This document shows positions 1-64,000 of a stretch of DNA of 64,000 bases, piece by piece (the first letter of the stretch is position 1; each line of letters starts with the position of its first letter). The notes below the pieces were generated by a model, which made no database searches, was not told the origin of the DNA, and was given only the letters and a program-made list of their open reading frames with translations. Made by a program: the position numbers and the translations under genes. The DNA comes from Deltaproteobacteria bacterium. Lineage in GTDB: Bacteria > Myxococcota > XYA12-FULL-58-9. Where the stretch lies: assembly GCA_016218825.1 (NCBI GenBank), contig JACRCV010000034.1:12177-76176 (forward strand), in the 5' to 3' direction.

Positions 1-311
1 ACTGGGGCGCGATGAGCTTGGTCCTGGACTACAACGTCATCGAGGGCGGCTTCTGGGGCACCAACGTCGCCAGCGATCCGCTCTTCGTCGGCGGCGGCGA
101 CTACCACCTCCAGGCCGCCTCCCCCGCCGTCGACGCCGGCAGCAACCTCCTGCTGCCGCTCGACGTCGACGATCAGGACGGCGACGGGGACCTTCTGGAG
201 CCCTGCCCCTTTGATCTCGCGGGCGCCGCCCGTCAGGTCGACGCCGCCCGGGCCGACACCGGCGTCGGCCCGGCGCCGATCGTCGACATGGGCGCGTTCG
301 AAGCGCCGTAG
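1..311 (+). CDS. C-terminal part (5'-truncated by window) of a secreted beta-helix protein with choice-of-anchor Q-like tail
   Basis: Frame open from window edge. Motifs DPLFV..GDYHLQAASPAVDAG, DLAGAAR and terminal VDMGAFE are typical of choice-of-anchor Q C-termini. Confidence 0.7.
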   Translation, partial: WGAMSLVLDYNVIEGGFWGTNVASDPLFVGGGDYHLQAASPAVDAGSNLLLPLDVDDQDGDGDLLEPCPFDLAGAARQVDAARADTGVGPAPIVDMGAFEAP

Positions 312-425
312 CGGATGGCCACGCCGCCAGCGCCGTCGCGCGCTCGGCCCCCGCGCCGCCCATTCGGAGGCGAGAAGGGGCACTGTCTTGAAAAAGGGCA
401 ATAGAGAGGGTACTACAGTCGTACG

Positions 426-1475
426 ATGATGTCCTTCCGTGGGGCCAAGCTCAGCGCGCTCACCCTGCCAGCGGGGACGGTGTGGCTCTTGACCGAGATC
501 GCCGAGGCCAAGGGCAAGGAGGCGCTCTACACCAAGCAGGCGCCGCAGGTGCTCACCGCGCTCAGGCAGATGGCGCTCATCCAGAGCGTCGAGTCGAGCA
601 ACCGCATCGAGGGCGTCGCCGTCGCGCCCGACCGGCTCGAGCCGCTCGTGCTCGGGCGGGCGCGGCCCAAGGATCGCTCCGAAGAGGAGATCCAAGGCTA
701 CCGCCGGGCACTCGCTCTCATCCATGACGACGCCTCCAAGCTCGAGGTCGAGCCCGACACCATGCTGCGGTTGCACGGCCTCTGTCAGGAGGGGGCCGGC
801 GACGCGGGCAAGTGGAAGCGCGTCGACAACGACATCATCGAGCTCAGGCCGGGCCAAGCTCCTCTCGTGCGCTTTCGGGCCGTGAAGGCCAGGGAGACCG
901 AGGCAGCCATCGGCGAGCTGTGCCTCGCCTATCGGCACGTCGTCGACCAGCGCCTCATGCACCCCCTCGTGGCCACTGCAGCGCTGGTCCTCGATTTCTT
1001 GTGCATCCACCCGTTTCGCGACGGTAACGGTCGCGTGTCGCGCCTGCTCACGCTGCTCGGGCTTTGCCGCCACGGCTTCGGCGTCGGGCGCTTCGTCAGC
1101 ATCGAGCGTGTCGTCGAAGAGTCGAAGGACGACTACTACGCCGCGTTGTACGAGAGCTCGAAAGGCTGGCACGAGGACGCTCACGATATCCTGCCTTGGC
1201 TCAATTACTTTCTCGGCGTCCTGCGCCGGGCGTATCGGGAGCTCGAGCAGCGCGACGAGCGTGCCCACGAACAGCGTGGCGCCAAGACCGCCCTCGTCGA
1301 AGCGGCGGTCGATCAGTTTCCCGGCGACTTCACCCTGCGCGATCTCGAGCGCGCCTGCCCCGGTGTGGGCCCGGACATGGTGCGCCGCGTGCTGCGCCAC
1401 ATGAAGGCTTCCGGCGCCGTGAAGTCGCTCGGGCGTGGACCAGGGGCTCGGTGGCAGCGGCTGCGCGCCAGGTGA
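426..1475 (+). CDS. Fic family protein (class II, N-terminal autoinhibitory motif) with C-terminal wHTH
   Basis: Canonical Fic motif HPFRDGNGRVSR, inhibitory (S/T)xxxE(G/N) motif SNRIEG, and C-terminal ...LGRGPGARW winged-helix pattern. Confidence 0.92.
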   Translation: MMSFRGAKLSALTLPAGTVWLLTEIAEAKGKEALYTKQAPQVLTALRQMALIQSVESSNRIEGVAVAPDRLEPLVLGRARPKDRSEEEIQGYRRALALIHDDASKLEVEPDTMLRLHGLCQEGAGDAGKWKRVDNDIIELRPGQAPLVRFRAVKARETEAAIGELCLAYRHVVDQRLMHPLVATAALVLDFLCIHPFRDGNGRVSRLLTLLGLCRHGFGVGRFVSIERVVEESKDDYYAALYESSKGWHEDAHDILPWLNYFLGVLRRAYRELEQRDERAHEQRGAKTALVEAAVDQFPGDFTLRDLERACPGVGPDMVRRVLRHMKASGAVKSLGRGPGARWQRLRAR

Positions 1476-1524
1476 CAACGAAGCGAGCCGCCGGTACGCA
1501 CGATTGCCGTCAAGGGGAGTCACC

Positions 1525-1635
1525 ATGAGCCGCTACATCGACAAGCACATCGCGTGGCAGCGGCGGGACACGAGGCGCAACACCCTTGCGCGCGTGGCCG
1601 ACACCGCCGAAACTGGCTCGCGATGGCCGTCATGA
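1525..1635 (+). CDS. 36-aa ORF (leader or gene fragment) whose stop overlaps the second candidate arr start (ATGA)
   Basis: RBS AAGGGGAG 5 nt before ATG1525; TGA 1633-1635 overlaps ATG1632. Confidence 0.3.
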   Translation: MSRYIDKHIAWQRRDTRRNTLARVADTAETGSRWPS

Positions 1636-2039
1636 TCGACCCTGGCTCGCAGCGGTACTTCCACGGCACGAAGGCCTCCCTGAAGCCTGGCGACCTGATC
1701 GAGGCAGGCCGCAGCTCTAACTACGGCACGAGGAAGAAGGCTGCGTACGTGTACCTGACCGCCACCTTGGACGCCGCCACGTGGGGCGCCGAGCTCGCCG
1801 TCGGCGAGGGACCTGGCAGGATCTACATCGTCGAGCCGACCGGACCCATCGAAGACGATCCCAACCTCACCGACAAGAAGTTCCCTGGCAACCCGACGAA
1901 GTCCTACCGCACGCGCGCCCCACTGCGGGTCACGGGAGAGATCACCGACTGGAAGGGCCACACGCCCGAGCAGCTCCAGGCGATGAGGGACCACCTCGAG
2001 CGACTCAAGGCGCAGGGTATCGAGGCCATCGAGGACTGA
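1623..2039 (+). CDS. arr: NAD(+)-rifampin ADP-ribosyltransferase Arr
   Basis: Diagnostic motifs YFHGTKA.L..GDLI, YVYLTATLDAATWGAELA, GRIYIVEPTGPIEDDPNLTDKKFPGNPTKSYR and WKGHTPE. Start is ATG1623 or ATG1632. Confidence 0.95.
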   Translation: MAVMIDPGSQRYFHGTKASLKPGDLIEAGRSSNYGTRKKAAYVYLTATLDAATWGAELAVGEGPGRIYIVEPTGPIEDDPNLTDKKFPGNPTKSYRTRAPLRVTGEITDWKGHTPEQLQAMRDHLERLKAQGIEAIED

Positions 2040-2132
2040 TCGCGGCGAGGGACCTTTGCGAAGCTCATCGTGAACATCGCGTTCTGGATGTGAGTGGCGT
2101 ATCGTGCTAGATTTGCTGGAGTTTAGGCGAGC

Positions 2133-2220
<88 letters not shown>

Positions 2221-2240
2221 CGCACCGAGCCCGACGCTGC

Positions 2241-2357
2241 AGGAGGAGGGTGAGAACCCCCGGCGGAGCGGCGCCGTCGACACCACGAAGATCATGCCTC
2301 TCGCACCAGCACCCGCGGCGACGCGACACCCCGGTGAGAATCCCTCCTCCTCCGCCA
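2241..2357 (+). repeat. tRNA-linked repeat (RtT-like), copy 1, 117 bp
   Basis: Identical to 2394-2510 and 3875-3991. Starts with a near-reverse-complement of the tRNA-Ser 3' end and ends with the tRNA's last 20 nt incl. CCA. Confidence 0.93.
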
Positions 2358-2393
2358 GTAACCAACTCGCGAGCTAGTCGACCCATCGTCGCG

Positions 2394-2510
2394 AGGAGGA
2401 GGGTGAGAACCCCCGGCGGAGCGGCGCCGTCGACACCACGAAGATCATGCCTCTCGCACCAGCACCCGCGGCGACGCGACACCCCGGTGAGAATCCCTCC
2501 TCCTCCGCCA
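2394..2510 (+). repeat. tRNA-linked repeat (RtT-like), copy 2, 117 bp
   Basis: Exact copy of 2241-2357, separated from it by a unique 36-bp spacer. Confidence 0.93.
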
Positions 2511-2577
2511 ACTTTCTTCTTTGATCCTGCCGGGTTCTCCGGCTTCCGTGTTGGGCCGCCCGCCGGCCATCGAAAAA

Positions 2578-2597
2578 TGTAACGAGCGCTGTAACGA
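2578..2597 (+). promoter_or_regulatory. Putative integrase arm-type sites (left): TGTAACGA x2
   Basis: TGTAACGA at 2578-2585 and 2590-2597, mirrored by 3673-3689 on the opposite strand. Confidence 0.55.
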
Positions 2598-2810
2598 ATC
2601 GTCGCCGTTCGCTGCCCCTGGGGTGGCCGGCGTCGTTGCGACATCAGGTGCCGCAGAGCCGGCCGCAGCGGCTTTCGGCAGAGCGATCACCCGCGCATAC
2701 AGGGCGACTCTCTGCCGGTGCACCTTCGATTGCTCCATGATCTGACCCTCCGAGCGACGTGGGAAGGTGGAGCCGGGGATTGCGGTCCCCGGCTCCTTCC
2801 TCCCTTCGGG

Positions 2811-3129
2811 CTACTTGACGCGAAGCGTGGTCGAGGTCTGGGGACGGAAGATGGCGTTGACGATCTCGGCGGAGAACTGCGACAGCGCCTTCTTCCGGTC
2901 GGCCATCCACCGCGTGGTGCTGAACAGCGACGCCGTGTGACCGCCGGCCGACACGAAGGAGTCAACGCCCTTCGTTTCCATCGCCTCGCGGACGCGGCCC
3001 CGAAGGACTTTGGCGCGACGCTCCATCTCGACGATCTCGGTCTGCACAGCGGCCAGGCGATCAACGTCGCCGGACAGGTCGTTGAGGGTCTCGGTCGGAA
3101 GGGTTAACGAGTTGGGCGATGGCTGACAT
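2811..3129 (-). pseudogene. Phage-like small coiled-coil protein, apparently frameshifted near its N-terminus
   Basis: RBS AAGGGAG + ATG3129 (MSAIAQLV) is out of frame with the long ORF (..TLPTETLNDLSGDVDRLAAVQTEIVEMERRAK..TTLRVK*). Removing one base near 3105 joins them. Confidence 0.5.
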
Positions 3130-3147
3130 GGCGTGCTCCCTTGGTTG

Positions 3148-3193
3148 AATAATCACGATAGGATTATTATAATCGCAGCAGGATTATTGTCAA
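3148..3193 (-). promoter_or_regulatory. Consensus sigma70 promoter (TTGACA-N16-TATAAT) overlapped by two operator palindromes (A)ATAATC-N7-GATTAT(T)
   Basis: -35 at 3193-3188 and -10 at 3171-3166 on the minus strand; palindromes at 3148-3168 and 3169-3187. Confidence 0.8.
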
Positions 3194-3227
3194 GCGGAAA
3201 ACGCAAAGAGGGGTCGCCTGGCGGCTG

Positions 3228-3443
3228 CTAGATGTTCACCCAAGCGGAGACGGGTACGCTGCTTCGGGTGAGCTTCTCGATCTGGGCGGCAAGCTCCCAG
3301 CTCGGGCGCCCCTCCCCTCGGCACAGCTTGTCGACGTATTGCCTAGTTACGTTGAGCTTCTCCGCCGCCCAATCACGTGACTTGCCAGACTCATCGAGCC
3401 ACTGGGCGAAGGCAGTCTGCTTGTTCTTGCGGGCGCGGGCCAT
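3228..3443 (-). CDS. Cro/XRE-family helix-turn-helix regulator
   Basis: AAEKLNVTRQYVDKLCRGEGRPSWELAAQIEKLT..VPVSAW is a Cro/YdaS-like HTH pattern. Start taken at ATG3443. Confidence 0.85.
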   Translation of the reverse strand: MARARKNKQTAFAQWLDESGKSRDWAAEKLNVTRQYVDKLCRGEGRPSWELAAQIEKLTRSSVPVSAWVNI

Positions 3444-3672
3444 AAAAATCCCCAAAGGATTATTTACGCCTTGTTGCCGGAGTCGTCAACATCCTTCGTG
3501 GACAGCGAGATGACGTCGCTACCTGGGCTCGTCGCCTTCAAGGAAGCGCAACAGATCGAACAACCGACGACGCAAAGCCTTTGGATCCTGTTCTTCCATC
3601 CAGGCCCGCTGCGCGGCAGCGATCTGCTCGGCCACGTCGTCGCTGAGCCCCGCGCGGTCAGTCACCGGTGAC

Positions 3673-3689
3673 TCGTTACACCCGTTACA
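3673..3689 (-). promoter_or_regulatory. Putative integrase arm-type sites (right): TGTAACG(G/A) x2
   Basis: Reverse complement reads TGTAACGG-G-TGTAACGA, ~110 bp inside the att duplication. Confidence 0.55.
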
Positions 3690-3797
3690 TGCACCCTCCG
3701 TGGGAGCCGATGACGATGGGACGCCGGACACCGCAAGCCCCCGATTTTGCTCTGGAGAATCAGCAAGACCCGGTGAGGATCCGGCACTGTCTTGTGT

Positions 3798-3854
<57 letters not shown>

Positions 3855-3874
3855 CGCACCGAGGCCGACGCTGC

Positions 3875-3991
3875 AGGAGGAGGGTGAGAACCCCCGGCGG
3901 AGCGGCGCCGTCGACACCACGAAGATCATGCCTCTCGCACCAGCACCCGCGGCGACGCGACACCCCGGTGAGAATCCCTCCTCCTCCGCCA
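3875..3991 (+). repeat. tRNA-linked repeat (RtT-like), copy 3, 117 bp
   Basis: Exact copy of 2241-2357, preceded by the same 20-bp spacer with 1 mismatch. Confidence 0.93.
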
Positions 3992-4144
3992 CACACCGCG
4001 GGGTGCGGTGCCACACGCCACCACTCCGCGGATTCGTCGGCGCCGACGTACTCGTTGACCCCCGCTTTCCGGCTGCCGTAGGCTTCGGGTCGTGAGGCAA
4101 CTCTCTTCCATCGGTCGACGCATAGGGCCGTCGGCGGCGAACGC

Positions 4145-4733
4145 ATGACGACATCCACCGACGACCTCACCCGCCTCATGACCGCGCCGCGTGAGGGCCA
4201 GAACCCACCAGGACTTCACCGAGACCGGCCGGTCGGTGATGGTGGAGATCTACGCCGATCGCATGGAAGTCTCGAACCCCGGGCGACCGTTCATCGCGCC
4301 TGAGCGGTTCATCGACGAGTACCGGTCACGAAACGAGCGCTTGGCGGACATCATGCGTCGCGTGCGAATCTGCGAAGAGAAGGGGAGCGGCATCGACAAG
4401 GTCGTGCAGGCCGCCGAGGTGTTCCAGCTCCCGGGCCCGGACTTCCGTGCAGGCGAGCGCGACACGACCGTGGTGCTCTTCGCGCACAAGGACTTCGAGG
4501 ACATGGATCGCGGCGACCGCGTGCGCGCGTGCTACCAGCACTGCTGCCTGCGCTACGTCATGAACGAGAAGATGACGAACCAGAGCCTGCGCGATCGGTT
4601 CAAGCTGGACGACACGAAGTCCGCCACCGTGTCCCAGATCATCGCGGCAGCGGTCGAGGCGGGTCTCGTGAAGCTCGACGAGGCCGGAACGCCCTCAAAA
4701 CGGTATGCGAGGTACTTGCCGTTTTGGGCGTAG
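4145..4733 (+). pseudogene. Internally deleted AlbA/Schlafen + RecG-C (HATPase_c_4)-type ATP-binding/HTH protein
   Basis: C-terminal half is recognisable (HQDF....VMVEIYADRMEVSNPG..SRNERLADIMRRVRICEEKGSGIDKV..MTNQSLRDRF..YLPFWA). A short out-of-frame N-terminus MTTSTDDLTRLMTAPREG at 4145 joins it directly. Confidence 0.7.
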
Positions 4734-4879
4734 GTTCTTGAGTAGGGCACGGTGCGCCATTTTATCGAGAGGCCGGCGCCAGCCCGCGAATTTGGCTAAC
4801 TGTTGGATTCTTTGGCTGTTTCTCATTTAAACGCAAACCCGCGACCGCGATCTACGGGCGCCTTGGTTACGCCCGCCGT

Positions 4880-5689
4880 GGCGGGGCGGCTGACTCTCTT
4901 GAGCGACGGCACCCGGGACCCGGCCATTCTCCAGGAGCAGACGGTCCTCATCTATCAGAGGTTGAGCAATGCGGCGGGCCTCAGGAAGTCGACCTACCGC
5001 GAGAGCCGCAAACGCCTGGAGGATGCCGCCAAGGCCACGATTGTCGCTTCGGTCAAGAAATGGCGGCAGGGGAAGCCGCCCAGGACGAAGGACTCGAGAT
5101 CGAGAGCGACGTGCTCTGGGAGCACGCCTGCACAGCGCCGCAGTTGCGATCCTGGATCAAGAGAGGCCTTACCGTGGGATCGGTGTGGGACGAGCACGGC
5201 CTGCTCGTTCCGGAGATGAGCTACGAACTAAGGGACAAGCTGTTCGAAGCCACGCGGGCTGCGCTGATGGTGTCCGAGATCATGGCGCCCGTCGTAGCCG
5301 CGATGGGCCTACAATACGGGCGGACCGAACGAGCCGTGGTGGATGCATTCACCAAGCCGCGCATCGCCGAGCGGATCAAGCGGTTCTTCGAGTTCATGCG
5401 GGACCTGCCACCGGACGAGGTGGAGCAGTTCGTCAGGGGGCTCGAGACCGCGAAGATGGCGGCGCGCGCGAGCGGAGAGGAGAGCCTCAAGGACCGGCTG
5501 CGATACCGCTACGGCTTCAACACGCCGTTTCGCCCCTACGTTCTGGTCGCCTCAGACGTGATGCAGGAGGGCCTCGATCTCCATCGGGAATGCTCCCGAG
5601 TCGTCCACTACGACCTCGCGTGGAACCCGGCGATCCTCGAACAGCGAGTTGGTCGGGTGGACCGGCTAGGCAGCAAGACCGACTCGTGA
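4880..5689 (+). pseudogene. Fragment of an SF2 helicase (C-terminal RecA domain only, truncated after motif VI)
   Basis: FNTPFRPYVLVASDVMQEGLDLH..VVHYDLAWNPAILEQRVGRVDR = motifs V/VI. No Walker A or DExD motif, stop right after motif VI, possible frameshift near 5060. Start approximate. Confidence 0.7.
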
Positions 5690-5811
5690 ACGCCGCGCTT
5701 CTTCGTGCGGCAGATGTCGCAGGTGGCTTCCATGTTTGCAGCGCGGCGGCGTTTCTCGCGTACTCCATCGGCGAAAGTCCGTCCAGCGAGCTGCGACGGA
5801 AGCGCTCTCGC

Positions 5812-5950
5812 GAAACCTCGGCGGAGCAGGAATCCAGAAATCGTCCGGAATTGACGGGAAGAACACGGCAGACTTCGCCGACGCCGTCACCTGCACCGCT
5901 ACCGACGCCGCCACCGTCACCGGCCCTGTCGCCGGCGCTGCCGCTGTCCC
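5812..5950 (+). repeat. Dispersed intergenic element: 21-bp motif GAAACCTCGGCGGAGCAGGAA followed by a hexamer (ACCGYC-like) tract
   Basis: 21-mer identical to 6951-6971; both are followed by degenerate 6-bp periodic tracts. Confidence 0.55.
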
Positions 5951-6133
5951 TCCCCGCCTCTGCTGCAGCCCCCGCTTCGCCCCACGCGTTCGTCAGCCAG
6001 GCGCATCAACCGGGTGTAGTTCAAAGTGGGCGGCAGCGGGTGGTGGCGGCGGTGCGGTGCGAGCTGCGTCGGCGTCGGCCGCGGTTGTCGCAGCCCTGCT
6101 CCAAACGGTTCCCATGAAGAAGGAGACCGCGCC

Positions 6134-6928
6134 ATGACGCGTGCGAATACAGGAGTGCTCTCTCGGTCGCGCCCACGGTCGCGCAGTTGGCGCGCGGCGA
6201 CCATGCTAATCCTCGTCGGAGGCTGCGGCCACTGCCAAGGGGCGCCCTCGGAGGTGGCCCGAGACCACCTGTTCTTCTGTGCGCGCTACCTCGAGGCCGG
6301 CGAACTGGAGAAGGCCGAGATGCGCTGCGAGCTGGCGCTGGAGCACGAGCCCAATCTGCCGGAGGCGTTCAACCTGCTCGGTCTCATCGCTCGGCACCGC
6401 GGTCAGGATGACGCCGCGGCGAGGAGCTACAAGCAGGCAATCGCGCTGCGCGCGGACTTTCCGGAAGCGCTCAGCAACTACGGTGAGCTATTCATGGATC
6501 GCCGCGAGTACGCGAGGGCGTGCGAGCTCTTCCAAGAGGCCATTCGCATCGACCCGAGCTTCGTGGTGGCGCGGGCCAATCTCGGCCGCTGTCTGTACCA
6601 CGAGGATGAGCGCGCCCAGGCGCGCAAGGAGTTCTTGAAGTGCCTGGAGCAGGACCCGGATCAGTGCGCCTGTCGGCTTGGGTTGGGCGTGCTCGCGGCC
6701 GACGCGCGCGCGTTGGACGAGGCGAAGGAGCACTTCACGCGGCTAACGGAGATCTGTCCCAACGACGCGACCGGCCACTACAACCTGTGCTGGACGTTTC
6801 TCGAGAAGGGCAAGTGCGTCGAAGCCGTCGTCGCCTGCGGGCAGGCGCTGAAGCTCGACCCAGGGCACCTGGAAGCCCGGCAGGCCATCGAGAAGGCCCA
6901 CAGCTGCGGTGGCGCGAGAGGTGGCTAG
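6134..6928 (+). CDS. Cys-rich TPR lipoprotein (Tgl/PilF pilotin-like)
   Basis: RBS AGGAG before ATG6134, Arg-rich N-region plus hydrophobic segment ending in VGGC, and tandem TPRs (EAFNLLG, EALSNYG, VARANLG, CRLGLG, GHYNLC). Confidence 0.75.
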   Translation: MTRANTGVLSRSRPRSRSWRAATMLILVGGCGHCQGAPSEVARDHLFFCARYLEAGELEKAEMRCELALEHEPNLPEAFNLLGLIARHRGQDDAAARSYKQAIALRADFPEALSNYGELFMDRREYARACELFQEAIRIDPSFVVARANLGRCLYHEDERAQARKEFLKCLEQDPDQCACRLGLGVLAADARALDEAKEHFTRLTEICPNDATGHYNLCWTFLEKGKCVEAVVACGQALKLDPGHLEARQAIEKAHSCGGARGG

Positions 6929-6950
6929 CGACCGGCTCCGTTCTCCCGCA

Positions 6951-7080
6951 GAAACCTCGGCGGAGCAGGAACCCAAGACATGAGGGTATGAGGGCGCTGT
7001 CGCTTCGCGCTCCGGCGCTGTCGCCGACACCGCAACCGCAACAGCTACCGCCACCGATAACGATACCGGCGCTCCCGCTG
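6951..7080 (+). repeat. Second copy of the dispersed 21-bp motif + hexamer tract
   Basis: See 5812-5950. Confidence 0.55.
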
Positions 7081-7127
7081 ACAGGCTCGTCCTGTAACGC
7101 CTGGCGTCCGTCCTCCCTCCAGTCTAG

Positions 7128-7895
7128 ATGGGCGGCATGGATCCCAAGGACCGGCTGTTGGCTGACACATTCGATGGCCAGGCGGAGAAGTTCGAGCGCG
7201 CCCTCTTGCAGAGCGATGCCGCTGCGCTGGCCCGTCTCGTCGCCTTTGCCGGGCTGTCGGCGGGCAGCAAGGTCTTCGACGCAGGGTGCGGACCTGGACT
7301 GGTGGGCGAGGCGTTTCTGGAGGCGGGACATGTTGTGCACGGCATCGACCTGTCCGCGGAGATGGTTCGCCGCGCCCGCGAGCGGTGTGCCCGGTTTGGC
7401 GAGCGGGCCACCTTCGAGCAGGGGTCGGCGCTCGATCTGACGACCGCGGGCTCGTTCGACGCTGCTGTTTCGCGGCTCGTCGTTCATCACACGACCGATC
7501 CCTTGGCCTTCATGATGGCGCAGGTGCAGCTCGTCCGTCCGCAGGGCGCACTGGTGCTGTGCGATCACACGACGGATCCGGAGCGTGCGCGTGCACGTTG
7601 GCACAACGAGATCGAGCGAGCGCGCGATCGCAGTCACGCGCGGAGTCTCCCGCCGGGCGAGCTACTCGAGTTGCTGGCTCGCGCCGGCCTGGAGTCGATC
7701 CGCTACGCAGAGGAGTGGCACGATCTCGACTTCGACGAGTGGTTCGATCGCGGAACCCCGGTGTTGCCCAAGGCGGAGGTTCGGGTGAAGCTCTTGTCGG
7801 GGAGCGCGCGCGGGTTCACACCCAGCCTGCGGCCCGACGGTGGCATCTCTATCCGGGGTTGCTGGGCGATGTTGTGCGGAGTGAAGCCTCGCTGA
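7128..7895 (+). CDS. Class I SAM-dependent methyltransferase
   Basis: VFDAGCGPG, GIDLSAEMV, SFDAAVSRLVVHH, VRPQGALVLCD. Confidence 0.92.
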   Translation: MGGMDPKDRLLADTFDGQAEKFERALLQSDAAALARLVAFAGLSAGSKVFDAGCGPGLVGEAFLEAGHVVHGIDLSAEMVRRARERCARFGERATFEQGSALDLTTAGSFDAAVSRLVVHHTTDPLAFMMAQVQLVRPQGALVLCDHTTDPERARARWHNEIERARDRSHARSLPPGELLELLARAGLESIRYAEEWHDLDFDEWFDRGTPVLPKAEVRVKLLSGSARGFTPSLRPDGGISIRGCWAMLCGVKPR

Positions 7896-7946
7896 ATGCG
7901 GCGCGGCTCTGCCGCGCGGCCGCAGCTCAAGGGTGGACGGGTCAAC

Positions 7947-8061
7947 GACCGCCATCACCGCCACCGTCGCCGCATGCCGCCACCGTCACCGTCACCGTAA
8001 CCGTAAACCGTAACCGTAACCGCCACCGCCGCTGTAGCTGTCACTGTAGCTGTTGCTGCAG
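7947..8061. repeat. Low-complexity hexamer tract (ACCGTC/ACCGTA/GCTGTA)
   Basis: Visible 6-bp periodicity between convergent genes. Confidence 0.6.
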
Positions 8062-8133
8062 TTTCGTCCGCGACTCGAGCGGCCCCGGCCGCTGTTCGTC
8101 AGAACCGTCGACCGAAGGCTGCCTTGATCACGG

Positions 8134-8430
8134 TCACTGCGGCCTCGAATCCAACCACTCGAAGTATTTCCGCACGCCGGTCTTTCCCGATTCCACGAGC
8201 TTGTTCTTCAGCTCATCGGTGAGGTCGAACTGGGTCGTCTTCACGCCGAGCGAGTCGATGTAGATGGTCCGCTGCCAATCGTCGCTGTGCAGATGGCTGC
8301 TCGACTGGGCGTCGAGGATCGTCTCGACGAGCGCCAGGGCGTGGTCGAAGAAGCTGTCGATCTGACGGTGGGCCGGCTCGGCGTGGTCGCGGAACATCGA
8401 GATCTCGTCCTTGGTGTCGAGCCGGAAGCG
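8134..8430 (-). pseudogene. C-terminal fragment of a patatin-like phospholipase
   Basis: FRLD..., HLHSDDWQRTIYIDSLGVKTTQFDL..LVESG..YFEW resembles patatin C-termini. The GxSxG/DGG catalytic part is absent; upstream is integrase sequence in the opposite orientation. Confidence 0.6.
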
Positions 8431-8454
8431 GGCCGGGCTCAGGCCGTTCGAGTG

Positions 8455-8644
8455 CCACACCTTCGCGTCACACCTCGTCATGCGAGGCGTCACGCTCAAG
8501 GCAGTGCAGGAGCTCCTGGGGCACGCGTCGATCGACATGACGATGCGCTACGCCCACCTGAGCCCGGACGTGCGCCGCTCGGCTGTGGACGTGCTCGTCG
8601 GTCACGGCAAAACAACGGCAAAACAACTGCAAGAGGCGAGATGA
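8455..8644 (+). pseudogene. C-terminal fragment of a tyrosine integrase
   Basis: HTFASHLVMRG...VQELLGHASIDMTMRYAHLSP (box II with catalytic Tyr); the rest of the gene is missing; abuts the tRNA-fMet 3' end. Confidence 0.9.
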
Positions 8645-8696
8645 TGGTTGCAAACAGGCAGGGCTACGGCAACCTGACGGCAACAGAGGTGGCAAA
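8604..8696 (+). promoter_or_regulatory. Putative integrase arm-type repeats ACGGCAA(A/C)
   Basis: ACGGCAAAACA x2 (8604-8625), ACGGCAAC x2 (8666-8684) and TGGCAAA, lying between the integrase end and the tRNA. Confidence 0.55.
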
Positions 8697-8734
8697 AAGC
8701 AAAACGGGCAGTCAGCCTCTCAGCTAACTGCCCG
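8694..8734 (-). terminator. Intrinsic terminator downstream of tRNA-fMet
   Basis: Minus strand CGGGCAGTTAGC-TGAGAG-GCTGACTGCCCG followed by TTTTGCTTTTT. Confidence 0.75.
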
Positions 8735-8741
8735 AAATGTT

Positions 8742-8818
<77 letters not shown>

Positions 8819-8977
8819 ACAAGTGTCAGGGCCTATAGTGAGTGCGGCGCGACAAGTCAAGCGCAAATCCCCTCGCAACGCGAGTCGGCCGAAAACTATC
8901 GGCCCTGATCGGTGGATGCTAGACTCGGCCGCAGCGTGCGCTCGGGTGGGTCGTGTGCCCGGCGCGGAGGCGTGCGA

Positions 8978-11900
8978 GTGGCCGGAAAGTCAAAGCCCGC
9001 GGGCGAGAAGATCGAGGCGCTGCCGACCCTCGAGGGCGCGCTCGGCTTCTCGCTCAGCTTCATCAGCGGCCACGGCCTGTTGTCGATGCGCGACAAGCGG
9101 ATGGGGCCGTTCGAGATCAAGATCCTCGAGCTCGAGATCCCCGACATCGCCTTCCCCTTCGACGTCACCGGCGGCGCCGAGCGCTTCAAGAGCCGGCGCT
9201 GCACCCTGCGGCATTTGGTCTACGGCCTCGACGCCGAGGGCCTCGCCGCGGCGCTCAAGCGCACCGACCTCAAGGCCGCGGGGTTCCACGAGATCCGCGC
9301 TGCGATCCGCGACGGCTACACCGAGTTCACCGGCCGCTTCGCCGTCGGCGAGCACCAGGCCGACTTCACCTTCCGCGCCGCGCTCGTGGTCCGCTCCCCC
9401 GAAGAGCTCAACATCGTGTTCTTCGACACCCGGGTCTACGGCTGGCTGCCGGTGCCCTCCGGCCTGTTGCCGGAGTACCTGCGCCGCGGCCTCGACCTGC
9501 AGTTCCTGGCCGGTGGCCGCGCCGGCGTCTGGGTCGTCCGCCCCATCGAGCACCTGCTGCGCGAGCTCTTGCCGCGCAACGGCTGGAAGATCCCCGACAC
9601 CCGCCACGCCGGGCTCGTCGCCGCCGAGGCGGCGCGCGGCCAGATCGTGTTCGTCGGCGGCCCCGAGGGCGAGCCGAGCCCGAAACAGATCGCCGAGCGC
9701 GCCCCGCCCCCCGCCGCGATCCGCGCCGGCGAAGGCATCGCCACCTTCGGCACCGCCGAAGAAGCCCTCGGCCGCGGCAACATCCAGCTCGCCTACCAAT
9801 ACTTCCGCGAAGCCGTCGACGACGACCGCGGCGGCCGCTGGGCGCGCGAGCGTCTGCTACAAATCGGCGCCAGCGACCCCGAGCTCGCGGTCGAGACCCG
9901 GCAGCTCGCCGAGGAGACGCTCACCGAGGAGCCGCAGAACGTCCAGGCCCTCCTCGCCCTCGCCGCCATCGCGTTGCGGGAGCGCTCCTGGGGCGAGGCC
10001 GCCAATCGCTACAGCGCCCTCGCCGAGATCGCCCGCACCCACAAAGACCGCTTCGACGCCCTCGCCGCTGACTTGGCCACCGCCGACGCCGCCAAGCCCG
10101 TCGATCCCGGCGCCGCCCTCGCCGCCTACGAGCGCGCCGCGGCCCGGGCTCGCGATTCGCTCTCGGCGCATCGATCGCTGCTCGAGCTCCGCAGCGTCCA
10201 GGGGGACTGGCAAGGCGCGGCCCTCGCCGGCGAGCGGTTGGCGCGGCTCGAGAGCGACGTCATAAGGCGCGCCGAGATCTACAGCGCCCTCGGCCACATC
10301 TACCGCGCCCAGCTCGGCGACCTGAAACGCGCCCGCCTCCACTTCGAGCGCGCGCTGCGCCTCGCGCCCAACGACCCGACCGCCCTCGAAGGCCTGGCCG
10401 AGACCTACGCCGCCCGGGGCGAGCCGGCCCGCGCCGCGTCCTATCTGTCACGCCTCGCGGAGCAGGCCGAGGAGGCCGGCGAGACCTCGCGGATCGTGAC
10501 GTTGAACCTGCGGCTGGGCGAGATCTGGGAGCGCTGGCTCGCCGATCTCGAGAGCGCCACCAGCCGCTACATGCGGGTGTTGGACGTCGATCCCAAGAAC
10601 CGCACCGCCCGCCTCCGCCTCGCCAAGCTCGCCGAAGACAAGGGCGACGTCACCCGCGCCCGCACCCTGTACGAAGACATCCTCGCCGCCGAGGAAGAGC
10701 GCGGTGACCCCGAGGCCGTCCCCGACCTCGTCGCCGCCTACACCCGCCTCGCGCGTGTCACCTTCACCACCGACGGCCCGACCCCCGAAGCGATCGCCTG
10801 CTTGGAGCGCGCCGTCGAGCTCGACCCCACGAACCGCGCGGCGCGCGACGAGCTCGGCAAGGTCTTGCAGCAGCGCGGCGAGTGGTCGCGGCTCTTGCAC
10901 CTGCTCGACGAGACCATTCGCGTCAGCCAGACCCCCGCCGAGACCCGCTACGCCCGGCTGCAGGCGGCGACGATCGAGCTCAAGGAGCGCCGCGACCGGG
11001 ACGCCGCCGAGCGCTACCTGCTCCAGATCCTCGACCTGCACCCCGACGACGCCGACGCGCTCGCGATGCTGGTGCCGCTGCTCGAGGCCGGCGGTGACTG
11101 GGTCGAGGTCATCGATCGCCTGTCGGCGGCGGCGCAAGCGACGACCGAGCCCGAACGCCGCGCCGCGCACTGCTTGAAGCTGTCGGCGGCGCACGCGCAG
11201 CTGGGCTTCGACGTCGAGGTCCAGCGCCGTGACCTCGAGAGCGCCCTCGACGCCAACCCCTTCCACCACGCCGCCGCCGAAGGGTTGCTGGCGCTCGCCC
11301 TGACCCAACAAGATCCGCATCGCATCTCCCGGGCGCTGCAACGCCTGGCGACCGCCGCCACCAGCGACGCGGCGCGGAGCGCGGCGCTGACCCGCCGCGG
11401 CGTCCTGCTGTGGCGCGAGCTGCGGCAACCGGCCGAGGCCGAGCCGGTCCTCTACGAAGCGGTGCGCGCCGACGCCGGCAACTCCGACGCCTGGCTGGCG
11501 CTCGCGGATATTCTCGAGGCGCGTAAGGCGGGCGCCGAGTGCGGCGTCATCCTCAACAACGCGCTCGCGACCCCCGGGCTCGCGAAGGCGGTGGCCGGAT
11601 CGTTGCACCGGCGCCTCGCCGACCTCGCGGCGCAGGCCGACGACGCCGACGCTCAGATCCAACACCTCACCGCCGCCATCGAGTGCGGCCTGGTGACCGA
11701 CGAGGTGTGCGAGCGCCTGGTGCTGGTGTTGAGCAAACGCGGCGATCGACGGCTCGCGGCCGAGCACCTCGAGGCCTGGGCCGCGGCGCAGAGCGGCGAC
11801 GCCGCCGATGACATGGTGCTGCGCGCCGCCGAGGTACGGCGCTCGCTCGGTGACATGGACCAAGCCGCGACCCTGCTGCGCCGCCTGTTCGAGGGCGCCG

Positions 11901-14900
11901 GCCGGCGCAAGGTCGAGGCGGCCGACCTCCTGGAGCGCGTCGCGGTGGAGCGCGCCGATCCGAAGGGGTTGACCGAGGCGCTGACCTTCAAGGTCGCGGT
12001 GGCGCCGCCGGACGCGGTCCTCGGATTGCTCGAGCGCTTGGTGGCGGCGCAGCTCGCGGCGAGCGACGTCAGCGCCGCGGAGCAGACCTGCGCGCGGCTC
12101 CTCACCCTCGAGCCCGCGTCGCCGGCGGCGCACCGGACCATGGCCACGATCCAAGAGGACCGCGGCGAGTGGCAGAAGGCCATCGACCACTATTGGCAGC
12201 TGCTGATCGAGACCAAGCGCGACCGGCAGGACCGCAACGAGCGCCGCAAGGCCTTCGAGCGTGCCGCGGCCCTGGTGCGCGAGATCGAGCCGGCACTTCT
12301 TGCGACCTTGCGCGAGGCCTTCGATGTCGAGTTCCCGGAGGCGCCGCCGAGCGCCCTGGACCGCAGCCTCGGGGATCTGCTGCGCGCCGAGAGCAAATGG
12401 CAGCCGCTCTTCGAGCTGCGCCGCCGCCAGATCCAAACGGCGTCGCCGCAGCAGGCCGTGACCTACCGCCGCGAGGCCGCCGAGATCCTGCACCGCCATC
12501 TCGGCCAGAGCGAGAAGGCGATCCCGTACTACCAAGACGTCATCGCCGCGCGCCCCAATGACTTCCAGGCGCGGGCGGCGCTGGTCGAGGTGTTCACCGG
12601 GTTGGGGCGGTGGGGCGATCTGGCGAGCTTGCTGTTCGCGATGAGCCAGATGGTCGCCGAGCAGGCGGACGCCATCGACTACGCTCTGCACAGCGCCGAG
12701 ATCTACGCCGACAAGGTCGGCGACCGCGCCACCGCCATCCAGGTCCTGAACGCGCTGACCGGCGTCGCCGACACCACCGGCAACGCCCGCTTCGCCGCCG
12801 CGCTCCGCAAGCTGGGGATGACGGCCGAGCTCGCCGACTACCTCGAGGCCGCGGTGGCCAAGTCGCCCGACCCCGAAGACCCGCAGTTCACCGAGCTCGT
12901 CGGCCTGTTGGGTGGGCCGCTCAACGACGTGGCGCGCGCGGTGCTGTGGTGCGAGCGGATGAGCGAGGCGTACCCCGGCGCCGAACGGCCGCGCCGGACC
13001 TTGATCGACATCCTCAAGGCGAACCCGAAGGCCGGGAGCATCGACAAGGCGCTGCGGGCGTGGGCGCAAGCGCTCGCCGGCAAGCCTCGGGCGCGGGTGC
13101 TCGTCGAGCTCGCGGAGCAGGTGCGGCAGACCGGGGACGAGCGCCAGGCCCTCGCGGTGATGGCGGAGGCCGTCGAGGCCGACCCGTCGTCGGAGCAGCT
13201 CCTCAATCACCTGGTCGAGCGCTACACCGCGCGCGGCGAGTGGGACCAGGTCCGCACCTGGCTCGACCGCCTGGCGTTTGCCACCGAGCCCGGCGCCGAG
13301 CGCGAGCAGCGCCTGCGGCGTTTGCTCGAGGTCGCCACCGACTACGCCGACTCTGCAGAGGTCGCCGCCCGCGCCCTGCGCGCCCTCGATCACCGCACCC
13401 CGGCCGAGACCCGGCACCTGGCGCAGCTGTTCGCGCAGCTCGGCAACATCGAGGGGTTGGGCGAGCTCGGCGACGTCTTCGACGTCCTCGATCGCGACAC
13501 GACCCTCCTGGTCGCAAAAAGGCTCGTGGCGCAGGGGCGCCTCGACGAAGCGCGGCGCTACCTCGACGCCGGCATCGACAAGGGCGGGGCGTTGCAGGCC
13601 TGGGAGATCGCGACCGAGGCGTGGCGGGCCGCCGGCAGGCTCAAGGACCTGGGCGAGTGGCGTTTCGCTCGCGCCGCGACCGCGAGCGCCGAAGATCGAC
13701 CGTTGTTGCAGCTCTTGGGGCGCGCCGAGCTGCTCGAGGCCGGCGAGGTCGTGGCCGGCGCCGAGGCCGAGCTGATGCAAGAGCTCGCCGCCGCCAACCT
13801 CACCAACCTCGCGAGCGCCTGGGCGGTGTTCAGCGTCGCCCAGAGCATCGGCAGCCAAGAGTGGTTGGACAAGGCGGCGAGGAGTCTCGAAGCGCGCCTC
13901 GCCGACAGCGACCCCCGCTTCCCGCGGGTCCTGCGGGCCCGCATCGACCATGAGCTCGGGCGCGCGCACGCCGCCGCCGCCGTGCCGCTCGCGCGCCGCC
14001 TCTTCGAGATCGACGCCGCCACCCACGAGGCGCTGTACGAGAAGGTGTTGGTGGCCGCCGACGAGACCGAGGCGCTCGTGGCGCTGCTCGGCAGACGCGC
14101 CGAGACCGACGCTGCCGCGGCCCCGGCCTTGTGGATGCAGATCGCGGCGATCCACATCCGCCACCACGCCCCGGCCCGCGCCGGCGAGGCGCTCGAGCAC
14201 GTCGCGGCCGACGCCCGCAACACCGAGTGGGCGAAGCTGGCCCTCGAGGTCGGCGCCCTGGGCCCGGACCCGGCGATGCAGGCCGCGGGTGCCCAGCGGA
14301 TGGCCGTCCTGGCGGCGGACCCGGCGGCGAAGGCGGTGTGGCTGCGGCGCTACGCGCGGATCGCGTGGCAGGACCTCAAGGAGGTGCACGCCGCCAAGGA
14401 CGCGCTCACCGAGGCCCAGGCGCTGCTGCCGCTCACCACCAAGGCGGTCCTCGACGAGGTCGCCGAGCTGCACACCCACGGCAAGGACGCGCAAGCCCAC
14501 CAGGTCCTGGACGAGGCCCTCGCGGTGCTCGACGGCGAAACGAGCGGCGTGTTGTGGGTGGAGCGCGGCGAGCTGAGCTTGGCGACCGGCGACGCCGCCC
14601 GGGCGCTGGCGTCGCTGTCACGGGCCAACGAGGTGGTCGGCGGCGACGCCGCGCTGTGGCAACGGGTCGGTGACCTGGCGGCGGGGCTCGAGGAGGCCGA
14701 GCTCGCGCTCAAGGCGTTCGCCCGCGCCTTCGAGATCGATCACGAGCGCGAGCAACCGTACCTCGAGGCGCTGAAGCGCGCCGCAGAGTGGGACAAGCTC
14801 GCCGCGGTGCTCGAGAGCCGCGCCGACGACCTGGCGCGCGAGCCGGGCGCCGAGCGCTTGATGGCCGCGGCCGCCATTGTCCGCACCCACCTGGACGACA

Positions 14901-17900
14901 GCGCCCGGGCGCTGGCGCTGATGGAGCGGGCGACGAAGCTCGCGCCCACCATCGACAACCTGCGCGTGACCTTCAAGCTCGCGGTCGAGCTCGATCGCGG
15001 CTCGGTGGTCGCGGCGCTCGGTCCGGCCCTGTTGAAGCGGCTGCCGGCCACCGACGCCGAGCGTGAGGCGGTGCTGCATCGCCTGGTGGCGTCTCTCGAG
15101 CGCCTCGGTCTCACCGCCGACGCGCGCCCGGCGCTCGAGGAGCTGCGGGCGCGCAAGGTGGCCACCGCCGAGGAGACCCTGCTCTTGGCGCAGCTCTTGA
15201 CCGACGACGACCCGGTGGTCGCCGCGGGGCTGTTGGAGGATGCGGCGCAAGGCAGCCGCGGGGCGGAGCGCGGCGTGCGGTTGTTTGCCGCCGCGCGCGC
15301 GCGGGTGGCCGCCAAGCAGACGCCGCTCGCGGTGCCGCTCTTGACCCAGGCCATCGCCGACGGTGTCGATGCGGTCGAGGCGCACCGGCTCGCGGTCGAG
15401 ATCTTGCCCGGTGAAGCGCGCTTGAAGAGCGTCGCGCGCTTGCTCGCCCAGGGCGGTGACCAGGGCCTGGAGGCGACGGTCCGCGCCGAGCTGCGGCTCG
15501 AGCTCGCCACCGACCGGCTGGCGCGCGGCGACGCCGACAGCGCCTATACCCTCCTCGCCGAGCTGACGCAGTTCGCCAAGCCCGCGGCGTGGGCCCCGAC
15601 CTATGAGCAGGCGCTGCGCGCCCTCCACAAGGAGCGGGAGCTCGCGGAGCTGTGGTTGGATGCCGCGGCGCCGTCGACCTGGCGCGGCAACGACTACCTG
15701 TCCCGGGTTCGCGAGGCCGCGAGCATCTTCGCGCGCCTCGAGGACGTCTTGGGGGAGCTGCGAGCGCTGCAGACTCTCGGCCGGCTCCTCCCCGACGACG
15801 CCGAGGTGCAGAGCCGGTTGGTGGAAGTCGCGGCGGCGCTCGGGGACAAGGACCAGTTCGCGGCGCACGTCCGCCAGGAGATGGAGAGCGCCAAGACCCC
15901 GGAGGCGCGAAGCGGCGTGGCGCTGCGCTACGCGTCGGTCTTCAAGGATCGCTTCGAGGACCTCGAAGCCGCGGCGGCGCTGCTCGAGCAGGCGTACCAC
16001 CAAGCGCCGACTGCCGGCCTCGCGAAGACCTTGGCTGCCACCTTGGTGGCGGCGAAAGAGCCGGTCCGCGCCGTCAGCGTCCTCGTCGAGCAGGTCGAGC
16101 GCGAGACCGGGGTGGTGCAGCTGCGCCTGCTCGGGATCGCGGCCGGGATCGCGGCGACCGACGCCAACGAGGCCGCGAGCGCGTACGCCCTCTATCATCG
16201 GATCTTCGACATCGATCCGACCCAGGTCGAGGCCCAGAAGTTCTGTCTGGCGTACAGCCTGGAGGCTGAGCACTGGGAGGACGCGATCGACGTCCTCGAG
16301 CGCACCGCCGCGGTGAGCAAAGATCCGCGCGCCGTCTACGCCGAGCTGGTGCGCGCCGCGGACCTGGCGCGCGACGAGCTCAAGGACGAGAAGCGCGAGC
16401 TGCACCTGCTCGAGGCCGCCGTCGAGGCGTGTCCTACCGAGGCCGAGGGCGTCACCCGCCTGGTCGCAAAGCTCCTGAAGCACAAGGACCTCGACGGGGC
16501 GCTCGGCCTGGTGCTCGGCGGCCACGTGGAGGCGGAGTCGGAGCTGCCGATGGGGATGGAGCTGTTGGCGGCCCTGCGGCGCCAACAGCGCAGCGCCGAG
16601 GCGGACCACCTCCTGGACTTTCTCGCCGGCCGTCACCCCGAGTCGACCCTCGGCTCCGAAGCGCGGTTGAAGAACGCCCGCGCCAGCGGCGACCACGCCA
16701 CCGCGCTCCGCGAGCTCAAGGTGCAGCTCACCCACAGTGACGCGCTGTCCGCCGAGGAGCTGGCGCGGCTGCTCGCCGAGGCCGGGCGGGCGGCGCACGC
16801 CCTCGGCGACGCCGCCGCGGCGCTGACCTACGTCACCAACGCGATCACCACCGGCGACACCGAGGTCGCGAGCCTGCGGCTGGCCTTCGAGCTCGCCGAC
16901 GAGCTCGCGGACACCGAGCGTCTGCACCTGGTGATGAGCCGAGCCGCGGCCCGCCGCGCCGAGATCGCCGAGCACGCCGACGGCGCGACCGGGATCGAAC
17001 GCGACCACTGGCGATTCTTGCTGGCGCGCGCCTGTGAGACCGCCGGTGCGCTCGACCCGGCGATCGCCGCGTATGAAGCGGTGAGCTCGGACGCGCCCGC
17101 CGCGGTCTTGAACGGCGTCCTGCGTGGCCTGGAGCGCCTCTACGAGAAGAAGAACGATTGGCAGAAGCTGGCGATGCTGCTCAACCGCCGGGCGGCGGCG
17201 CTCGAGGACTCCCCGACGCGGGCGGAGATCTATCACCGCATGGGCGTGATCTGGCAGCACCACCTGATCGACGAAGAACGCGCCGGCGACTGCTTCGCCT
17301 TGAGTCTGCGGGCCGACAGCTCCTACGGGCCGGCGCAGCTCGCCTACGGCCTGCTGCTGTATCAGCGCAACCAGTTCGACTTGGCGCTGGCGCTGCTGTC
17401 GAAGTGCCTCGAGGTCGCGGACCCGGCGACCTCGACCGCCGAGCTGATGGCGCTCGCCGACTGCATGCGCCAGACCCAGGCCTATGACGACGCGCTCACG
17501 GTCACCGCCGAGATCTTGCGCCGCGAGCCGAAGCGCACCGAGATCCTCGCCAGCCGCGCCGAGATGCTCGAGAGCTTGAAGCGGCCGGCCGAGGCCGCGG
17601 TCGAATGGAAGCGCTACCTGATGGCGATGGGGAGCGGCGCGCCCGCGTCCCAGGCGGCACAGGTCCGACGGCGGTTGGCGTCGCTGGCGCTGGCTGGGGA
17701 CGACCAGGACGCGGCGGTGCGCGAGCTCGAAGAGGCCCACCAACTGCAGTCCGACGACATCGAGGTCATCGTCAGCCTGCGCGAGCTCTACGAGAAGACC
17801 CAGCGCTGGGCCGAGGCCGTGGAGATGCGGGTCCGCGAGGCGGCGATCGCCGACGACGCCGAGGTCCGCACCGGGCACTACAAGACCCTGGCGGCGATCT

Positions 17901-19498
17901 TGTTGACCCGCCTGAACGACGCGCCGCGCGCGACGACGATGCTGGAGCGTGCCGTCGAGTCGAGCCCGAACGACGTCGGTCTGCAACGGCAGCTGTTGTC
18001 GCTGCACGAGGAGCACGGCGACTGGCGCAAGTTCTTGGTGGTCGCCGAGCGGTTGCTGGCGCGGACCAAAGAAGACGAGCTCGACGCCCACTTCTTCGTC
18101 AAGCTGGCGCGTGCCTACTTCGAGGCCGCCGAGGACGTCGAGCGCGCCACCGAGTTCTACGGCAAGGCGTTGGCGAAGAGCCCGAACGATCCGGGCATCG
18201 CCGCCGACTTCGCCACCTTCGCGAAAGCGCACGGTGACTTCGCGACCTACGTCGAGGTCGAGCAGCGGGCGATCGCGCTGGCGCACGACGTCGACGAGCA
18301 GATCGGACGCTACCAAGAGGTCGCCGACGTCTGCCTGCACCAGCTGAAGGACCCCCAGAAGGCGGCGGCGGCGCTCTACAAGGCGCTCGCCATCCGGCCG
18401 AACGATCCGGAGATCACCCGGGCGCTCGCCAACACCTATGCGCTCGACCCGCGGTCGTACGCGCAGGCCGCGGACATGTACCGCGCCTTGATCCAGCTCG
18501 ACCCGCTCGACGTTCAGACCCTGCGGATCTTGGCGCGGCTGCACGGCCAGATGGGCGAGAACGACCGCGCCTACGGCTACTATGCCGCGCTGATGGCGAT
18601 CACCCCGAGCGACGACGAGGCCAAGCGCTTCGTCGCCGCCTGCCGCCCCGCGGTGCCGCCCGGGCCGCAGCGGGCGCTCGCCGACGCCGACCGGGTGCAG
18701 GGCCTGATTCACCCCGATCAGAGCGGGCCGATCGAGGAGCTGTTCGCGCCGCTGGCGCGCTTCGCCGAGCTCACCCACCCCGGCAACCTCGCGGCGCTGG
18801 GCGTCACCGAGCGCGATGTGCTGCCGGCGACCGACCCGCGCTTGCAGTGGTTGAAGCGGGTGCTCGAGCCGCTCGGTCTGCCGCAGGTCTCGATCTACGT
18901 GCGCCGCGGCGGCGGCTTCGCGTGTCAGGTGGAGCTCGTCGGCGCCCCGACGATCGTCGTCGGCTCGACGTTGGCGACCGACGCCAGTGATCGGCAGCGC
19001 GCCTTCCTGGTGGCCCGGGCCGCGGAGCTCTACCGCACCGGCCACGCGCTGGTCGAGCAGCTCACGGTGCCGCAGCTGACCGCGGTGGTCGGTGCCTTGT
19101 GCCTGGCGATCAAGCCCGACAGCTCGCCGCCCGGCTGCACCGAGGACACGCCGCTGTGGGCGAACACCATCGCCGCGCCGATGACCGAGAACATCCGCGC
19201 CTCCCTCGCCGGCAAGGCGCAGGGCTACCTCGACGTCGGGGGTGAGGTGGACTTCGGCCGCTGGAAGTGGGGCTCGGTGGCGACCGCGGGGCGGGTGGCG
19301 ATGCTGTTGTCGTGTGACGTCGAGGAGGCGATCGCGGCGGTGCTGCGGCTGCGCGGCGTCGACGACGTGACCGACGACCAGCGGGCGGCGGTGATCCGCG
19401 AGCTGCCCGAGGCGCTCGATCTGCTCCGCTTCGCGAGCAGCGAGCCGTTCTTCAAGCTGCGCCAGACCCTCGGCCTGGCGCTGCGCCGCTCGAAGTAA
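8978..19498 (+). CDS. Giant (~3500 aa) TPR-repeat protein, AgmK-like myxobacterial type
   Basis: Uninterrupted ORF with GC3-biased codons and dozens of TPR-like helical repeats. C-terminal LIHP..FLVARA..AGRVAMLLSCD..LLRF..SEPFFKLRQTLGL domain is typical of myxobacterial giant TPR proteins. GGAGG RBS before GTG8978. Confidence 0.85.
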   Translation: MAGKSKPAGEKIEALPTLEGALGFSLSFISGHGLLSMRDKRMGPFEIKILELEIPDIAFPFDVTGGAERFKSRRCTLRHLVYGLDAEGLAAALKRTDLKAAGFHEIRAAIRDGYTEFTGRFAVGEHQADFTFRAALVVRSPEELNIVFFDTRVYGWLPVPSGLLPEYLRRGLDLQFLAGGRAGVWVVRPIEHLLRELLPRNGWKIPDTRHAGLVAAEAARGQIVFVGGPEGEPSPKQIAERAPPPAAIRAGEGIATFGTAEEALGRGNIQLAYQYFREAVDDDRGGRWARERLLQIGASDPELAVETRQLAEETLTEEPQNVQALLALAAIALRERSWGEAANRYSALAEIARTHKDRFDALAADLATADAAKPVDPGAALAAYERAAARARDSLSAHRSLLELRSVQGDWQGAALAGERLARLESDVIRRAEIYSALGHIYRAQLGDLKRARLHFERALRLAPNDPTALEGLAETYAARGEPARAASYLSRLAEQAEEAGETSRIVTLNLRLGEIWERWLADLESATSRYMRVLDVDPKNRTARLRLAKLAEDKGDVTRARTLYEDILAAEEERGDPEAVPDLVAAYTRLARVTFTTDGPTPEAIACLERAVELDPTNRAARDELGKVLQQRGEWSRLLHLLDETIRVSQTPAETRYARLQAATIELKERRDRDAAERYLLQILDLHPDDADALAMLVPLLEAGGDWVEVIDRLSAAAQATTEPERRAAHCLKLSAAHAQLGFDVEVQRRDLESALDANPFHHAAAEGLLALALTQQDPHRISRALQRLATAATSDAARSAALTRRGVLLWRELRQPAEAEPVLYEAVRADAGNSDAWLALADILEARKAGAECGVILNNALATPGLAKAVAGSLHRRLADLAAQADDADAQIQHLTAAIECGLVTDEVCERLVLVLSKRGDRRLAAEHLEAWAAAQSGDAADDMVLRAAEVRRSLGDMDQAATLLRRLFEGAGRRKVEAADLLERVAVERADPKGLTEALTFKVAVAPPDAVLGLLERLVAAQLAASDVSAAEQTCARLLTLEPASPAAHRTMATIQEDRGEWQKAIDHYWQLLIETKRDRQDRNERRKAFERAAALVREIEPALLATLREAFDVEFPEAPPSALDRSLGDLLRAESKWQPLFELRRRQIQTASPQQAVTYRREAAEILHRHLGQSEKAIPYYQDVIAARPNDFQARAALVEVFTGLGRWGDLASLLFAMSQMVAEQADAIDYALHSAEIYADKVGDRATAIQVLNALTGVADTTGNARFAAALRKLGMTAELADYLEAAVAKSPDPEDPQFTELVGLLGGPLNDVARAVLWCERMSEAYPGAERPRRTLIDILKANPKAGSIDKALRAWAQALAGKPRARVLVELAEQVRQTGDERQALAVMAEAVEADPSSEQLLNHLVERYTARGEWDQVRTWLDRLAFATEPGAEREQRLRRLLEVATDYADSAEVAARALRALDHRTPAETRHLAQLFAQLGNIEGLGELGDVFDVLDRDTTLLVAKRLVAQGRLDEARRYLDAGIDKGGALQAWEIATEAWRAAGRLKDLGEWRFARAATASAEDRPLLQLLGRAELLEAGEVVAGAEAELMQELAAANLTNLASAWAVFSVAQSIGSQEWLDKAARSLEARLADSDPRFPRVLRARIDHELGRAHAAAAVPLARRLFEIDAATHEALYEKVLVAADETEALVALLGRRAETDAAAAPALWMQIAAIHIRHHAPARAGEALEHVAADARNTEWAKLALEVGALGPDPAMQAAGAQRMAVLAADPAAKAVWLRRYARIAWQDLKEVHAAKDALTEAQALLPLTTKAVLDEVAELHTHGKDAQAHQVLDEALAVLDGETSGVLWVERGELSLATGDAARALASLSRANEVVGGDAALWQRVGDLAAGLEEAELALKAFARAFEIDHEREQPYLEALKRAAEWDKLAAVLESRADDLAREPGAERLMAAAAIVRTHLDDSARALALMERATKLAPTIDNLRVTFKLAVELDRGSVVAALGPALLKRLPATDAEREAVLHRLVASLERLGLTADARPALEELRARKVATAEETLLLAQLLTDDDPVVAAGLLEDAAQGSRGAERGVRLFAAARARVAAKQTPLAVPLLTQAIADGVDAVEAHRLAVEILPGEARLKSVARLLAQGGDQGLEATVRAELRLELATDRLARGDADSAYTLLAELTQFAKPAAWAPTYEQALRALHKERELAELWLDAAAPSTWRGNDYLSRVREAASIFARLEDVLGELRALQTLGRLLPDDAEVQSRLVEVAAALGDKDQFAAHVRQEMESAKTPEARSGVALRYASVFKDRFEDLEAAAALLEQAYHQAPTAGLAKTLAATLVAAKEPVRAVSVLVEQVERETGVVQLRLLGIAAGIAATDANEAASAYALYHRIFDIDPTQVEAQKFCLAYSLEAEHWEDAIDVLERTAAVSKDPRAVYAELVRAADLARDELKDEKRELHLLEAAVEACPTEAEGVTRLVAKLLKHKDLDGALGLVLGGHVEAESELPMGMELLAALRRQQRSAEADHLLDFLAGRHPESTLGSEARLKNARASGDHATALRELKVQLTHSDALSAEELARLLAEAGRAAHALGDAAAALTYVTNAITTGDTEVASLRLAFELADELADTERLHLVMSRAAARRAEIAEHADGATGIERDHWRFLLARACETAGALDPAIAAYEAVSSDAPAAVLNGVLRGLERLYEKKNDWQKLAMLLNRRAAALEDSPTRAEIYHRMGVIWQHHLIDEERAGDCFALSLRADSSYGPAQLAYGLLLYQRNQFDLALALLSKCLEVADPATSTAELMALADCMRQTQAYDDALTVTAEILRREPKRTEILASRAEMLESLKRPAEAAVEWKRYLMAMGSGAPASQAAQVRRRLASLALAGDDQDAAVRELEEAHQLQSDDIEVIVSLRELYEKTQRWAEAVEMRVREAAIADDAEVRTGHYKTLAAILLTRLNDAPRATTMLERAVESSPNDVGLQRQLLSLHEEHGDWRKFLVVAERLLARTKEDELDAHFFVKLARAYFEAAEDVERATEFYGKALAKSPNDPGIAADFATFAKAHGDFATYVEVEQRAIALAHDVDEQIGRYQEVADVCLHQLKDPQKAAAALYKALAIRPNDPEITRALANTYALDPRSYAQAADMYRALIQLDPLDVQTLRILARLHGQMGENDRAYGYYAALMAITPSDDEAKRFVAACRPAVPPGPQRALADADRVQGLIHPDQSGPIEELFAPLARFAELTHPGNLAALGVTERDVLPATDPRLQWLKRVLEPLGLPQVSIYVRRGGGFACQVELVGAPTIVVGSTLATDASDRQRAFLVARAAELYRTGHALVEQLTVPQLTAVVGALCLAIKPDSSPPGCTEDTPLWANTIAAPMTENIRASLAGKAQGYLDVGGEVDFGRWKWGSVATAGRVAMLLSCDVEEAIAAVLRLRGVDDVTDDQRAAVIRELPEALDLLRFASSEPFFKLRQTLGLALRRSK

Positions 19499-20224
19499 TC
19501 AGTTCAGCCGGTGGTCCTTGGGCGGTACGACGTAGAAGCCGCGGCGTCTTCGTCGCAGCAGGTAGAGGCGGACAAAGTCGACGAGGCGCTGCGGCCGCCA
19601 CATGCCGGTCACCAGCAGGTAGCCCATCAGCATGCCGGCGAGCGTCATCGAGAGGTCGGCGGCGCCGGTGTAGATCCCCTGGATGATCTCGTAGCCCAGG
19701 ACCACGAGGATCATCGTCCGCGCCCGCATTGGAAACACGAAGAACAAGACGTTGGCGTCGGGCATGCGGTACGCCATCGCGACCAGCATCGCGTTGATGG
19801 CCGGCCCGGGGCCTTCGGCGGCGCCGACGTCGGAGAACGGCATGATCAAGCTCAACACGAAGCTCAGCGGGATGGCGAGGACGGCGGCGCCGAGGCAGCT
19901 GGTCGCGAAGAAGCGCACGTAGTCGTGGCGGCCGTAGGTGGCCTCGAACCAGCCGCCGAACATCCACAGCACCACCAGGCCGATCAAGAAGCCGAACGCC
20001 GTGCTCTCCACGAACGGGAAGGTCAGGAAGCGCCAGAGCTCGAGATCGAGCACCGCGTCGACCTGGAAGCGCAGCAGCTCGAGGCCGACGCCGGTCTGGC
20101 GCCCGACGACGGCGCCAACCAGCGACACGACGGCGAGCAGGCCGCACAACACCATGGTGACCGGAATCGCGCGGGGTGGCGGGAGGCCGAAGCCCCCGGA
20201 GGCGAACGCGGGACGAGACGGCAT
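19499..20224 (-). CDS. Rhomboid-superfamily membrane protein, catalytic Ser/His apparently absent
   Basis: ELWRFLTFPF, LWMFGGWFEATYG, PDANVLFFVFPMRAR. GxSG is replaced by EGPG and AHLGG by MTLAG. Confidence 0.8.
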   Translation of the reverse strand: MPSRPAFASGGFGLPPPRAIPVTMVLCGLLAVVSLVGAVVGRQTGVGLELLRFQVDAVLDLELWRFLTFPFVESTAFGFLIGLVVLWMFGGWFEATYGRHDYVRFFATSCLGAAVLAIPLSFVLSLIMPFSDVGAAEGPGPAINAMLVAMAYRMPDANVLFFVFPMRARTMILVVLGYEIIQGIYTGAADLSMTLAGMLMGYLLVTGMWRPQRLVDFVRLYLLRRRRRGFYVVPPKDHRLN

Positions 20225-20229
20225 GAGGT

Positions 20230-20424
20230 CTAGTCGCCTCCTGTGGCGCCGGTCGGCTGACCACCATCGCTAACCGACAAGGTGGGCCCGGGGGTCGGCG
20301 CTGTCATCGGCGGTGCCTCTGGGCGTGGTGGTCGAGGCGGTCCGGCGGCGCCGCACCAGCAGGCGGGCAACAACGCCGCGACGACGAACAGAGGCACGAG
20401 CCAACGCCGAGCACGCATGCGCAT
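20230..20424 (-). CDS. Small putative lipoprotein (Pro-rich)
   Basis: Arg-rich N-terminus, hydrophobic stretch, LPAC lipobox-like; directly upstream of the rhomboid gene. Confidence 0.35.
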   Translation of the reverse strand: MRMRARRWLVPLFVVAALLPACWCGAAGPPRPPRPEAPPMTAPTPGPTLSVSDGGQPTGATGGD

Positions 20425-20501
20425 CTGATTGCCAACGGCGTCGCGGCTGTCAAGCGCGTCGTTGACATCGGTCGCATGGCATACTTAATGAGCTTGGGTT
20501 C

Positions 20502-20587
20502 GCGAGCGTGGCGGAATTGGCAGACGCGCTGGACTTAGGATCCAGTGGGCAAAACCCATGAGGGTTCGAGTCCCTCCGCTCGCACCA
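20502..20587 (+). tRNA. tRNA-Leu(TAG)
   Basis: GCGAGCG/CGCTCGC acceptor, A discriminator + CCA, GGAATTGGCAGAC D-arm, CTGGA-CTTAGGA-TCCAG anticodon arm, long variable arm, GTTCGAGTC. Confidence 0.97.
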
Positions 20588-20780
20588 CGCAAACCCGAAA
20601 TCGACACGAGCCTGACGTCGGCGAGTGGAGGGCGAGGACCCTCATCGCGGCCGCGGGCCGGCGAGTCAGCAGAGGCGGAACGCCGGCAGCCGCCGCGGAC
20701 GCACGCCGGTGAGTCCCTCCGCTCGCACCACGCAAACCCGAAATCGACACGAGCCTGACGTCGGCGAGTGGAGGGCGAGG
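20568..20780 (+). repeat. tRNA-linked repeat (RtT-like) at tRNA-Leu: 70-bp direct repeat with 143-bp period
   Basis: 20568-20637 = 20711-20780. The unit contains an inverted copy of the tRNA 3' end (GCGAGTGGAGGGCGAGGACCCTCAT) and ends in GAGTCCCTCCGCTCGCACCA. Confidence 0.9.
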
Positions 20781-20796
20781 CGAGCCCGACGTCGGT

Positions 20797-21288
20797 CTAT
20801 CGGGCGAGGCGGCGCGGCAGGCGCGGCTTTTTGAGGTCACCGGGGGGCGCGTGCGCCTTCTGCTCCGGCGACCACGGGTAGACGATCTCGTGGCGCCGAT
20901 AGCCGTCGACGAGCGACTCTACGAGGAGCTCGTGGTGGCCGAGCAGCTGGGTCTCCGGGAGCTCGAGCGCCTGCAGGATCCACTTGCAGATCGCCGGGAG
21001 CTCGTGGTTCGCGAACTGCCCCTGCTCGCGCGCCGAGAAGTCGGCGCGACGGACCGGATAGAGCTGCACCCGGGTCGCGCGGTCGCGGTCGAAGTGGACC
21101 GACGCGACCACGGTGCCGGTGAGGTGCGGCGGCTTCGCGCAACGCGGATCGAGCGCGAAGTGCGGCCGCAGACCGAAGTCGACGGTCAGGTCGGGGACCG
21201 CGGCGAGGCTGGCGCGCGCCTGCCTTCGCGTGCAAGGGAACGTTTCGGATTTCGGCAATGTTCGATGGACGTGGATCTTGACTGGCAT
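20797..21288 (-). CDS. Hypothetical protein
   Basis: ATG start, protein-like composition; fills the gap between the tRNA repeat and the next gene. Confidence 0.6.
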   Translation of the reverse strand: MPVKIHVHRTLPKSETFPCTRRQARASLAAVPDLTVDFGLRPHFALDPRCAKPPHLTGTVVASVHFDRDRATRVQLYPVRRADFSAREQGQFANHELPAICKWILQALELPETQLLGHHELLVESLVDGYRRHEIVYPWSPEQKAHAPPGDLKKPRLPRRLAR

Positions 21289-21421
21289 GGTCTACCCCCG
21301 CCGCGGCGAGTCAGCCGCGGCTGCGCCGGAGTATAGTACGGCAGGGCAAACGGTGCTCGTATCTTGCTGGGTGGGCCGCGGAGCGCCCGCTGATGTCCTC
21401 ACAACGAACGGAGCGACGCTC

Positions 21422-22114
21422 ATGTGGCCGATCTCTATCCTCTTCATCGTGCTCGTCATCTTCATCGGGGTCCGGACCGCAAGAGCCCGGGCTCGCAAGA
21501 TCAAGGCCAGCGTCGGCGAGCTGGCCGCGGCGCTCGGGTTCGAGGTGCTGCAGGGGCGCGAAGCGGTGCGGCGCATGATCCCGGAGGCGTCCGCGCCACG
21601 CGCGATGCAGGACTACGAGAAGCTTCCCGGCCCGCTCAGGCGACTCCTCGAGGCAGCGGTGGGGACCTTCTGTATCGCGGGTCGCGTCGACGGGGTGGCC
21701 GTCGTGATCTTCACCGTGTCGCGCGGCGGCGGGAAGTCCCAGACCACCTACACCGTCGTACGCGCCGACTACCCGACACCGCTCCCCATCGACGTGCGCA
21801 TCGCGCACGAAGGCACGCTCACCCGTTTGGGCAAGGCGCTGTTCGGCCTCAGCGACGTCGAGATCGGCGACCCGGAGTTTGACCGGGCCGTCCGCATCAA
21901 GGCCAAGGAGGCCGACGCCGGCCGCGCCAAGGTCCTGCTCGGCAGCACCAACACTCGCGCCGCGATCCTCCGGATGCTGGCGGTGTCCGAGTCGGCCTTC
22001 GCGACCCAGACGTACGCTCAATGGGAACGGCAGGGGCGGAGGTTCGACGTCGCCGAGATGCGGACCGTGATCGGGGCGCTGGTGCCGGTCGCGCGGGCGC
22101 TGTGCAAATCGTGA
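21422..22114 (+). CDS. Hypothetical N-terminally membrane-anchored protein
   Basis: GGAG before ATG21422, TM helix WPISILFIVLVIFIGV, DVEIGDPEFDRA motif. Confidence 0.7.
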   Translation: MWPISILFIVLVIFIGVRTARARARKIKASVGELAAALGFEVLQGREAVRRMIPEASAPRAMQDYEKLPGPLRRLLEAAVGTFCIAGRVDGVAVVIFTVSRGGGKSQTTYTVVRADYPTPLPIDVRIAHEGTLTRLGKALFGLSDVEIGDPEFDRAVRIKAKEADAGRAKVLLGSTNTRAAILRMLAVSESAFATQTYAQWERQGRRFDVAEMRTVIGALVPVARALCKS

Positions 22115-22226
22115 AGCGCCTTCGGGATCCGGGAGGCGGCGAGGGCCGGCAACCGCCGGTCCGGATTGACAACCACCGTCGGCCGGCGGCAGGAGGAGAC
22201 GATCTCTCGCGCGCGGGAGGCTGGCC

Positions 22227-23717
22227 TTGGAGCTGTTGATCCTGTCGTTCGCCCTGGTCGCGCTCTTGGCGCTGAACGCGTTCTTCGTGCTCTCGGAGTT
22301 CGCGATCGTCAAGGTGCGGCCGTCACGGGTCACGGAGCTCGCCGCCGTCGGGCACAAGCGGGCGCTGCTGCTCACCGACATCGAGGCGCACCTGGACGAA
22401 TACCTCAGCGTCTGTCAGGTCGGCATCACCCTGGCGAGCGTCGCCCTCGGCATGGTCGGCGAAAGGACCGCGGCAGTGATGATGGGCGAAGCAGCCGGGG
22501 GGAGCGCCCGCTACGTCGTCGCGATCGCGGTCTCCTACGTCCTGATCTCGGGCTCGCACATCCTCTTGGGCGAGCTGGTGCCCAAGTCGATCGCCATCCG
22601 CGTCGCCGATCGCGCCGCGCTCGCCTGCGCGCTGCCGTTGCGCTTCTTCCACCTGCTCTTCTTCCCGGCGCTCTGGCTCCTGACCATGCTCGCCAACGGC
22701 ATCCTGCGCCTGCTGCACTTCGGACGCCCGCAGAGCGGCGAGCAGCCCAGCGAGGGGGAGCTGCGTATCCTCCTCGACCAATCACAGGAGCGCGGCATGA
22801 TGTCCTTCCGCCGCCTGCTCATCATGGAAAACGTCTTCGACCTCGGCGTCCTGACGGCGCGGGACGCGATGCGACCGCGGGCGCAGGTGACGACGCTCGA
22901 CGCCAGACGTCCGTGGTCGGAGAACCGCAGCGTCATTCGCAGCGCGCAGCTCAGCCGCTATCCTCTGGTGGAGTCGGACGCCGGGCGACCCACGCGCTTC
23001 GTGCATTTGAAAGATCTTCTCCTCGGTGCGGCCGACGTCGCGCCGGACCTTCGCGCCATGGCGCGGCCGCTCTTGACGACCACGCAATCCACGCCCCTCG
23101 AGGCGCTGCTGTCGATCATGCAGCGCCGCCGCGTCCACATGGCGCTGGTGACGGACCGGAGCGGAGAGTGGACCGGCCTCGTGACCCTCGAGGACGTCAT
23201 GGAGGAGCTGGTCGGGACCATTCGCGACGAGTTCGGGGCCGCGGAGCCGATGTCCCTCGCCGACGCCCTCACCGTCGAGCGCATCCACCTCGAGGTCGAG
23301 GGCGAGTCGCCCGTCGCGGCGGTGGCGGCGGCACTCGGGCGCATGCGCCCCGAGGCGATCCCGCTCGCCGCCGCGCAGCTCCTCGCCGCGATCGAAGCGC
23401 GCGAACGTCTCGTCAGCACCTACCTCGGTCACGGCATCGGCATGCCGCACGCCCGCATCGACGGTTTGGCGCGGCCCTTCCTGATGCTCCTGCGCTCGAC
23501 TCGGGGCGTAGGCTACGCGGGCACCAGCGAGCGCGGGCGGCTGTTGTTCGTCCTCCTGACGCCGTCCGGACAGCCACACGTCCACCAACGCTTGCAGTCG
23601 ACCATCGCCGCGCTGTTGCACGAGAGCGAGTACGTCAGGGAGCGTCTGCTGACCGCGAGTTCGGCGGAGGAGCTCCTCGACGTGATCCGCACCGGGGAAC
23701 AGACCGCGGTCGGCTAG
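22227..23717 (+). CDS. CNNM/CorC-HlyC family metal transporter (DUF21 + CBS pair) fused to a C-terminal PTS EIIA domain
   Basis: NAFFVLSEFAIVKVR, QVGITLASVALG, GELVPKSIA, SRYPLV, GLVTLEDVMEELVG; C-terminal RERLVSTYLGHGIGMPHAR. GGGAGG RBS + TTG start. Confidence 0.92.
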   Translation: MELLILSFALVALLALNAFFVLSEFAIVKVRPSRVTELAAVGHKRALLLTDIEAHLDEYLSVCQVGITLASVALGMVGERTAAVMMGEAAGGSARYVVAIAVSYVLISGSHILLGELVPKSIAIRVADRAALACALPLRFFHLLFFPALWLLTMLANGILRLLHFGRPQSGEQPSEGELRILLDQSQERGMMSFRRLLIMENVFDLGVLTARDAMRPRAQVTTLDARRPWSENRSVIRSAQLSRYPLVESDAGRPTRFVHLKDLLLGAADVAPDLRAMARPLLTTTQSTPLEALLSIMQRRRVHMALVTDRSGEWTGLVTLEDVMEELVGTIRDEFGAAEPMSLADALTVERIHLEVEGESPVAAVAAALGRMRPEAIPLAAAQLLAAIEARERLVSTYLGHGIGMPHARIDGLARPFLMLLRSTRGVGYAGTSERGRLLFVLLTPSGQPHVHQRLQSTIAALLHESEYVRERLLTASSAEELLDVIRTGEQTAVG

Positions 23718-23842
23718 ACGAGAAGGCGCCGCGCAGCTGGCTTTGCCAGTGCAAGGCGCGGGGGTTCGGGGGGACGCAGAGCCGGCGCTGTGTGTCGCAG
23801 GTCGTGCTCGGCCTTGATGCCGGCGGGCGGTCCCCCCGCTAG

Positions 23843-24421
23843 CTAGAACTCTAGCTCGCGCGGATCGTCGTCGTCGTTGCTCTCGTAGTTTTCGCCGGCC
23901 TCGTTGCCGTAGTAGGCGACGTAGGTGTGGCGCTCGATGCGGTAGGCGGCTTCTTTCTTGAGGTCGACGCCGGGCAGGGTTTCGTCTTCGTAGGGGTCGA
24001 AGCCGCCCTCGACGAGCATGTCGTGCTTCTTCTGGTCGATGGGCTGCGGCATGTAGAACCACAGGGCGTCGTCTTCGGTCTCGGTGAAGAAGCCGTGGAC
24101 GATTTGAATGATCGCGTCGCGCGCGGTCTCGAGGTCTTCGACTTTCTCGTCGAAGAAGTAGACGAAGACGAACGGCTGGCCCGAATAGCCGACGACGCCG
24201 GCGTAGCCGGTGGCCTTGTCTTTGCCTTCGGGGAAGATCTCCCACACCCAAAGGGTCTCGTCGATCAAGTCGGAGCGCAGCTCTTTGAGCTGGGGTGGCT
24301 GGCGCCGGCCGGCAGAGAAGTACAGCCGCGGCTCTTGGAAGCGCTTGTGGAGCTCGCCGACCTTCTTGTCGTCCAGGCGCTTGAGCGTGGCTAGAGCGCC
24401 TTCGAGTGTCTCGCCGACCAC
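23843..24421 (-). CDS. Acidic hypothetical protein, possible GNAT (RimJ-like) fold
   Basis: GGAGGG RBS before GTG24421. Pattern LEG..ATLKRL..WVWEI....KATGYAGV...ARDAIIQIVHGFF...MLVEGGF resembles GNAT topology. Confidence 0.6.
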   Translation of the reverse strand: MVGETLEGALATLKRLDDKKVGELHKRFQEPRLYFSAGRRQPPQLKELRSDLIDETLWVWEIFPEGKDKATGYAGVVGYSGQPFVFVYFFDEKVEDLETARDAIIQIVHGFFTETEDDALWFYMPQPIDQKKHDMLVEGGFDPYEDETLPGVDLKKEAAYRIERHTYVAYYGNEAGENYESNDDDDPRELEF

Positions 24422-24565
24422 GTCGCCCTCCGGCGCAAACAACTCCGGCACCGTAGCACGGTGGGCGCCGGAGGAACAACTGCCGTTGCCGTGGTTCTTG
24501 CCATGTTCCCGAGGGGTTGGGTAGCATGCCGGGCAGAGAGCGCGGCATTCGAACCGCGCGCGCCC

Positions 24566-24580
24566 TGGCAACCTCTTTGG
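24566..24580 (+). promoter_or_regulatory. Possible sigma54-type promoter for the translocon-like operon
   Basis: TGGCAA-CCTCT-TTGG vs consensus TGGCAC-N5-TTGC; mismatch at the conserved -12 C. Confidence 0.25.
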
Positions 24581-24648
24581 GGGTCATCGGTGTAGATCTA
24601 GGGGTCTAGCGCGTGTCGTCAGGAGCCTTGGGGCTCGAGGAGACCAGC

Positions 24649-25647
24649 ATGAGCTCAGCGGGTGGCGGTTCCGGCATCGGTCAGAGCAGCGTCCGAACCA
24701 CCTTCACGGTCTCTGACGGCGGCAACGTCAAGCTGCCGAACGGCGTGCAAGCCGACGTCACCACCCCCGAGGGGATGGCCGCGGCCAAGGCGCAGCTGTC
24801 CGCGTCGCAGCTCTCGGAGCTCGAGAAGTCGATGGCGCACTCGGGCTTCGTGCTGAAGGAAGGCACCTTCGTCCCGAAGGACAACTACGAGCTGCGGCGG
24901 GACGTGAGCGCGCAGGCCGGCCCCACCGCGACCACCGAGGGCCTGTCGCCAAGCGACACCGAGCTCATCAACAACGTGTTCGTGGCCAACGGGGTCGCGA
25001 GCCCGTACAACGCCAACACCACCGAGAAGCTCTACGCGCAGATCGGCAACACCCCGTCGTTCCAGGGCGCGGTGGCGGCGGGCAAGGCGGCGTTCGCCAA
25101 TCCGACCGCGGCGAACCAGGCCGAGTTCATCGCCAAGATGAAGGCGCTGAAGGCCGAGTTCCCGAACGGCAACATCATGGAGATCTTGTTCCTGGTGTTC
25201 CGCGAGTCGATCAAAGAGACCAACGAGGACAAGAAGTACTTCCTGATCAAGCTCGAGGAGTACAACAAGATGGCCGAAGACGTCTCGGCCTACCTCTCCG
25301 ACCTGGTCAAGGAGTCGCAGCGCCTGAGCGAAGCGTCGGCCGGCCAGAAGTATCCCGAGAAGGTGACGATTCAGGTGCAGGTCAAGTCCTTCGACCTCTC
25401 GACCCTCGGCACCGACGGCAACTTGAAGACCACGTCTACCGGCACCAAGACCCTCGACCGCGCCGGTTTGAACGACACCATCAAGGACGTCGAGTCGATG
25501 CAGGAGACCATCCGCAACAAGCGGCAGATGGCGTCGACGGCGTTCCAGAACTTCGACCAGAAGGCCAACCAGCTCTACAACTTGATGTCGAGCGTCCTCA
25601 AGGCCATCGGCGAGATGCGTCAGGGCACGGCCCGCAACATGATGTAA
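24649..25647 (+). CDS. Putative T3SS tip/filament-like (SctA/EspA/SseB/Bsp22-position) secreted protein
   Basis: GAGGAG RBS, Ser/Gly-rich N-terminus without signal peptide, helical body, C-terminal FQNFDQKANQLYNLMSSVLKAIGEMRQGTARNMM like T3SS axial proteins; lies immediately before the class II chaperone. Confidence 0.6.
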   Translation: MSSAGGGSGIGQSSVRTTFTVSDGGNVKLPNGVQADVTTPEGMAAAKAQLSASQLSELEKSMAHSGFVLKEGTFVPKDNYELRRDVSAQAGPTATTEGLSPSDTELINNVFVANGVASPYNANTTEKLYAQIGNTPSFQGAVAAGKAAFANPTAANQAEFIAKMKALKAEFPNGNIMEILFLVFRESIKETNEDKKYFLIKLEEYNKMAEDVSAYLSDLVKESQRLSEASAGQKYPEKVTIQVQVKSFDLSTLGTDGNLKTTSTGTKTLDRAGLNDTIKDVESMQETIRNKRQMASTAFQNFDQKANQLYNLMSSVLKAIGEMRQGTARNMM

Positions 25648-25750
25648 CGGCGCGCGCGACATCGACAGACGGCGCGGCACGCAGCGTTTCCATGCCGGAT
25701 GAACTCTGATAGCTCAGGGGTGTCCGCACTCACTATACGGGAGGAACCAG

Positions 25751-26842
25751 ATGGCAACTGCGGCCAAGGGTCCGAGCTTCGACGAGATCGCCAAGATCCC
25801 CGACCAAGACCTCGAAGAGATCATCGCCGCCATCAAGAAGGGCGCCGAGCATCCCGGCGACGCGCTCGGCTTCGGCCCCGAGGCGCTGAACGCCATCGAG
25901 AACATGGCGCTCAGCTACTACCGCACCAAGATGTACGACAAGGCCGCGGTGATCTTCGGCTTCGTGCTGCAGATGAACTCTGCTCGCGCCACCGGTTGGC
26001 GGGGCCTGGGCGCGTGCATGCACGCCCTGAAGCGCTACGAGCTCGCGACCTTGTGCTACCAGAGCGCGGTGCAGGCCGATCCGAACGACGTGGTCTCCAA
26101 GGTCTACTGGGGCGAGGTGCTCTGTCAGACCGGCAAGAAGGCCGAGGGCCTGAAGCTCCTCAAAGAGGTGACGGCGAAGGGGACCAAGAACGACGACTAC
26201 AAACCGTACGTGACGCGGGCGCGCGCGGTGGTCGCGGCCGACGGCGGCATTCCGGCGCGCCTGGTGTTGAAGAAGCAGGGCGAGAAGCTGGCGCAGGACG
26301 CGGGCGAGGCGCTCTTGCAGGGCGCGGCGGGGCCGGAGTACGACGAGAACCGCGAGATCTCGGTGGAGGACATGCAGAAGAACCCCGAGCTCAAGAAGCT
26401 GCTCGGTGACCTCGCCAAGGCGGTCGAAGAGGGTAGGCTGACCTATGCGCAGGTGGGCGGCTTCAGCCAGATGGAGCTGGACGGCGCGTATGCGTGCGCC
26501 TGCAAGTACGCCGAGATGGGGCAGGTGCTGCAGGCGATTCAGATCGCGGGCTTCTTGATGTTCCTCGACCCGTACGGCGGTCGCTATTACCAGCTGGTGG
26601 GGATCTGCCTGCAGCGGATGAAGCAGTACGAGAACGCCGATCACTACTACAACATGGCGTTATTGTTCGACAAAGAAGACCCGATGTCGCTCGTCTATCG
26701 GGGGGAGTCGAAGATCATGTCGGGGAAGACGGACGAGGGCCTGCAGTTCGTGAAGCGGGGCATTGCGGCGGCGAAGGGCAAGGCCGAGCACAAGGACATC
26801 GTGGACCGCGGCCAGGTGTTGGTGCGTCAGTTTGGTGGTTGA
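25751..26842 (+). CDS. Tandem (two-domain) SycD/LcrH-family class II T3SS translocator chaperone
   Basis: Two 3-TPR units: GFGPEALNAIENMALSYY..YDKAAVIFGFVLQMN...WRGLGAC and GFSQMELDGAYACA..FLMFLDPY..RYYQLVGIC..YENADHYY..DPMSLVYRGE. GGAGG RBS. Confidence 0.85.
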   Translation: MATAAKGPSFDEIAKIPDQDLEEIIAAIKKGAEHPGDALGFGPEALNAIENMALSYYRTKMYDKAAVIFGFVLQMNSARATGWRGLGACMHALKRYELATLCYQSAVQADPNDVVSKVYWGEVLCQTGKKAEGLKLLKEVTAKGTKNDDYKPYVTRARAVVAADGGIPARLVLKKQGEKLAQDAGEALLQGAAGPEYDENREISVEDMQKNPELKKLLGDLAKAVEEGRLTYAQVGGFSQMELDGAYACACKYAEMGQVLQAIQIAGFLMFLDPYGGRYYQLVGICLQRMKQYENADHYYNMALLFDKEDPMSLVYRGESKIMSGKTDEGLQFVKRGIAAAKGKAEHKDIVDRGQVLVRQFGG

Positions 26843-26913
26843 GGCGCGGCCCGAAAAGGCCTGACCTGTGTATGTATAGAAGCTCGACGACACGGACCTA
26901 GCTGGAGGACGGC

Positions 26914-28965
26914 ATGAGCAACGTACGCGATGGCGCAGGTGCTGGTAGGGCGGCGGTGACGCCGGCGCCGATCGAGCCGCAGGTGCGGCAGAACCAACTC
27001 CAAGCGCAGCAGCTGCAAGCGGCGTTGCCGAAGGTCGGCAGCGTCGACCCCGCCGACGTCAACCGTGACCTCAATCAGCTGCTGCAGCGCGCCGGGCTCG
27101 AGCGCGCCGCCGACGGCGCGTTCGTCGTCAAGGACACCGCGTCGGTCGGCAAGACCGGTGAGGTCAAGGGTCTGACCTCGGCCGAGCAGGTGTACGGCAG
27201 CGGCGAGACGCAGCTGAAGCCGCCGGGGCCGCCGCGGATCGAGATGACGACCGACCTGCGGCGCGGCGCCGAGACCTTCGCCCAGAACATCGACACGGTC
27301 TTCAACGACGTGTTGCTGCGCTCCTCGTCCTCGGGGCTGCAGGCCGGTCAGACCGATCTGCCGACGACGGCGGTGCGGGTGACGGGCACCGATGACCGCG
27401 TGTGGACGAGTGGTCGCGACGTCCCGATGACGGCGCGCGGCGCGGCCGGCGGCGGGGCGGGGGACACGACCGGGACCACGGGCACTACGGGCACGACCGG
27501 GACCACGGGCACTGCGGGCACTACCGGGGCCACGGGCGCGACGGCGCAGACCGGCGAGATCACACCGGAGATGTTCCGCAAGATCGCGGAGCTGACGGCC
27601 GACGTGTTGCTCGCGGCGTTCTTGAAGCTGAACATCACCGACCCCAACAACTCGGTCGACACCCAGAACAAGCTGCAGGAGATCATGACACTCTTGCGGC
27701 AGAAGGGCATCGACGACGCTAAGGCGCAGATCAAGAACGCCGAAGCGGCGCGCAAGGCCGCCGAGGCTTATGCGCAGCAGGCGCAGTACATCAGCAACGT
27801 CATCTCCGTCGTCATGATCGTCTTGACGCTCGTGCTCACGGCGCTCACCTGTGGTGCGGGCGCGGTGTTGTTCGTCGCGGTGGCGATGATCATCGGCGCC
27901 CTCATCGGCGCGGCATCGGGCGGGTCGCAAGGGGCGCTCGCGGGCGCGTCGATCGCCGGCTCGATTGCGAGCATGGGCGCGGGTGCGGCGGCGACGGCGG
28001 CGGCGCAGGCGGCCAAGGTGGCCGCGGACGGCATCATCGCGCAGATCAAGGCGTTCATCGAGACGTTCATCAAGGAGCTGGTCAACAAGCTCGTGGCGTT
28101 CTTCAAGTCGCTCGCGAACATGTTCGCGAGTGGCGCCAAGGAAGCCGCGACGCAGGCCGCGCAGCAGGCGGCACAGACGGCGAAGTCGCTCGCCCAACAG
28201 ACAGTCGAGAACACCATCGAATACGCGAAGAGCATCGGCCAGGAGGCCGTCAACTCGGCGGTTCAGAGCGCGGGCGACATCGCCCAGGAAGCGGCCAACC
28301 AGACGATTCAAGGGTTGCAGCAGCAGGGCGTGCAGGTCACCCAAGAGATGGCGCAGGACATCGCCAAGAGCGCAGCCCAGGGCGCCGTCGATGGCGTCAA
28401 GAACGCTGGCCAAGAGGTAACGCAGGAAGTCGTGCAAGAGGCGGCGCGCGGGGCGGCGGAGGGTACTGTGAACGCGCTACGGACCTCGGGTGTCGAGGTC
28501 ACCGAGCAGATGGCGGCGGACATCGCGAAGAGCTCATCGGAAGGCGCGCTCACCGCGGCGAAGGAAGCCGGCATGACGGTGACGCCGGAGTTGACCACGG
28601 CCGTTCAAAACAGCGCCACGGCCGGGGCGACCTCGGGCATGAAGGCGTCGGTGGCGCTCGGCGGCTACATGTCGCGGAGCACCGCGACCGCGATCCAGTC
28701 GATCGTCGGCGCGGGTGGCGAGGTCGTGAAGGCGAAGGCGAACGAGACCGCGATCCAGAAAGACCTCGAGGCGCAGGAGAAGTCGATCGCCGCGAAGCGC
28801 GCCCGGCTGCAGGCGGAGATGGCGCAGCAGATGATCCAGGAGTCGGGCGAGATCATCAAGATGATCATGGAGTCGAAGAACCAGGTCGTCGAGGCGGTGA
28901 TGAAGATGATGGCGGCGATGTTCGCGTCGAGCCAAAAGATGATGTCCGCGAGTATGTCGAAGTAG
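26914..28965 (+). CDS. SctE-like (YopB/IpaB/SseC) major translocator
   Basis: No signal peptide; TQLKPP chaperone-box-like motif; coiled coil followed by a hydrophobic hairpin ISVVMIVLTLVLTALTCGAGAVLFVAVAMIIGALIG; Ala/Gln/Met-rich amphipathic C-terminus; follows the chaperone. Confidence 0.75.
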   Translation: MSNVRDGAGAGRAAVTPAPIEPQVRQNQLQAQQLQAALPKVGSVDPADVNRDLNQLLQRAGLERAADGAFVVKDTASVGKTGEVKGLTSAEQVYGSGETQLKPPGPPRIEMTTDLRRGAETFAQNIDTVFNDVLLRSSSSGLQAGQTDLPTTAVRVTGTDDRVWTSGRDVPMTARGAAGGGAGDTTGTTGTTGTTGTTGTAGTTGATGATAQTGEITPEMFRKIAELTADVLLAAFLKLNITDPNNSVDTQNKLQEIMTLLRQKGIDDAKAQIKNAEAARKAAEAYAQQAQYISNVISVVMIVLTLVLTALTCGAGAVLFVAVAMIIGALIGAASGGSQGALAGASIAGSIASMGAGAAATAAAQAAKVAADGIIAQIKAFIETFIKELVNKLVAFFKSLANMFASGAKEAATQAAQQAAQTAKSLAQQTVENTIEYAKSIGQEAVNSAVQSAGDIAQEAANQTIQGLQQQGVQVTQEMAQDIAKSAAQGAVDGVKNAGQEVTQEVVQEAARGAAEGTVNALRTSGVEVTEQMAADIAKSSSEGALTAAKEAGMTVTPELTTAVQNSATAGATSGMKASVALGGYMSRSTATAIQSIVGAGGEVVKAKANETAIQKDLEAQEKSIAAKRARLQAEMAQQMIQESGEIIKMIMESKNQVVEAVMKMMAAMFASSQKMMSASMSK

Positions 28966-29000
28966 CGCCTGTAACACTTACGCTGACTTTGGGAGGCCCC

Positions 29001-29870
29001 ATGAGCAGCATTTCGAGCAGCCCCGGTTACCAGTCCACCACCATCGACTACGTCGGCAACAACCGTTACCGGGTGTTGAACGAGCGCGACAAGGACGGCG
29101 ACGGCGTCGTCGACGGCAAGGCGCTCTCGGGTGACGAAGGCAAGATCGTCAACGAAGGCACCGTCAACCAGCTGCTCAAGGCCCGCGGCTTGCAGGCCGC
29201 GAACGGCAGCTTCCAGTCGGTGGACGGGTTCCAGATCAACGCGTCGAACAGCTCCGCGGTCACGACCTTCGGCTCGGATCCGGTGTTGCCGAGCGTGAGC
29301 GGCAAGTCGGCGGCGGCCTCGAGCCTGCGGGGCCAGTTCGATTGGTTCGAGATGTCGCAGGGCCTCTCGGACGCGGCGTTGATGTGGAAGACGTTGTCGA
29401 CCTTGGCGCACACCGCGATGCGGGACATGAAGGACGCCGGCGACATCCGCGACGCGATGCAGAAGGGGAAGATCGAGGCCAAGTCGAACGAGATCAAGGC
29501 CGCCGAGTCACGGATCGCGGCGGAGAAGGCGGCGGCGACCCAGACCTTCATCTGGTCGTGCGCCTCGGCGGCGGTGACCGCGATCGCGGGCACGACCGGC
29601 GCCAACGCCGGGCTCGCGGGCGGGCTCGGTGAGGTGGTGAAGAGCTACGGCAACATGGTGAACAAGACCTCGGGGCCGCAGGCGGAGGCCGACCGCCAGC
29701 AGATCCGCGAGAAAGAGTTCTCGAAGCAGGCGGAGATCATGGACATGGCCATCGACGAGGCCAAGTCGAACTACGACGAGTCCAAAGAGCTGTTCAAGAA
29801 CGCGCTCAAGGCCATCTCCGATCACGTCGACCGCGAGAGCCAAGCGACGCAGGCGATCACGCGCGGCTAG
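29001..29870 (+). CDS. SctB-like (YopD/IpaC/SseD) minor translocator
   Basis: GGAGG RBS, Ser-rich N-terminus MSSISSSP, PVLPSV motif, coiled coil, moderately hydrophobic FIWSCASAAVTAIAG..GLAGGLG, C-terminal ..ESQATQAITRG. Confidence 0.7.
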   Translation: MSSISSSPGYQSTTIDYVGNNRYRVLNERDKDGDGVVDGKALSGDEGKIVNEGTVNQLLKARGLQAANGSFQSVDGFQINASNSSAVTTFGSDPVLPSVSGKSAAASSLRGQFDWFEMSQGLSDAALMWKTLSTLAHTAMRDMKDAGDIRDAMQKGKIEAKSNEIKAAESRIAAEKAAATQTFIWSCASAAVTAIAGTTGANAGLAGGLGEVVKSYGNMVNKTSGPQAEADRQQIREKEFSKQAEIMDMAIDEAKSNYDESKELFKNALKAISDHVDRESQATQAITRG

Positions 29871-29894
29871 CGAACGCGGTAGAATAGAGGGTGA

Positions 29895-32204
29895 ATGGCC
29901 GACAATCTCACCGTTGGCTCACCGGGCGCCGGTACGGCGACCCGCGCCGAGGCGTCCAAAGACAAGCGCGTCGATGACGGCAAGGGTGAGCTCGAGCGCC
30001 TGCGGCAGCTCGCCAAAGAGCGCGGCGGCGGCAATCTCGACGACAAGACGCTGACCGCCATCGTCGAGCGCCGCAAGGCCAAGATCGCGCTCACCAACGA
30101 GATCAAAGAAGCCAAGCAGTCGTTCGAGACCGCGCAGAACAAAGTCTCGCTCGCCAACAAGGCCGACGAGGCCCAGACGCGCGCCGCCAAGGCGACCGGC
30201 ACCCAGGAGACCAAGACCGCGGACGGCTTGAACGAAAAGGACCGGACCGCGGTGCGCTCCGATCCAAAGGCCGGTCCGCGGCTGCCGCCCGCCGACGCCA
30301 AGTCCACGACCCCGGAGCAGGCGAAGGCGTTGCTCGGCAAGCTCCTCGAGACCGTGACAAAGGACGGCCAGCCCTTCGACCTGCAGGCCTACGCTCAGAC
30401 CCTCAAACAACGGCCGGCAACCGCCGCCAAGCAGGGAGGTTCGCCGCAGGGCCTGCCCGCGAAGCTCGGCCGCGAGTCGAGCGGCCTGTCGGCCGGCGGC
30501 GTCGGTGGCACGCGGGCGCCGACGAGCGGGGCGCCGGGGCAGCGATCCGGGTCGACCGCGACGCTGCCGCGCCAGGCCGCGGCCAGCGGCAATCAAGCCA
30601 CCAAGCCGGGGTCGTTGCCGACCGAGACCTCGGCGGCCAAGGCGGGTTTGGGCGCGCCGAGCGCCGGTGCGAGCTTGAGCTTCAGGACGACCGGCGGCAC
30701 CAACTTGGCGACCGGGACCGCGGTGTCGGCGGACGGGCTCTTCAACGCCGGCGGCGGGCTCATCACCAACTCCAGCTTCGACGGCATGCACTTCAACTGG
30801 GACGGCTTCTTCGCGTTGTTCCTGATCAAGTCGCAGAAGGACATGCAGGAGTGGCGCAAGATGATGAAGGAGCTGCGCCGGCTCGAAGGCGAGGCGGCGG
30901 TGCAGGCGCACAACACCGCGATCGCGCTGTTGAAGATGCGGCAGAGCTTCGAGCGCGCCGACGCGGTCCGTGGCTTCACCGAGTCGCTCTCGGCCCTGCC
31001 GCGCCGGATGAAAGAGGATCGAGTCAACGAGTTTTGTTTCGGCAAGGACGTTGCACAGCAGAAGACCGACGTCGCCGCGAAGAAAGCGGAGCAAGAGGTG
31101 CGCGGCCTGCTCGCGAAGCTCCGCGAGAAGAACGCCCAAGTGCCGGCCGGTCGGGTGTTCTTGACGCCGAGCGAGCAGAAGGCGCTCAAGGCGGACGAGG
31201 CGGCGGAGTACCGGAAGGCGGTCGAGAAGTACGCCAAGGAGGCGCGGCCGAGCGCGGCGGCGGGTCAGCTCCTGGCAGATCTGCGGGCCGCCGACAAGAC
31301 GCTCGCGGCCAAGATCCCCGAGGGTCAGGTGTACTTGACCGAAGCGCAACAACAGGCGCTGGGGGCGGAGGGCGCGGCGCAATACAAGGCGATCATGGCG
31401 AACCTCGGCACGCGCGAGGGGCCGCTCAACAAGGCCGGGCTGATCGCCGACGCGATCGACGCGGTGCAGAAGGACGCCACCCTCAACACCACAGACAGGG
31501 ACGAGATCGTCGGCAAGCTCAAGACCGAGCTCGGCGCCGCGAAGAGCGGCATCGAGATGATGGTCCGGGCGATGATGGCCGACCCCGAGACCGCGTCGCT
31601 GTTGAACGAGCAGCGCATCGTGTTGCGCGGCGAAGAGCAGAAGGCGAAGAAGGCGGGCGCGCCGGGGCAGCGCAGCTTGTTGCGTCAGGTGGTGATGCTC
31701 GACACCGCGATGGCGGCCGGGGAGCCGAAGAACGCCGAGCGCACCGAGCGCTACGCACGGGCGCGGACCGAGCTGAAGACCAAGGGCGCGGGCACGGCCA
31801 ACGTCGATCAACAACTGGCGCAGATGGACCGACTGATCGGCCCGAACGGCGCGCAGCCGGGCGCGACGCCCGGGGACGATCCGCTCGAGAAGCACCTGGA
31901 CGACAAGAGCGACTCGCTGCTCGATATCGCCGCGGCGGCGGGCGACGGCTTGGCGCAGGAGCGCAAGGGGTTGCACCACGACCTGCGTTGGGAAAAAGGA
32001 TTCAAGGATGTCGAGAGGGCACTGCGCAGCGTCGCCAACGACCAGGACATCGTCCGCGCGGTCGACAACGCGGTGCAGGGCGCGATCGCTGCGGCCCAGC
32101 GCGGCCGCGCCGAGTGTGACGTCCTGATGCGCCAGACCGTGGGCAAGGCCCAAGGCATGATCAACCAGCTCCTCCAACTGCTCGCGATGTCGCGCTCCCA
32201 CTGA
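29895..32204 (+). CDS. Large secreted translocator-/effector-like coiled-coil protein
   Basis: Co-oriented in the operon, no signal peptide, disordered N-third with PRLPPA, central FFALFLIKSQKDMQEWRKMMKELRR coil, internal ~55-aa duplication. Confidence 0.6.
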   Translation: MADNLTVGSPGAGTATRAEASKDKRVDDGKGELERLRQLAKERGGGNLDDKTLTAIVERRKAKIALTNEIKEAKQSFETAQNKVSLANKADEAQTRAAKATGTQETKTADGLNEKDRTAVRSDPKAGPRLPPADAKSTTPEQAKALLGKLLETVTKDGQPFDLQAYAQTLKQRPATAAKQGGSPQGLPAKLGRESSGLSAGGVGGTRAPTSGAPGQRSGSTATLPRQAAASGNQATKPGSLPTETSAAKAGLGAPSAGASLSFRTTGGTNLATGTAVSADGLFNAGGGLITNSSFDGMHFNWDGFFALFLIKSQKDMQEWRKMMKELRRLEGEAAVQAHNTAIALLKMRQSFERADAVRGFTESLSALPRRMKEDRVNEFCFGKDVAQQKTDVAAKKAEQEVRGLLAKLREKNAQVPAGRVFLTPSEQKALKADEAAEYRKAVEKYAKEARPSAAAGQLLADLRAADKTLAAKIPEGQVYLTEAQQQALGAEGAAQYKAIMANLGTREGPLNKAGLIADAIDAVQKDATLNTTDRDEIVGKLKTELGAAKSGIEMMVRAMMADPETASLLNEQRIVLRGEEQKAKKAGAPGQRSLLRQVVMLDTAMAAGEPKNAERTERYARARTELKTKGAGTANVDQQLAQMDRLIGPNGAQPGATPGDDPLEKHLDDKSDSLLDIAAAAGDGLAQERKGLHHDLRWEKGFKDVERALRSVANDQDIVRAVDNAVQGAIAAAQRGRAECDVLMRQTVGKAQGMINQLLQLLAMSRSH

Positions 32205-33331
32205 TGCTCGGCCTGCCGGCGGCGTTTCAGAAGCTCTCCCAGGTGGACCTGGAGGGTTACCCACGCCGCACCGAGGCAGGGATCGGCGCTCTCGCGGTGG
32301 CGTGCGGCTTGAGTCCGGAGCCCGAGCTGGCGCGCTTTCGCAGCTGCCGCGACTTTCTGGGGGTGGCGCAACGGGCGCCGGCGGCGGCCGACTTGCTGGC
32401 CCAGGTCACCGAGTCGGTGACGCTGGTGGCGCCGCTGATCGTCGAGCTGGTGGCGACCTACAGCGGCGACGGGCTCAAGGGCTTCGGTTTCTTGACCCAG
32501 GGGCGGCCGAGCGGCCCGTTGCCGGCGAACCTCGCCGGGTTGTTGTCGGGCACGCTGCAGATGCACCTCACGGGCGGCGGTCGGACCGACGAGGCCGAGC
32601 TGTTGGCCGACGTGTTTCGCCTGGCGTTTCCGAACCTGGGTGGGCTCGCGGGCCACTCGCCGTTGTCGCAGGGCATGATCGTCGGCGTGGTGCCGGCGGC
32701 CGACGCCCTCACCCTCAAGGTCTACTTCAACACCCGTCTCGATCCGAGCGGCAACCACCGCGAGCGGGTGGCGTCGATCCTGGCGCGCTGCGGTTTGGCC
32801 GACGACGGGCTTTACGACTTGCTGTATGCCGGCAATGACGGCGCGCGTTTCCATGGGGTCGGTATCGACCTGGACGGCGACGGCTGTCGGCGCGCCAAGA
32901 TCTACGTGCGCCTGAACCGCGCCGCGCTGCTGCCGGCCCTCGAAAAGCTCGCGACGCACCTGCAACCGGACATGGCGGCGGCGGCGCGAGGCATCCTGAA
33001 CCCGGTCTTGGAGCTCATCGAGGCCACGAAGAGCGAGGCCCAGGTCGACGAGGTCGAGCTGGCGGCGGCGCTGTGCAGCGACGCGCCGGCGACCGCCAAG
33101 GTGACGTTGTTCTTTGCCGGAGACCGCACCGCGGACGCCGATCTGACGACGCTCGACACCTATCTACAGGGTCTCGGCTATCCGGCGCACGGGCTCGACG
33201 CCGCGGTCAAGGCGCTCGCCGAGAACGCACATCGGGCGGTGGCGCAGCGTTATCCGCTGCACGGGGTCGGCATCGAGGTGCCGGTGGCGTCGCGACCGAA
33301 GATCAATGTCTATTTGCAGCCGGTGTTGTAG
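32204..33331 (+). CDS. ABBA/PT-barrel aromatic prenyltransferase-like protein
   Basis: Repeating helix-helix-strand-strand units ending LKVYFN, GVGIDL....RAKIYVR, AKVTLFF and GVGIE....KINVYLQP; start overlaps the upstream stop (TGATG). Confidence 0.6.
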   Translation: MLGLPAAFQKLSQVDLEGYPRRTEAGIGALAVACGLSPEPELARFRSCRDFLGVAQRAPAAADLLAQVTESVTLVAPLIVELVATYSGDGLKGFGFLTQGRPSGPLPANLAGLLSGTLQMHLTGGGRTDEAELLADVFRLAFPNLGGLAGHSPLSQGMIVGVVPAADALTLKVYFNTRLDPSGNHRERVASILARCGLADDGLYDLLYAGNDGARFHGVGIDLDGDGCRRAKIYVRLNRAALLPALEKLATHLQPDMAAAARGILNPVLELIEATKSEAQVDEVELAAALCSDAPATAKVTLFFAGDRTADADLTTLDTYLQGLGYPAHGLDAAVKALAENAHRAVAQRYPLHGVGIEVPVASRPKINVYLQPVL

Positions 33332-33343
33332 TCGGGTGCGGGT

Positions 33344-34045
33344 CTACTCTTCTTCTTCGGGGTCGTCCTTCTTGCCGAGCGGCATGTCGTCGATGTAGCC
33401 CGAGTGCCGCAGGTAGGCGCGCAGTCGGCCGCGGAGCCGCGACTCGGCGGTGCGGACCTTCATGCGGGTCGAGCCGATGGCGGCGGCGGTCTCCTCCTGA
33501 CCCTTGCCTTCGGCGAAGCGCAACAGCAGCAGCTGTTGGTCCTGTTCCGAGAGCTCGGCCATGAACTTGCCGACCAGGCCGGTGATCTCGATGTGCTCCA
33601 TCTCCGAGTCCTGGGGCTTCGAGGGGCTGCCGTAGAGGACGCCGGTGTACTCCTCGGTGATCTCGTCGTCCATCACCGCCAGATGACCGCGCTCGTCGGT
33701 GGGGGCGATGTACTGCGAGAACGCGATCTCGCGGTTGCGGAACTGGTTGATGACCATGTTGCGGCCGATGGCCAGCACCCAGTTGGTGAAGGAGTTGATG
33801 CCGTTGTAGGAGTCGCGGGCGCGGGCCTCGAAGGCGCGGCGAAAGACCTCCTGCACCGCGGCCTTCAGATCGGCCGGGTCTTGGATGCCCTTGAAGTAGA
33901 AGCTGCCCTTGCCGCTCCTGAAGGTGAAGCCCTTGCGCAAGAAGGCGGTGACCCCCGGCGCGTAGTGCCGGTACACCTCCGTCATCGCTGCCCGCTCGCC
34001 GCGCTTGAAGGCGGCGAGGAGCTTCTTGTCCTTCGCCAAAAACAT
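33344..34045 (-). CDS. ECF-type RNA polymerase sigma factor
   Basis: LLAAFKRGERAAMTEVYRHY, DLKAAVQEVFRRAF, FTNWVLAIGRNMVIN (region 2); LSEQDQQLLLLRF..QEETAAAIG..KVRT (region 4). Confidence 0.9.
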   Translation of the reverse strand: MFLAKDKKLLAAFKRGERAAMTEVYRHYAPGVTAFLRKGFTFRSGKGSFYFKGIQDPADLKAAVQEVFRRAFEARARDSYNGINSFTNWVLAIGRNMVINQFRNREIAFSQYIAPTDERGHLAVMDDEITEEYTGVLYGSPSKPQDSEMEHIEITGLVGKFMAELSEQDQQLLLLRFAEGKGQEETAAAIGSTRMKVRTAESRLRGRLRAYLRHSGYIDDMPLGKKDDPEEEE

Positions 34046-34102
34046 TGAGTCGACGCCCAAGGTACCGCGAGCGGCTCTACGACGCTAGGGCTCGGACGAG
34101 CG

Positions 34103-36343
34103 TCAGGCCTCGACGACCGCCTGCAGCTCGGCGTCGGTCTGCCGCAAGCGCAGCGCCAGGATGCGCGCCAGGCGGGCGAACAGCATCGCGCCGGTGTCGG
34201 GGTGGCGGCGCGACAGCTCGTCGAGGCGCTGCCGGGAGAGGGCGTAGATCGAGACCTCGTCCTCGGCGACCGCGTCGGCCGATCGCCGGCCGCGATCGAG
34301 GAACGCCATGTCGCCGAACAGCGCGCCCTTCGAGAAGGTCGCCAAGAGGTGGCTGCGACCGCCGTCGAGCGGCAGCGAGATGTTGACGGTGCCGCGGCGG
34401 ATGAGGAGGAGCTCGTCGCCCGGGTCGTCGTGCCGGAACACCGCCGCGCCGGGCCCGAAGTGGCGGGGTTGCACCGCCGCGCCGAGGATCGCGAGGGCTT
34501 CGTGGTGGAACCCGCGGAACAGCTCGAACTCGGCGAGGGTCAACGGCGGGCCGGTTTCGGCGCTCTTGACGCCGGCGTCGGCGAGGAGCCGGTCCTCGAC
34601 CCATTGGATGGCGCCGTCGAGGTCGTCGAAGACCTTGACGTTGCGCTCGCGGTGCACCAGGCCGAGCTGGTCGAAGTAGGCCTTCAGGTCCAGGCCGGTG
34701 GGCAGGGTCGCCGGCAGGTGGCTGAAGACCAGGTAGGCGCCGCGATCGGTGAGGCGGGCTTCGATCTGCTCCAGCATGTGGGCCGCGGTGTAGTCGAGCG
34801 ACTGGACCCGCTGCAGATCGAGGACCAGGTAGCGGCAGGTGGCGAGGTCGGCCTCCAAGATCGTGAGCAGTTGATCGGTGGTGCCGAAGAACAAGGTGCC
34901 GTGCAGCCGACAGATGGTGACCCGCGCCCCCTGGTCTTTCAGGACCGCGACCTCGTCGGGCGGCCGTTGGCGCTTGGACGAGATCTGGCCCAACGTCAGC
35001 TTCTGGCGCACCACCGAGCCGCGGATCTGCTCGCGGGTGAAGAGCATGATCGCCAGCGCCAGACCGACGCCGGCCGCCGCGATCGGCGAGATGATGACCG
35101 CGGTGACGATGACCGCGGCGACGACCAGGAAGTCGAGGCGGGTCGTCGGGTGGCGCAAGAGCTCGAGGCTGTGGCGATCGATCATCCGCAGCGACACGAC
35201 GATGATGATCGCGGCGAGCGCGGCGCGCGGGATCCAGCCGACCAGGTTCGGCATCCCGGGGATCAAGCCGCCGAAGAGCAGAAAGGCGCCGAGCGCGAAG
35301 ACCCCCTCGAAGATCCCGGCGCGGCGAGTCCTGCCGCCGCTGTTGATGTTCACCAACGTCGCCCCCATCGTGCCGGCGCCGGGCATGCCGCCCAAGAGCG
35401 CCGAGGCGAGGTTCGCGAGGCCCTGACCGCAGAGCTCGCGGTCCGAGTCGCTGCGGCTACGGGTGAGAGAGTCGACGATGACCCCGGTCTTCAGGGTGTC
35501 GATCGACAGCAGCACCGAGAGGGTCAACGCCGGCACCAGCACGGCGCGGACGTTGTCGGTGGTGAGCGCGGTCGCCGCCGCGAAGCGATCCGCGAGCCCG
35601 GCGACGAACTCGCGTGGCGACGCCCCGACCGCGCCGACCACCAACGGATTGGCGTCGAGGCTGCGGAGCTCGGGGAGGAACGCGGCGAGCAGGCCGTAGG
35701 TCAAAGCGCCGCCGCCGAGGCCGAGGATCACGCCGGGCACCCGTTTCGTCAGGCGCGGCCCCAACAGCATCCCCGCCATCGTCACCAGGCCCACGACCAC
35801 ACCGGGTGCGGACCAGGCGCTCGGCGCGAACAGGCCGGCCCACAGCCCGGTGCCTTTCGCGAGCCCCAAGAGCTCGGGCAGCTGTTTGCTGAACAGCAGG
35901 ACGCCGACGCTGCTCAGGTAGCCCGCGACCACCGGGTAGGGGATGTATTTGATGAGGCGGCCGCCGCCCAGCGCGCCGTAGGCGTACTGAAAACCGGAGG
36001 CGAACAGGCCGACGAGGGTGATGGTGAACAGGAGCTGCTCGGCGGGCGGCGGTGCGACGTTGCTTGCGGCGGCGGCGGCGAGCTCGGCGGCGAAGGCCGC
36101 GAGCAGGAGGGCGGCGGGGCCGCAGGGGGCGGAGATGAGCTTGGTCGAGCCGCCGAAGCGGGGGGCGACGATGCCGAGGGCGATGGTGCCGACCAGGCCG
36201 GCGAGCGCGCCGCGGCCGGCGTGCTCTGGGCCGAGCGCGGCGTAGATCGTCACGCCGTAACCGATGGCCGACGGCAGCGCCACGAGCATCGACGCGAAGC
36301 CGCCCCAGAGGTCGCCGGCGCGGGTGTCGGGGTCGCGGATCAT
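34103..36343 (-). CDS. SulP family anion transporter with STAS and cNMP-binding domains
   Basis: VALPSAIGYG, LIKYIPYPVVAGY, DRELCGQGLAN..GGMPGAG, LHGTLFFGT, LDLQRVQSLDYTA, FGDMAFLDRGRRSADA. Confidence 0.95.
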   Translation of the reverse strand: MIRDPDTRAGDLWGGFASMLVALPSAIGYGVTIYAALGPEHAGRGALAGLVGTIALGIVAPRFGGSTKLISAPCGPAALLLAAFAAELAAAAASNVAPPPAEQLLFTITLVGLFASGFQYAYGALGGGRLIKYIPYPVVAGYLSSVGVLLFSKQLPELLGLAKGTGLWAGLFAPSAWSAPGVVVGLVTMAGMLLGPRLTKRVPGVILGLGGGALTYGLLAAFLPELRSLDANPLVVGAVGASPREFVAGLADRFAAATALTTDNVRAVLVPALTLSVLLSIDTLKTGVIVDSLTRSRSDSDRELCGQGLANLASALLGGMPGAGTMGATLVNINSGGRTRRAGIFEGVFALGAFLLFGGLIPGMPNLVGWIPRAALAAIIIVVSLRMIDRHSLELLRHPTTRLDFLVVAAVIVTAVIISPIAAAGVGLALAIMLFTREQIRGSVVRQKLTLGQISSKRQRPPDEVAVLKDQGARVTICRLHGTLFFGTTDQLLTILEADLATCRYLVLDLQRVQSLDYTAAHMLEQIEARLTDRGAYLVFSHLPATLPTGLDLKAYFDQLGLVHRERNVKVFDDLDGAIQWVEDRLLADAGVKSAETGPPLTLAEFELFRGFHHEALAILGAAVQPRHFGPGAAVFRHDDPGDELLLIRRGTVNISLPLDGGRSHLLATFSKGALFGDMAFLDRGRRSADAVAEDEVSIYALSRQRLDELSRRHPDTGAMLFARLARILALRLRQTDAELQAVVEA

Positions 36344-36464
36344 CTTGGGCGCGCATCATCTGGTGGGGGCTGCGGCGTCGCAAGGGGAAAAAGGACGCGG
36401 TGCGGCGTTCGGCGCGCGGCGCCGTCCGCAACCCGGCAATTGGTCAGGCGCGTCGGGGTGCGCT

Positions 36465-36818
36465 ATGTTCAAGGGTATGAAGGGCAAGGACCTACCGAAG
36501 GCGGAGAGTAGACCGGCGTCGCAGACGCTCCGATCTGTCACCGATTTGCGCGACGCCAAGCAGCAGCTCGACCGTGACCATGAGCCCGTGGTTCTCGAAA
36601 TGGACGGTACACGCCTCGTGGTGATGCTGTCCGACGTCTTCGACCGACTCGTCGAGGGCGTCGGCGAGCTGGTCGCCAAAGACCTGCGCGGTCTCGAAGG
36701 CAACCAGGAAACCAAAGGCGACCAGAAGCCGCCCGACCCCGGGTCGTGGGGAAAGGTTCGCGAAGTCCTCGACGCCGCCCGCGAGGCGCTCTCCAAGATC
36801 GACAGCGGCAAGCGCTGA
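36465..36818 (+). CDS. Small protein with Phd/YefM antitoxin-like segment
   Basis: SVTDLRD..QLDRDHEPVVLEMDGTRLVVML..FDRL pattern; start ATG36465 or ATG36478. Confidence 0.5.
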   Translation: MFKGMKGKDLPKAESRPASQTLRSVTDLRDAKQQLDRDHEPVVLEMDGTRLVVMLSDVFDRLVEGVGELVAKDLRGLEGNQETKGDQKPPDPGSWGKVREVLDAAREALSKIDSGKR

Positions 36819-36920
36819 GCGCCACGCGATCGACGCCCAATGCCCCCCCAGGCAGGTCGTCGACAACCGGTCAGAGCCCGAGGGTGCCGGCGCCGCCGTT
36901 GGCGGTGGTCCGGTCCGTGG

Positions 36921-38297
36921 TCAACCTCGACAAATGGCGTCGCGCTTCGAGCGCCGACGGCTCCAGACCGCTGCGATACCACAAACGAGGGCGATCGAGA
37001 ATCCACCCGGCGCGGCGCTGCAGCTGCCGGGGACCGCGGGCAGCGCGTCCGCCTCACAGCCGTTCGCGGCGTCGCCGTCGGCGTCGAAGAAGTTGTCGTA
37101 ACACACGTCGATGACGCATTGCCCGGCCTCGCAGTGGCCGTCGCCGTCTCTCGGCGCGCACGCCTGGTTGCAGCCGCCGCAGTTCGCGCTCGAGGTCTGG
37201 AAATCGGTGCATACGCCGCCGCAGCGGTCACACGGGACGCAGTCATAGCCGACGTCGCTGGAGACGTAACCGCAGGTCATGTTGGCGGCGGCGCAGTCGT
37301 GGATCTCGAGGCTGGTCCCGTTGCACCACTGCAGCGTGTCACCGTCACAGCGGCCGGATCTGTCGATGTCGCCGCAAGCGAGCGGCAAGCAGTCAAACCC
37401 CGCCTGGTCGCCGAGATAGCCGCAGCCCCGACCGCGCACGGCGCACAGCCGGGTGTAGACGTAGCCGTTCTCGCACCAGACGGCGTTGCCGCCCTTGCAC
37501 TCGCCCAGCAGGGTCTCGCCGTGACAGGCCCTGAGCGGCGGCGGCAACGGCTCGCTGAGCCGCAGGTCGACGAAGGGCGCGACGACGTCGACGCGGGTCA
37601 AGTGGTCGCGGCCGACGCAAGAGTCATCGCCCCATTGCTCGGTGCCCACGACTACCGGCGGTGTGGCGGCGTCGGGTTGGTAGATGATTGGACCGCCCGA
37701 GTCGCCGAAGCAGATGCCCTGCTGCTGGTGTCCGTCCACGGTCACGGTCTCGCGGTCCGAGCTCACGACCTGGACCGAGGCGAAGTAGCGGCCCTCGCGG
37801 CTGGCGTCGCGGGTCTGACCGTAGCCGGCGGCGTCGACCCAGCGATTGATCCAGGTGCCGTCTACCGGGACGCGGTTGAGCGCGATCGGCACGACGTCGG
37901 CGACCGCCTCGAGCGCGTCGGCGCCGAGGATCAAGAGCGAGAAGTCGACGTCCGGGTTCTCGTCGACCTCGGCGACGGGGATCAGGGCGAGGGGCGGATC
38001 CGGGAGGACGCCGAAGCCGATCATGATCTCGGCCGGGCTCGCGTCCACCGACTGGGTGCAGTGGCGGGCCGAAATCACCGCACGCGGTGCGACCAGCGTC
38101 CCGCTGCAAAACGGCGCGCCGCTGGTGTCGGCGAGGAAGACCACCGCCAGGACCTGGCCCGGAGTGAGGAAGGTGTTCTGCGGCGCGCGGCTGCCGTTGA
38201 CGATCGCAGCTTCCACCCCCCCGAATGGCGCCACCGTCGGCGACCCGCCACACGCCGCACCCACGAGGCACAAGCCCAGGACGCGACAGATCTTCAT
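36921..38297 (-). CDS. Trypsin-like (S1) serine protease with Cys-rich repeats and MYXO-CTERM-like tail
   Basis: Signal/lipobox GAAC, IVNG, CSGTLV..ISARHC, DFSLL, GICFGDSGGP; C-terminal GSCSAAPGG..LVCGIAAVWSRRRSKR. Confidence 0.9.
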   Translation of the reverse strand: MKICRVLGLCLVGAACGGSPTVAPFGGVEAAIVNGSRAPQNTFLTPGQVLAVVFLADTSGAPFCSGTLVAPRAVISARHCTQSVDASPAEIMIGFGVLPDPPLALIPVAEVDENPDVDFSLLILGADALEAVADVVPIALNRVPVDGTWINRWVDAAGYGQTRDASREGRYFASVQVVSSDRETVTVDGHQQQGICFGDSGGPIIYQPDAATPPVVVGTEQWGDDSCVGRDHLTRVDVVAPFVDLRLSEPLPPPLRACHGETLLGECKGGNAVWCENGYVYTRLCAVRGRGCGYLGDQAGFDCLPLACGDIDRSGRCDGDTLQWCNGTSLEIHDCAAANMTCGYVSSDVGYDCVPCDRCGGVCTDFQTSSANCGGCNQACAPRDGDGHCEAGQCVIDVCYDNFFDADGDAANGCEADALPAVPGSCSAAPGGFSIALVCGIAAVWSRRRSKRDAICRG

Positions 38298-38408
38298 CGC
38301 GGCAGCGTGTCACAACCATCCGAGAGTGACAACTGCGGCCAAGTAGCGCCTTGGCGCGAGCCGCGGCAATCTTGACCCGGTGTGGCAACATCCCTATCGA
38401 TTGTGCTC

Positions 38409-39908
38409 ATGAACGCTCGTCAACCGCTGGCCTTCGTTGTTGCCGTCGCCACCCTCCGCTGCGCCACCTCGACGCCGGCCACGCGTGAACCGGTCGGCGC
38501 GCCCGCCGCCCCGGTGCTGCCTGCCGTGGCCGAGAGCGCCCCGGCGGCGGTCGTCGTCCAGCCGGCGCGCGACATCGAGGGGGCGTTGGTCTTGGTGGAG
38601 GCGGGACGGGTCATTCAGCGGGAGCGCGGTGAGGGCGGGGCCGCCGACGCGATCCGCACCTACCGCGAGGCGCTCGCCGCCGACCCGAAGTGCGCCGCGG
38701 CGCTCTGGGAGCTCGGCTGGTCGTACCAAGTGCAAGCCGAGCTGGACCAGGCGGTGGCCGCGTGGGACGAGCTCAAGGCGCTCGAGCCCGGCTACCCCGA
38801 CCTCGACCGACACTACCCGGTGTTGTTGATGCGCCGCGACCAGGCGCGGGCGTTGGCCGCGCTCCCCGACCCCGGGGTGCTCCCGGAGCGCGAGACAGCG
38901 CCGCGCGAGGGGCCGACGTTGACGTTGAAGGCAGTGGGTGACGTGAACCTCGGTCGTGCCTGGCCCGCCGATCGGGCGACATTGCCGGCGAACGACGCGC
39001 GCGATCTCTTCGTGCCGTTCGCCGAGGAGCTCAAGGCCGCGGATTTGACCATCGGCAACCTCGAGACCGTGCTCGCCGACAGCGGCGACTCCACCAAGTG
39101 CGGACCGAAGTCGACCAAGTGCTTCTCGTTCCGGGTGCCGACGAGCTACGCCGCGGCGCTCAAAGAGGCCGGCTTCGACATCATGGGCATCGCCAACAAT
39201 CACGCCGGCGACTTCGGCCAGGAGGGCCGCGCCGCGACCAAGCAGGCGCTTGACGCGGTCGGCATCAAGTACAGCGGCACCATCGGTGACGTCGCGAGCG
39301 TCGAGATCAACGGGCTGCGGCTGGCGTTGATCGCGTTCTCGTTCGGCGCCGACGTCTACAGCATCCTCGACATTCCGACCGCAAAGCGCGTGGTCGCGGA
39401 CTTGAAGCGGCGCCACGACCTGGTGGTGGTGTCGTTCCACGGCGGCGCCGAGGGCGCGGATGCCGGCCACGTGCCGAAGGAGGTCGAGCGCTTCCTCGGC
39501 GAGAACCGCGGCGACGAGTACGGATTCGCGCACGGGGTCGTCGACGCCGGCGCCGACTTGGTGGTGGGTCACGGGCCGCATCGGGTGCGGGGCGTCGAGA
39601 TCTACAAAGGCCGCTTCATCGCCTACAGCCTCGGCAACTTCTGCACCTACAAGATGTTCGGGCTCGCGGGCGCCCTGGGCGTCACCGCGGTGCTCGGCGT
39701 GACCCTGGCGGCGAACGGCGTCGTGACCGAGGCGCGCCTGGTGCCGGGGATCATCGACCAACCCGGGATCCCACGGCCCGACCCGACCGGCCAGGCGATC
39801 AAGCTGGTTCGCGACCTGTCGCGGCAGGACTTCGGCGACGCGGTGCTCGACGCCGCCGGGCACTACCAGCGCAGCGCGCCCGCGGCGGCTACTGCAAGCT
39901 CCCCGTGA
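38409..39908 (+). CDS. CapA (PGA_cap) family metallophosphoesterase with N-terminal TPR
   Basis: AVGDV, GNLET, ANNHAGDFG, SFHGGAE, GADLVVGHGPH, YSLGNF; TPR ALWELGWSY. Confidence 0.92.
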   Translation: MNARQPLAFVVAVATLRCATSTPATREPVGAPAAPVLPAVAESAPAAVVVQPARDIEGALVLVEAGRVIQRERGEGGAADAIRTYREALAADPKCAAALWELGWSYQVQAELDQAVAAWDELKALEPGYPDLDRHYPVLLMRRDQARALAALPDPGVLPERETAPREGPTLTLKAVGDVNLGRAWPADRATLPANDARDLFVPFAEELKAADLTIGNLETVLADSGDSTKCGPKSTKCFSFRVPTSYAAALKEAGFDIMGIANNHAGDFGQEGRAATKQALDAVGIKYSGTIGDVASVEINGLRLALIAFSFGADVYSILDIPTAKRVVADLKRRHDLVVVSFHGGAEGADAGHVPKEVERFLGENRGDEYGFAHGVVDAGADLVVGHGPHRVRGVEIYKGRFIAYSLGNFCTYKMFGLAGALGVTAVLGVTLAANGVVTEARLVPGIIDQPGIPRPDPTGQAIKLVRDLSRQDFGDAVLDAAGHYQRSAPAAATASSP

Positions 39909-42900
39909 TCCGGTAGTAGTCCGAGGCGCGGTCGATCTGGGCGCCGGTCAGGGTCCACACCGCGTCGGTGCCGGTCGGCAGGTTGGCGATGTTGCCGAGG
40001 TTGATCTCCGGGATCGGGAACGACGCCATGACTCCACCCAGGATGCTCGGCAACAAGAGCTGCATCAGGCCGGTGAACAGGTCGCTCATCGTCCCCTGAT
40101 AGGCCGGATCGTCGATCGCGTACACCTGCACCGCCACCGTCGGTTGCAGGTTGAACTGCGTTTGCAGCACGTTGGTGCTCTGGTCGATCAAGAGCGAGCC
40201 GCCGAGGATCGCGGAGAGGTAGAGCCCGACGTGGAGCGGCGGGCCGGAGCTCGCGGTGCCGAGGAGGGCCGCGAGATCGACCGTGGCGTCGATCATCATG
40301 TCGCCGACCCCGAGCTCGAGCTGGGCGCCGTTTCTCCCCGGCATCGCCACCGGCGGCAACAAGGCGCGCAGCGACATGCTGATCCCGGGGACCCCGGTGC
40401 CGCTGACCAGCGGCGCCAGGTCGGCGGCGTCGAGGTCCAGGCCGCCGCCGTACCACAACGCCCACAGCACCTGGTTCAGCAAGTCGTCCTTGAGGCCCAT
40501 GCCGAACGAGTAGGCCGAGGCGCTAAACGCCGGCAGCGCGCCGTCCTTGCGGATGGCGCCCAGCGCGTCGCTCGGGATGCCGGCGCCGCGGGCGCCGGGG
40601 TAGAGCTGGGAGTACAAGCCGAGCTGCCCGTAGCCGGGGTCCGGGCTCGTCGCCGGGCACTCGGCCGGCTTGGCGATGCCGGCGCTCGGGCCGCAGAACA
40701 CGACGCGGTCGAGGCCGGAGGCCAGCTCGAGGTGCATGCTCATCGGCGGTGGGATCTCGAGGCCGGACTCGATCGCGAAGCCGCCGAGCATGCCTTCGAC
40801 GAGGGGTGGGATCTGATCGCTGATGGCGCCCGCGAGCGCATCCTCGATGGTCGGCTCGAAGACGGAGATCAAGAGATCGGTGAAGCCGTCACAGGCCCAC
40901 TGCAGCCAGCTCGCACAGCCGATCGAGACGTACAAACCACCGGTGCTCAGGCTCATCGATGCAACCGCCGCGCGGGGGACACCGCCGGAGAGCGATACCT
41001 GCAGGGCACCGGTGGCCCGGACCCAGTCGGCGCCGGCGGTGCCGGTGGTGGAGAACGAGGCGATCGTCGTCGGACCAATGCCGCAGGTGCACTCGCGGTC
41101 GCGCGCCCACAACGTCAACGGGAAGTCGGCCTGGCCGATGAGGACGTCGAACGCCAGCCCGCCGTCGACGGCGGTCAGCGACGTGATGTACGGCCCTTCG
41201 ATGTAGATGCTGCGGTTGGCGTCCCTGCGTAGCTCGTAGTCGGCGTCGACCCAGGTGTCGCACCAGAAACAACAGCCGGCGCTGCATCTGCGCCCCGAGG
41301 TGTCGTTGGACGCGAGCGGCGGATCAGCGGGGATCAAGCCGTTCCAGTCCGTGGTCCTGATGATCGTCTCGCCGATGGAGGCGATGTCGTTCAGCGTCGA
41401 ACGGTTGCCGTCGTCGAGGACCGATTGGTTGAGCTGGGCGAGGATCCCCTGCGCCACCCGCGCCCCGGGGTCGGGAGCGAGCGACGCGTTGAAGTACGCG
41501 CCGCTGCGCAAGAACGACTGCGCCAACACCGAGCGGTTGCCGCAGGCGTCGGTGGCGCTGCCGGTGATGATCGTCAGCCCCCAGCGGCTGCTCGCGGTCC
41601 CGACCACGGGCTCCGTCAAGTTGGCGCCCGACACCGGGAGGCCGGCGCCGTTCAGCGTCAGGTCGACGATGGCGCTCACCGCGTCGGTCGCGCTTCCGGC
41701 GATGCCGATGTCGAGGTCGGTGTTCGGTCCGGTCGGGAGCATCGCGGCGCGCGCCGGCGAGGTGACGCCGAGCACCGGCCCGGTGGAGTCGACCCGCAGG
41801 TTCGTGAGGTAGGGCACCGCCGCGCTGCCCGGGGCCGCGGCGCAGCTCGGGTCGGTGGGGCCGGTGACTGAGATCGCGAGATCGAAGTCGCCCTCTTCGG
41901 TGAACACCCAGCCGCCCTGCGGCGCCGGCACGATCCCTTGATCCGGCGTCGCGACGAGCGTGAAGCCGGCGTCTTCGACCCGATTGCCCCAGACGTCGTA
42001 GACCAGCGCGTCGAGCGGCAAACGCCGGCCGCGCCAGTAGCAGTCCTGGGTCGCGAGATCGACGGCCCAGGTGCACGGCAGGCCCCAGGTCACGGTCACC
42101 ACCGCAGGGGACTCGTCGCCGGCGGCATATCCTGGGACCCGGCAGAACACGTAGTAGGTGCCGCTCCTGGTCGCCGCGAACGTCGAGTCGGTCATGACCA
42201 GGCCGCTGTCCGCGGCGGTCGCGCCGTCGGCGGCGAGCACTGCGATCGTAGTCGGAACGCCGGTCAGGGGGTTGCCAAAGGCATCGCTGACGCTGCATGT
42301 CGCCGTGACCTCTTGGCCCGGGGTGATGGTGGTGAGGTCGACGCTGGTGTCGCTCTTGCCCGGGATCCCTTCGATGATCGTGACGAGCGCCGGCGTGGTG
42401 TCGATGATCTGATCGACGCGACAGGCGATCGGGTAGGTGCCGACGTGGGTGCCGCGGACCACGAAGCCGGCGCCGGACGGGGGATCGACGAGGAGCGCCG
42501 GGTCGGCGTCGATGCCGGTCGGACGCAGATCGGACGCGAGGTTACCGAACACGTCGTAGATGGCACAGCCGACGTCGACGGGTAGACCTGCGCCCGCCGG
42601 GTTCAGGGCGAGCGTGGTGTCGACCGAGCCGACGTACGGCGCCGGTCGCACGGTGACCACCGCGCCGACCGGGTCTTGGACCATCTGGTCGGCGGTCATG
42701 CAGTAGACGGTGACGAGCCCTGCGGTGCGGAGCCGGACCCGCCAGCCGTTCGTTCCGTCTGCGGTCGCGGCGAACGCCGGGGGCGAGGCGGCGACGGTGG
42801 AGCGCTCGGAGGGCGCGGGCGCGCCGTCCTTCTCGATCGCACACCAGACCGAGACTTCGTCGCCGGCGGTGATCGCCGCCGGACTCGCGGTGGTGTGGAC

Positions 42901-43005
42901 GCTGCGGAGATCGGGCGGGGCCGAGTCACTCCCACCCGTGATATGGCGGGCGCCGCAGCCGGAGGCGAGGAGGGCTATCGCGAGGTATCTCGAGGCGTTC
43001 GTCAT
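39889..43005 (-). CDS. Large surface lipoprotein with Cys-containing Ig-like repeats and a beta-rich C-terminal domain
   Basis: ATG43005 MTNASRYLAIALLASGC lipobox; repeated ..C.V.D.FGN..G.Y...C modules; DSTGPVLGVTSPAR Ig-like unit; C-terminal DDLLNQVLWALW.GG. Confidence 0.8.
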   Translation of the reverse strand: MTNASRYLAIALLASGCGARHITGGSDSAPPDLRSVHTTASPAAITAGDEVSVWCAIEKDGAPAPSERSTVAASPPAFAATADGTNGWRVRLRTAGLVTVYCMTADQMVQDPVGAVVTVRPAPYVGSVDTTLALNPAGAGLPVDVGCAIYDVFGNLASDLRPTGIDADPALLVDPPSGAGFVVRGTHVGTYPIACRVDQIIDTTPALVTIIEGIPGKSDTSVDLTTITPGQEVTATCSVSDAFGNPLTGVPTTIAVLAADGATAADSGLVMTDSTFAATRSGTYYVFCRVPGYAAGDESPAVVTVTWGLPCTWAVDLATQDCYWRGRRLPLDALVYDVWGNRVEDAGFTLVATPDQGIVPAPQGGWVFTEEGDFDLAISVTGPTDPSCAAAPGSAAVPYLTNLRVDSTGPVLGVTSPARAAMLPTGPNTDLDIGIAGSATDAVSAIVDLTLNGAGLPVSGANLTEPVVGTASSRWGLTIITGSATDACGNRSVLAQSFLRSGAYFNASLAPDPGARVAQGILAQLNQSVLDDGNRSTLNDIASIGETIIRTTDWNGLIPADPPLASNDTSGRRCSAGCCFWCDTWVDADYELRRDANRSIYIEGPYITSLTAVDGGLAFDVLIGQADFPLTLWARDRECTCGIGPTTIASFSTTGTAGADWVRATGALQVSLSGGVPRAAVASMSLSTGGLYVSIGCASWLQWACDGFTDLLISVFEPTIEDALAGAISDQIPPLVEGMLGGFAIESGLEIPPPMSMHLELASGLDRVVFCGPSAGIAKPAECPATSPDPGYGQLGLYSQLYPGARGAGIPSDALGAIRKDGALPAFSASAYSFGMGLKDDLLNQVLWALWYGGGLDLDAADLAPLVSGTGVPGISMSLRALLPPVAMPGRNGAQLELGVGDMMIDATVDLAALLGTASSGPPLHVGLYLSAILGGSLLIDQSTNVLQTQFNLQPTVAVQVYAIDDPAYQGTMSDLFTGLMQLLLPSILGGVMASFPIPEINLGNIANLPTGTDAVWTLTGAQIDRASDYYRITGSLQ

Positions 43006-43127
43006 CGCTCTCGGAGTGTAGCCAGTGTGCCGCGGTTTCGCATGACACGGTGCGTTGCGGCCCAACTCGGCGCCGGTGGCGGCGCGGGTGACGCCGCCCG
43101 GTTGGCGCGCTCGGGTTGCGCGTAGCG

Positions 43128-43889
43128 TCACGGGTGGACGCGATCCAGGAGGCGCAAGATGCCGTCGAGGGTGGTGAGCGGATGTGGCGGGCAGCCGGGG
43201 ATGAAGAGGTCGACCGGCAGGATGCGGCTGAGGTCGCCGATGACCTCGTCGTGGCCGGCGTAGGGGCCGCCGCTGATCGCACAGGCGCCGGTGGCGATCA
43301 CGACCTTGGGGGTCGGCACCGCGGCGTAGGTCTTCTCCAGCGCCAGCACCATGTTCTTGGGGATGGCCCCGGTGACCAACAACCCGTCGGCGTGGCGCGG
43401 CGAGGCCACGAACTGCACCCCGAAGCGCGCCAGATCGAACACCACGGTGTTCAAGACGCTCACGTCGGCCTCGCAACCGTTGCAGCCACCGGCGCTCACC
43501 TGGCGCAGCTTCAAGGAGCGGCCGAACAACGACAGCAGCGGCTTCGCGAGCGGGCCGGTCGCGGGCGTCGGCGTCGCGCCCTGCAGCAGGTGATCGCGCT
43601 GCCGGCCGGCGAGCACGTGGTCGGTCGTCAGCTGCAGGGCGGCGCTCGGGCAGGCTTCGACACACGCGTTGCAGAACAGGCAGCGACCGAGGTCGAGGGT
43701 GAGGCTCCGGCCGCTGCCGTTGATCGCGGCGGTGGGGCAGGCGGCGGCGCAGGCGTGGCAGTCGGTCTTGCAGTTGTCGAGGTCGAGGCGCGGCCGGCCG
43801 CGAACGCGGGCGGGCAGCGCCGGCGCCGGGGTCGGATAGCGGATGGTGCGGTGCTTCTGCCGGAGGCGGGCGTGGAGGGCACGGAGCAT
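43128..43889 (-). CDS. hyfI: Ehr/hydrogenase-4 small subunit (2x4Fe-4S ferredoxin fused to NuoB/HyfI-like domain)
   Basis: CKTDCHACAAACP, CLFCNACVEACP, GGCNGCE, SPRHADGLLVTG, GACA, IPGCPPHP. Confidence 0.9.
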   Translation of the reverse strand: MLRALHARLRQKHRTIRYPTPAPALPARVRGRPRLDLDNCKTDCHACAAACPTAAINGSGRSLTLDLGRCLFCNACVEACPSAALQLTTDHVLAGRQRDHLLQGATPTPATGPLAKPLLSLFGRSLKLRQVSAGGCNGCEADVSVLNTVVFDLARFGVQFVASPRHADGLLVTGAIPKNMVLALEKTYAAVPTPKVVIATGACAISGGPYAGHDEVIGDLSRILPVDLFIPGCPPHPLTTLDGILRLLDRVHP

Positions 43890-43896
43890 GGTTCAC

Positions 43897-45414
43897 TCAC
43901 AAGTCGTGGCCGCAGTACGACAGGTTGAAGCTCTTGTTGCACAGCGGGAAGTCCGAGATCTCCTGGCCCCTGAGCGCCATCGCCAGCCCCATCCAATTGT
44001 GGAACGAGGGATCGACGACTTTGTGGGCGGCGAATCGACCCTCCGAGTCGGTGACCGCGACGTGGACCGCTTCGCCCCGCCAGGTCTCGACCAGCGCCAC
44101 GGCGAGCTTCTCGGGCGCGAGCCTCTTCATCGGCGTCGCGCACGGTCCGCTCGGCAGCCCGGCGGCGACCTCGCCGACGAAGGTCGCGGCGCGGCGACAC
44201 TCGAGCCAGCGAACGTAGGCGCGCGCGAACACGTCGCCCGAGTGCCAGGTGGAGACCGGCACCTGCGCAAAACGGTACATCCCGGTCGGGTATTGAAAGC
44301 GCACGTCGCGCTCCAGGCCGCAGGCGCGGGCCGGGGGGCCGACGAGGCCGAGGCGATCCACGATGGCCGGCGTCAGGACCCCGGTCTCTTCGAAGCGCGC
44401 CAGCACCGTCGGGGTCTCCCAGAGCAGCGTCGTGGCGTTCGTCAGGTCGCGGGTGGCCTGCTCGAGCCGGCGACCGAGCTCGTCGACCTCGGCCGACCCG
44501 AGGTCGAAGCGCACGCCGCCGGGCTTCAGCATGCCGCGCCCGAAGCGACTGCCGCACACCAGCGCGCTCACGTTGAGGTAGTCGCCCCGCAGGCGGCCGC
44601 AGAACGAGGCGGTGGGGAGGTAGCCGACGTCGCCGGCGAGGGCGCCCAGATCGCCGGTGTGATTGGCGAGCCTCTCCAGCTCCAGCATGACGGCGCGCAA
44701 CGCGTCGGCGCGCGGCGGCGCGGCGACTCCGGCCAGGGCCTCCAGCACCTGACAGTAGGCGGTCGCGTGCCCGATCGAGGTGTCGCCCGCCAGGGTCTCG
44801 GCGTGCGAGAGCGAGCGCGGATGCGGGCCGCCGACCAGGGCGCGCTCGACGCCGCGGTGTTGGTAGCCGAGCGAGATCTCGAGGTGCAGCACCTTCTCGC
44901 CGTGACACTGGAAGCGGAAGTGGCCCGGCTCGATGACGCCGGCGTGCACCGGGCCGACCGCGACCTCGTGGGGCTCGTCGCCCTGAATCGCAAAGAAGTC
45001 GGTGACCCCGGGGACGATGGGATCGGCGCTCGGTCGCAGCCAGGCGTCGGTGCCGGGGCGCATGCTGCGGTGAAAGCGGATCGGCTTCAGCCACGGGTGG
45101 CCGCGCGGCACCACGCCCCACTGCTCGGCGAGCTCGCGCTCGAACCAATGCGCCGGCGGACACTCGGGCGTGAAGGCCTCGTAGCTCGCTTCGACGTCGG
45201 CGGTCGCGAGGCGCAAGGTCGAGGTGGCGTCGACGCCGAGGATGACGACGAGGCGCAGCCGGCCGGAGGCCTGCGGGATGCCGAACAGCGCCACCAGGCG
45301 GTCGCCGCGCACCACCGAGTCGAGCACGCCTTGGCGCAGCTTCGGGAAGGCGATGGGGGCGAGCTCGGCGAGCGGCAGGGCGCTGGCGTTTGGCAGCTCG
45401 ACGAAGAAGCTCAT
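43897..45414 (-). CDS. hyfG: Ehr large subunit (HyfG/HycE-like, NuoC+NuoD) lacking Ni-binding CxxC motifs
   Basis: WFERE, GPVHAGVIEPGHFRF, ELERLANH, VETWRGE, DPSFHNW. L1 reads ETLAGDT; L2 reads DFPLCNKSFNLSYCGHDL. Confidence 0.92.
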   Translation of the reverse strand: MSFFVELPNASALPLAELAPIAFPKLRQGVLDSVVRGDRLVALFGIPQASGRLRLVVILGVDATSTLRLATADVEASYEAFTPECPPAHWFERELAEQWGVVPRGHPWLKPIRFHRSMRPGTDAWLRPSADPIVPGVTDFFAIQGDEPHEVAVGPVHAGVIEPGHFRFQCHGEKVLHLEISLGYQHRGVERALVGGPHPRSLSHAETLAGDTSIGHATAYCQVLEALAGVAAPPRADALRAVMLELERLANHTGDLGALAGDVGYLPTASFCGRLRGDYLNVSALVCGSRFGRGMLKPGGVRFDLGSAEVDELGRRLEQATRDLTNATTLLWETPTVLARFEETGVLTPAIVDRLGLVGPPARACGLERDVRFQYPTGMYRFAQVPVSTWHSGDVFARAYVRWLECRRAATFVGEVAAGLPSGPCATPMKRLAPEKLAVALVETWRGEAVHVAVTDSEGRFAAHKVVDPSFHNWMGLAMALRGQEISDFPLCNKSFNLSYCGHDL

Positions 45415-46898
45415 CGTCCGCCTCCCGCGATCCGCGCCGCCGCGACCAGCGTTTCATTCAACCCCGGCGGGATGAAGAGCCCGAGGGTCACGAGCGCCGC
45501 GACGCAGAGCAGCACCAGGCCCAGATCGAGCAGCGCGAAGCCGGGGCGCGGGGTCGCCGCCGCCGCGCCGCCCCAGGCCATCGCGATCGCCCGCCGCAAC
45601 ATGCCGACGAAGACCACGGCGGCGCCGGCCAAGAACAGGCCGAGGGTCCAGTAGGCGTGACGGTGGCTCGCGGCCATCACCACCTGCAGCTCGCTCATGA
45701 ACAACGCGAACGGCGCCGCGCCCACCAGGGCCAACAGGCTCACGAACAGCCCGGTGCCCCACACCGGCGAGTGGTGGAGGGTGCGGGTGAGCTTGTTCAT
45801 GTCGTGGGTGCCGTAGGTTTGTCCCAGGCGGCCGGCGGCGAAGAACGCCAGGCTCTTGGCGACCGAGTGGTTGAGGGTATGAAACAGCGCCGCGAAGGTG
45901 CCGACGCCGCCCAGGCCGAGGCCGAGCGCGACGATCCCCAGATGCTCGACGCTGCAGTAAGCGAGCAGGCGCTTGGCGTCGGTTTGGAAGAGGATGAACG
46001 CCGCGGCGACGATCACCGAGACGACGCCGAAGAAGACCAACAGGCCGGGGGCGAAGCCGGTGAGGGTGGGCGCGCCTTCGACGACCGGCAGGTAGCGCAT
46101 CAGGCAATAGAGCGCCGCGTTCAGCAGGAAGCCGGAGAACAGCGCCGAGACCGGGGCCGGCGCTTGGCTGTGGGCGTCCGGCAGCCAGCTGTGCATCGGC
46201 GCCAGCCCGGCCTTGGTGCCGTAGCCGACGAGCAAGAAGACGAAGCCGGCCTTGATGAGGAGCGGGTCGAGGCGCTCGGGTGCGGCCAGCAGCTCGGTCC
46301 ACAACAGGGCGTTGTGGGAGCCGGTGTGGGCGTGCATCGCCGCGGTGGCGACGAGCAGGGTGCCGACGAACGCGAACGCGACGCCCACCGAGCAGATCAT
46401 CAGGTACTTCCACGTGGCCTCGAGGGACGCCGACGTCGTGTGGGTGGAGATCAAGAACGCGGTCAGCAGCGTCGTCGCCTCGATGCCCACCCACTGCATC
46501 GCGAGGTTGTTGCTGATGAGCACCGCGGTCATCGCGCCCTGGGCGCCCAGCCACAAGGCCCCGAAGCGACGCGCTTGCCTCAGGCTGAAGTGACCGTGCG
46601 CGACCTCGGCGCCGAAGTAGCTCCAGGCGAAGATCGCGCTCAAGCCGAAGACCACGAGCATGACCAGCAAGTGAAAGCCGGAGAGGGCGTCGACCAGCAG
46701 CCACTGGGAGGCGGCGGTGACCCGGCCGAGTCGGAGCGAAAGCGCCACGAGCCACACGGCGCAGGGGACGAGCACCACGACCACGGCCAAGATCACTCCG
46801 AGGATGGCGCGCACCGACGGCAGGCGCCAGGCGACGAGCGCGGCGACGAGCGGCAACAGCCACAGGACATTGATGACCAGGGATGGCGACATCATCAT
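45411..46898 (-). CDS. hyfF: Ehr/hydrogenase-4 membrane subunit F (antiporter-like)
   Basis: WVGIEATTL, LEATWKY, GYGTKAGLAPMHSWLPDAHSQAPAPVSA, KRLLAYCSVEH. Confidence 0.93.
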   Translation of the reverse strand: MMMSPSLVINVLWLLPLVAALVAWRLPSVRAILGVILAVVVVLVPCAVWLVALSLRLGRVTAASQWLLVDALSGFHLLVMLVVFGLSAIFAWSYFGAEVAHGHFSLRQARRFGALWLGAQGAMTAVLISNNLAMQWVGIEATTLLTAFLISTHTTSASLEATWKYLMICSVGVAFAFVGTLLVATAAMHAHTGSHNALLWTELLAAPERLDPLLIKAGFVFLLVGYGTKAGLAPMHSWLPDAHSQAPAPVSALFSGFLLNAALYCLMRYLPVVEGAPTLTGFAPGLLVFFGVVSVIVAAAFILFQTDAKRLLAYCSVEHLGIVALGLGLGGVGTFAALFHTLNHSVAKSLAFFAAGRLGQTYGTHDMNKLTRTLHHSPVWGTGLFVSLLALVGAAPFALFMSELQVVMAASHRHAYWTLGLFLAGAAVVFVGMLRRAIAMAWGGAAAATPRPGFALLDLGLVLLCVAALVTLGLFIPPGLNETLVAAARIAGGGR

Positions 46899-47536
46899 CC
46901 CTTCAAGCTGTCGAGCTGATCGACGTCGATGTGATCGAACTCGCGATTGATCTGGAAGATGGCGATGCCCATCACGAACACCGCGACGAAGACGTCGAGG
47001 AGCATGCCGAGCTCCACCAGGAACGGGGTCTCGGACAAGAGCGAGATGCCGAGGACGTAGGTGCCGTTCTCGAGCACCAGGTAGCCCAGCACCTGCGACA
47101 CCGCCTTCTTGCGGCTGATGACGAAGAACAGCCCGGTGAGGATCATCGACAGCGCCACCGGCACCATCAACGGTGACCGCACCACGTCGGCGCTGAGGCG
47201 GTCGGCGAGCCAGGTGCCGGCGCCGAGCATGCCGAGGCCGACGAGCAGCGACGGGGTGTAGCCGACGAAGGGCTCGATCTCGCGCCGCGCCCGGGCGTCG
47301 CGCATCGCGCGCTCGAGCACCAGCGGGAAAGCGACGCCCTTGACGAGCAGGGTGCTCGCCGCCAGCGCCATCGCCGCCACCTCGAGCTCGGGCCAGGTCA
47401 GCGCCAGCGGCAAGAACGCCAGCAGCACGCCCTGGGCGGCGACCAGGCGAATACAGGCGGTGAGCCGGCTGGAGCCGAGGAGCACCAGATCGGTGAGGAC
47501 CAGGGTCACCAGCACGAAGTCGAGGGCGTGTCTCAT
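46895..47536 (-). CDS. hyfE: Ehr/hydrogenase-4 membrane subunit E
   Basis: LLVKG..FP, SRKKAVSQVLGYLVLENG, PFLVELGMLLDV, LDSLKG; ATG47536 overlaps the hyfC stop. Confidence 0.9.
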   Translation of the reverse strand: MRHALDFVLVTLVLTDLVLLGSSRLTACIRLVAAQGVLLAFLPLALTWPELEVAAMALAASTLLVKGVAFPLVLERAMRDARARREIEPFVGYTPSLLVGLGMLGAGTWLADRLSADVVRSPLMVPVALSMILTGLFFVISRKKAVSQVLGYLVLENGTYVLGISLLSETPFLVELGMLLDVFVAVFVMGIAIFQINREFDHIDVDQLDSLKG

Positions 47537-48468
47537 CGGCTCCACCCCACGGCGAGGAGCAGCGCCACGGCCGCGAGGACCAACGCGCCGACCAACAGGT
47601 GCGTGACGTGGATCAAACGCAGCCGCGCCATGCTCGACTCGACGATGCCGACGACCACGCCCACCGCCAACGCGACCAGGGTCGTCGCGCCGAGGTCGAC
47701 GGCCAAGTTGCCGGTGCGGACCGGCACCACGATCCCGGCGAGCAGGGTCGCGAACAGCCACAGCTTGAGGGCCGCGCCGTAGAGGATGAAGGCGAGGTCG
47801 GGGCCGCCGTGATCCAACACCATGACCTCGTGGATCATCGTCAGCTCGAGGTGGGTGTTGGGGTCGTCGACCGGGATGCGGGAGTTCTCCGACAGCAGCA
47901 AGACGACGAGGGCGACGGCGACCAGGCCGATGACGGGCGCGGTGCCGAGCGAGCTCGCGGTCGAGATGTTGCCGAGCGTCGGCGACAGCGACCAGGGGGA
48001 GCCGGCGACGCGGATCAAGGCCAACAGCGCCAACAGCAAGGTCGGCTCGGCGAGGGTGGCGAACTTCACCTCACGGTTGGCGCCCATGCCTTCGAAGCTG
48101 CTGCCGGTGTCGAGCGCCGCGAGCACGGTCAGGAAGCGCCCGAGGCCGAGGAGGTAGACGACGAGGAACAGATCGCCCTGGAACGCGAAGGTCGCCGCGA
48201 CGCCGCCGAGCGGCACGAACAGCAACGCCACCAGGGTCGCCGCGAGCCCGACGATTGGGCCGGCGCAAAACACCCAGGTGGTGGTGCGGCTGTAGACCGC
48301 GCCTTTCCCCAGGAGCTTCACGAGGTCGAAGTACGCCTGCAACAGCGGCGGACCGCGGCGGCCGGCGAAGAAGGCCTTGGTCTTGTTGATGACCCCGAGC
48401 AGGAGCGGCGCGCCGACGAGACCGAGCGCGGTCGCCAACGGGCCCCCGAAGGTGACGCTGGGGTTCAC
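47533..48468 (-). CDS. hyfC: Ehr/hydrogenase-4 subunit C (NuoH/HycD-like)
   Basis: GRRGPPLLQAYFDLVKL, ALDTGSSFEGMGANRE, ENSRIPVDDPNTHLELTMIHEVMVLD; GTG48468. Confidence 0.92.
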   Translation of the reverse strand: MNPSVTFGGPLATALGLVGAPLLLGVINKTKAFFAGRRGPPLLQAYFDLVKLLGKGAVYSRTTTWVFCAGPIVGLAATLVALLFVPLGGVAATFAFQGDLFLVVYLLGLGRFLTVLAALDTGSSFEGMGANREVKFATLAEPTLLLALLALIRVAGSPWSLSPTLGNISTASSLGTAPVIGLVAVALVVLLLSENSRIPVDDPNTHLELTMIHEVMVLDHGGPDLAFILYGAALKLWLFATLLAGIVVPVRTGNLAVDLGATTLVALAVGVVVGIVESSMARLRLIHVTHLLVGALVLAAVALLLAVGWSR

Positions 48469-50447
48469 TGGAAGCTCCACAACAAGAGCAGGCCGAGGGT
48501 GACCGCGATGTAGAGCACGTAGAGCTGGACGCGGCCGTGTTGCAGGGGCCGGAAGCTTGCCAGGGCATTGCTGATGCCGACGAAGATCGGGGCGTAGAGC
48601 AGCTCCTGCAGCGTGTCGGGGGTGTGGGTCGACAACGTCGCCGACGGCGGGAAGATCGCGACCGGCGGCGTGAAGCGCCGGTGGGTGCGCAACACCCCTT
48701 GGAACAGCTCGACGAGCGGCGCGGCGAACGACGAGGCGGTGTATTGCATGCGTGGCGACGGTCGGGCGTAGCCGCAGTCCCAGGTGCCGGTGGCGCCGAT
48801 CGGCCGGCGGCGCAGCAGCAGCCAGCGCGTCAGCGTCAAGACCAAGACCACCGCGATCAGGATGCCGGCCGCGAGGCTGACGAAGAACAACCCGTCGACG
48901 GCGACCCCGAGCCCGGCGGTGGTGCCATTGAGGCTCGTGCCGCTGGCATTGGCGACCGCGCCCGCGAGGCTGCCGACGACCCACGGTGCGAGCACGCCGG
49001 AGAGAGCGGCGGCGACGCTGAGCACGAGCATCACCGCGGTCAATGGTGTGCCGACCTCGTGCGCGGCGGCGGCGGCGGCGCTGCGGGGCTCGCCCAAGAA
49101 CGCGATCCCGAACGCTTTGGCGAAGCACGCCGCGGCGAACCCACCGCCGAGCGCCAGGCCGGTGATGGCGATGGCGGCGGCGGCGACGAGGGCGGGGCTG
49201 CCGGTGGTGCCGGCGACGAAGGCCGCGCTATAGAGGAGGAGCTCGCTGACAAAAGCGCCGAAGGGCGGCAGGCCGCAGATCGCGGCCGACCCGACACAGA
49301 ACGTCGCCCCGGTGAGCGGCATGCGGCAGAGCAAGCCGCCCAGCCGGTTGAGGTCGCGGGTGTCGGTGGCGTGCAGCACCGCGCCGGCGCCGAAGAACAG
49401 CAAGCCCTTGGCGATCGCGTGATTGACGACGTGCAACAGCGCGCCACCAAAGCCCAACGCGGTGAGCACCGGCAGGCCGTACGCCTTGCCGAGGAGACCG
49501 AGGCCGACGCCGACCGCGATGATGCCGATGTTCTCGACGCTGCAGTAGGCGAGCAGGCGCTTCAGATCGTGTTGGGCGAGGGCGAGCACGATGCCGAGCA
49601 CCGCGGAGGTGACGCCGATCGAAAGGAGCAGGAAGCCCCACCAGGCCGGCGGCGGGCCGAAGAGCGTCAGGGCGCGGAGCAGGCCGTAGATGCCGCTCTT
49701 GATCATCACCCCGGACATCAGCGCCGACACGTGGCTCGGGGCGGCGGGGTGCGCCTCGGGGAGCCAGACGTGGAACGGCATGAAGCCGGCTTTGGTGCCG
49801 AAGCCGATGAGCGCCAAGACAAAGAGCAGGCCGGCGGGGACGGCGGTGGCGCTCGCCCGCATCGCGTCGAAGTCGAAGCTCGACGCGGCGGCGCCGAAGA
49901 TGGTGAAGAACGCGAGCAGGCACGCGGTGCCGAGGTGGGTGGCGACCAGGTAGACCCACGCGGCGCGGCGGACCTCGGCGGCGCTGCCGTCGTAGAGCAC
50001 GAGGACGAACGACGACAGTGACATCACCTCCCAGGCGAGGAGGAACAGGACGCCGTTTTGCGCCACCACCACGAGCAGCATGCTGGCGATCAGGGTGTTG
50101 AACGCCAGCCAGTGGACGCCGAGCGTGCCGTTGGCGTGCGCCGGGTCGAGGTAACGGGCGCCGTAGATCGCGGCGAGCACACCGAGCACCGCCATCGGTA
50201 CGACGAACAGCGCCGCGAGCGGGTCGAGGCCGACGCGGAGCGCGGCCCCGGGCATGCTCCAGGGGAGGCTGGCGACGAGGGTGCCGCCCCCAAACAGCGT
50301 CGGCAGCGCGGGCACGAGCACCAGACCCGCGCCGAAGATGGCGCCCGTGACCGCGACGCGGGTCGCGAGCGTGGCGCGCCGGTAGCAGAGCGCTGCCATC
50401 ACGCCGCTGCCGACGAGCGTGCCGAGGCCGGTGAAGAACAGAGCCAT
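48465..50447 (-). CDS. hyfB: Ehr/hydrogenase-4 subunit B (NuoL-like)
   Basis: FLLAWEVMSLSS, GFGTKAGFMPFHVWLPEAHPAAPSHVSALMSGVMIK, DLKRLLAYCSVENIG, TWDCGY..MQYT; ATG50447. Confidence 0.93.
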   Translation of the reverse strand: MALFFTGLGTLVGSGVMAALCYRRATLATRVAVTGAIFGAGLVLVPALPTLFGGGTLVASLPWSMPGAALRVGLDPLAALFVVPMAVLGVLAAIYGARYLDPAHANGTLGVHWLAFNTLIASMLLVVVAQNGVLFLLAWEVMSLSSFVLVLYDGSAAEVRRAAWVYLVATHLGTACLLAFFTIFGAAASSFDFDAMRASATAVPAGLLFVLALIGFGTKAGFMPFHVWLPEAHPAAPSHVSALMSGVMIKSGIYGLLRALTLFGPPPAWWGFLLLSIGVTSAVLGIVLALAQHDLKRLLAYCSVENIGIIAVGVGLGLLGKAYGLPVLTALGFGGALLHVVNHAIAKGLLFFGAGAVLHATDTRDLNRLGGLLCRMPLTGATFCVGSAAICGLPPFGAFVSELLLYSAAFVAGTTGSPALVAAAAIAITGLALGGGFAAACFAKAFGIAFLGEPRSAAAAAAHEVGTPLTAVMLVLSVAAALSGVLAPWVVGSLAGAVANASGTSLNGTTAGLGVAVDGLFFVSLAAGILIAVVLVLTLTRWLLLRRRPIGATGTWDCGYARPSPRMQYTASSFAAPLVELFQGVLRTHRRFTPPVAIFPPSATLSTHTPDTLQELLYAPIFVGISNALASFRPLQHGRVQLYVLYIAVTLGLLLLWSFQ

Positions 50448-50452
50448 CAACG

Positions 50453-51151
50453 TTATCCTGGCGGCGGCGCCGAGGGGGGCCGGAGCCGCGCTTCGACGCC
50501 CTTGATGGCGGCGATGATGGTCGCGGGGTCGGCTTTGGCGGCGAGGACGTGCTTGACCTCGGGCTCGCGGAGCAACAACGACAGGCGCGACAAGAGGTGC
50601 AGGTGGATCGGCACGGTCGGTGACAGCAACAAGAACAGGATGTGGACCGGGCGGTTGTCGAGGGCCGCGAAGTCGATCGGCGTCGCCAAGAAACACAATG
50701 ATATTGCCGGTTTGACGCCGTGGAGGATGATCGGGTTTCGCACGTGGGGGATGGCGATGCCGCCGCCGATGCCGGTGGAGCCGAGGGCTTCGCGGGCGAG
50801 GAGGACGCTCAAGAGGCCGTCGCGATCGATCTTCGGCGGCAGGTTCAGCAGGCCGACGACGGTGCGCAGCGCGGTCGCGGTGTCGTGGCCGGCGGCGTCG
50901 TACGAGATGCCCCCTTGAGTGAGAGCTTCGACCACGGTGGGCAGGATCTGGCTCTGGTGCGCGGCGACCGGCGCGATCTCAGGCGCGGCCTTGACGCCGT
51001 GGGTGGTGGCCCACTCGAGGAGCTCGGCGCGGTTGAAGCGGACCTGGCGGTCGAGGTGGCTGGCGGGCAGCTCGCCCTGGCGCACCCAGCGGTAGATGGT
51101 GGCTTCGGATACCGACAGGAGCTTGGCGGCGTCACGGACCGTCAGCTGCAT
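50453..51151 (-). CDS. Excisionase-like HTH (HTH_17) fused to PTS EIIA(Ntr-type) domain
   Basis: LTVRDAAKLLSVSEATIYRWVRQGELPA..VRFNRAELLEW; REALGSTGIGGGIAIPHVR; GGGGGAG RBS. Confidence 0.92.
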   Translation of the reverse strand: MQLTVRDAAKLLSVSEATIYRWVRQGELPASHLDRQVRFNRAELLEWATTHGVKAAPEIAPVAAHQSQILPTVVEALTQGGISYDAAGHDTATALRTVVGLLNLPPKIDRDGLLSVLLAREALGSTGIGGGIAIPHVRNPIILHGVKPAISLCFLATPIDFAALDNRPVHILFLLLSPTVPIHLHLLSRLSLLLREPEVKHVLAAKADPATIIAAIKGVEARLRPPSAPPPG

Positions 51152-51193
51152 CGCTCCCCCCTGAATCTGGAGCACGCGCCGCGCACGGCGCGC

Positions 51194-51221
51194 CTTATAG
51201 GGCATTCTGCGATCTAGTCAA
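51194..51221 (-). promoter_or_regulatory. Candidate sigma70 promoter of the Ehr operon (TTGACT-N16-TATAAG)
   Basis: Near-consensus hexamers ~45 bp upstream of ATG51151. Confidence 0.45.
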
Positions 51222-51288
51222 GCACGGGGGTGGTGGCACTTGACCGCCACAGGGTCGAATGGTCTGTTCCGATGCGAAGGCGAAACTG

Positions 51289-52500
51289 ATGGCCGAGCGT
51301 TTTGGTGGATACTCCCTCCTCGAGCAGATCGGCGTCGGCGGAATGGCCGAGGTCTTCCTCGCCCGTCACTCCGGGGTCGAGGGCTTCGAGAAGGAGATCG
51401 TGATCAAGAGGATCCGGCCGCACCTGTCGGCGATCCCGTCGTTCGTCAACATGTTCTTGGGCGAGGCCAAGCTCGCGGCGCAGCTCAATCACCCCAACAT
51501 CGTCCAGATCTACGACCTCGGAAAGATCAAAGACTCGTTCTTCATCGCGATGGAGTACGTGCCGGGGCGCGACATGTCGGCGGTGATCCCGAAGAGCAAG
51601 GCGACGGCCATCCCGTTCCCGGTCGAGTACGCTCTGAAGATCGCCAGCAACGTCTGCGAGGCCTTGTACTTCGCGCACACCAAGGCCGACGCGCTCGGGA
51701 TGCCGCTGCACATCGTGCATCGCGACGTGTCGCCGGAGAACATCCGCGTCGCCTGGACCGGGACGGTGAAGATCCTCGACTTCGGCATCGCCAAGGCCGC
51801 GACCCAGCTGCACGAGACCAAGGCCGGCGAGATCAAGGGCAAGCTGATCTACATGTCGCCGGAGCAGGTGATGGGCAAGGACGTCGACCACCGCTCCGAC
51901 ATCTTCTCGTTGGGGGTGGTGCTCTACGAGTGGTTCACCGGGCTGAAGTTGTTCTCGGGCGAGAACGATCTCGCGATCATGAACAACATCATCGAGGGCA
52001 AGATCTATCCGCCGAGCTACTTCCGCGACGACATCCCCGCCGAGGTCGAGTCGATCCTGATGAAGGCGCTGGAGAAGGAGCCGAAGCGGCGCTACGCCAA
52101 CGCCTGCGACATGCAGCTCGACATCGACACCTACCTCGCGGGCTGCGAGTTCACGCCCTCCAACATCCACCTCGCGAACTTCATGAAGCAGCTGTTCAAG
52201 GACGAGCTCGCGGCCGAGAAGGAGCGGCGCCTCGCCGAGACCCCGCCGTCGCCGGCGCGGTTTTCGGGCGCGAGCCCCAAGGTCAGCGCGCCACCGCCGC
52301 CGCCGATCCAGACCGGCGGCTCCGGAGAGCTCGAGGTGTCGGCCGAGGTCCTCGAGGAGGAGGACACCAAGGACGCGCTGCTGGTCGCGTTGCCGCCGGA
52401 AGAGATGCACAAGCTCAAGCGTATGGCGATCGCGAAGTCGACGACGATCGAGAGCATCGTCAAAGAGATCGTCGCGACCTTCCTGAAGTTTCAGAGCTGA
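51289..52500 (+). CDS. Cytoplasmic Ser/Thr protein kinase with C-terminal ribbon-helix-helix-like tail
   Basis: IGVGGMAEV, IVIKR, HPNIVQIYD, HRDVSPEN, DFG, YMSPEQ, SDIFSLG; no TM; tail LLVALPPEEMHKLKRMAIAKSTTIESIVKEIVATFL. Confidence 0.92.
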   Translation: MAERFGGYSLLEQIGVGGMAEVFLARHSGVEGFEKEIVIKRIRPHLSAIPSFVNMFLGEAKLAAQLNHPNIVQIYDLGKIKDSFFIAMEYVPGRDMSAVIPKSKATAIPFPVEYALKIASNVCEALYFAHTKADALGMPLHIVHRDVSPENIRVAWTGTVKILDFGIAKAATQLHETKAGEIKGKLIYMSPEQVMGKDVDHRSDIFSLGVVLYEWFTGLKLFSGENDLAIMNNIIEGKIYPPSYFRDDIPAEVESILMKALEKEPKRRYANACDMQLDIDTYLAGCEFTPSNIHLANFMKQLFKDELAAEKERRLAETPPSPARFSGASPKVSAPPPPPIQTGGSGELEVSAEVLEEEDTKDALLVALPPEEMHKLKRMAIAKSTTIESIVKEIVATFLKFQS

Positions 52501-52504
52501 GGGG

Positions 52505-53485
52505 CTACTCGCGGCCGGTGCGGCGGCGGTTGCCGACCAGCGGTTGGCGGGCCAGCATGCGGCCGACGGCGTCGTAGGAGCTCGTGCCTTCGGCGGCGAG
52601 CTCGGGGGCGGTGGCGCACCACTGGGTGTAGTCCAAGAGCACGTCGGAGATCTTCTCCCAGACCTCGTGCGACGCGTGCATCGGGCTCAGGACGCCGACG
52701 ATACCCCAGAGCTCGCGGCCGGAGGTGCTGAACTCTTGCAGGCCGTCGCGTAGCAGCGCCTGCTTGCGTTGGTTGATGCCGCCGAAGAAGCCGCGGGAGC
52801 GGATGTGGGTGCCGTAGAACAGCAGCACCAACGCCCGGTAGCCGCGGGCGATCGGCACCAGGTCGCGCAGGGATTGCAGCGCTTGCAGGAAGCGCTCGAT
52901 GCGGACCACGTCCCGGTCGTGGCGCAGGCGGAAGCCGGCCTCGGGATCGTAGATCGGCATGCCGACCTCGCCGCCCAAGAACGCCTCGATGGCCTCGTCG
53001 AACTGTGTCAACAGCGCGCCGTGGTCGACGCTGATGCCGAACTCGTCGCCGAAGTCGGCGTCGGAGAGCAGGTCGACGATGAGGTCGTCCGCCGGGATGG
53101 TCTCGACCGCCGGCTCGACCGCGAAGCGGGGGTCGGCCTCGTCGAGCTGCGCCTGGCACATCTCCCAGAGGAAGTTGAGGTAGCGGTCGCTGGCGACGAG
53201 CGCCAAGACCAGCTCGCGCTTGTCGCCGAGGACGCGCATGGTGTCGGCGAGGTAGGCGAACTCCTTCTGGAACACCGGGTCGCCCTGGCGCGCGAGGTCG
53301 AAGCAGATCAGGCAGCTGGCGAACTGCGCTCGCTCGCCGCCCTTCTTACGCAGCACGTCGAGGTAGAGCCGCAACCGCTCCGGTTTGTGCTGGAACGCGT
53401 AGCACAGCGCCAGGATGTCATCGACGCCCAGCGCCGCGGCTTCCTCGCGCAGGCTGCTCTCCGCCGTTGTCAGCTCGTCGGTCAT
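52505..53485 (-). CDS. Hypothetical all-helical protein
   Basis: GAGG RBS, ATG start, protein-like composition; no motif recognised. Confidence 0.75.
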   Translation of the reverse strand: MTDELTTAESSLREEAAALGVDDILALCYAFQHKPERLRLYLDVLRKKGGERAQFASCLICFDLARQGDPVFQKEFAYLADTMRVLGDKRELVLALVASDRYLNFLWEMCQAQLDEADPRFAVEPAVETIPADDLIVDLLSDADFGDEFGISVDHGALLTQFDEAIEAFLGGEVGMPIYDPEAGFRLRHDRDVVRIERFLQALQSLRDLVPIARGYRALVLLFYGTHIRSRGFFGGINQRKQALLRDGLQEFSTSGRELWGIVGVLSPMHASHEVWEKISDVLLDYTQWCATAPELAAEGTSSYDAVGRMLARQPLVGNRRRTGRE

Positions 53486-53821
53486 CGATCCTCACCCGCG
53501 ACGAAGCGCGGGCTGGCAGCAGGTAGGACCCGGCCGCGATGGTCGCGGGGAGAGGCCCGACCGGGGAGTCTAGGGGCGGCGACGCGCTGAGTCAAACGAC
53601 GATTACGGCGCGCCGGTCACCGAAGGCGGCGCAGGGCGGCCGCGACTCGATTGGCTCACGACCTCGCGACCCGTCCCGACGCGCTCACGGCCCGCCGATT
53701 TCTTGCGCAATCCATAAGCCGTCCTAGACTGAGGACCGGGACGACTGTCCGCAGGCGCGTGGGCCCATTCCGGGGCGCGAGCGCTTGGTGCCGCGAGCGG
53801 CGGCGGGAAGGACGAGGGCAG

Positions 53822-54880
53822 ATGGCACGCGAGAAGTTGTGCGTCGGCATCGACATCGGCGCCAGCTCGGTCAAGCTGTGCCAGCTGAAGGTCAGCAAAG
53901 GCGGCCAGGCGCTCGTCAACTTCGGGTTGGTGCCGTTGCCGTCCGAGGCGGTGGTCGACGGCGCGTTGATGAACGCGCCGCGCATCGTCGAGGCGATTCA
54001 GGAGCTGGTGGCGGCGCACAAGATCAAGAACAAGCGCGTCGCGATCTCGGTCTCCGGTCACTCGGTGATCATCAAGAAGATCCCGTTGCCGCAGATGACG
54101 CGCGACGAGCTCGAAGAGTCGATTCAATGGGAGGCGGAGCAGTTCATTCCGTTCGACATCCAGGACGTCAACATCGACGTCCAGATCGTCAACCCCAAGT
54201 CGGCGCAGCAGGGGCAGATGGACGTGGTCCTGGTGGCGGCGAAGAAGGACCTGGTCAACGAGTACACCTCGCTGATCGCCGAGGCCGGCCTGCAGGCGGT
54301 GGTCTGCGACGTCGACGCCTTCGCGATCCAGAACATGTTCACCACCAACTACGACGTCCCGCCGGCCGAGACCGTAGCGCTCGTGAACGTCGGCGCCTCG
54401 AAGACCAACATCAACATCGTCGCCGCCGGCAACCCGAGCTTCACCCGCGACCTGACGATCGGCGGCAACGCGTTCACCGAAGAGATCCAGAAGCAGATGA
54501 ACCTGTCGTTCGACGAGGCCGAGGCCTTGAAGATCGGCGGCAAGGACAACCGCGACACCGACGTCGTCATCCCCCAAGACGTCGAGCGGGCGCTGCAGTC
54601 GGTGGCCGAGAACCTGACCAGCGAGGTGCAGCGCTCCATCGACTTCTACTCGGCGACCAGCGCCGACCCCGCGCCCTCGCAGCTCTATCTCGTGGGCGGC
54701 AGCGCCCGCTTGTTGGCGTTGTCGCGCTCGATGGAGGCGCGCATCGGCGTGCCGGTGCACGTCGCCGATCCCTTCCGCCAGATCCAGGTCAGCCCCCAGG
54801 ACGCCGACTACGTCAAGGCCTTCGGTCCGACCGCCGGGGTCGCGGTCGGCCTGGCGCTGCGCTCCGAGGGGGACGGCTGA
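53822..54880 (+). CDS. pilM: Type IV pilus assembly protein PilM
   Basis: VGIDIGASSVK, SVSGHSVIIKKI, WEAEQFIPF, VLVAAKKD, DVDAFA, GGSA, AVGLALR. Confidence 0.97.
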   Translation: MAREKLCVGIDIGASSVKLCQLKVSKGGQALVNFGLVPLPSEAVVDGALMNAPRIVEAIQELVAAHKIKNKRVAISVSGHSVIIKKIPLPQMTRDELEESIQWEAEQFIPFDIQDVNIDVQIVNPKSAQQGQMDVVLVAAKKDLVNEYTSLIAEAGLQAVVCDVDAFAIQNMFTTNYDVPPAETVALVNVGASKTNINIVAAGNPSFTRDLTIGGNAFTEEIQKQMNLSFDEAEALKIGGKDNRDTDVVIPQDVERALQSVAENLTSEVQRSIDFYSATSADPAPSQLYLVGGSARLLALSRSMEARIGVPVHVADPFRQIQVSPQDADYVKAFGPTAGVAVGLALRSEGDG

Positions 54881-55443
54881 TGCTGCGCATCAACTTACTG
54901 CCGACCAAGGCCGCCAAGAAACACGAGGGCATGCGCCAGGAGATCCTGGTCATCGTCGCGCTGCTGTTGGTGGTCGTGGTCGGCCTCTACATCTGGTCGC
55001 ACCTGATCGGCTCCGATCTGTCGGCGATGGACACTCGCATCGCCACCGTCAGCCAAGAGATCGCGCAGCTGCGTCAGGACGTGGTGCGGGTGGAGGATTT
55101 CAAGAAGAAGGCCGAGGTGCTCGAGAAGAAGATCGGCGTCATCACCCGGCTGCAAAGCCAGCGCACCGGCCCGGCCCACCTGCTCGATGATCTGGCGGTG
55201 ATCCTCACCGAGCAGCACAAGGTGTGGCTGACGCGGCTCGTGGAGGGCGGCGGCGCGCTGGTGCTCGAGGGGGGGGCGATGGAGCACGAGAACATCTCCG
55301 ACTTTCAGCTGGCGCTCGAGAAGCGCTCGAAGTTCATCACCGCGCCGGCCTTGGGCACGGTGAAGTCGAACGACAGTCACGGCGGCGGCGTGGTTTACAT
55401 TGAGTGGAAGATGACCTGTAAGACCAACTACTCGGGGAGCTAG
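54880..55443 (+). CDS. pilN: Type IV pilus assembly protein PilN
   Basis: MLRINLLP motif, TM, coiled coil, VWLT; overlaps the pilM stop. Confidence 0.95.
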   Translation: MLRINLLPTKAAKKHEGMRQEILVIVALLLVVVVGLYIWSHLIGSDLSAMDTRIATVSQEIAQLRQDVVRVEDFKKKAEVLEKKIGVITRLQSQRTGPAHLLDDLAVILTEQHKVWLTRLVEGGGALVLEGGAMEHENISDFQLALEKRSKFITAPALGTVKSNDSHGGGVVYIEWKMTCKTNYSGS

Positions 55444-55448
55444 CCACC

Positions 55449-56036
55449 ATGGAGAAGTTTCTCCAGCACTACGCCAAGATTCCCGCCAAGCAGCGCTACG
55501 CGCTGGCGGGGTTGATCGCCGTGGCGATGGTGGGCGGCTACTACTACCTCTATCACCTGGACGACACCCGGCGGCTCTCCGACTTGCAGCAGCAGTATGC
55601 CAAGCTCGAGGCGGAGCGCGCCGAGAAGCAGGCCTACATCGACAACCTCGCCAAGTACGAGGCCCGTTTGAACGAGCTGCAGCAAGACCTGAACAAGGCG
55701 CGGGCGCAGCTCCCGGACGCCGCCGACGTGCCGCAGCTGTTGGCGCAGCTCGGCAACAAGGCCCGGCAGTCCGGCCTCACCATCGTCAACTTCGAGCCCA
55801 AGGGCGAGTCGCTGCGCGAGTTCGTCGCCGAGCTCAACTTCGCCACCCAGGTGAAGGGCTCGTACCACGAGGTCGCGACCTTCATCGACTCGGTCGGCAA
55901 GCTCGACCGCATCGTCAACGTCTCGGCGCTGAGCCTGGAGACCCCGAAGACCGTCAACAAGAAGATCTTGCTGGACGCCAAGTTCACGCTCTCGACCTTC
56001 CGTTTCCTCGGGGACCAGCCGGAGAAGAAGAAATGA
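55449..56036 (+). CDS. pilO: Type IV pilus assembly protein PilO
   Basis: TM, coil, QLPDAADVPQLL, GSYHEVATF..LDRIVNV, TFRF. Confidence 0.95.
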   Translation: MEKFLQHYAKIPAKQRYALAGLIAVAMVGGYYYLYHLDDTRRLSDLQQQYAKLEAERAEKQAYIDNLAKYEARLNELQQDLNKARAQLPDAADVPQLLAQLGNKARQSGLTIVNFEPKGESLREFVAELNFATQVKGSYHEVATFIDSVGKLDRIVNVSALSLETPKTVNKKILLDAKFTLSTFRFLGDQPEKKK

Positions 56037-56581
56037 GCGCCCGCAGCGATTATCACCGCCGCGCGCTGGCGGTGCTCCTGGTGCTGACCTCGGCCTGCGC
56101 GAGCGAAGAGAGCGGCGGCATGGCCGCGGCGCCTGCCGGCCCGGCGAAGAAGGCCGGCGGTGCAGGCGCGGCCAGCGTCGAGAAGGCGGAGGCGGCGGCG
56201 CCGGCTTCGACCTGGGCCTATTCGCCGATCGGCAAACGGGACCCGTTTCACTCCTACCTCGCCGACCTCGACGAACAGGTGAACAGCGAGCGCGAGCACA
56301 AGATTGAAGAGACCGAGAAGTACGAGCTCGACCAGTATCGATTGACCGGGCTCGTGACCGGCACCGCGCAGCCGAACGCGATGGTCGAGGATCCGACCGG
56401 CCGCGGCCACGTGCTGCACATCGGCACGCGACTCGGGAAGAACGGCGGTCGGGTGACCCGGATCGCCGACGACGCCATCGTCGTCACCGAGGAGTTCCGC
56501 GCCCCCACCGGCGAGCGCGTCCGTCTGCCGATCACGATCAAGCTGCCGAAACCCGACCTCGAAACGAGCGACCGGCCTTGA
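56033..56581 (+). CDS. pilP: Type IV pilus assembly lipoprotein PilP
   Basis: Lipobox TSAC, YSPIGKRDPF, EKYELDQYRLTG, AMVEDPTG, GKNGGRV. Confidence 0.95.
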   Translation: MSARSDYHRRALAVLLVLTSACASEESGGMAAAPAGPAKKAGGAGAASVEKAEAAAPASTWAYSPIGKRDPFHSYLADLDEQVNSEREHKIEETEKYELDQYRLTGLVTGTAQPNAMVEDPTGRGHVLHIGTRLGKNGGRVTRIADDAIVVTEEFRAPTGERVRLPITIKLPKPDLETSDRP

Positions 56582-56600
56582 AGCAGTCGAGGAGCCACTG

Positions 56601-59600
56601 ATGGCAACCACAGCAAGGACACCCCGCATGACCGTCGCCGTTCTTGACCTGACGCGGATGACCGGGCGCAAGACGGCGCTGGTCGCGGCGCTGGCGACGC
56701 TGTTGCCGCTCGACCTCTCGGCGGCGAAGAACGTCATTCAAGGGGTCGACGTCGTCGGCTCCGGCGACACCCGCATCGTCCGCATCCAGACCAGCGTCGA
56801 GCCGACCTTCACGGTGTTTCGGCTCTCGGACCCGATGCGCGTCGTCGTCGACGTCTCCGGCGCCGACCTGTCCGAGCTCGACGCGCCGATCGCCATCGAG
56901 GACGGCTTGATCGATCAGATCGCGACCCGGCAGTTCTCGTCCGACGGCTTCAACATCGGCCGCCTGATGATCGGCTTCACCAAGACCGTCGCCTACGACG
57001 TCCAGGCCGAGGGCAACGCCGTCGTCGTTCGGGTCGGCAACACGCCGCAGACCCAGGTCATCGCCGCCGCGCCGCCGCCGGTGGCGCCCGTCGATCGCGC
57101 CGCCGCCGAGCGCTTCGAGACCGCGCGCGCCGAGGCCGACAAGGCCGCGGAGCGCGCCGCCGAAGAGCGTCGCAACGCGGAGACCGCGGCGAGCCGGGCC
57201 AAGGAGCAAACCGCGCAAGCCGAGAAGATCGCGAAGGAATCGGAGCGCCTGCGCAGCGAGGCCGAGCGCGCCAAGGCCGAGGCCGACGATCTGCGCCGCC
57301 AAGCCAACGACGCGATCAGCCGTGACCGGGCGCAGAGTGAAGCGGCCGCCAAAGAGGCCGAGGCCAAGGTGGTCGAGCTGCAGAAGGCGGCGACCGCGGT
57401 GGCCCGCTCCCGCGCCGCCGCCGAGCGCATCGCGGCCGAGGCCGAGCGCAAGCGCTTGGACGCCGAGGAGACCGCGGCGCGTGCCGAGGCCAAGCACAAG
57501 GAGCAGGTGGCCGAGCTCGAGGAGCGCGTCGCCAAGGCGCAGCAGGAGAAGCAGGCCGCGGAGAAGGCGCGGGAGCGCGCCCAGGTCGCCAAGGCCGAGG
57601 CCGAGCGGGCGGGGGCCGCGGCCGAGCAGGCCCGAGCCGCGGCGTCCAAGGCGCGTGAGGAGATCGACGCCAGGCTCGCCGAGATCAGTGACCGCGAGCG
57701 CGAGGCCCAGGCGGCGCTGCAGCAGCTGCACGGCGAGAAGCGCGCCGTCGCCGCGATGCGCGAGCGCGTCAGCGCCGACCAGGACGCGGTGGAGAAGGCG
57801 CGCCGCGAGCTCGAGGCCAAGGAGCGCGAGGTCGAGGGCAAGCAGGCGGCGATGAGCACCGAGAAGACCCACCTGGTCGCGATGCAGCGCAACGTGGAGG
57901 CGGCGCAGGCGAAGATCGAGAACGACCGCAAGGCCCTCGCCGCCGCCCAGGCCGAGCTGCAGAAGAACGAGGCGGAGCGCTCGGAGCGCGAGCGCCACGC
58001 GGCCGGGGTGCGCAAGGCGACGACCCAGGAGCTCAACGCGCTGCAGGCGGAGCGGACCCGGCTCGAGGAGCTCAAGCGCAGCATCGACGCCGCCCAGGCC
58101 GAGATCAAGCGGGAGCGCGACGCGGTCGCCAGCGTCCAGACCAACCTCGAACGGCTGCAGCCGGAGGCCGAGAAGATCGCGAAGGAGAGCGCCGAGCTCA
58201 AGCGACAGCGCGACGAGCTCGAGCGCAAGCGCCGCGAGCTCGCGGCCGCGGAGGCCAAGGCCAAGGCGGAGGAGCAGGCCCGCAAAGAGGCGCAGGCGCG
58301 CCATGACGACAAGGTGCGCCGCGAAGAGCAGGCCCGTCGCGTCGAGCTGGCGCGCAAGGAAGACGAGCAGCGCCAGGCGCGTCGCGCCCGCGAGGAAGCG
58401 CAGGCCCGCAAGGAGGCGGCGGCACGCGCTCGGGAGAGCAAGAGCGCTCGCAAGGCGGCGAGGGCGGCGAGCGTCGATCCGGAGATGTCGCCCGACCTGG
58501 CGACGGTGGACGAGGCCGACGGTGGCGGGCCCGAGCCCACGGCCGCCGAAGCGCCACCGATGACGCCGGCGAGGACCGGCGCCAAGGGCAACCGGGTGCG
58601 CCTCCTCGGGGTCGAGCCGCGGGGGCGTGACGATCAGACCGGCGTGCTGTTGCTCTTCGACCGCAACCCGACCTTCGACGCCCAACGCCTCGAGAATCCG
58701 CCGCGCCTGGTGGTGGACCTCAAGGACACCGACCGCAGCGTCAGCCGCAGGACCTACGGGGTCCGGAGCCCGTACGTGCGGCGGGTGCGGCTCGGCGACC
58801 ACGGGCAGCTGTTGCGCGTGGTGTTCGATCTGTCGCGCGCCGACACCGAGCACGTGGTGACCGCCACCAGAGAGGGCCTGTTCGTCAGCCTCAAGCCGGC
58901 GGTGGTGGCGAAGGCGCCGCAGGCGACCCCGGCCGCAGCGGTGGTTGCCGCGGTCGAGCCGCCGAAGCCGGTGGCGCCCCAGGGAACGCCGGTGCTCAAG
59001 GACGTGCGTTTCACCGGCAACCCCGACGAGGCGCACATCGTCGTGGAGGTGCCGGCCGGGGCGGTGACCAAGGTCGACGACCGCTCGCCGAAGTCGTGGG
59101 TGCTCGAGATTCGACCCGCGGTGGTGCCGAAGAGCCTGGAGGCTAGCCTCGACACCACGGCGTACGGCTCGGTGGTGCGCCTGGTGTCGACCTACCAGGC
59201 GTCGTTGGAGCCGCCGGTGGTGAACGTCGTCGTCAGTCTCACCGGACCGGCGACCCAGACCCTCGTCGACCAGGGCGGCAAGGTCTCGTGGGTGATCCGC
59301 ACCCAGGCCAAGCCCATGACGGTGGCGTCGGTCGCGGCGCCGCAGACCGCCGGTTTCGCCGCGGACGCGGCGGTGATGGCGGCGAGCACGCCGACGCAGA
59401 CCCGGCAAACCAAGAAGCGCATCTCCATCGACCTCAAGGAAGCCGAGATCGTGAACGTCTTGCGGCTGCTCGCCGAGGTCTCGGGCGCCAACATCGTCAC
59501 CAGCGACGACGTCAAGGGCAAGATCACGCTGCGCTTGCGCGACGTGCCGTGGGACCAGGCGCTCGACACCATCCTCAAGTCGAAGGGCTACGATCGCGAG

Positions 59601-60725
59601 TGGCAGAACAACATCATGCGCATCGCGCCGGCCGGCAAGATCCGCGAAGAGAACGAGATGAAGCTCGCCAAGAAGAAGGCGATGGAGCAGATCGAAGACA
59701 CCAAGATCAAGATGATCACGATCAACTACGCTTCGGCCGCCGACATCGTCGGCCAGATCAAGCCGCTGTTGAGCCCGCGCGGCAGCGTGCAGCCGGAGCC
59801 CCGCACCAACACCATCATCCTCGAGGACGTCGACTCCAACCTCGACCGCGTGGTCGAGCTGGTGCGGCGCTTGGACAAGCAGACGCCGCAGGTCTTGATC
59901 GAGTCCCGGATCGTCGAGGCGTCGAGCAGCAACAACGACGAGCTCGGTATCCAGTGGGGCGGCACCGGGCAGGCGACCGCGATGCAGGGCAACCCGACCG
60001 GGCTGATGTTTCCGGGCGACGTCACGGTGTCCGGCGCGGCCGATCCGGTGAACGGCAACCGCACCGAGGGCACCAGCAACCCCGGCCGGTTCGCGGTCAA
60101 CCTGCCGGCGGCGATCGGCGCCGGCGCCGGCGGCGGCCTGGGCTTCATCTTCGGCTCGGCGGGCGGCAGCCAGCTGCTGAACCTGCGGCTGTCGGCGCTG
60201 GAGTCGAACGGCAAGGGGCGCATCATCAGCTCGCCGCGGATCACGACCCTCGACAACAAGACCGCCAAGATCTCCCAAGGCATCGACATCCCGATCACCG
60301 TGGTGTCGGCGGCCGGCGCCAACACCCGCTTCATCCCCGCGGTCCTCGAGCTCGAGGTGACGCCGCACGTGACCAACGACGGCAGCGTGCTGTTGAAGAT
60401 CAAGACCTCGAAGAACGAGCCCAGCCAGTCGCTGAAGGGCGCGCAGGGCGATCCGGCGATCGAGAAGAAGCAGGCCGAGACCGAGGTGTTGGTGAGAGAC
60501 GGCGACACCACGGTGATCGGCGGCATCTACACCCGCAACACCGCCGAGAGCTATGACGGCGTGCCGTTCTTCTCCGACATCCCGGTGCTCGGCTGGCTGT
60601 TCAAGAAGCGCTCGACGAGCGACAAGCGCGCCGAGCTGTTGGTGTTCATCACGCCGCGGATCATCAACCGCGAGGAGTCGGCGGTGCAGTCGACGTCGCT
60701 GCCGGGCAAGGTCTCGGACAAGTAG
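56601..60725 (+). CDS. pilQ: Type IV pilus secretin PilQ with AMIN domains and a long coiled-coil insertion
   Basis: AMIN (FRLSDPMRVVVDV; LENPPRLVVDL), ISIDLKEAEI..LRDVPWDQALD, QVLIESRIVEA, LSALE..GRIISSPRITT, GVPFFSDIPVLGWLF..ELLVFITPRI. True start may be up to 19 codons later. Confidence 0.96.
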   Translation: MATTARTPRMTVAVLDLTRMTGRKTALVAALATLLPLDLSAAKNVIQGVDVVGSGDTRIVRIQTSVEPTFTVFRLSDPMRVVVDVSGADLSELDAPIAIEDGLIDQIATRQFSSDGFNIGRLMIGFTKTVAYDVQAEGNAVVVRVGNTPQTQVIAAAPPPVAPVDRAAAERFETARAEADKAAERAAEERRNAETAASRAKEQTAQAEKIAKESERLRSEAERAKAEADDLRRQANDAISRDRAQSEAAAKEAEAKVVELQKAATAVARSRAAAERIAAEAERKRLDAEETAARAEAKHKEQVAELEERVAKAQQEKQAAEKARERAQVAKAEAERAGAAAEQARAAASKAREEIDARLAEISDREREAQAALQQLHGEKRAVAAMRERVSADQDAVEKARRELEAKEREVEGKQAAMSTEKTHLVAMQRNVEAAQAKIENDRKALAAAQAELQKNEAERSERERHAAGVRKATTQELNALQAERTRLEELKRSIDAAQAEIKRERDAVASVQTNLERLQPEAEKIAKESAELKRQRDELERKRRELAAAEAKAKAEEQARKEAQARHDDKVRREEQARRVELARKEDEQRQARRAREEAQARKEAAARARESKSARKAARAASVDPEMSPDLATVDEADGGGPEPTAAEAPPMTPARTGAKGNRVRLLGVEPRGRDDQTGVLLLFDRNPTFDAQRLENPPRLVVDLKDTDRSVSRRTYGVRSPYVRRVRLGDHGQLLRVVFDLSRADTEHVVTATREGLFVSLKPAVVAKAPQATPAAAVVAAVEPPKPVAPQGTPVLKDVRFTGNPDEAHIVVEVPAGAVTKVDDRSPKSWVLEIRPAVVPKSLEASLDTTAYGSVVRLVSTYQASLEPPVVNVVVSLTGPATQTLVDQGGKVSWVIRTQAKPMTVASVAAPQTAGFAADAAVMAASTPTQTRQTKKRISIDLKEAEIVNVLRLLAEVSGANIVTSDDVKGKITLRLRDVPWDQALDTILKSKGYDREWQNNIMRIAPAGKIREENEMKLAKKKAMEQIEDTKIKMITINYASAADIVGQIKPLLSPRGSVQPEPRTNTIILEDVDSNLDRVVELVRRLDKQTPQVLIESRIVEASSSNNDELGIQWGGTGQATAMQGNPTGLMFPGDVTVSGAADPVNGNRTEGTSNPGRFAVNLPAAIGAGAGGGLGFIFGSAGGSQLLNLRLSALESNGKGRIISSPRITTLDNKTAKISQGIDIPITVVSAAGANTRFIPAVLELEVTPHVTNDGSVLLKIKTSKNEPSQSLKGAQGDPAIEKKQAETEVLVRDGDTTVIGGIYTRNTAESYDGVPFFSDIPVLGWLFKKRSTSDKRAELLVFITPRIINREESAVQSTSLPGKVSDK

Positions 60726-60735
60726 GAGGTCGACG

Positions 60736-61407
60736 ATGGAGCGCGGCAGACATCGAAGTGGCGAGGCCCGGACGTGGCCGGACGAGGCGCCGCACCCGGA
60801 CAGCGTCCCGGCCGTGGTGTCGATGCCGGCGGCGGCGTTGTCGCCGGCGCGCTCGCACCTGGTGGTCGTGGGCTTCATGGGCGCGGGCAAGAGCACCGTC
60901 GGCAGGCTGATCGCCGAGCGCACCGGCCGGCCCTTCGTCGACCTCGACGACGCGATCGCAGAAGAGGCCGGCCAGTGCATCGCCGACTTCATCCGCAAGA
61001 GCGGCGCGGTGGCGCTCAAGGCCAAGGAGCGCGCGGTGCTGCGGCGCCTGCTCGCGTCGTCGCAGCCGTTGGTCATCGCCACCGGCGGCGAGACCTTCTT
61101 GGACACCACGGTGCGCGACTGGCTGCGGGTGCGGGCGCACACGGTGTTCCTCGAGGCCGAGCCCGAGACCCTGGTGCGGCGGCTGTCGGCGGGGAACCCC
61201 TTGCAGCAGCGCCCGGTGAAGCCGGGGCCGAACCTGGTCGAGACGGTGCGGCGGCAGCTCGTGGGGGTCACCCCGATCTATCGCGAGGCGAGCTTGACGG
61301 TGCACAATGATGGGGAGCGGATCGAAGAGGTGGTCGGCGAGATCGCGCGGCAGCTGCGCCTCGACCGCACTGAGCACGGCCGCACGCCGCGGCGCGCGGC
61401 TGGATGA
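60736..61407 (+). CDS. aroK: Shikimate kinase-like protein (substrate-binding residues diverged)
   Basis: AGGAGG RBS; GFMGAGKSTVG, FVDLD, VIATGG, lid RP; conserved position after pilQ. Confidence 0.8.
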   Translation: MERGRHRSGEARTWPDEAPHPDSVPAVVSMPAAALSPARSHLVVVGFMGAGKSTVGRLIAERTGRPFVDLDDAIAEEAGQCIADFIRKSGAVALKAKERAVLRRLLASSQPLVIATGGETFLDTTVRDWLRVRAHTVFLEAEPETLVRRLSAGNPLQQRPVKPGPNLVETVRRQLVGVTPIYREASLTVHNDGERIEEVVGEIARQLRLDRTEHGRTPRRAAG

Positions 61408-61420
61408 AGGAGGCTTGGTG

Positions 61421-62347
61421 ATGAAGACGACGATGCTCTCCAGTGTGTGTGTGGTCCTGGTCAGCGCCTGCGGCGTCGAGCACGGGACGTCGCTGCAGCT
61501 GGTCCGGATTGCCAAGCCGAGCGGCGCGTGCACCACCGACCCCGAGCCCCAGGCTGCACTCGCTCGCGGCTTCTTCGATCCGCGGGGCTTCATCAACGCC
61601 GGCCCGGCGTTCTCCTATTCGCTGGCACCCAATATCCGCAACAACATGTCTCCCGCGGTCGCCGACGCGGCGGTGAGCTTCAGCCCGACCAACCGCAGAC
61701 CCGACGGCAACGACGTCCTGCTTCACGGCTTCGACATCTGTTGGTTCCGCGCCGACGCTGAAGGGGGGAGCCCCGAAGCTATGCGCTATGGCGCGTGGGA
61801 GGACGGGCCGCCGGACAGTCTCAAGTGCGACAACCTGCCCGCCAGTCAGCGGGCCTTCATCCCGGCCACCGGGCAGGTCCCGGCCAACTCCGGCCAGCTC
61901 AGCCTATTCGTCGACGTTCTGGATCTGGCGGCAATGCGGACAATGTACGGCTCGGGCTTCGATCCAAGTGCGCTACCGGCGCGCGGGCTGAACGCCACGA
62001 CCGGGACCTACTTCTACGGCACGGCGGACGCTCCGAGCGCGGCGCCGCGGAACGCGGCGTGGGGCACCTATCCGCATGAGAACGTCGCCACCGTGGTGCT
62101 GCAAATCCAGGCGTTGGGGAAGCTGCAAGCGGGCACCTCGGTGAAGTCGAACTGGCTCGTCCACCCGATCGACGTGTGCGTCGGCTGCCTGGCGGATGCG
62201 TGCGGGCTGCTCACCATCGACGCGAGCGTCGCCTGTGCGGTCGGGACCACCGGGGTCAGTGGCCTCGCGATGGCCCCGATTACGAGTTGCCTGCCGTTTC
62301 AGGACGTGCAGCTCAATTGCACCCAGTATTCCACCTGCGTGCGTTGA
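61421..62347 (+). CDS. Hypothetical lipoprotein
   Basis: AAGGAGG RBS, MKTT..VVLVSAC lipobox, Cys-rich C-terminus. Confidence 0.8.
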   Translation: MKTTMLSSVCVVLVSACGVEHGTSLQLVRIAKPSGACTTDPEPQAALARGFFDPRGFINAGPAFSYSLAPNIRNNMSPAVADAAVSFSPTNRRPDGNDVLLHGFDICWFRADAEGGSPEAMRYGAWEDGPPDSLKCDNLPASQRAFIPATGQVPANSGQLSLFVDVLDLAAMRTMYGSGFDPSALPARGLNATTGTYFYGTADAPSAAPRNAAWGTYPHENVATVVLQIQALGKLQAGTSVKSNWLVHPIDVCVGCLADACGLLTIDASVACAVGTTGVSGLAMAPITSCLPFQDVQLNCTQYSTCVR

Positions 62348-62569
62348 CCCCGGCGCTTGACTCCCGATCCTGAACGGCCTACCCCATGGAGGGTGTCCCC
62401 GACCACTTGGGATACACCGACGATGGCGGAGCTGTTCCTGCGGCAGGGACTTCCGGCGCGGGCGGTCGCCATCTACCGCAAGCGGGTGCGCGAGCACCCG
62501 GAGGACGAGGTAGCCGCCAGGCGTCTCGCCGAGCTCGAGACACAGAACGCGGGTCAATCTGGAGGAGCC

Positions 62570-62935
62570 ATGGGTTTTCGAGAGCCTCTGCAGCGCATCG
62601 TCGACACGACGCCCGGCGCCATCGCCAGCACCCTGATGGGGTTTGACGGCATCGCCATCGACACCTATCAGGTGGGCGAGTCGGAGCTGGACGTCGCGAC
62701 GCTACTCATCGAATACGCCGGCGCGGTGCAGCAGCTCCGCCGCACCGCGGACACCATGCCGCAGGTGGGGAAGGTGGCGCAGGTGGAGATCCAGGCGCAC
62801 AACCTCGTCGCGATGATGCGGCCGGTGACCGACGAGATCTTCCTCGGCGTGGTGCTGCGCGCCGACGCGATGACCGGCAAAGCCCGCTATCTGATGCGCC
62901 TCGCCGTGCCCCACTTCGTCAAAGAGCTGAGCTGA
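62570..62935 (+). CDS. mglC: Roadblock/LC7 polarity protein MglC (frame open upstream to 62357 with a TPR-like extension)
   Basis: GGAGGAG RBS + MGFREPLQRIV..TLMGFDGIAIDT..EYA..GKARYLMR; position between pilQ and efp as I recall for Myxococcus. Confidence 0.85.
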   Translation: MGFREPLQRIVDTTPGAIASTLMGFDGIAIDTYQVGESELDVATLLIEYAGAVQQLRRTADTMPQVGKVAQVEIQAHNLVAMMRPVTDEIFLGVVLRADAMTGKARYLMRLAVPHFVKELS

Positions 62936-63039
62936 GCCGCGGTCGTAGACGCTCGACTCCCGCATGATCTTTGTGTTAGAGCACCGCCTTCGCAACCGGC
63001 GGCCAGGGGAATTCCGGCCGCGAGCGTCCAGGTGGTGTC

Positions 63040-63603
63040 ATGTACGAAGTGTCTGATTTTCGCACCGGTTTGAAGATCGAATACGAAGGCGAGCCGTATA
63101 TCGTCGTCGAGTTTCAGCACGTCAAGCCCGGCAAAGGCAACGCGTTTACCCGCACGAAGCTGAAGAGCCTGCTCTCCGGTCGGACCATCCAGCCGACCTT
63201 CAAGTCGGGCGAGACCTTCGGCGAGCCGGACGTGGAAGAGAAGCAGATGCAGTATCTCTACCACGACGACGACCACTACACCTTCATGGACACCACGACC
63301 TACGACCAGGTGGCGGTGCAAAAAGAGCTCCTCGGTGACCAGGTGAGCTGGCTGCAGGAGAACTCGACCTGCGCGGTGTTGTTCTGGAACGGCAAGCCGC
63401 TGGCGGTGACGTTGCCGACCTTCGTGGTGTTGAAGATCACGAGCTGCGAGCCCGGGGTCCGCGGTGACACCGCGACCAACGCCTCGAAGCCGGCGACGCT
63501 GGAGTCGGGCGGCATCGTGAACGTGCCGCTGTTCATCAACGAGGGTGAGCGGGTCAAGATCGACACTCGCACCGGCTCTTACGTCGAGCGCGTCAACTAC
63601 TAG
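63040..63603 (+). CDS. efp: Elongation factor P
   Basis: HVKPGKGNAF, PGVRGDTA..KPATLESG..VPLFI..IDTRTG.YVER. Confidence 0.98.
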   Translation: MYEVSDFRTGLKIEYEGEPYIVVEFQHVKPGKGNAFTRTKLKSLLSGRTIQPTFKSGETFGEPDVEEKQMQYLYHDDDHYTFMDTTTYDQVAVQKELLGDQVSWLQENSTCAVLFWNGKPLAVTLPTFVVLKITSCEPGVRGDTATNASKPATLESGGIVNVPLFINEGERVKIDTRTGSYVERVNY

Positions 63604-63707
63604 CGGCGCCGAGGGCGAGCGCGGGGCGGAGGCTTCGCGGTCTCGCGACACTGGAGCCGGCAGGGGCGGCGTGCTATCGTCCGAAGCGGACGTAGCCCAG
63701 ATTTCGC

Positions 63708-64000
63708 GTGACCACGAACAAGGACAAGACCCGCGCCAACGCGCAGAAGTTCCTGCAGAAGGGGCAGATCGACAAGGCGATCAAGGAGTTTCAGCACCTC
63801 GTCGAAGAAGACCCGAAAGACGTCCGGACCCTCCTCAAGATCGGTGATCTGCAGACCCGCATCGGCGACCATGCCGCGGCCACCAAGACCTACGACCAGG
63901 TAGCGCAGTTCTACGCCGACCAGGGCTTCTTCCTCAAAGCGGTCGCGGTCTACAAGCAGATCCTCAAGATCGATCCGGCGCTCGTCGAGGTGAACGTCAA
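63708..64000 (+). CDS. sgmX: SgmX-like TPR protein, N-terminal part (runs off window; absent from ORF track)
   Basis: GTG63708: NKDK...AQKFLQKGQIDKAIKEF....EDPKDVRTLLKIGDL..YADQGFFLKAVAVYKQILKIDP resembles the SgmX N-terminus; downstream of efp as in Myxococcus. Confidence 0.8.
   Translation, partial: MTTNKDKTRANAQKFLQKGQIDKAIKEFQHLVEEDPKDVRTLLKIGDLQTRIGDHAAATKTYDQVAQFYADQGFFLKAVAVYKQILKIDPALVEVNV

Follow-up and report, generated by a model that had tools for sequence, protein, structure and literature searches.

Translocon operons of described type III secretion systems

Translocon operons are well known in pathogens. In Yersinia (lcrV-lcrH(sycD)-yopB-yopD) and in Pseudomonas (pcrV-pcrH-popB-popD), the genes encode successively a tip protein, a chaperone, the major translocator, and the minor translocator. 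The corresponding genes of Salmonella SPI-1 are ordered sicA-sipB-sipC-sipD-sipA-iacP.

Not all type III secretion systems (T3SS) have this equipment in one place, or have it at all. According to PMC3459982, the core genes of the Chlamydiales T3SS are scattered over several loci. The T3SS* of Myxococcus xanthus, or 'Myxo' NF-T3SS, is described as lacking needle, tip, and translocon (PMC3459982; PMC12075869) and as operating together with a Tad-like system (PMC12075869).

Architecture of the cassette

The locus described here lies in an uncultured bacterium, within a window of 64,000 nucleotides that comprises the whole stretch of DNA analysed. Six co-oriented genes, g1 to g6, occupy positions 24649-33331 on the plus strand, where the original prediction had placed them. 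Of the sequencing runs listed, no RNA run contains this DNA; one DNA run does and may be its source. The genes are listed below with the features that border them.

23843-24451, minus strand: g0, divergent from g1, encoding an acidic protein of 202 aa (pI 4.4)
24498-24527, plus strand: single, weak sigma-70-like promoter match upstream of g1
24613/24649-25647, plus strand: g1, candidate tip/filament protein, 332 aa (344 aa from an alternative GTG at 24613)
25751-26842, plus strand: g2, putative tandem class II chaperone, 363 aa
26914-28965, plus strand: g3, predicted major translocator, 683 aa
28989/29001-29870, plus strand: g4, candidate minor translocator, 289 aa
29895-32204, plus strand: g5, presumed secreted substrate, 769 aa
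32204-33331, plus strand: g6, putative aromatic prenyltransferase homologue, 375 aa
33344-34060, minus strand: ECF-like sigma-70 family factor with Sigma70 r2/r4 domains, convergent with g6

The open reading frames are closely spaced, as had been claimed, with intergenic distances from g1 to g6 of 103, 71, 35, 24, and -1 nt. GGAG-like sites precede g1, g2, g3, g4, and g5; the start of g6 overlaps the stop of g5, to which it is translationally coupled. By hydropathy, none of the six products has a hydrophobic N-terminus, in line with the predicted absence of Sec signals. The surrounding genes (a CNNM transporter, a SulP transporter, and the sigma factor) are unrelated, so that the cassette does stand alone, and profile searches of the genome agree that the 64 kb contain no sct core gene. 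A secretin encoded in the window was considered as SctC and rejected: it is a PilQ with AMIN domains, located beside pilM in a pilMNOPQ cluster. The promoter match upstream of g1 (1 site against 0.5 +/- 0.7 expected from shuffles) is not significant alone, and a terminator and promoter scan of the locus gave nothing exceeding shuffles.

Two flanking genes accompany the six. The product of g0 has no Pfam family at E<=0.001; of the 11 relatives' loci with an upstream flank, 10 have a g0 homologue ahead of g1. The g0 protein is possibly a dedicated chaperone or regulator. The sigma factor, which matches SigD/ECF sigma structures in the PDB (E ~1e-4), adjoins g6 in 10 of 17 genomes with 57-88% identity and is a possible regulator of the cassette. 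The conserved module probably extends to g0 and to the convergent sigma-factor gene, that is, to eight genes.

The predicted functions follow the same order, tip, chaperone, major translocator, and minor translocator, as in Yersinia and Pseudomonas, and differ by a tandem chaperone and by two extra genes, g5 and g6. The components predicted in common with Salmonella SPI-1 are a class II chaperone, major and minor translocators, a tip protein, and a large secreted protein, and both gene sets end in what may be an accessory gene for lipid modification, that of SPI-1 acting on the major translocator. In contrast to SPI-1, the cassette opens with the tip-like gene, its two chaperone modules are fused in tandem, neither the presumed minor translocator nor the presumed tip falls into a detectable sequence family, the apparatus genes lie apart from the operon, and the accessory product is an aromatic prenyltransferase homologue instead of an acyl carrier protein. 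Two features of the cassette are unusual: the chaperone is doubled, and one gene encodes a putative lipid-attaching enzyme.

The chaperone and the major translocator

The product of g2 matches the LcrH/SycD model TIGR02552 with 137.4 bits (curated cut-off 104.8) over two stretches, residues 35-161 and about 216-360. Scored singly, the two modules reach 78.2 and 66.1 bits, each below the 104.8 cut-off, and the second is also matched by the SicA, SscB, and SscA models. The strong matches of both modules are to translocator-chaperone models only; across the genome, the LcrH model gives 54 matches, many of them weak matches to TPR proteins. The 16 aligned family members all have lengths of 359-377 aa, so that the tandem arrangement holds for each of them (16/16). 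In the window, an SseC-family gene follows directly downstream of g2, and the same holds for all relatives' loci in which both genes are covered. These comparisons show g2 to be a predicted covalent tandem of two LcrH/SycD class II chaperone modules. The SycD/LcrH family assignment originally made is thus upheld, and what had been taken for one chaperone is corrected to two LcrH-like modules in tandem. A limited literature search on tandem class II chaperones found no description of such a fusion, and a 2026 chaperone review uses 'tandem' once, of TPR arrays.

For g3, the match to Pfam SseC (PF04888) has an E-value of 6.1e-4 and 19.9 bits, under the gathering score of 30.2. The family as a whole is clearer: 22 of 29 members match SseC at E<=0.01 (best 2.3e-15), a precomputed PF04888 domain is present on 3 of 7 database relatives, and a paralogue on another contig (C8) spans SseC positions 5-310 of 312. 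Two adjacent hydrophobic peaks (2.47 and 2.56) form a continuous stretch of 51 residues at 289-339, which by hydropathy corresponds to the transmembrane hairpin of SctE proteins. A profile of the family matches AopB (3wxx_B) weakly (E 0.015), and the single sequence has no useful match among PDB sequences. The canonical P/VxLxxP chaperone anchor found in the Yersinia and Pseudomonas systems occurs in 0 of 29 members. Taken together, the family matches and the hairpin show g3 to be a predicted pore-forming major translocator (SctE-like) of the SseC/YopB/IpaB family, as had been proposed.

Candidate tip protein, minor translocator, and further substrate

The g4 product carries an N-terminal PxLP motif, a moderately hydrophobic segment at 187-205 (hydropathy 1.26), and a helical C-terminus. 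PxLP, a variant of the chaperone anchor, is found in 14 of 14 members and the canonical [PV]xLxxP in 1 of 14, so that the Yersinia and Pseudomonas form of the anchor is nearly absent here too. Residue W133 is invariant in the family, and g4 always comes immediately after g3 in the relatives' loci. There are 22 relatives among 5.8 billion proteins, none with Pfam domains; a minor-translocator Pfam model is matched at E<=1 by none of the 14 members, and the family profile has no match among PDB sequences. The proposed identity as minor translocator therefore gains nothing at family level from Pfam or the PDB, and g4 fits as a candidate SctB-like protein by position and architecture.

A similar situation holds for g1, whose product is hydrophilic and helical, with an extremely conserved C-terminal stretch of about 55 aa. 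In the family alignment, the relatives begin at the Met of MSS... The LcrV, IpaD, and EspA Pfam models are matched by 0 of 15 members, in which respect g1 departs from the Yersinia and Pseudomonas tip proteins; one member matches T3SS_needle_F at E 0.18, and neither the single sequence nor the profile matches the PDB. The proposal of a tip protein thus found no family-level echo in Pfam or the PDB. In the ESM Atlas, the nearest clusters carry LcrV on only 12% of their members or EspA on 12%, with scores of 0.96 and 0.93, and the Atlas model of g1 is a long helical hairpin (pLDDT 0.69) that aligns to prefoldin-type hairpins. This language-model evidence makes g1 a candidate tip/filament protein (SctA-like), as a lead and not as proof. 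A paralogue lies on another contig (C61; hhalign probability 94.7%). A direct relationship of g1 to needle-like proteins was rejected, the hhalign probabilities being 5-10% and 0.2%. The conserved C-terminal module may not be T3SS-specific, since unrelated genomes, an archaeal chromosome among them, carry it in small orphan ORFs; no translocon neighbours of these ORFs were detected by tblastn.

The product of g5 is basic (pI 9.4). Both its termini are conserved, the region between them is of low complexity, and an LP(P) motif at about residue 130 is invariant. No Pfam or NCBIfam family was found, and the ESM Atlas gave no usable match. Its position after g4 is conserved in relatives, and it is presumed to be a secreted substrate.

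A divergent aromatic prenyltransferase homologue

Known DMATS enzymes transfer prenyl groups to small molecules or to peptides. When a profile of 50 g6 members was compared with the PDB at E<=10, all 10 matches were indole/DMATS prenyltransferases, among them 6zrx (3.2e-10), PriB (1.2e-6), 6-DMATS (1.2e-5), and CymD (0.028). Pfam Trp_DMAT (PF11991) is matched at E<=1 by 22 of the 50 members (best 2.1e-4); for the g6 of the window itself, no Pfam model matched and a single-sequence PDB search gave nothing useful. Eight residues are at least 90% conserved in the 50 sequences (Y174, R178, R230, K232, Y234, E285, K299, and Y370); the near-invariant Lys, Arg, and Tyr lie on alternating strands, and 6zrx aligns with the family over its K-x-Y and R-x-K-x-Y strands. 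We infer that the conserved residues may be equivalent to the catalytic residues of the solved enzymes. The claim that the last gene encodes an enzyme is supported by these profile matches to the extent that g6 is an enzyme homologue: it would be a divergent DMATS-type (ABBA/PT-barrel) aromatic prenyltransferase homologue, a distant relative and not a member at Pfam threshold. It shares its length with the DMATS-type indole prenyltransferases of about 370 aa (6zrx/6zrz, PriB 5inj, 6-DMATS 7w8u, CymD 6os3), but is very divergent from them and stands in a secretion operon, not in a natural-product cluster.

The gene is tied to the cassette. There are 74 relatives among 1.84 billion representatives, and strong matches among the 401 genomes of the phylum sample are confined to one order. 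Within that order it is single-copy, strong only where the cassette occurs, and missing from 5 of 22 genomes, 3 of which keep g3. Literature searches linking prenyltransferases or DMATS to type III secretion or to translocators, within a limited search for novelty, found nothing related, and a search for 6ZRX found no paper.

The secretion apparatus elsewhere in the genome

The genome (6.5 Mb, 121 contigs, 96.5% complete) carries injectisome-type genes scattered over three contigs other than that of the cassette. SctV reaches 842.1 bits with the hrcV model (cut-off 692.25), SctN 607.3 bits (cut-off 604.75), and SctR 219.3 bits (cut-off 208.6). The best solved relatives of SctV are injectisome proteins, with most similarity to 'low calcium response' SctV structures, and its gene stands alone among housekeeping genes. 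Genes like SctJ, SctL, and FliJ are present with scores under the cut-offs, and SctS/T/U/Q-like paralogues lie on contig C109. A complete flagellar cluster is located separately on contig C26. With SctV, SctN, and SctR over their cut-offs and apart from the flagellar set, the genome holds a predicted non-flagellar injectisome-type T3SS. The whole-genome search thus found export apparatus genes on other contigs, as expected if the injectisome is dispersed. Features in common with the Chlamydiales are core genes over several loci, with SctV alone, and several separate chaperone-plus-substrate cassettes; unlike those of Chlamydiales, the 6.5-Mb genome is of free-living size and encodes a flagellum too.

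Other components were sought in the same genome. The Pfam model of the needle protein SctF gives sub-threshold matches only, in large proteins, and needle-like C-termini are present elsewhere in the genome. No YscC-type secretin over cut-off was found for SctC, an absence that at 96.5% completeness is not proven; the YscD matches that could point to SctD are only the FHA domains of two proteins in this 96.5%-complete assembly, and no HrpJ match was found for the SctW gatekeeper. A secretin of 470 aa on contig C100, Tad/Kil-like, with a CpaC-like N-terminus by eye, is accompanied by two FHA proteins; given this N-terminus and the FHA domains, its pairing with the YscD-like match as SctC/SctD is disfavoured, not excluded. 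Secretin-domain ORFs also lie on contigs C107 and C40.

Conservation in an uncultured order

Since a simple gene caller under-calls low-GC relatives, their loci were mapped by tblastn. Three or more of the six genes keep their collinear order in 17 of 20 loci, corresponding to 16 of 18 genomes, and an arrangement so widely shared is far beyond chance; the genomes with the cassette range in GC from 39 to 69%. This bears out the conserved synteny anticipated for the cassette. Immediate adjacency of g5 upstream of g6 holds in 12 of 17 genomes, and the two overlap or are separated by at most 18 nt in all seven relatives with gene calls. Conservation of the eight-gene neighbourhood extends across the order.

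The g3 family was found in 19 of the order's 22 genomes, or in 20 with a profile. In the 401-genome phylum sample, the strong matches of this profile are limited to these 20 genomes, and the remaining 7 matches, all outside the order, are weak. All 22 genomes of the order have SctV-type genes, which exceed the cut-off in 20. The relatives are MAGs from uncultured organisms, and their titles name Myxococcota, Bdellovibrionales, or Deltaproteobacteria. With these mixed titles and a full flagellar cluster, the host is not the classical myxobacterium suggested by the initial description of a myxobacterial-type genome, and belongs to an uncultured, flagellated, Myxococcota-affiliated order.

A model for the cassette and its alternatives

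The cassette appears to be a genuine translocon operon that stands alone as part of a dispersed injectisome. Taken as a whole, with the roles proposed for g1 to g6, the reading as the translocon operon of a scattered non-flagellar T3SS is likely. The two TPR modules of g2 would then do in a single chain what the usual chaperone dimer does, keeping g3 and g4, and perhaps g5, cytoplasmic via their N-terminal Pro/Leu motifs. The substrates would exit through the SctV/N/RSTU machine; g1 would cap or extend a needle-like filament, g3 and g4 would form a pore in the target membrane, and g5 would be a further exported protein. As for g6, it would most likely add a prenyl lipid to one of the cassette proteins, at an aromatic residue, to aid membrane insertion; candidate targets are Trp133, which is invariant in g4, and the g5 motif FNWD. 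A comparable precedent would be the acylation of SipB in Salmonella, which is reported to depend on IacP (PMC5279801 and a 2026 preprint). The fully specified version, in which g6 has been recruited to prenylate a Trp or Tyr of full-length g4 or g5 before export, priming the translocon for membrane insertion, with the substrate handled by a single-chain, two-pocket chaperone, in the first translocon-bearing lineage rooted in Myxococcota, is speculative and rather unlikely to hold in every part.

The translocon could hold and g6 still have another role, either as an exported effector that prenylates an aromatic compound of the target cell or as the maker of a small prenylated indole or phenol that accompanies the injection system. 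Effectors follow translocators in the operons of other systems, and g6 is the last gene here; moreover, all solved relatives are small-molecule or peptide enzymes of the DMATS type, and three of the genomes without g6 retain g3. This alternative is possible, if on the unlikely side, considering that the coupling of g5 and g6 is conserved in 7 of 7 relatives, that g6 is single-copy and strong only alongside the cassette, and that the module includes no other biosynthetic gene. A different question is which apparatus the cassette serves. A needleless, T3SS*-like machine that kills prey on contact, instead of an injectisome aimed at eukaryotes, would suit a Myxococcota-affiliated lineage in which SctC and SctD were not found and a Tad/Kil-like secretin with two FHA proteins was, given the Tad-like partner of T3SS* (PMC12075869). 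However, systems of the Myxo type are described as lacking translocon, tip, and needle (PMC3459982), a definition that does not apply to a genome with a translocator family, a class II chaperone, needle-like C-termini, and a SctV whose best solved relatives are injectisome proteins. The link to needleless T3SS* drawn at the outset is therefore not sustained, and this reading is improbable.

Against a translocon altogether, it can be held that no T3SS core gene is adjacent, that g1, g4, and g5 have no match in Pfam, NCBIfam, or PDB sequences, that the window's g3 stays below the Pfam gathering score, and that so many TPR proteins of this genome (54 matches) respond to the LcrH model. The six genes might then be unrelated to type III secretion: a TPR protein would simply have membrane and coiled-coil proteins as its neighbours, whether for another purpose or as cargo exported by the flagellar gate. 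This is very improbable: both modules of g2 strongly match translocator-chaperone models only, the g3 family belongs to SseC, a non-flagellar SctV accompanies the order in 22 of 22 genomes, and the flagellar genes form a complete cluster of their own. The preferred reading is that of a translocon operon belonging to a scattered injectisome.

Biological significance

The main question raised by the operon is the role of the prenyltransferase g6, which is approachable with recombinant proteins and without culture. If g6 lipidates a secreted protein, a post-translational modification new to bacterial secretion would be at hand, and ABBA enzymes would have a new class of substrates; protein prenylation by g6, if true, would be a lipidation not known for any secretion system. 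The tandem g2 would be a natural single-chain form of a normally dimerising chaperone and could show how two translocators are sorted by one chaperone. As for the lineage, the translocon cassette marks a whole uncultured order, affiliated with a phylum whose described T3SS is said to be without needle, tip, and translocon, and so is relevant to the way in which injectisomes acquired the parts that pierce membranes, and to the time at which they did so (Abby and Rocha 2012). If the reading proposed here is true, this order would provide the first case of a translocon-bearing injectisome lineage with its root inside Myxococcota, and in flagellated members of it.

The six-gene operon and its conservation

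The operon comprises six plus-strand ORFs, g1 to g6, at 24.6–33.3 kb of a window whose G+C content is 63–74%. A codon model trained on the source genome gives these ORFs good scores, bearing out the co-oriented, closely spaced set of the original prediction. Family alignments indicate that translation begins at the ATG at 24649 for g1 and at 29001 for g4. The spacings g1–g2, g2–g3, g3–g4, and g4–g5 are 103, 71, 35, and 24 nt, respectively, and the ATG of g6 shares one base with the TGA of g5. GGAG-like sites lie 5' of each of g1 to g5, g6 being without one. A hydropathy scan of the six proteins found no hydrophobic N-terminus, in keeping with the predicted lack of Sec signals. The operon lies among unrelated genes, which encode a CNNM/CBS transporter, a small acidic protein (opposite strand), a sigma factor (transcribed convergently), and a SulP transporter. 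The window also carries a single ORF of 3508 aa (8972–19498, plus strand) with a very high coding score, and a 1038-aa ORF (39889–43005, minus strand) that scores strongly as coding and matched no Pfam family at E ≤ 0.001.

The g3 family is present in 19 of the 22 genomes of the source GTDB order (20 by profile). Synteny extends to the relatives: in flanks fetched from 18 of them, 17 of the 20 loci keep three or more of the six genes collinear, representing 16 genomes with G+C contents of 39–69%, and five loci hold the complete set. One family has a second g3 copy. The g6 gene is single-copy in 17 of the 22 genomes, with a g5 homologue immediately 5' in 12 of these 17 and the sigma-factor gene adjoining it in 10. 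The divergent 202-aa gene upstream of g1 recurs in 10 of the 11 loci with an upstream flank. Among 401 genomes sampled across the phylum, strong g6 matches (≥231 bits) and strong g3 matches are confined to this order, all matches outside it being weak (42 bits or less). The relatives are all MAGs, their records titled Myxococcota, uncultured Bdellovibrionales, or Deltaproteobacteria.

A tandem chaperone and its putative clients

Against the LcrH/SycD chaperone model (cut-off 104.8), g2 scores 137.4 bits over two stretches, the second of which is also matched by the SicA, SscB, and SscA models. Scored singly, the modules reach just 78.2 and 66.1 bits, so it takes the pair to lift g2 over the cut-off. 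The 16 aligned relatives, each 359–377 aa long, are therefore all tandem too. The SycD/LcrH assignment of the original prediction thus stands, in a fused rather than a single-module form. A limited search of the open-access literature found no description of a fused class II chaperone. The usual working form of these chaperones, according to the excerpted text of PMC13466201, is a dimer with one client per palm, each client being held by a Pro/Leu anchor N-terminal to its membrane segment. Fused g2 would then act as a single-chain dimer, with g3 and g4 as its clients.

The g3 protein itself matches SseC weakly (E 6.1e-4, under the gathering score); 22 of 29 family members match at E ≤ 0.01, the best at 2.3e-15. 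It has a single 51-residue hydrophobic stretch with two peaks, and its profile reaches AopB at E 0.015, amid low-complexity noise. On family homology, g3 is assigned to the SseC-type translocators, encoded with a tandem class II chaperone in one conserved operon. The g4 protein matched no Pfam or PDB family and has 22 relatives among 5.8 billion proteins. It combines a helical C-terminus with one moderately hydrophobic segment, and its PxLP motif (14 of 14 members) and Trp133 are invariant. In g5 the ends are conserved, the middle is of low complexity, and an LP motif near residue 130 is invariant. The canonical chaperone anchor was found in none of the 29 g3 family members and in one of the 14 of g4; a PxLP/LPP variant is conserved in g4 and g5. 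Several known translocators likewise do without the canonical anchor, as noted in the same review (PMC13466201).

No family match to g1 was found in Pfam or among PDB sequences. Its stored ESM Atlas model is a long helical hairpin, and its nearest Atlas clusters (scores 0.96 and 0.93) carry LcrV or EspA domains on 12% of members, a likeness that serves as a lead. The end of g1 forms a module shared with short proteins:

25504–25647, plus strand: g1 C-terminal module (residues ~286–344, last ~55 aa), shared with short proteins
L099, 9779–10180: orphan ORF of 133 aa with the module, in a record titled Nitrosarchaeum chromosome (GC 32.5%)
L100, 9923–10198: orphan ORF of 91 aa with the module and a hydrophobic N-terminus, in a Spirochaetales MAG

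Over these last ~55 aa, identity is 60–90% with the termini of 37 short proteins from a large database and with small orphan ORFs (about 65–70% with the C-termini of the latter), the ORFs lying in records titled Nitrosarchaeum, Spirochaetales, Planctomycetes, and others. Some sources label the short proteins 'methyl-accepting chemotaxis protein'. At the orphan-ORF loci, tblastn with the six cassette proteins matched g1 only, with no neighbouring matches. Occurrence of the module in such ORFs, where g1 alone matches, weakens its reading as specific to T3SS.

Roles for g1, g4, and g5 are proposed from context, architecture, and one language-model lead: g3 and g4 would build the pore, and g1 may cap or extend a filament.

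A prenyltransferase homologue in the operon

A single-sequence search with g6 gave no matches, and searching 1.84 billion representatives with a profile brought up 74 relatives. A profile built from 50 family members matched ten PDB sequences, all DMATS-type indole prenyltransferases, including 6zrx (E 3.2e-10), PriB (1.2e-6), 6-DMATS (1.2e-5), and CymD (0.028). Pfam Trp_DMAT is weakly matched by 22 of the 50, and conservation reaches at least 90% at Lys, Arg, and Tyr positions on alternating strands. The enzyme predicted for the sixth gene thus reads as a distant homologue of DMATS-type prenyltransferases, and the dedicated modifying role suggested for it is favoured as a hypothesis. It is the novel element of the cassette. 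Nothing on a prenyltransferase in a T3SS operon was found in a limited search of the open-access literature.

Coupling to g5 and confinement to cassette-bearing genomes argue that g6 acts on the cassette or together with it. For such an accessory gene, the nearest parallel is Salmonella iacP, which lies at the end of the translocon operon. Its product, an acyl carrier protein, is reported to be required for acylation of SipB (PMC5279801 and a 2026 preprint). On the coupling, the restricted distribution, and this parallel, the favoured hypothesis is that g6 would attach a prenyl group to an aromatic residue in g4 or g5. Two rivals are live, namely that g6 is itself an exported effector or that it is a small-molecule enzyme.

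A scattered export apparatus

The dispersed injectisome of the original prediction is supported by T3SS export genes elsewhere in the genome (6.54 Mb in 121 contigs, 96.5% complete), which has flagellar export genes as well. The relevant loci are:

C26, 50.9–84 kb (L050, L051): full flagellar gene cluster
C17, 1–12.3 kb (L053): yscI-J-K-L-N-O-like order, encoding a 167-aa rod-like protein, SctJ-like, 368-aa, SctL-like, SctN, and FliJ/SctO-like proteins
C61, 72–82 kb (L054): two chaperones, a g1 paralogue (hhalign 94.7%), and a 767-aa protein
C32, 34.9–38 kb (L055): a 465-aa protein, its C-terminus needle-like, between two chaperones, directly after rpoN/PTS genes
C98, 57.0–58.9 kb (L056), and C8, 86.3–88.0 kb (L057): g3-like proteins
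window, 53822–60725: pilM-N-O-P-Q type IV pilus cluster
C100, 12658–17436 (L114): 470-aa secretin with a CpaC-like N-terminus, then two FHA-domain proteins (669 and 432 aa)

Of two FHIPEP genes, one lies in the C26 cluster, where FliF, FlgE, and FliP exceed their cut-offs and FliG/H/I/O/Q/R and FlhB are also present; a full-length FlhA-type gene occurs in ten or more of the order's 22 genomes. Myxobacteria are not known to be flagellated. The other FHIPEP gene, alone among housekeeping genes on C66, encodes SctV (842 bits, cut-off 692), whose closest matches among solved structures are SctV proteins labelled 'low calcium response' and SsaV, with FlhA ranking behind. SctV-type genes are found in all 22 genomes, 20 over the cut-off. 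On C17, SctN (607.3, cut-off 604.75) adjoins SctL-, SctJ-, and FliJ-like genes, all under their cut-offs, and the 368-aa gene has a faint FliG match. Genes for a FliA/WhiG-type sigma factor and a c-di-GMP-binding protein lie beside them, together with those for a TPR protein of 138 aa and a Gly/Ser-rich protein of 182 aa. C109 holds SctR (219.3, cut-off 208.6) and paralogues of FliQ, FliR, FlhB, and FliN. The four further chaperone-plus-substrate cassettes (C61, C32, C98, and C8), in which LcrH-like chaperones lie beside helical proteins, include a second SseC-like protein.

By eye, the 167-aa protein of C17 appears inner-rod-like, its 368-aa protein K-like, and the C-terminus of its 182-aa protein needle-like; the last resembles that of a 317-aa C53 protein (BLASTP E 7e-5), which the needle Pfam model matches under threshold. 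No YscC-type secretin, SctD, or SctW was found in the genome. Its best YscC-model match, an unusually long window protein (1365 aa; AMIN, STN, and Secretin_N domains), was rejected as a T3SS secretin, being the PilQ of the pilus cluster. The C100 locus, judged by eye, may be a Tad/Kil-like apparatus.

Abby and Rocha (PMC3459982) describe the T3SS of Myxococcales as devoid of secretin, needle, tip, and translocon, and scattered T3SS loci as typical of Chlamydiales; the M. xanthus system is termed a needleless T3SS* in PMC12075869. The present lineage differs in having a translocon, an injectisome-like SctV, and flagella, so the suggested T3SS*-linked module is not borne out. As judged from gene homology, the genome combines a conserved translocon operon with a scattered export apparatus of injectisome type.
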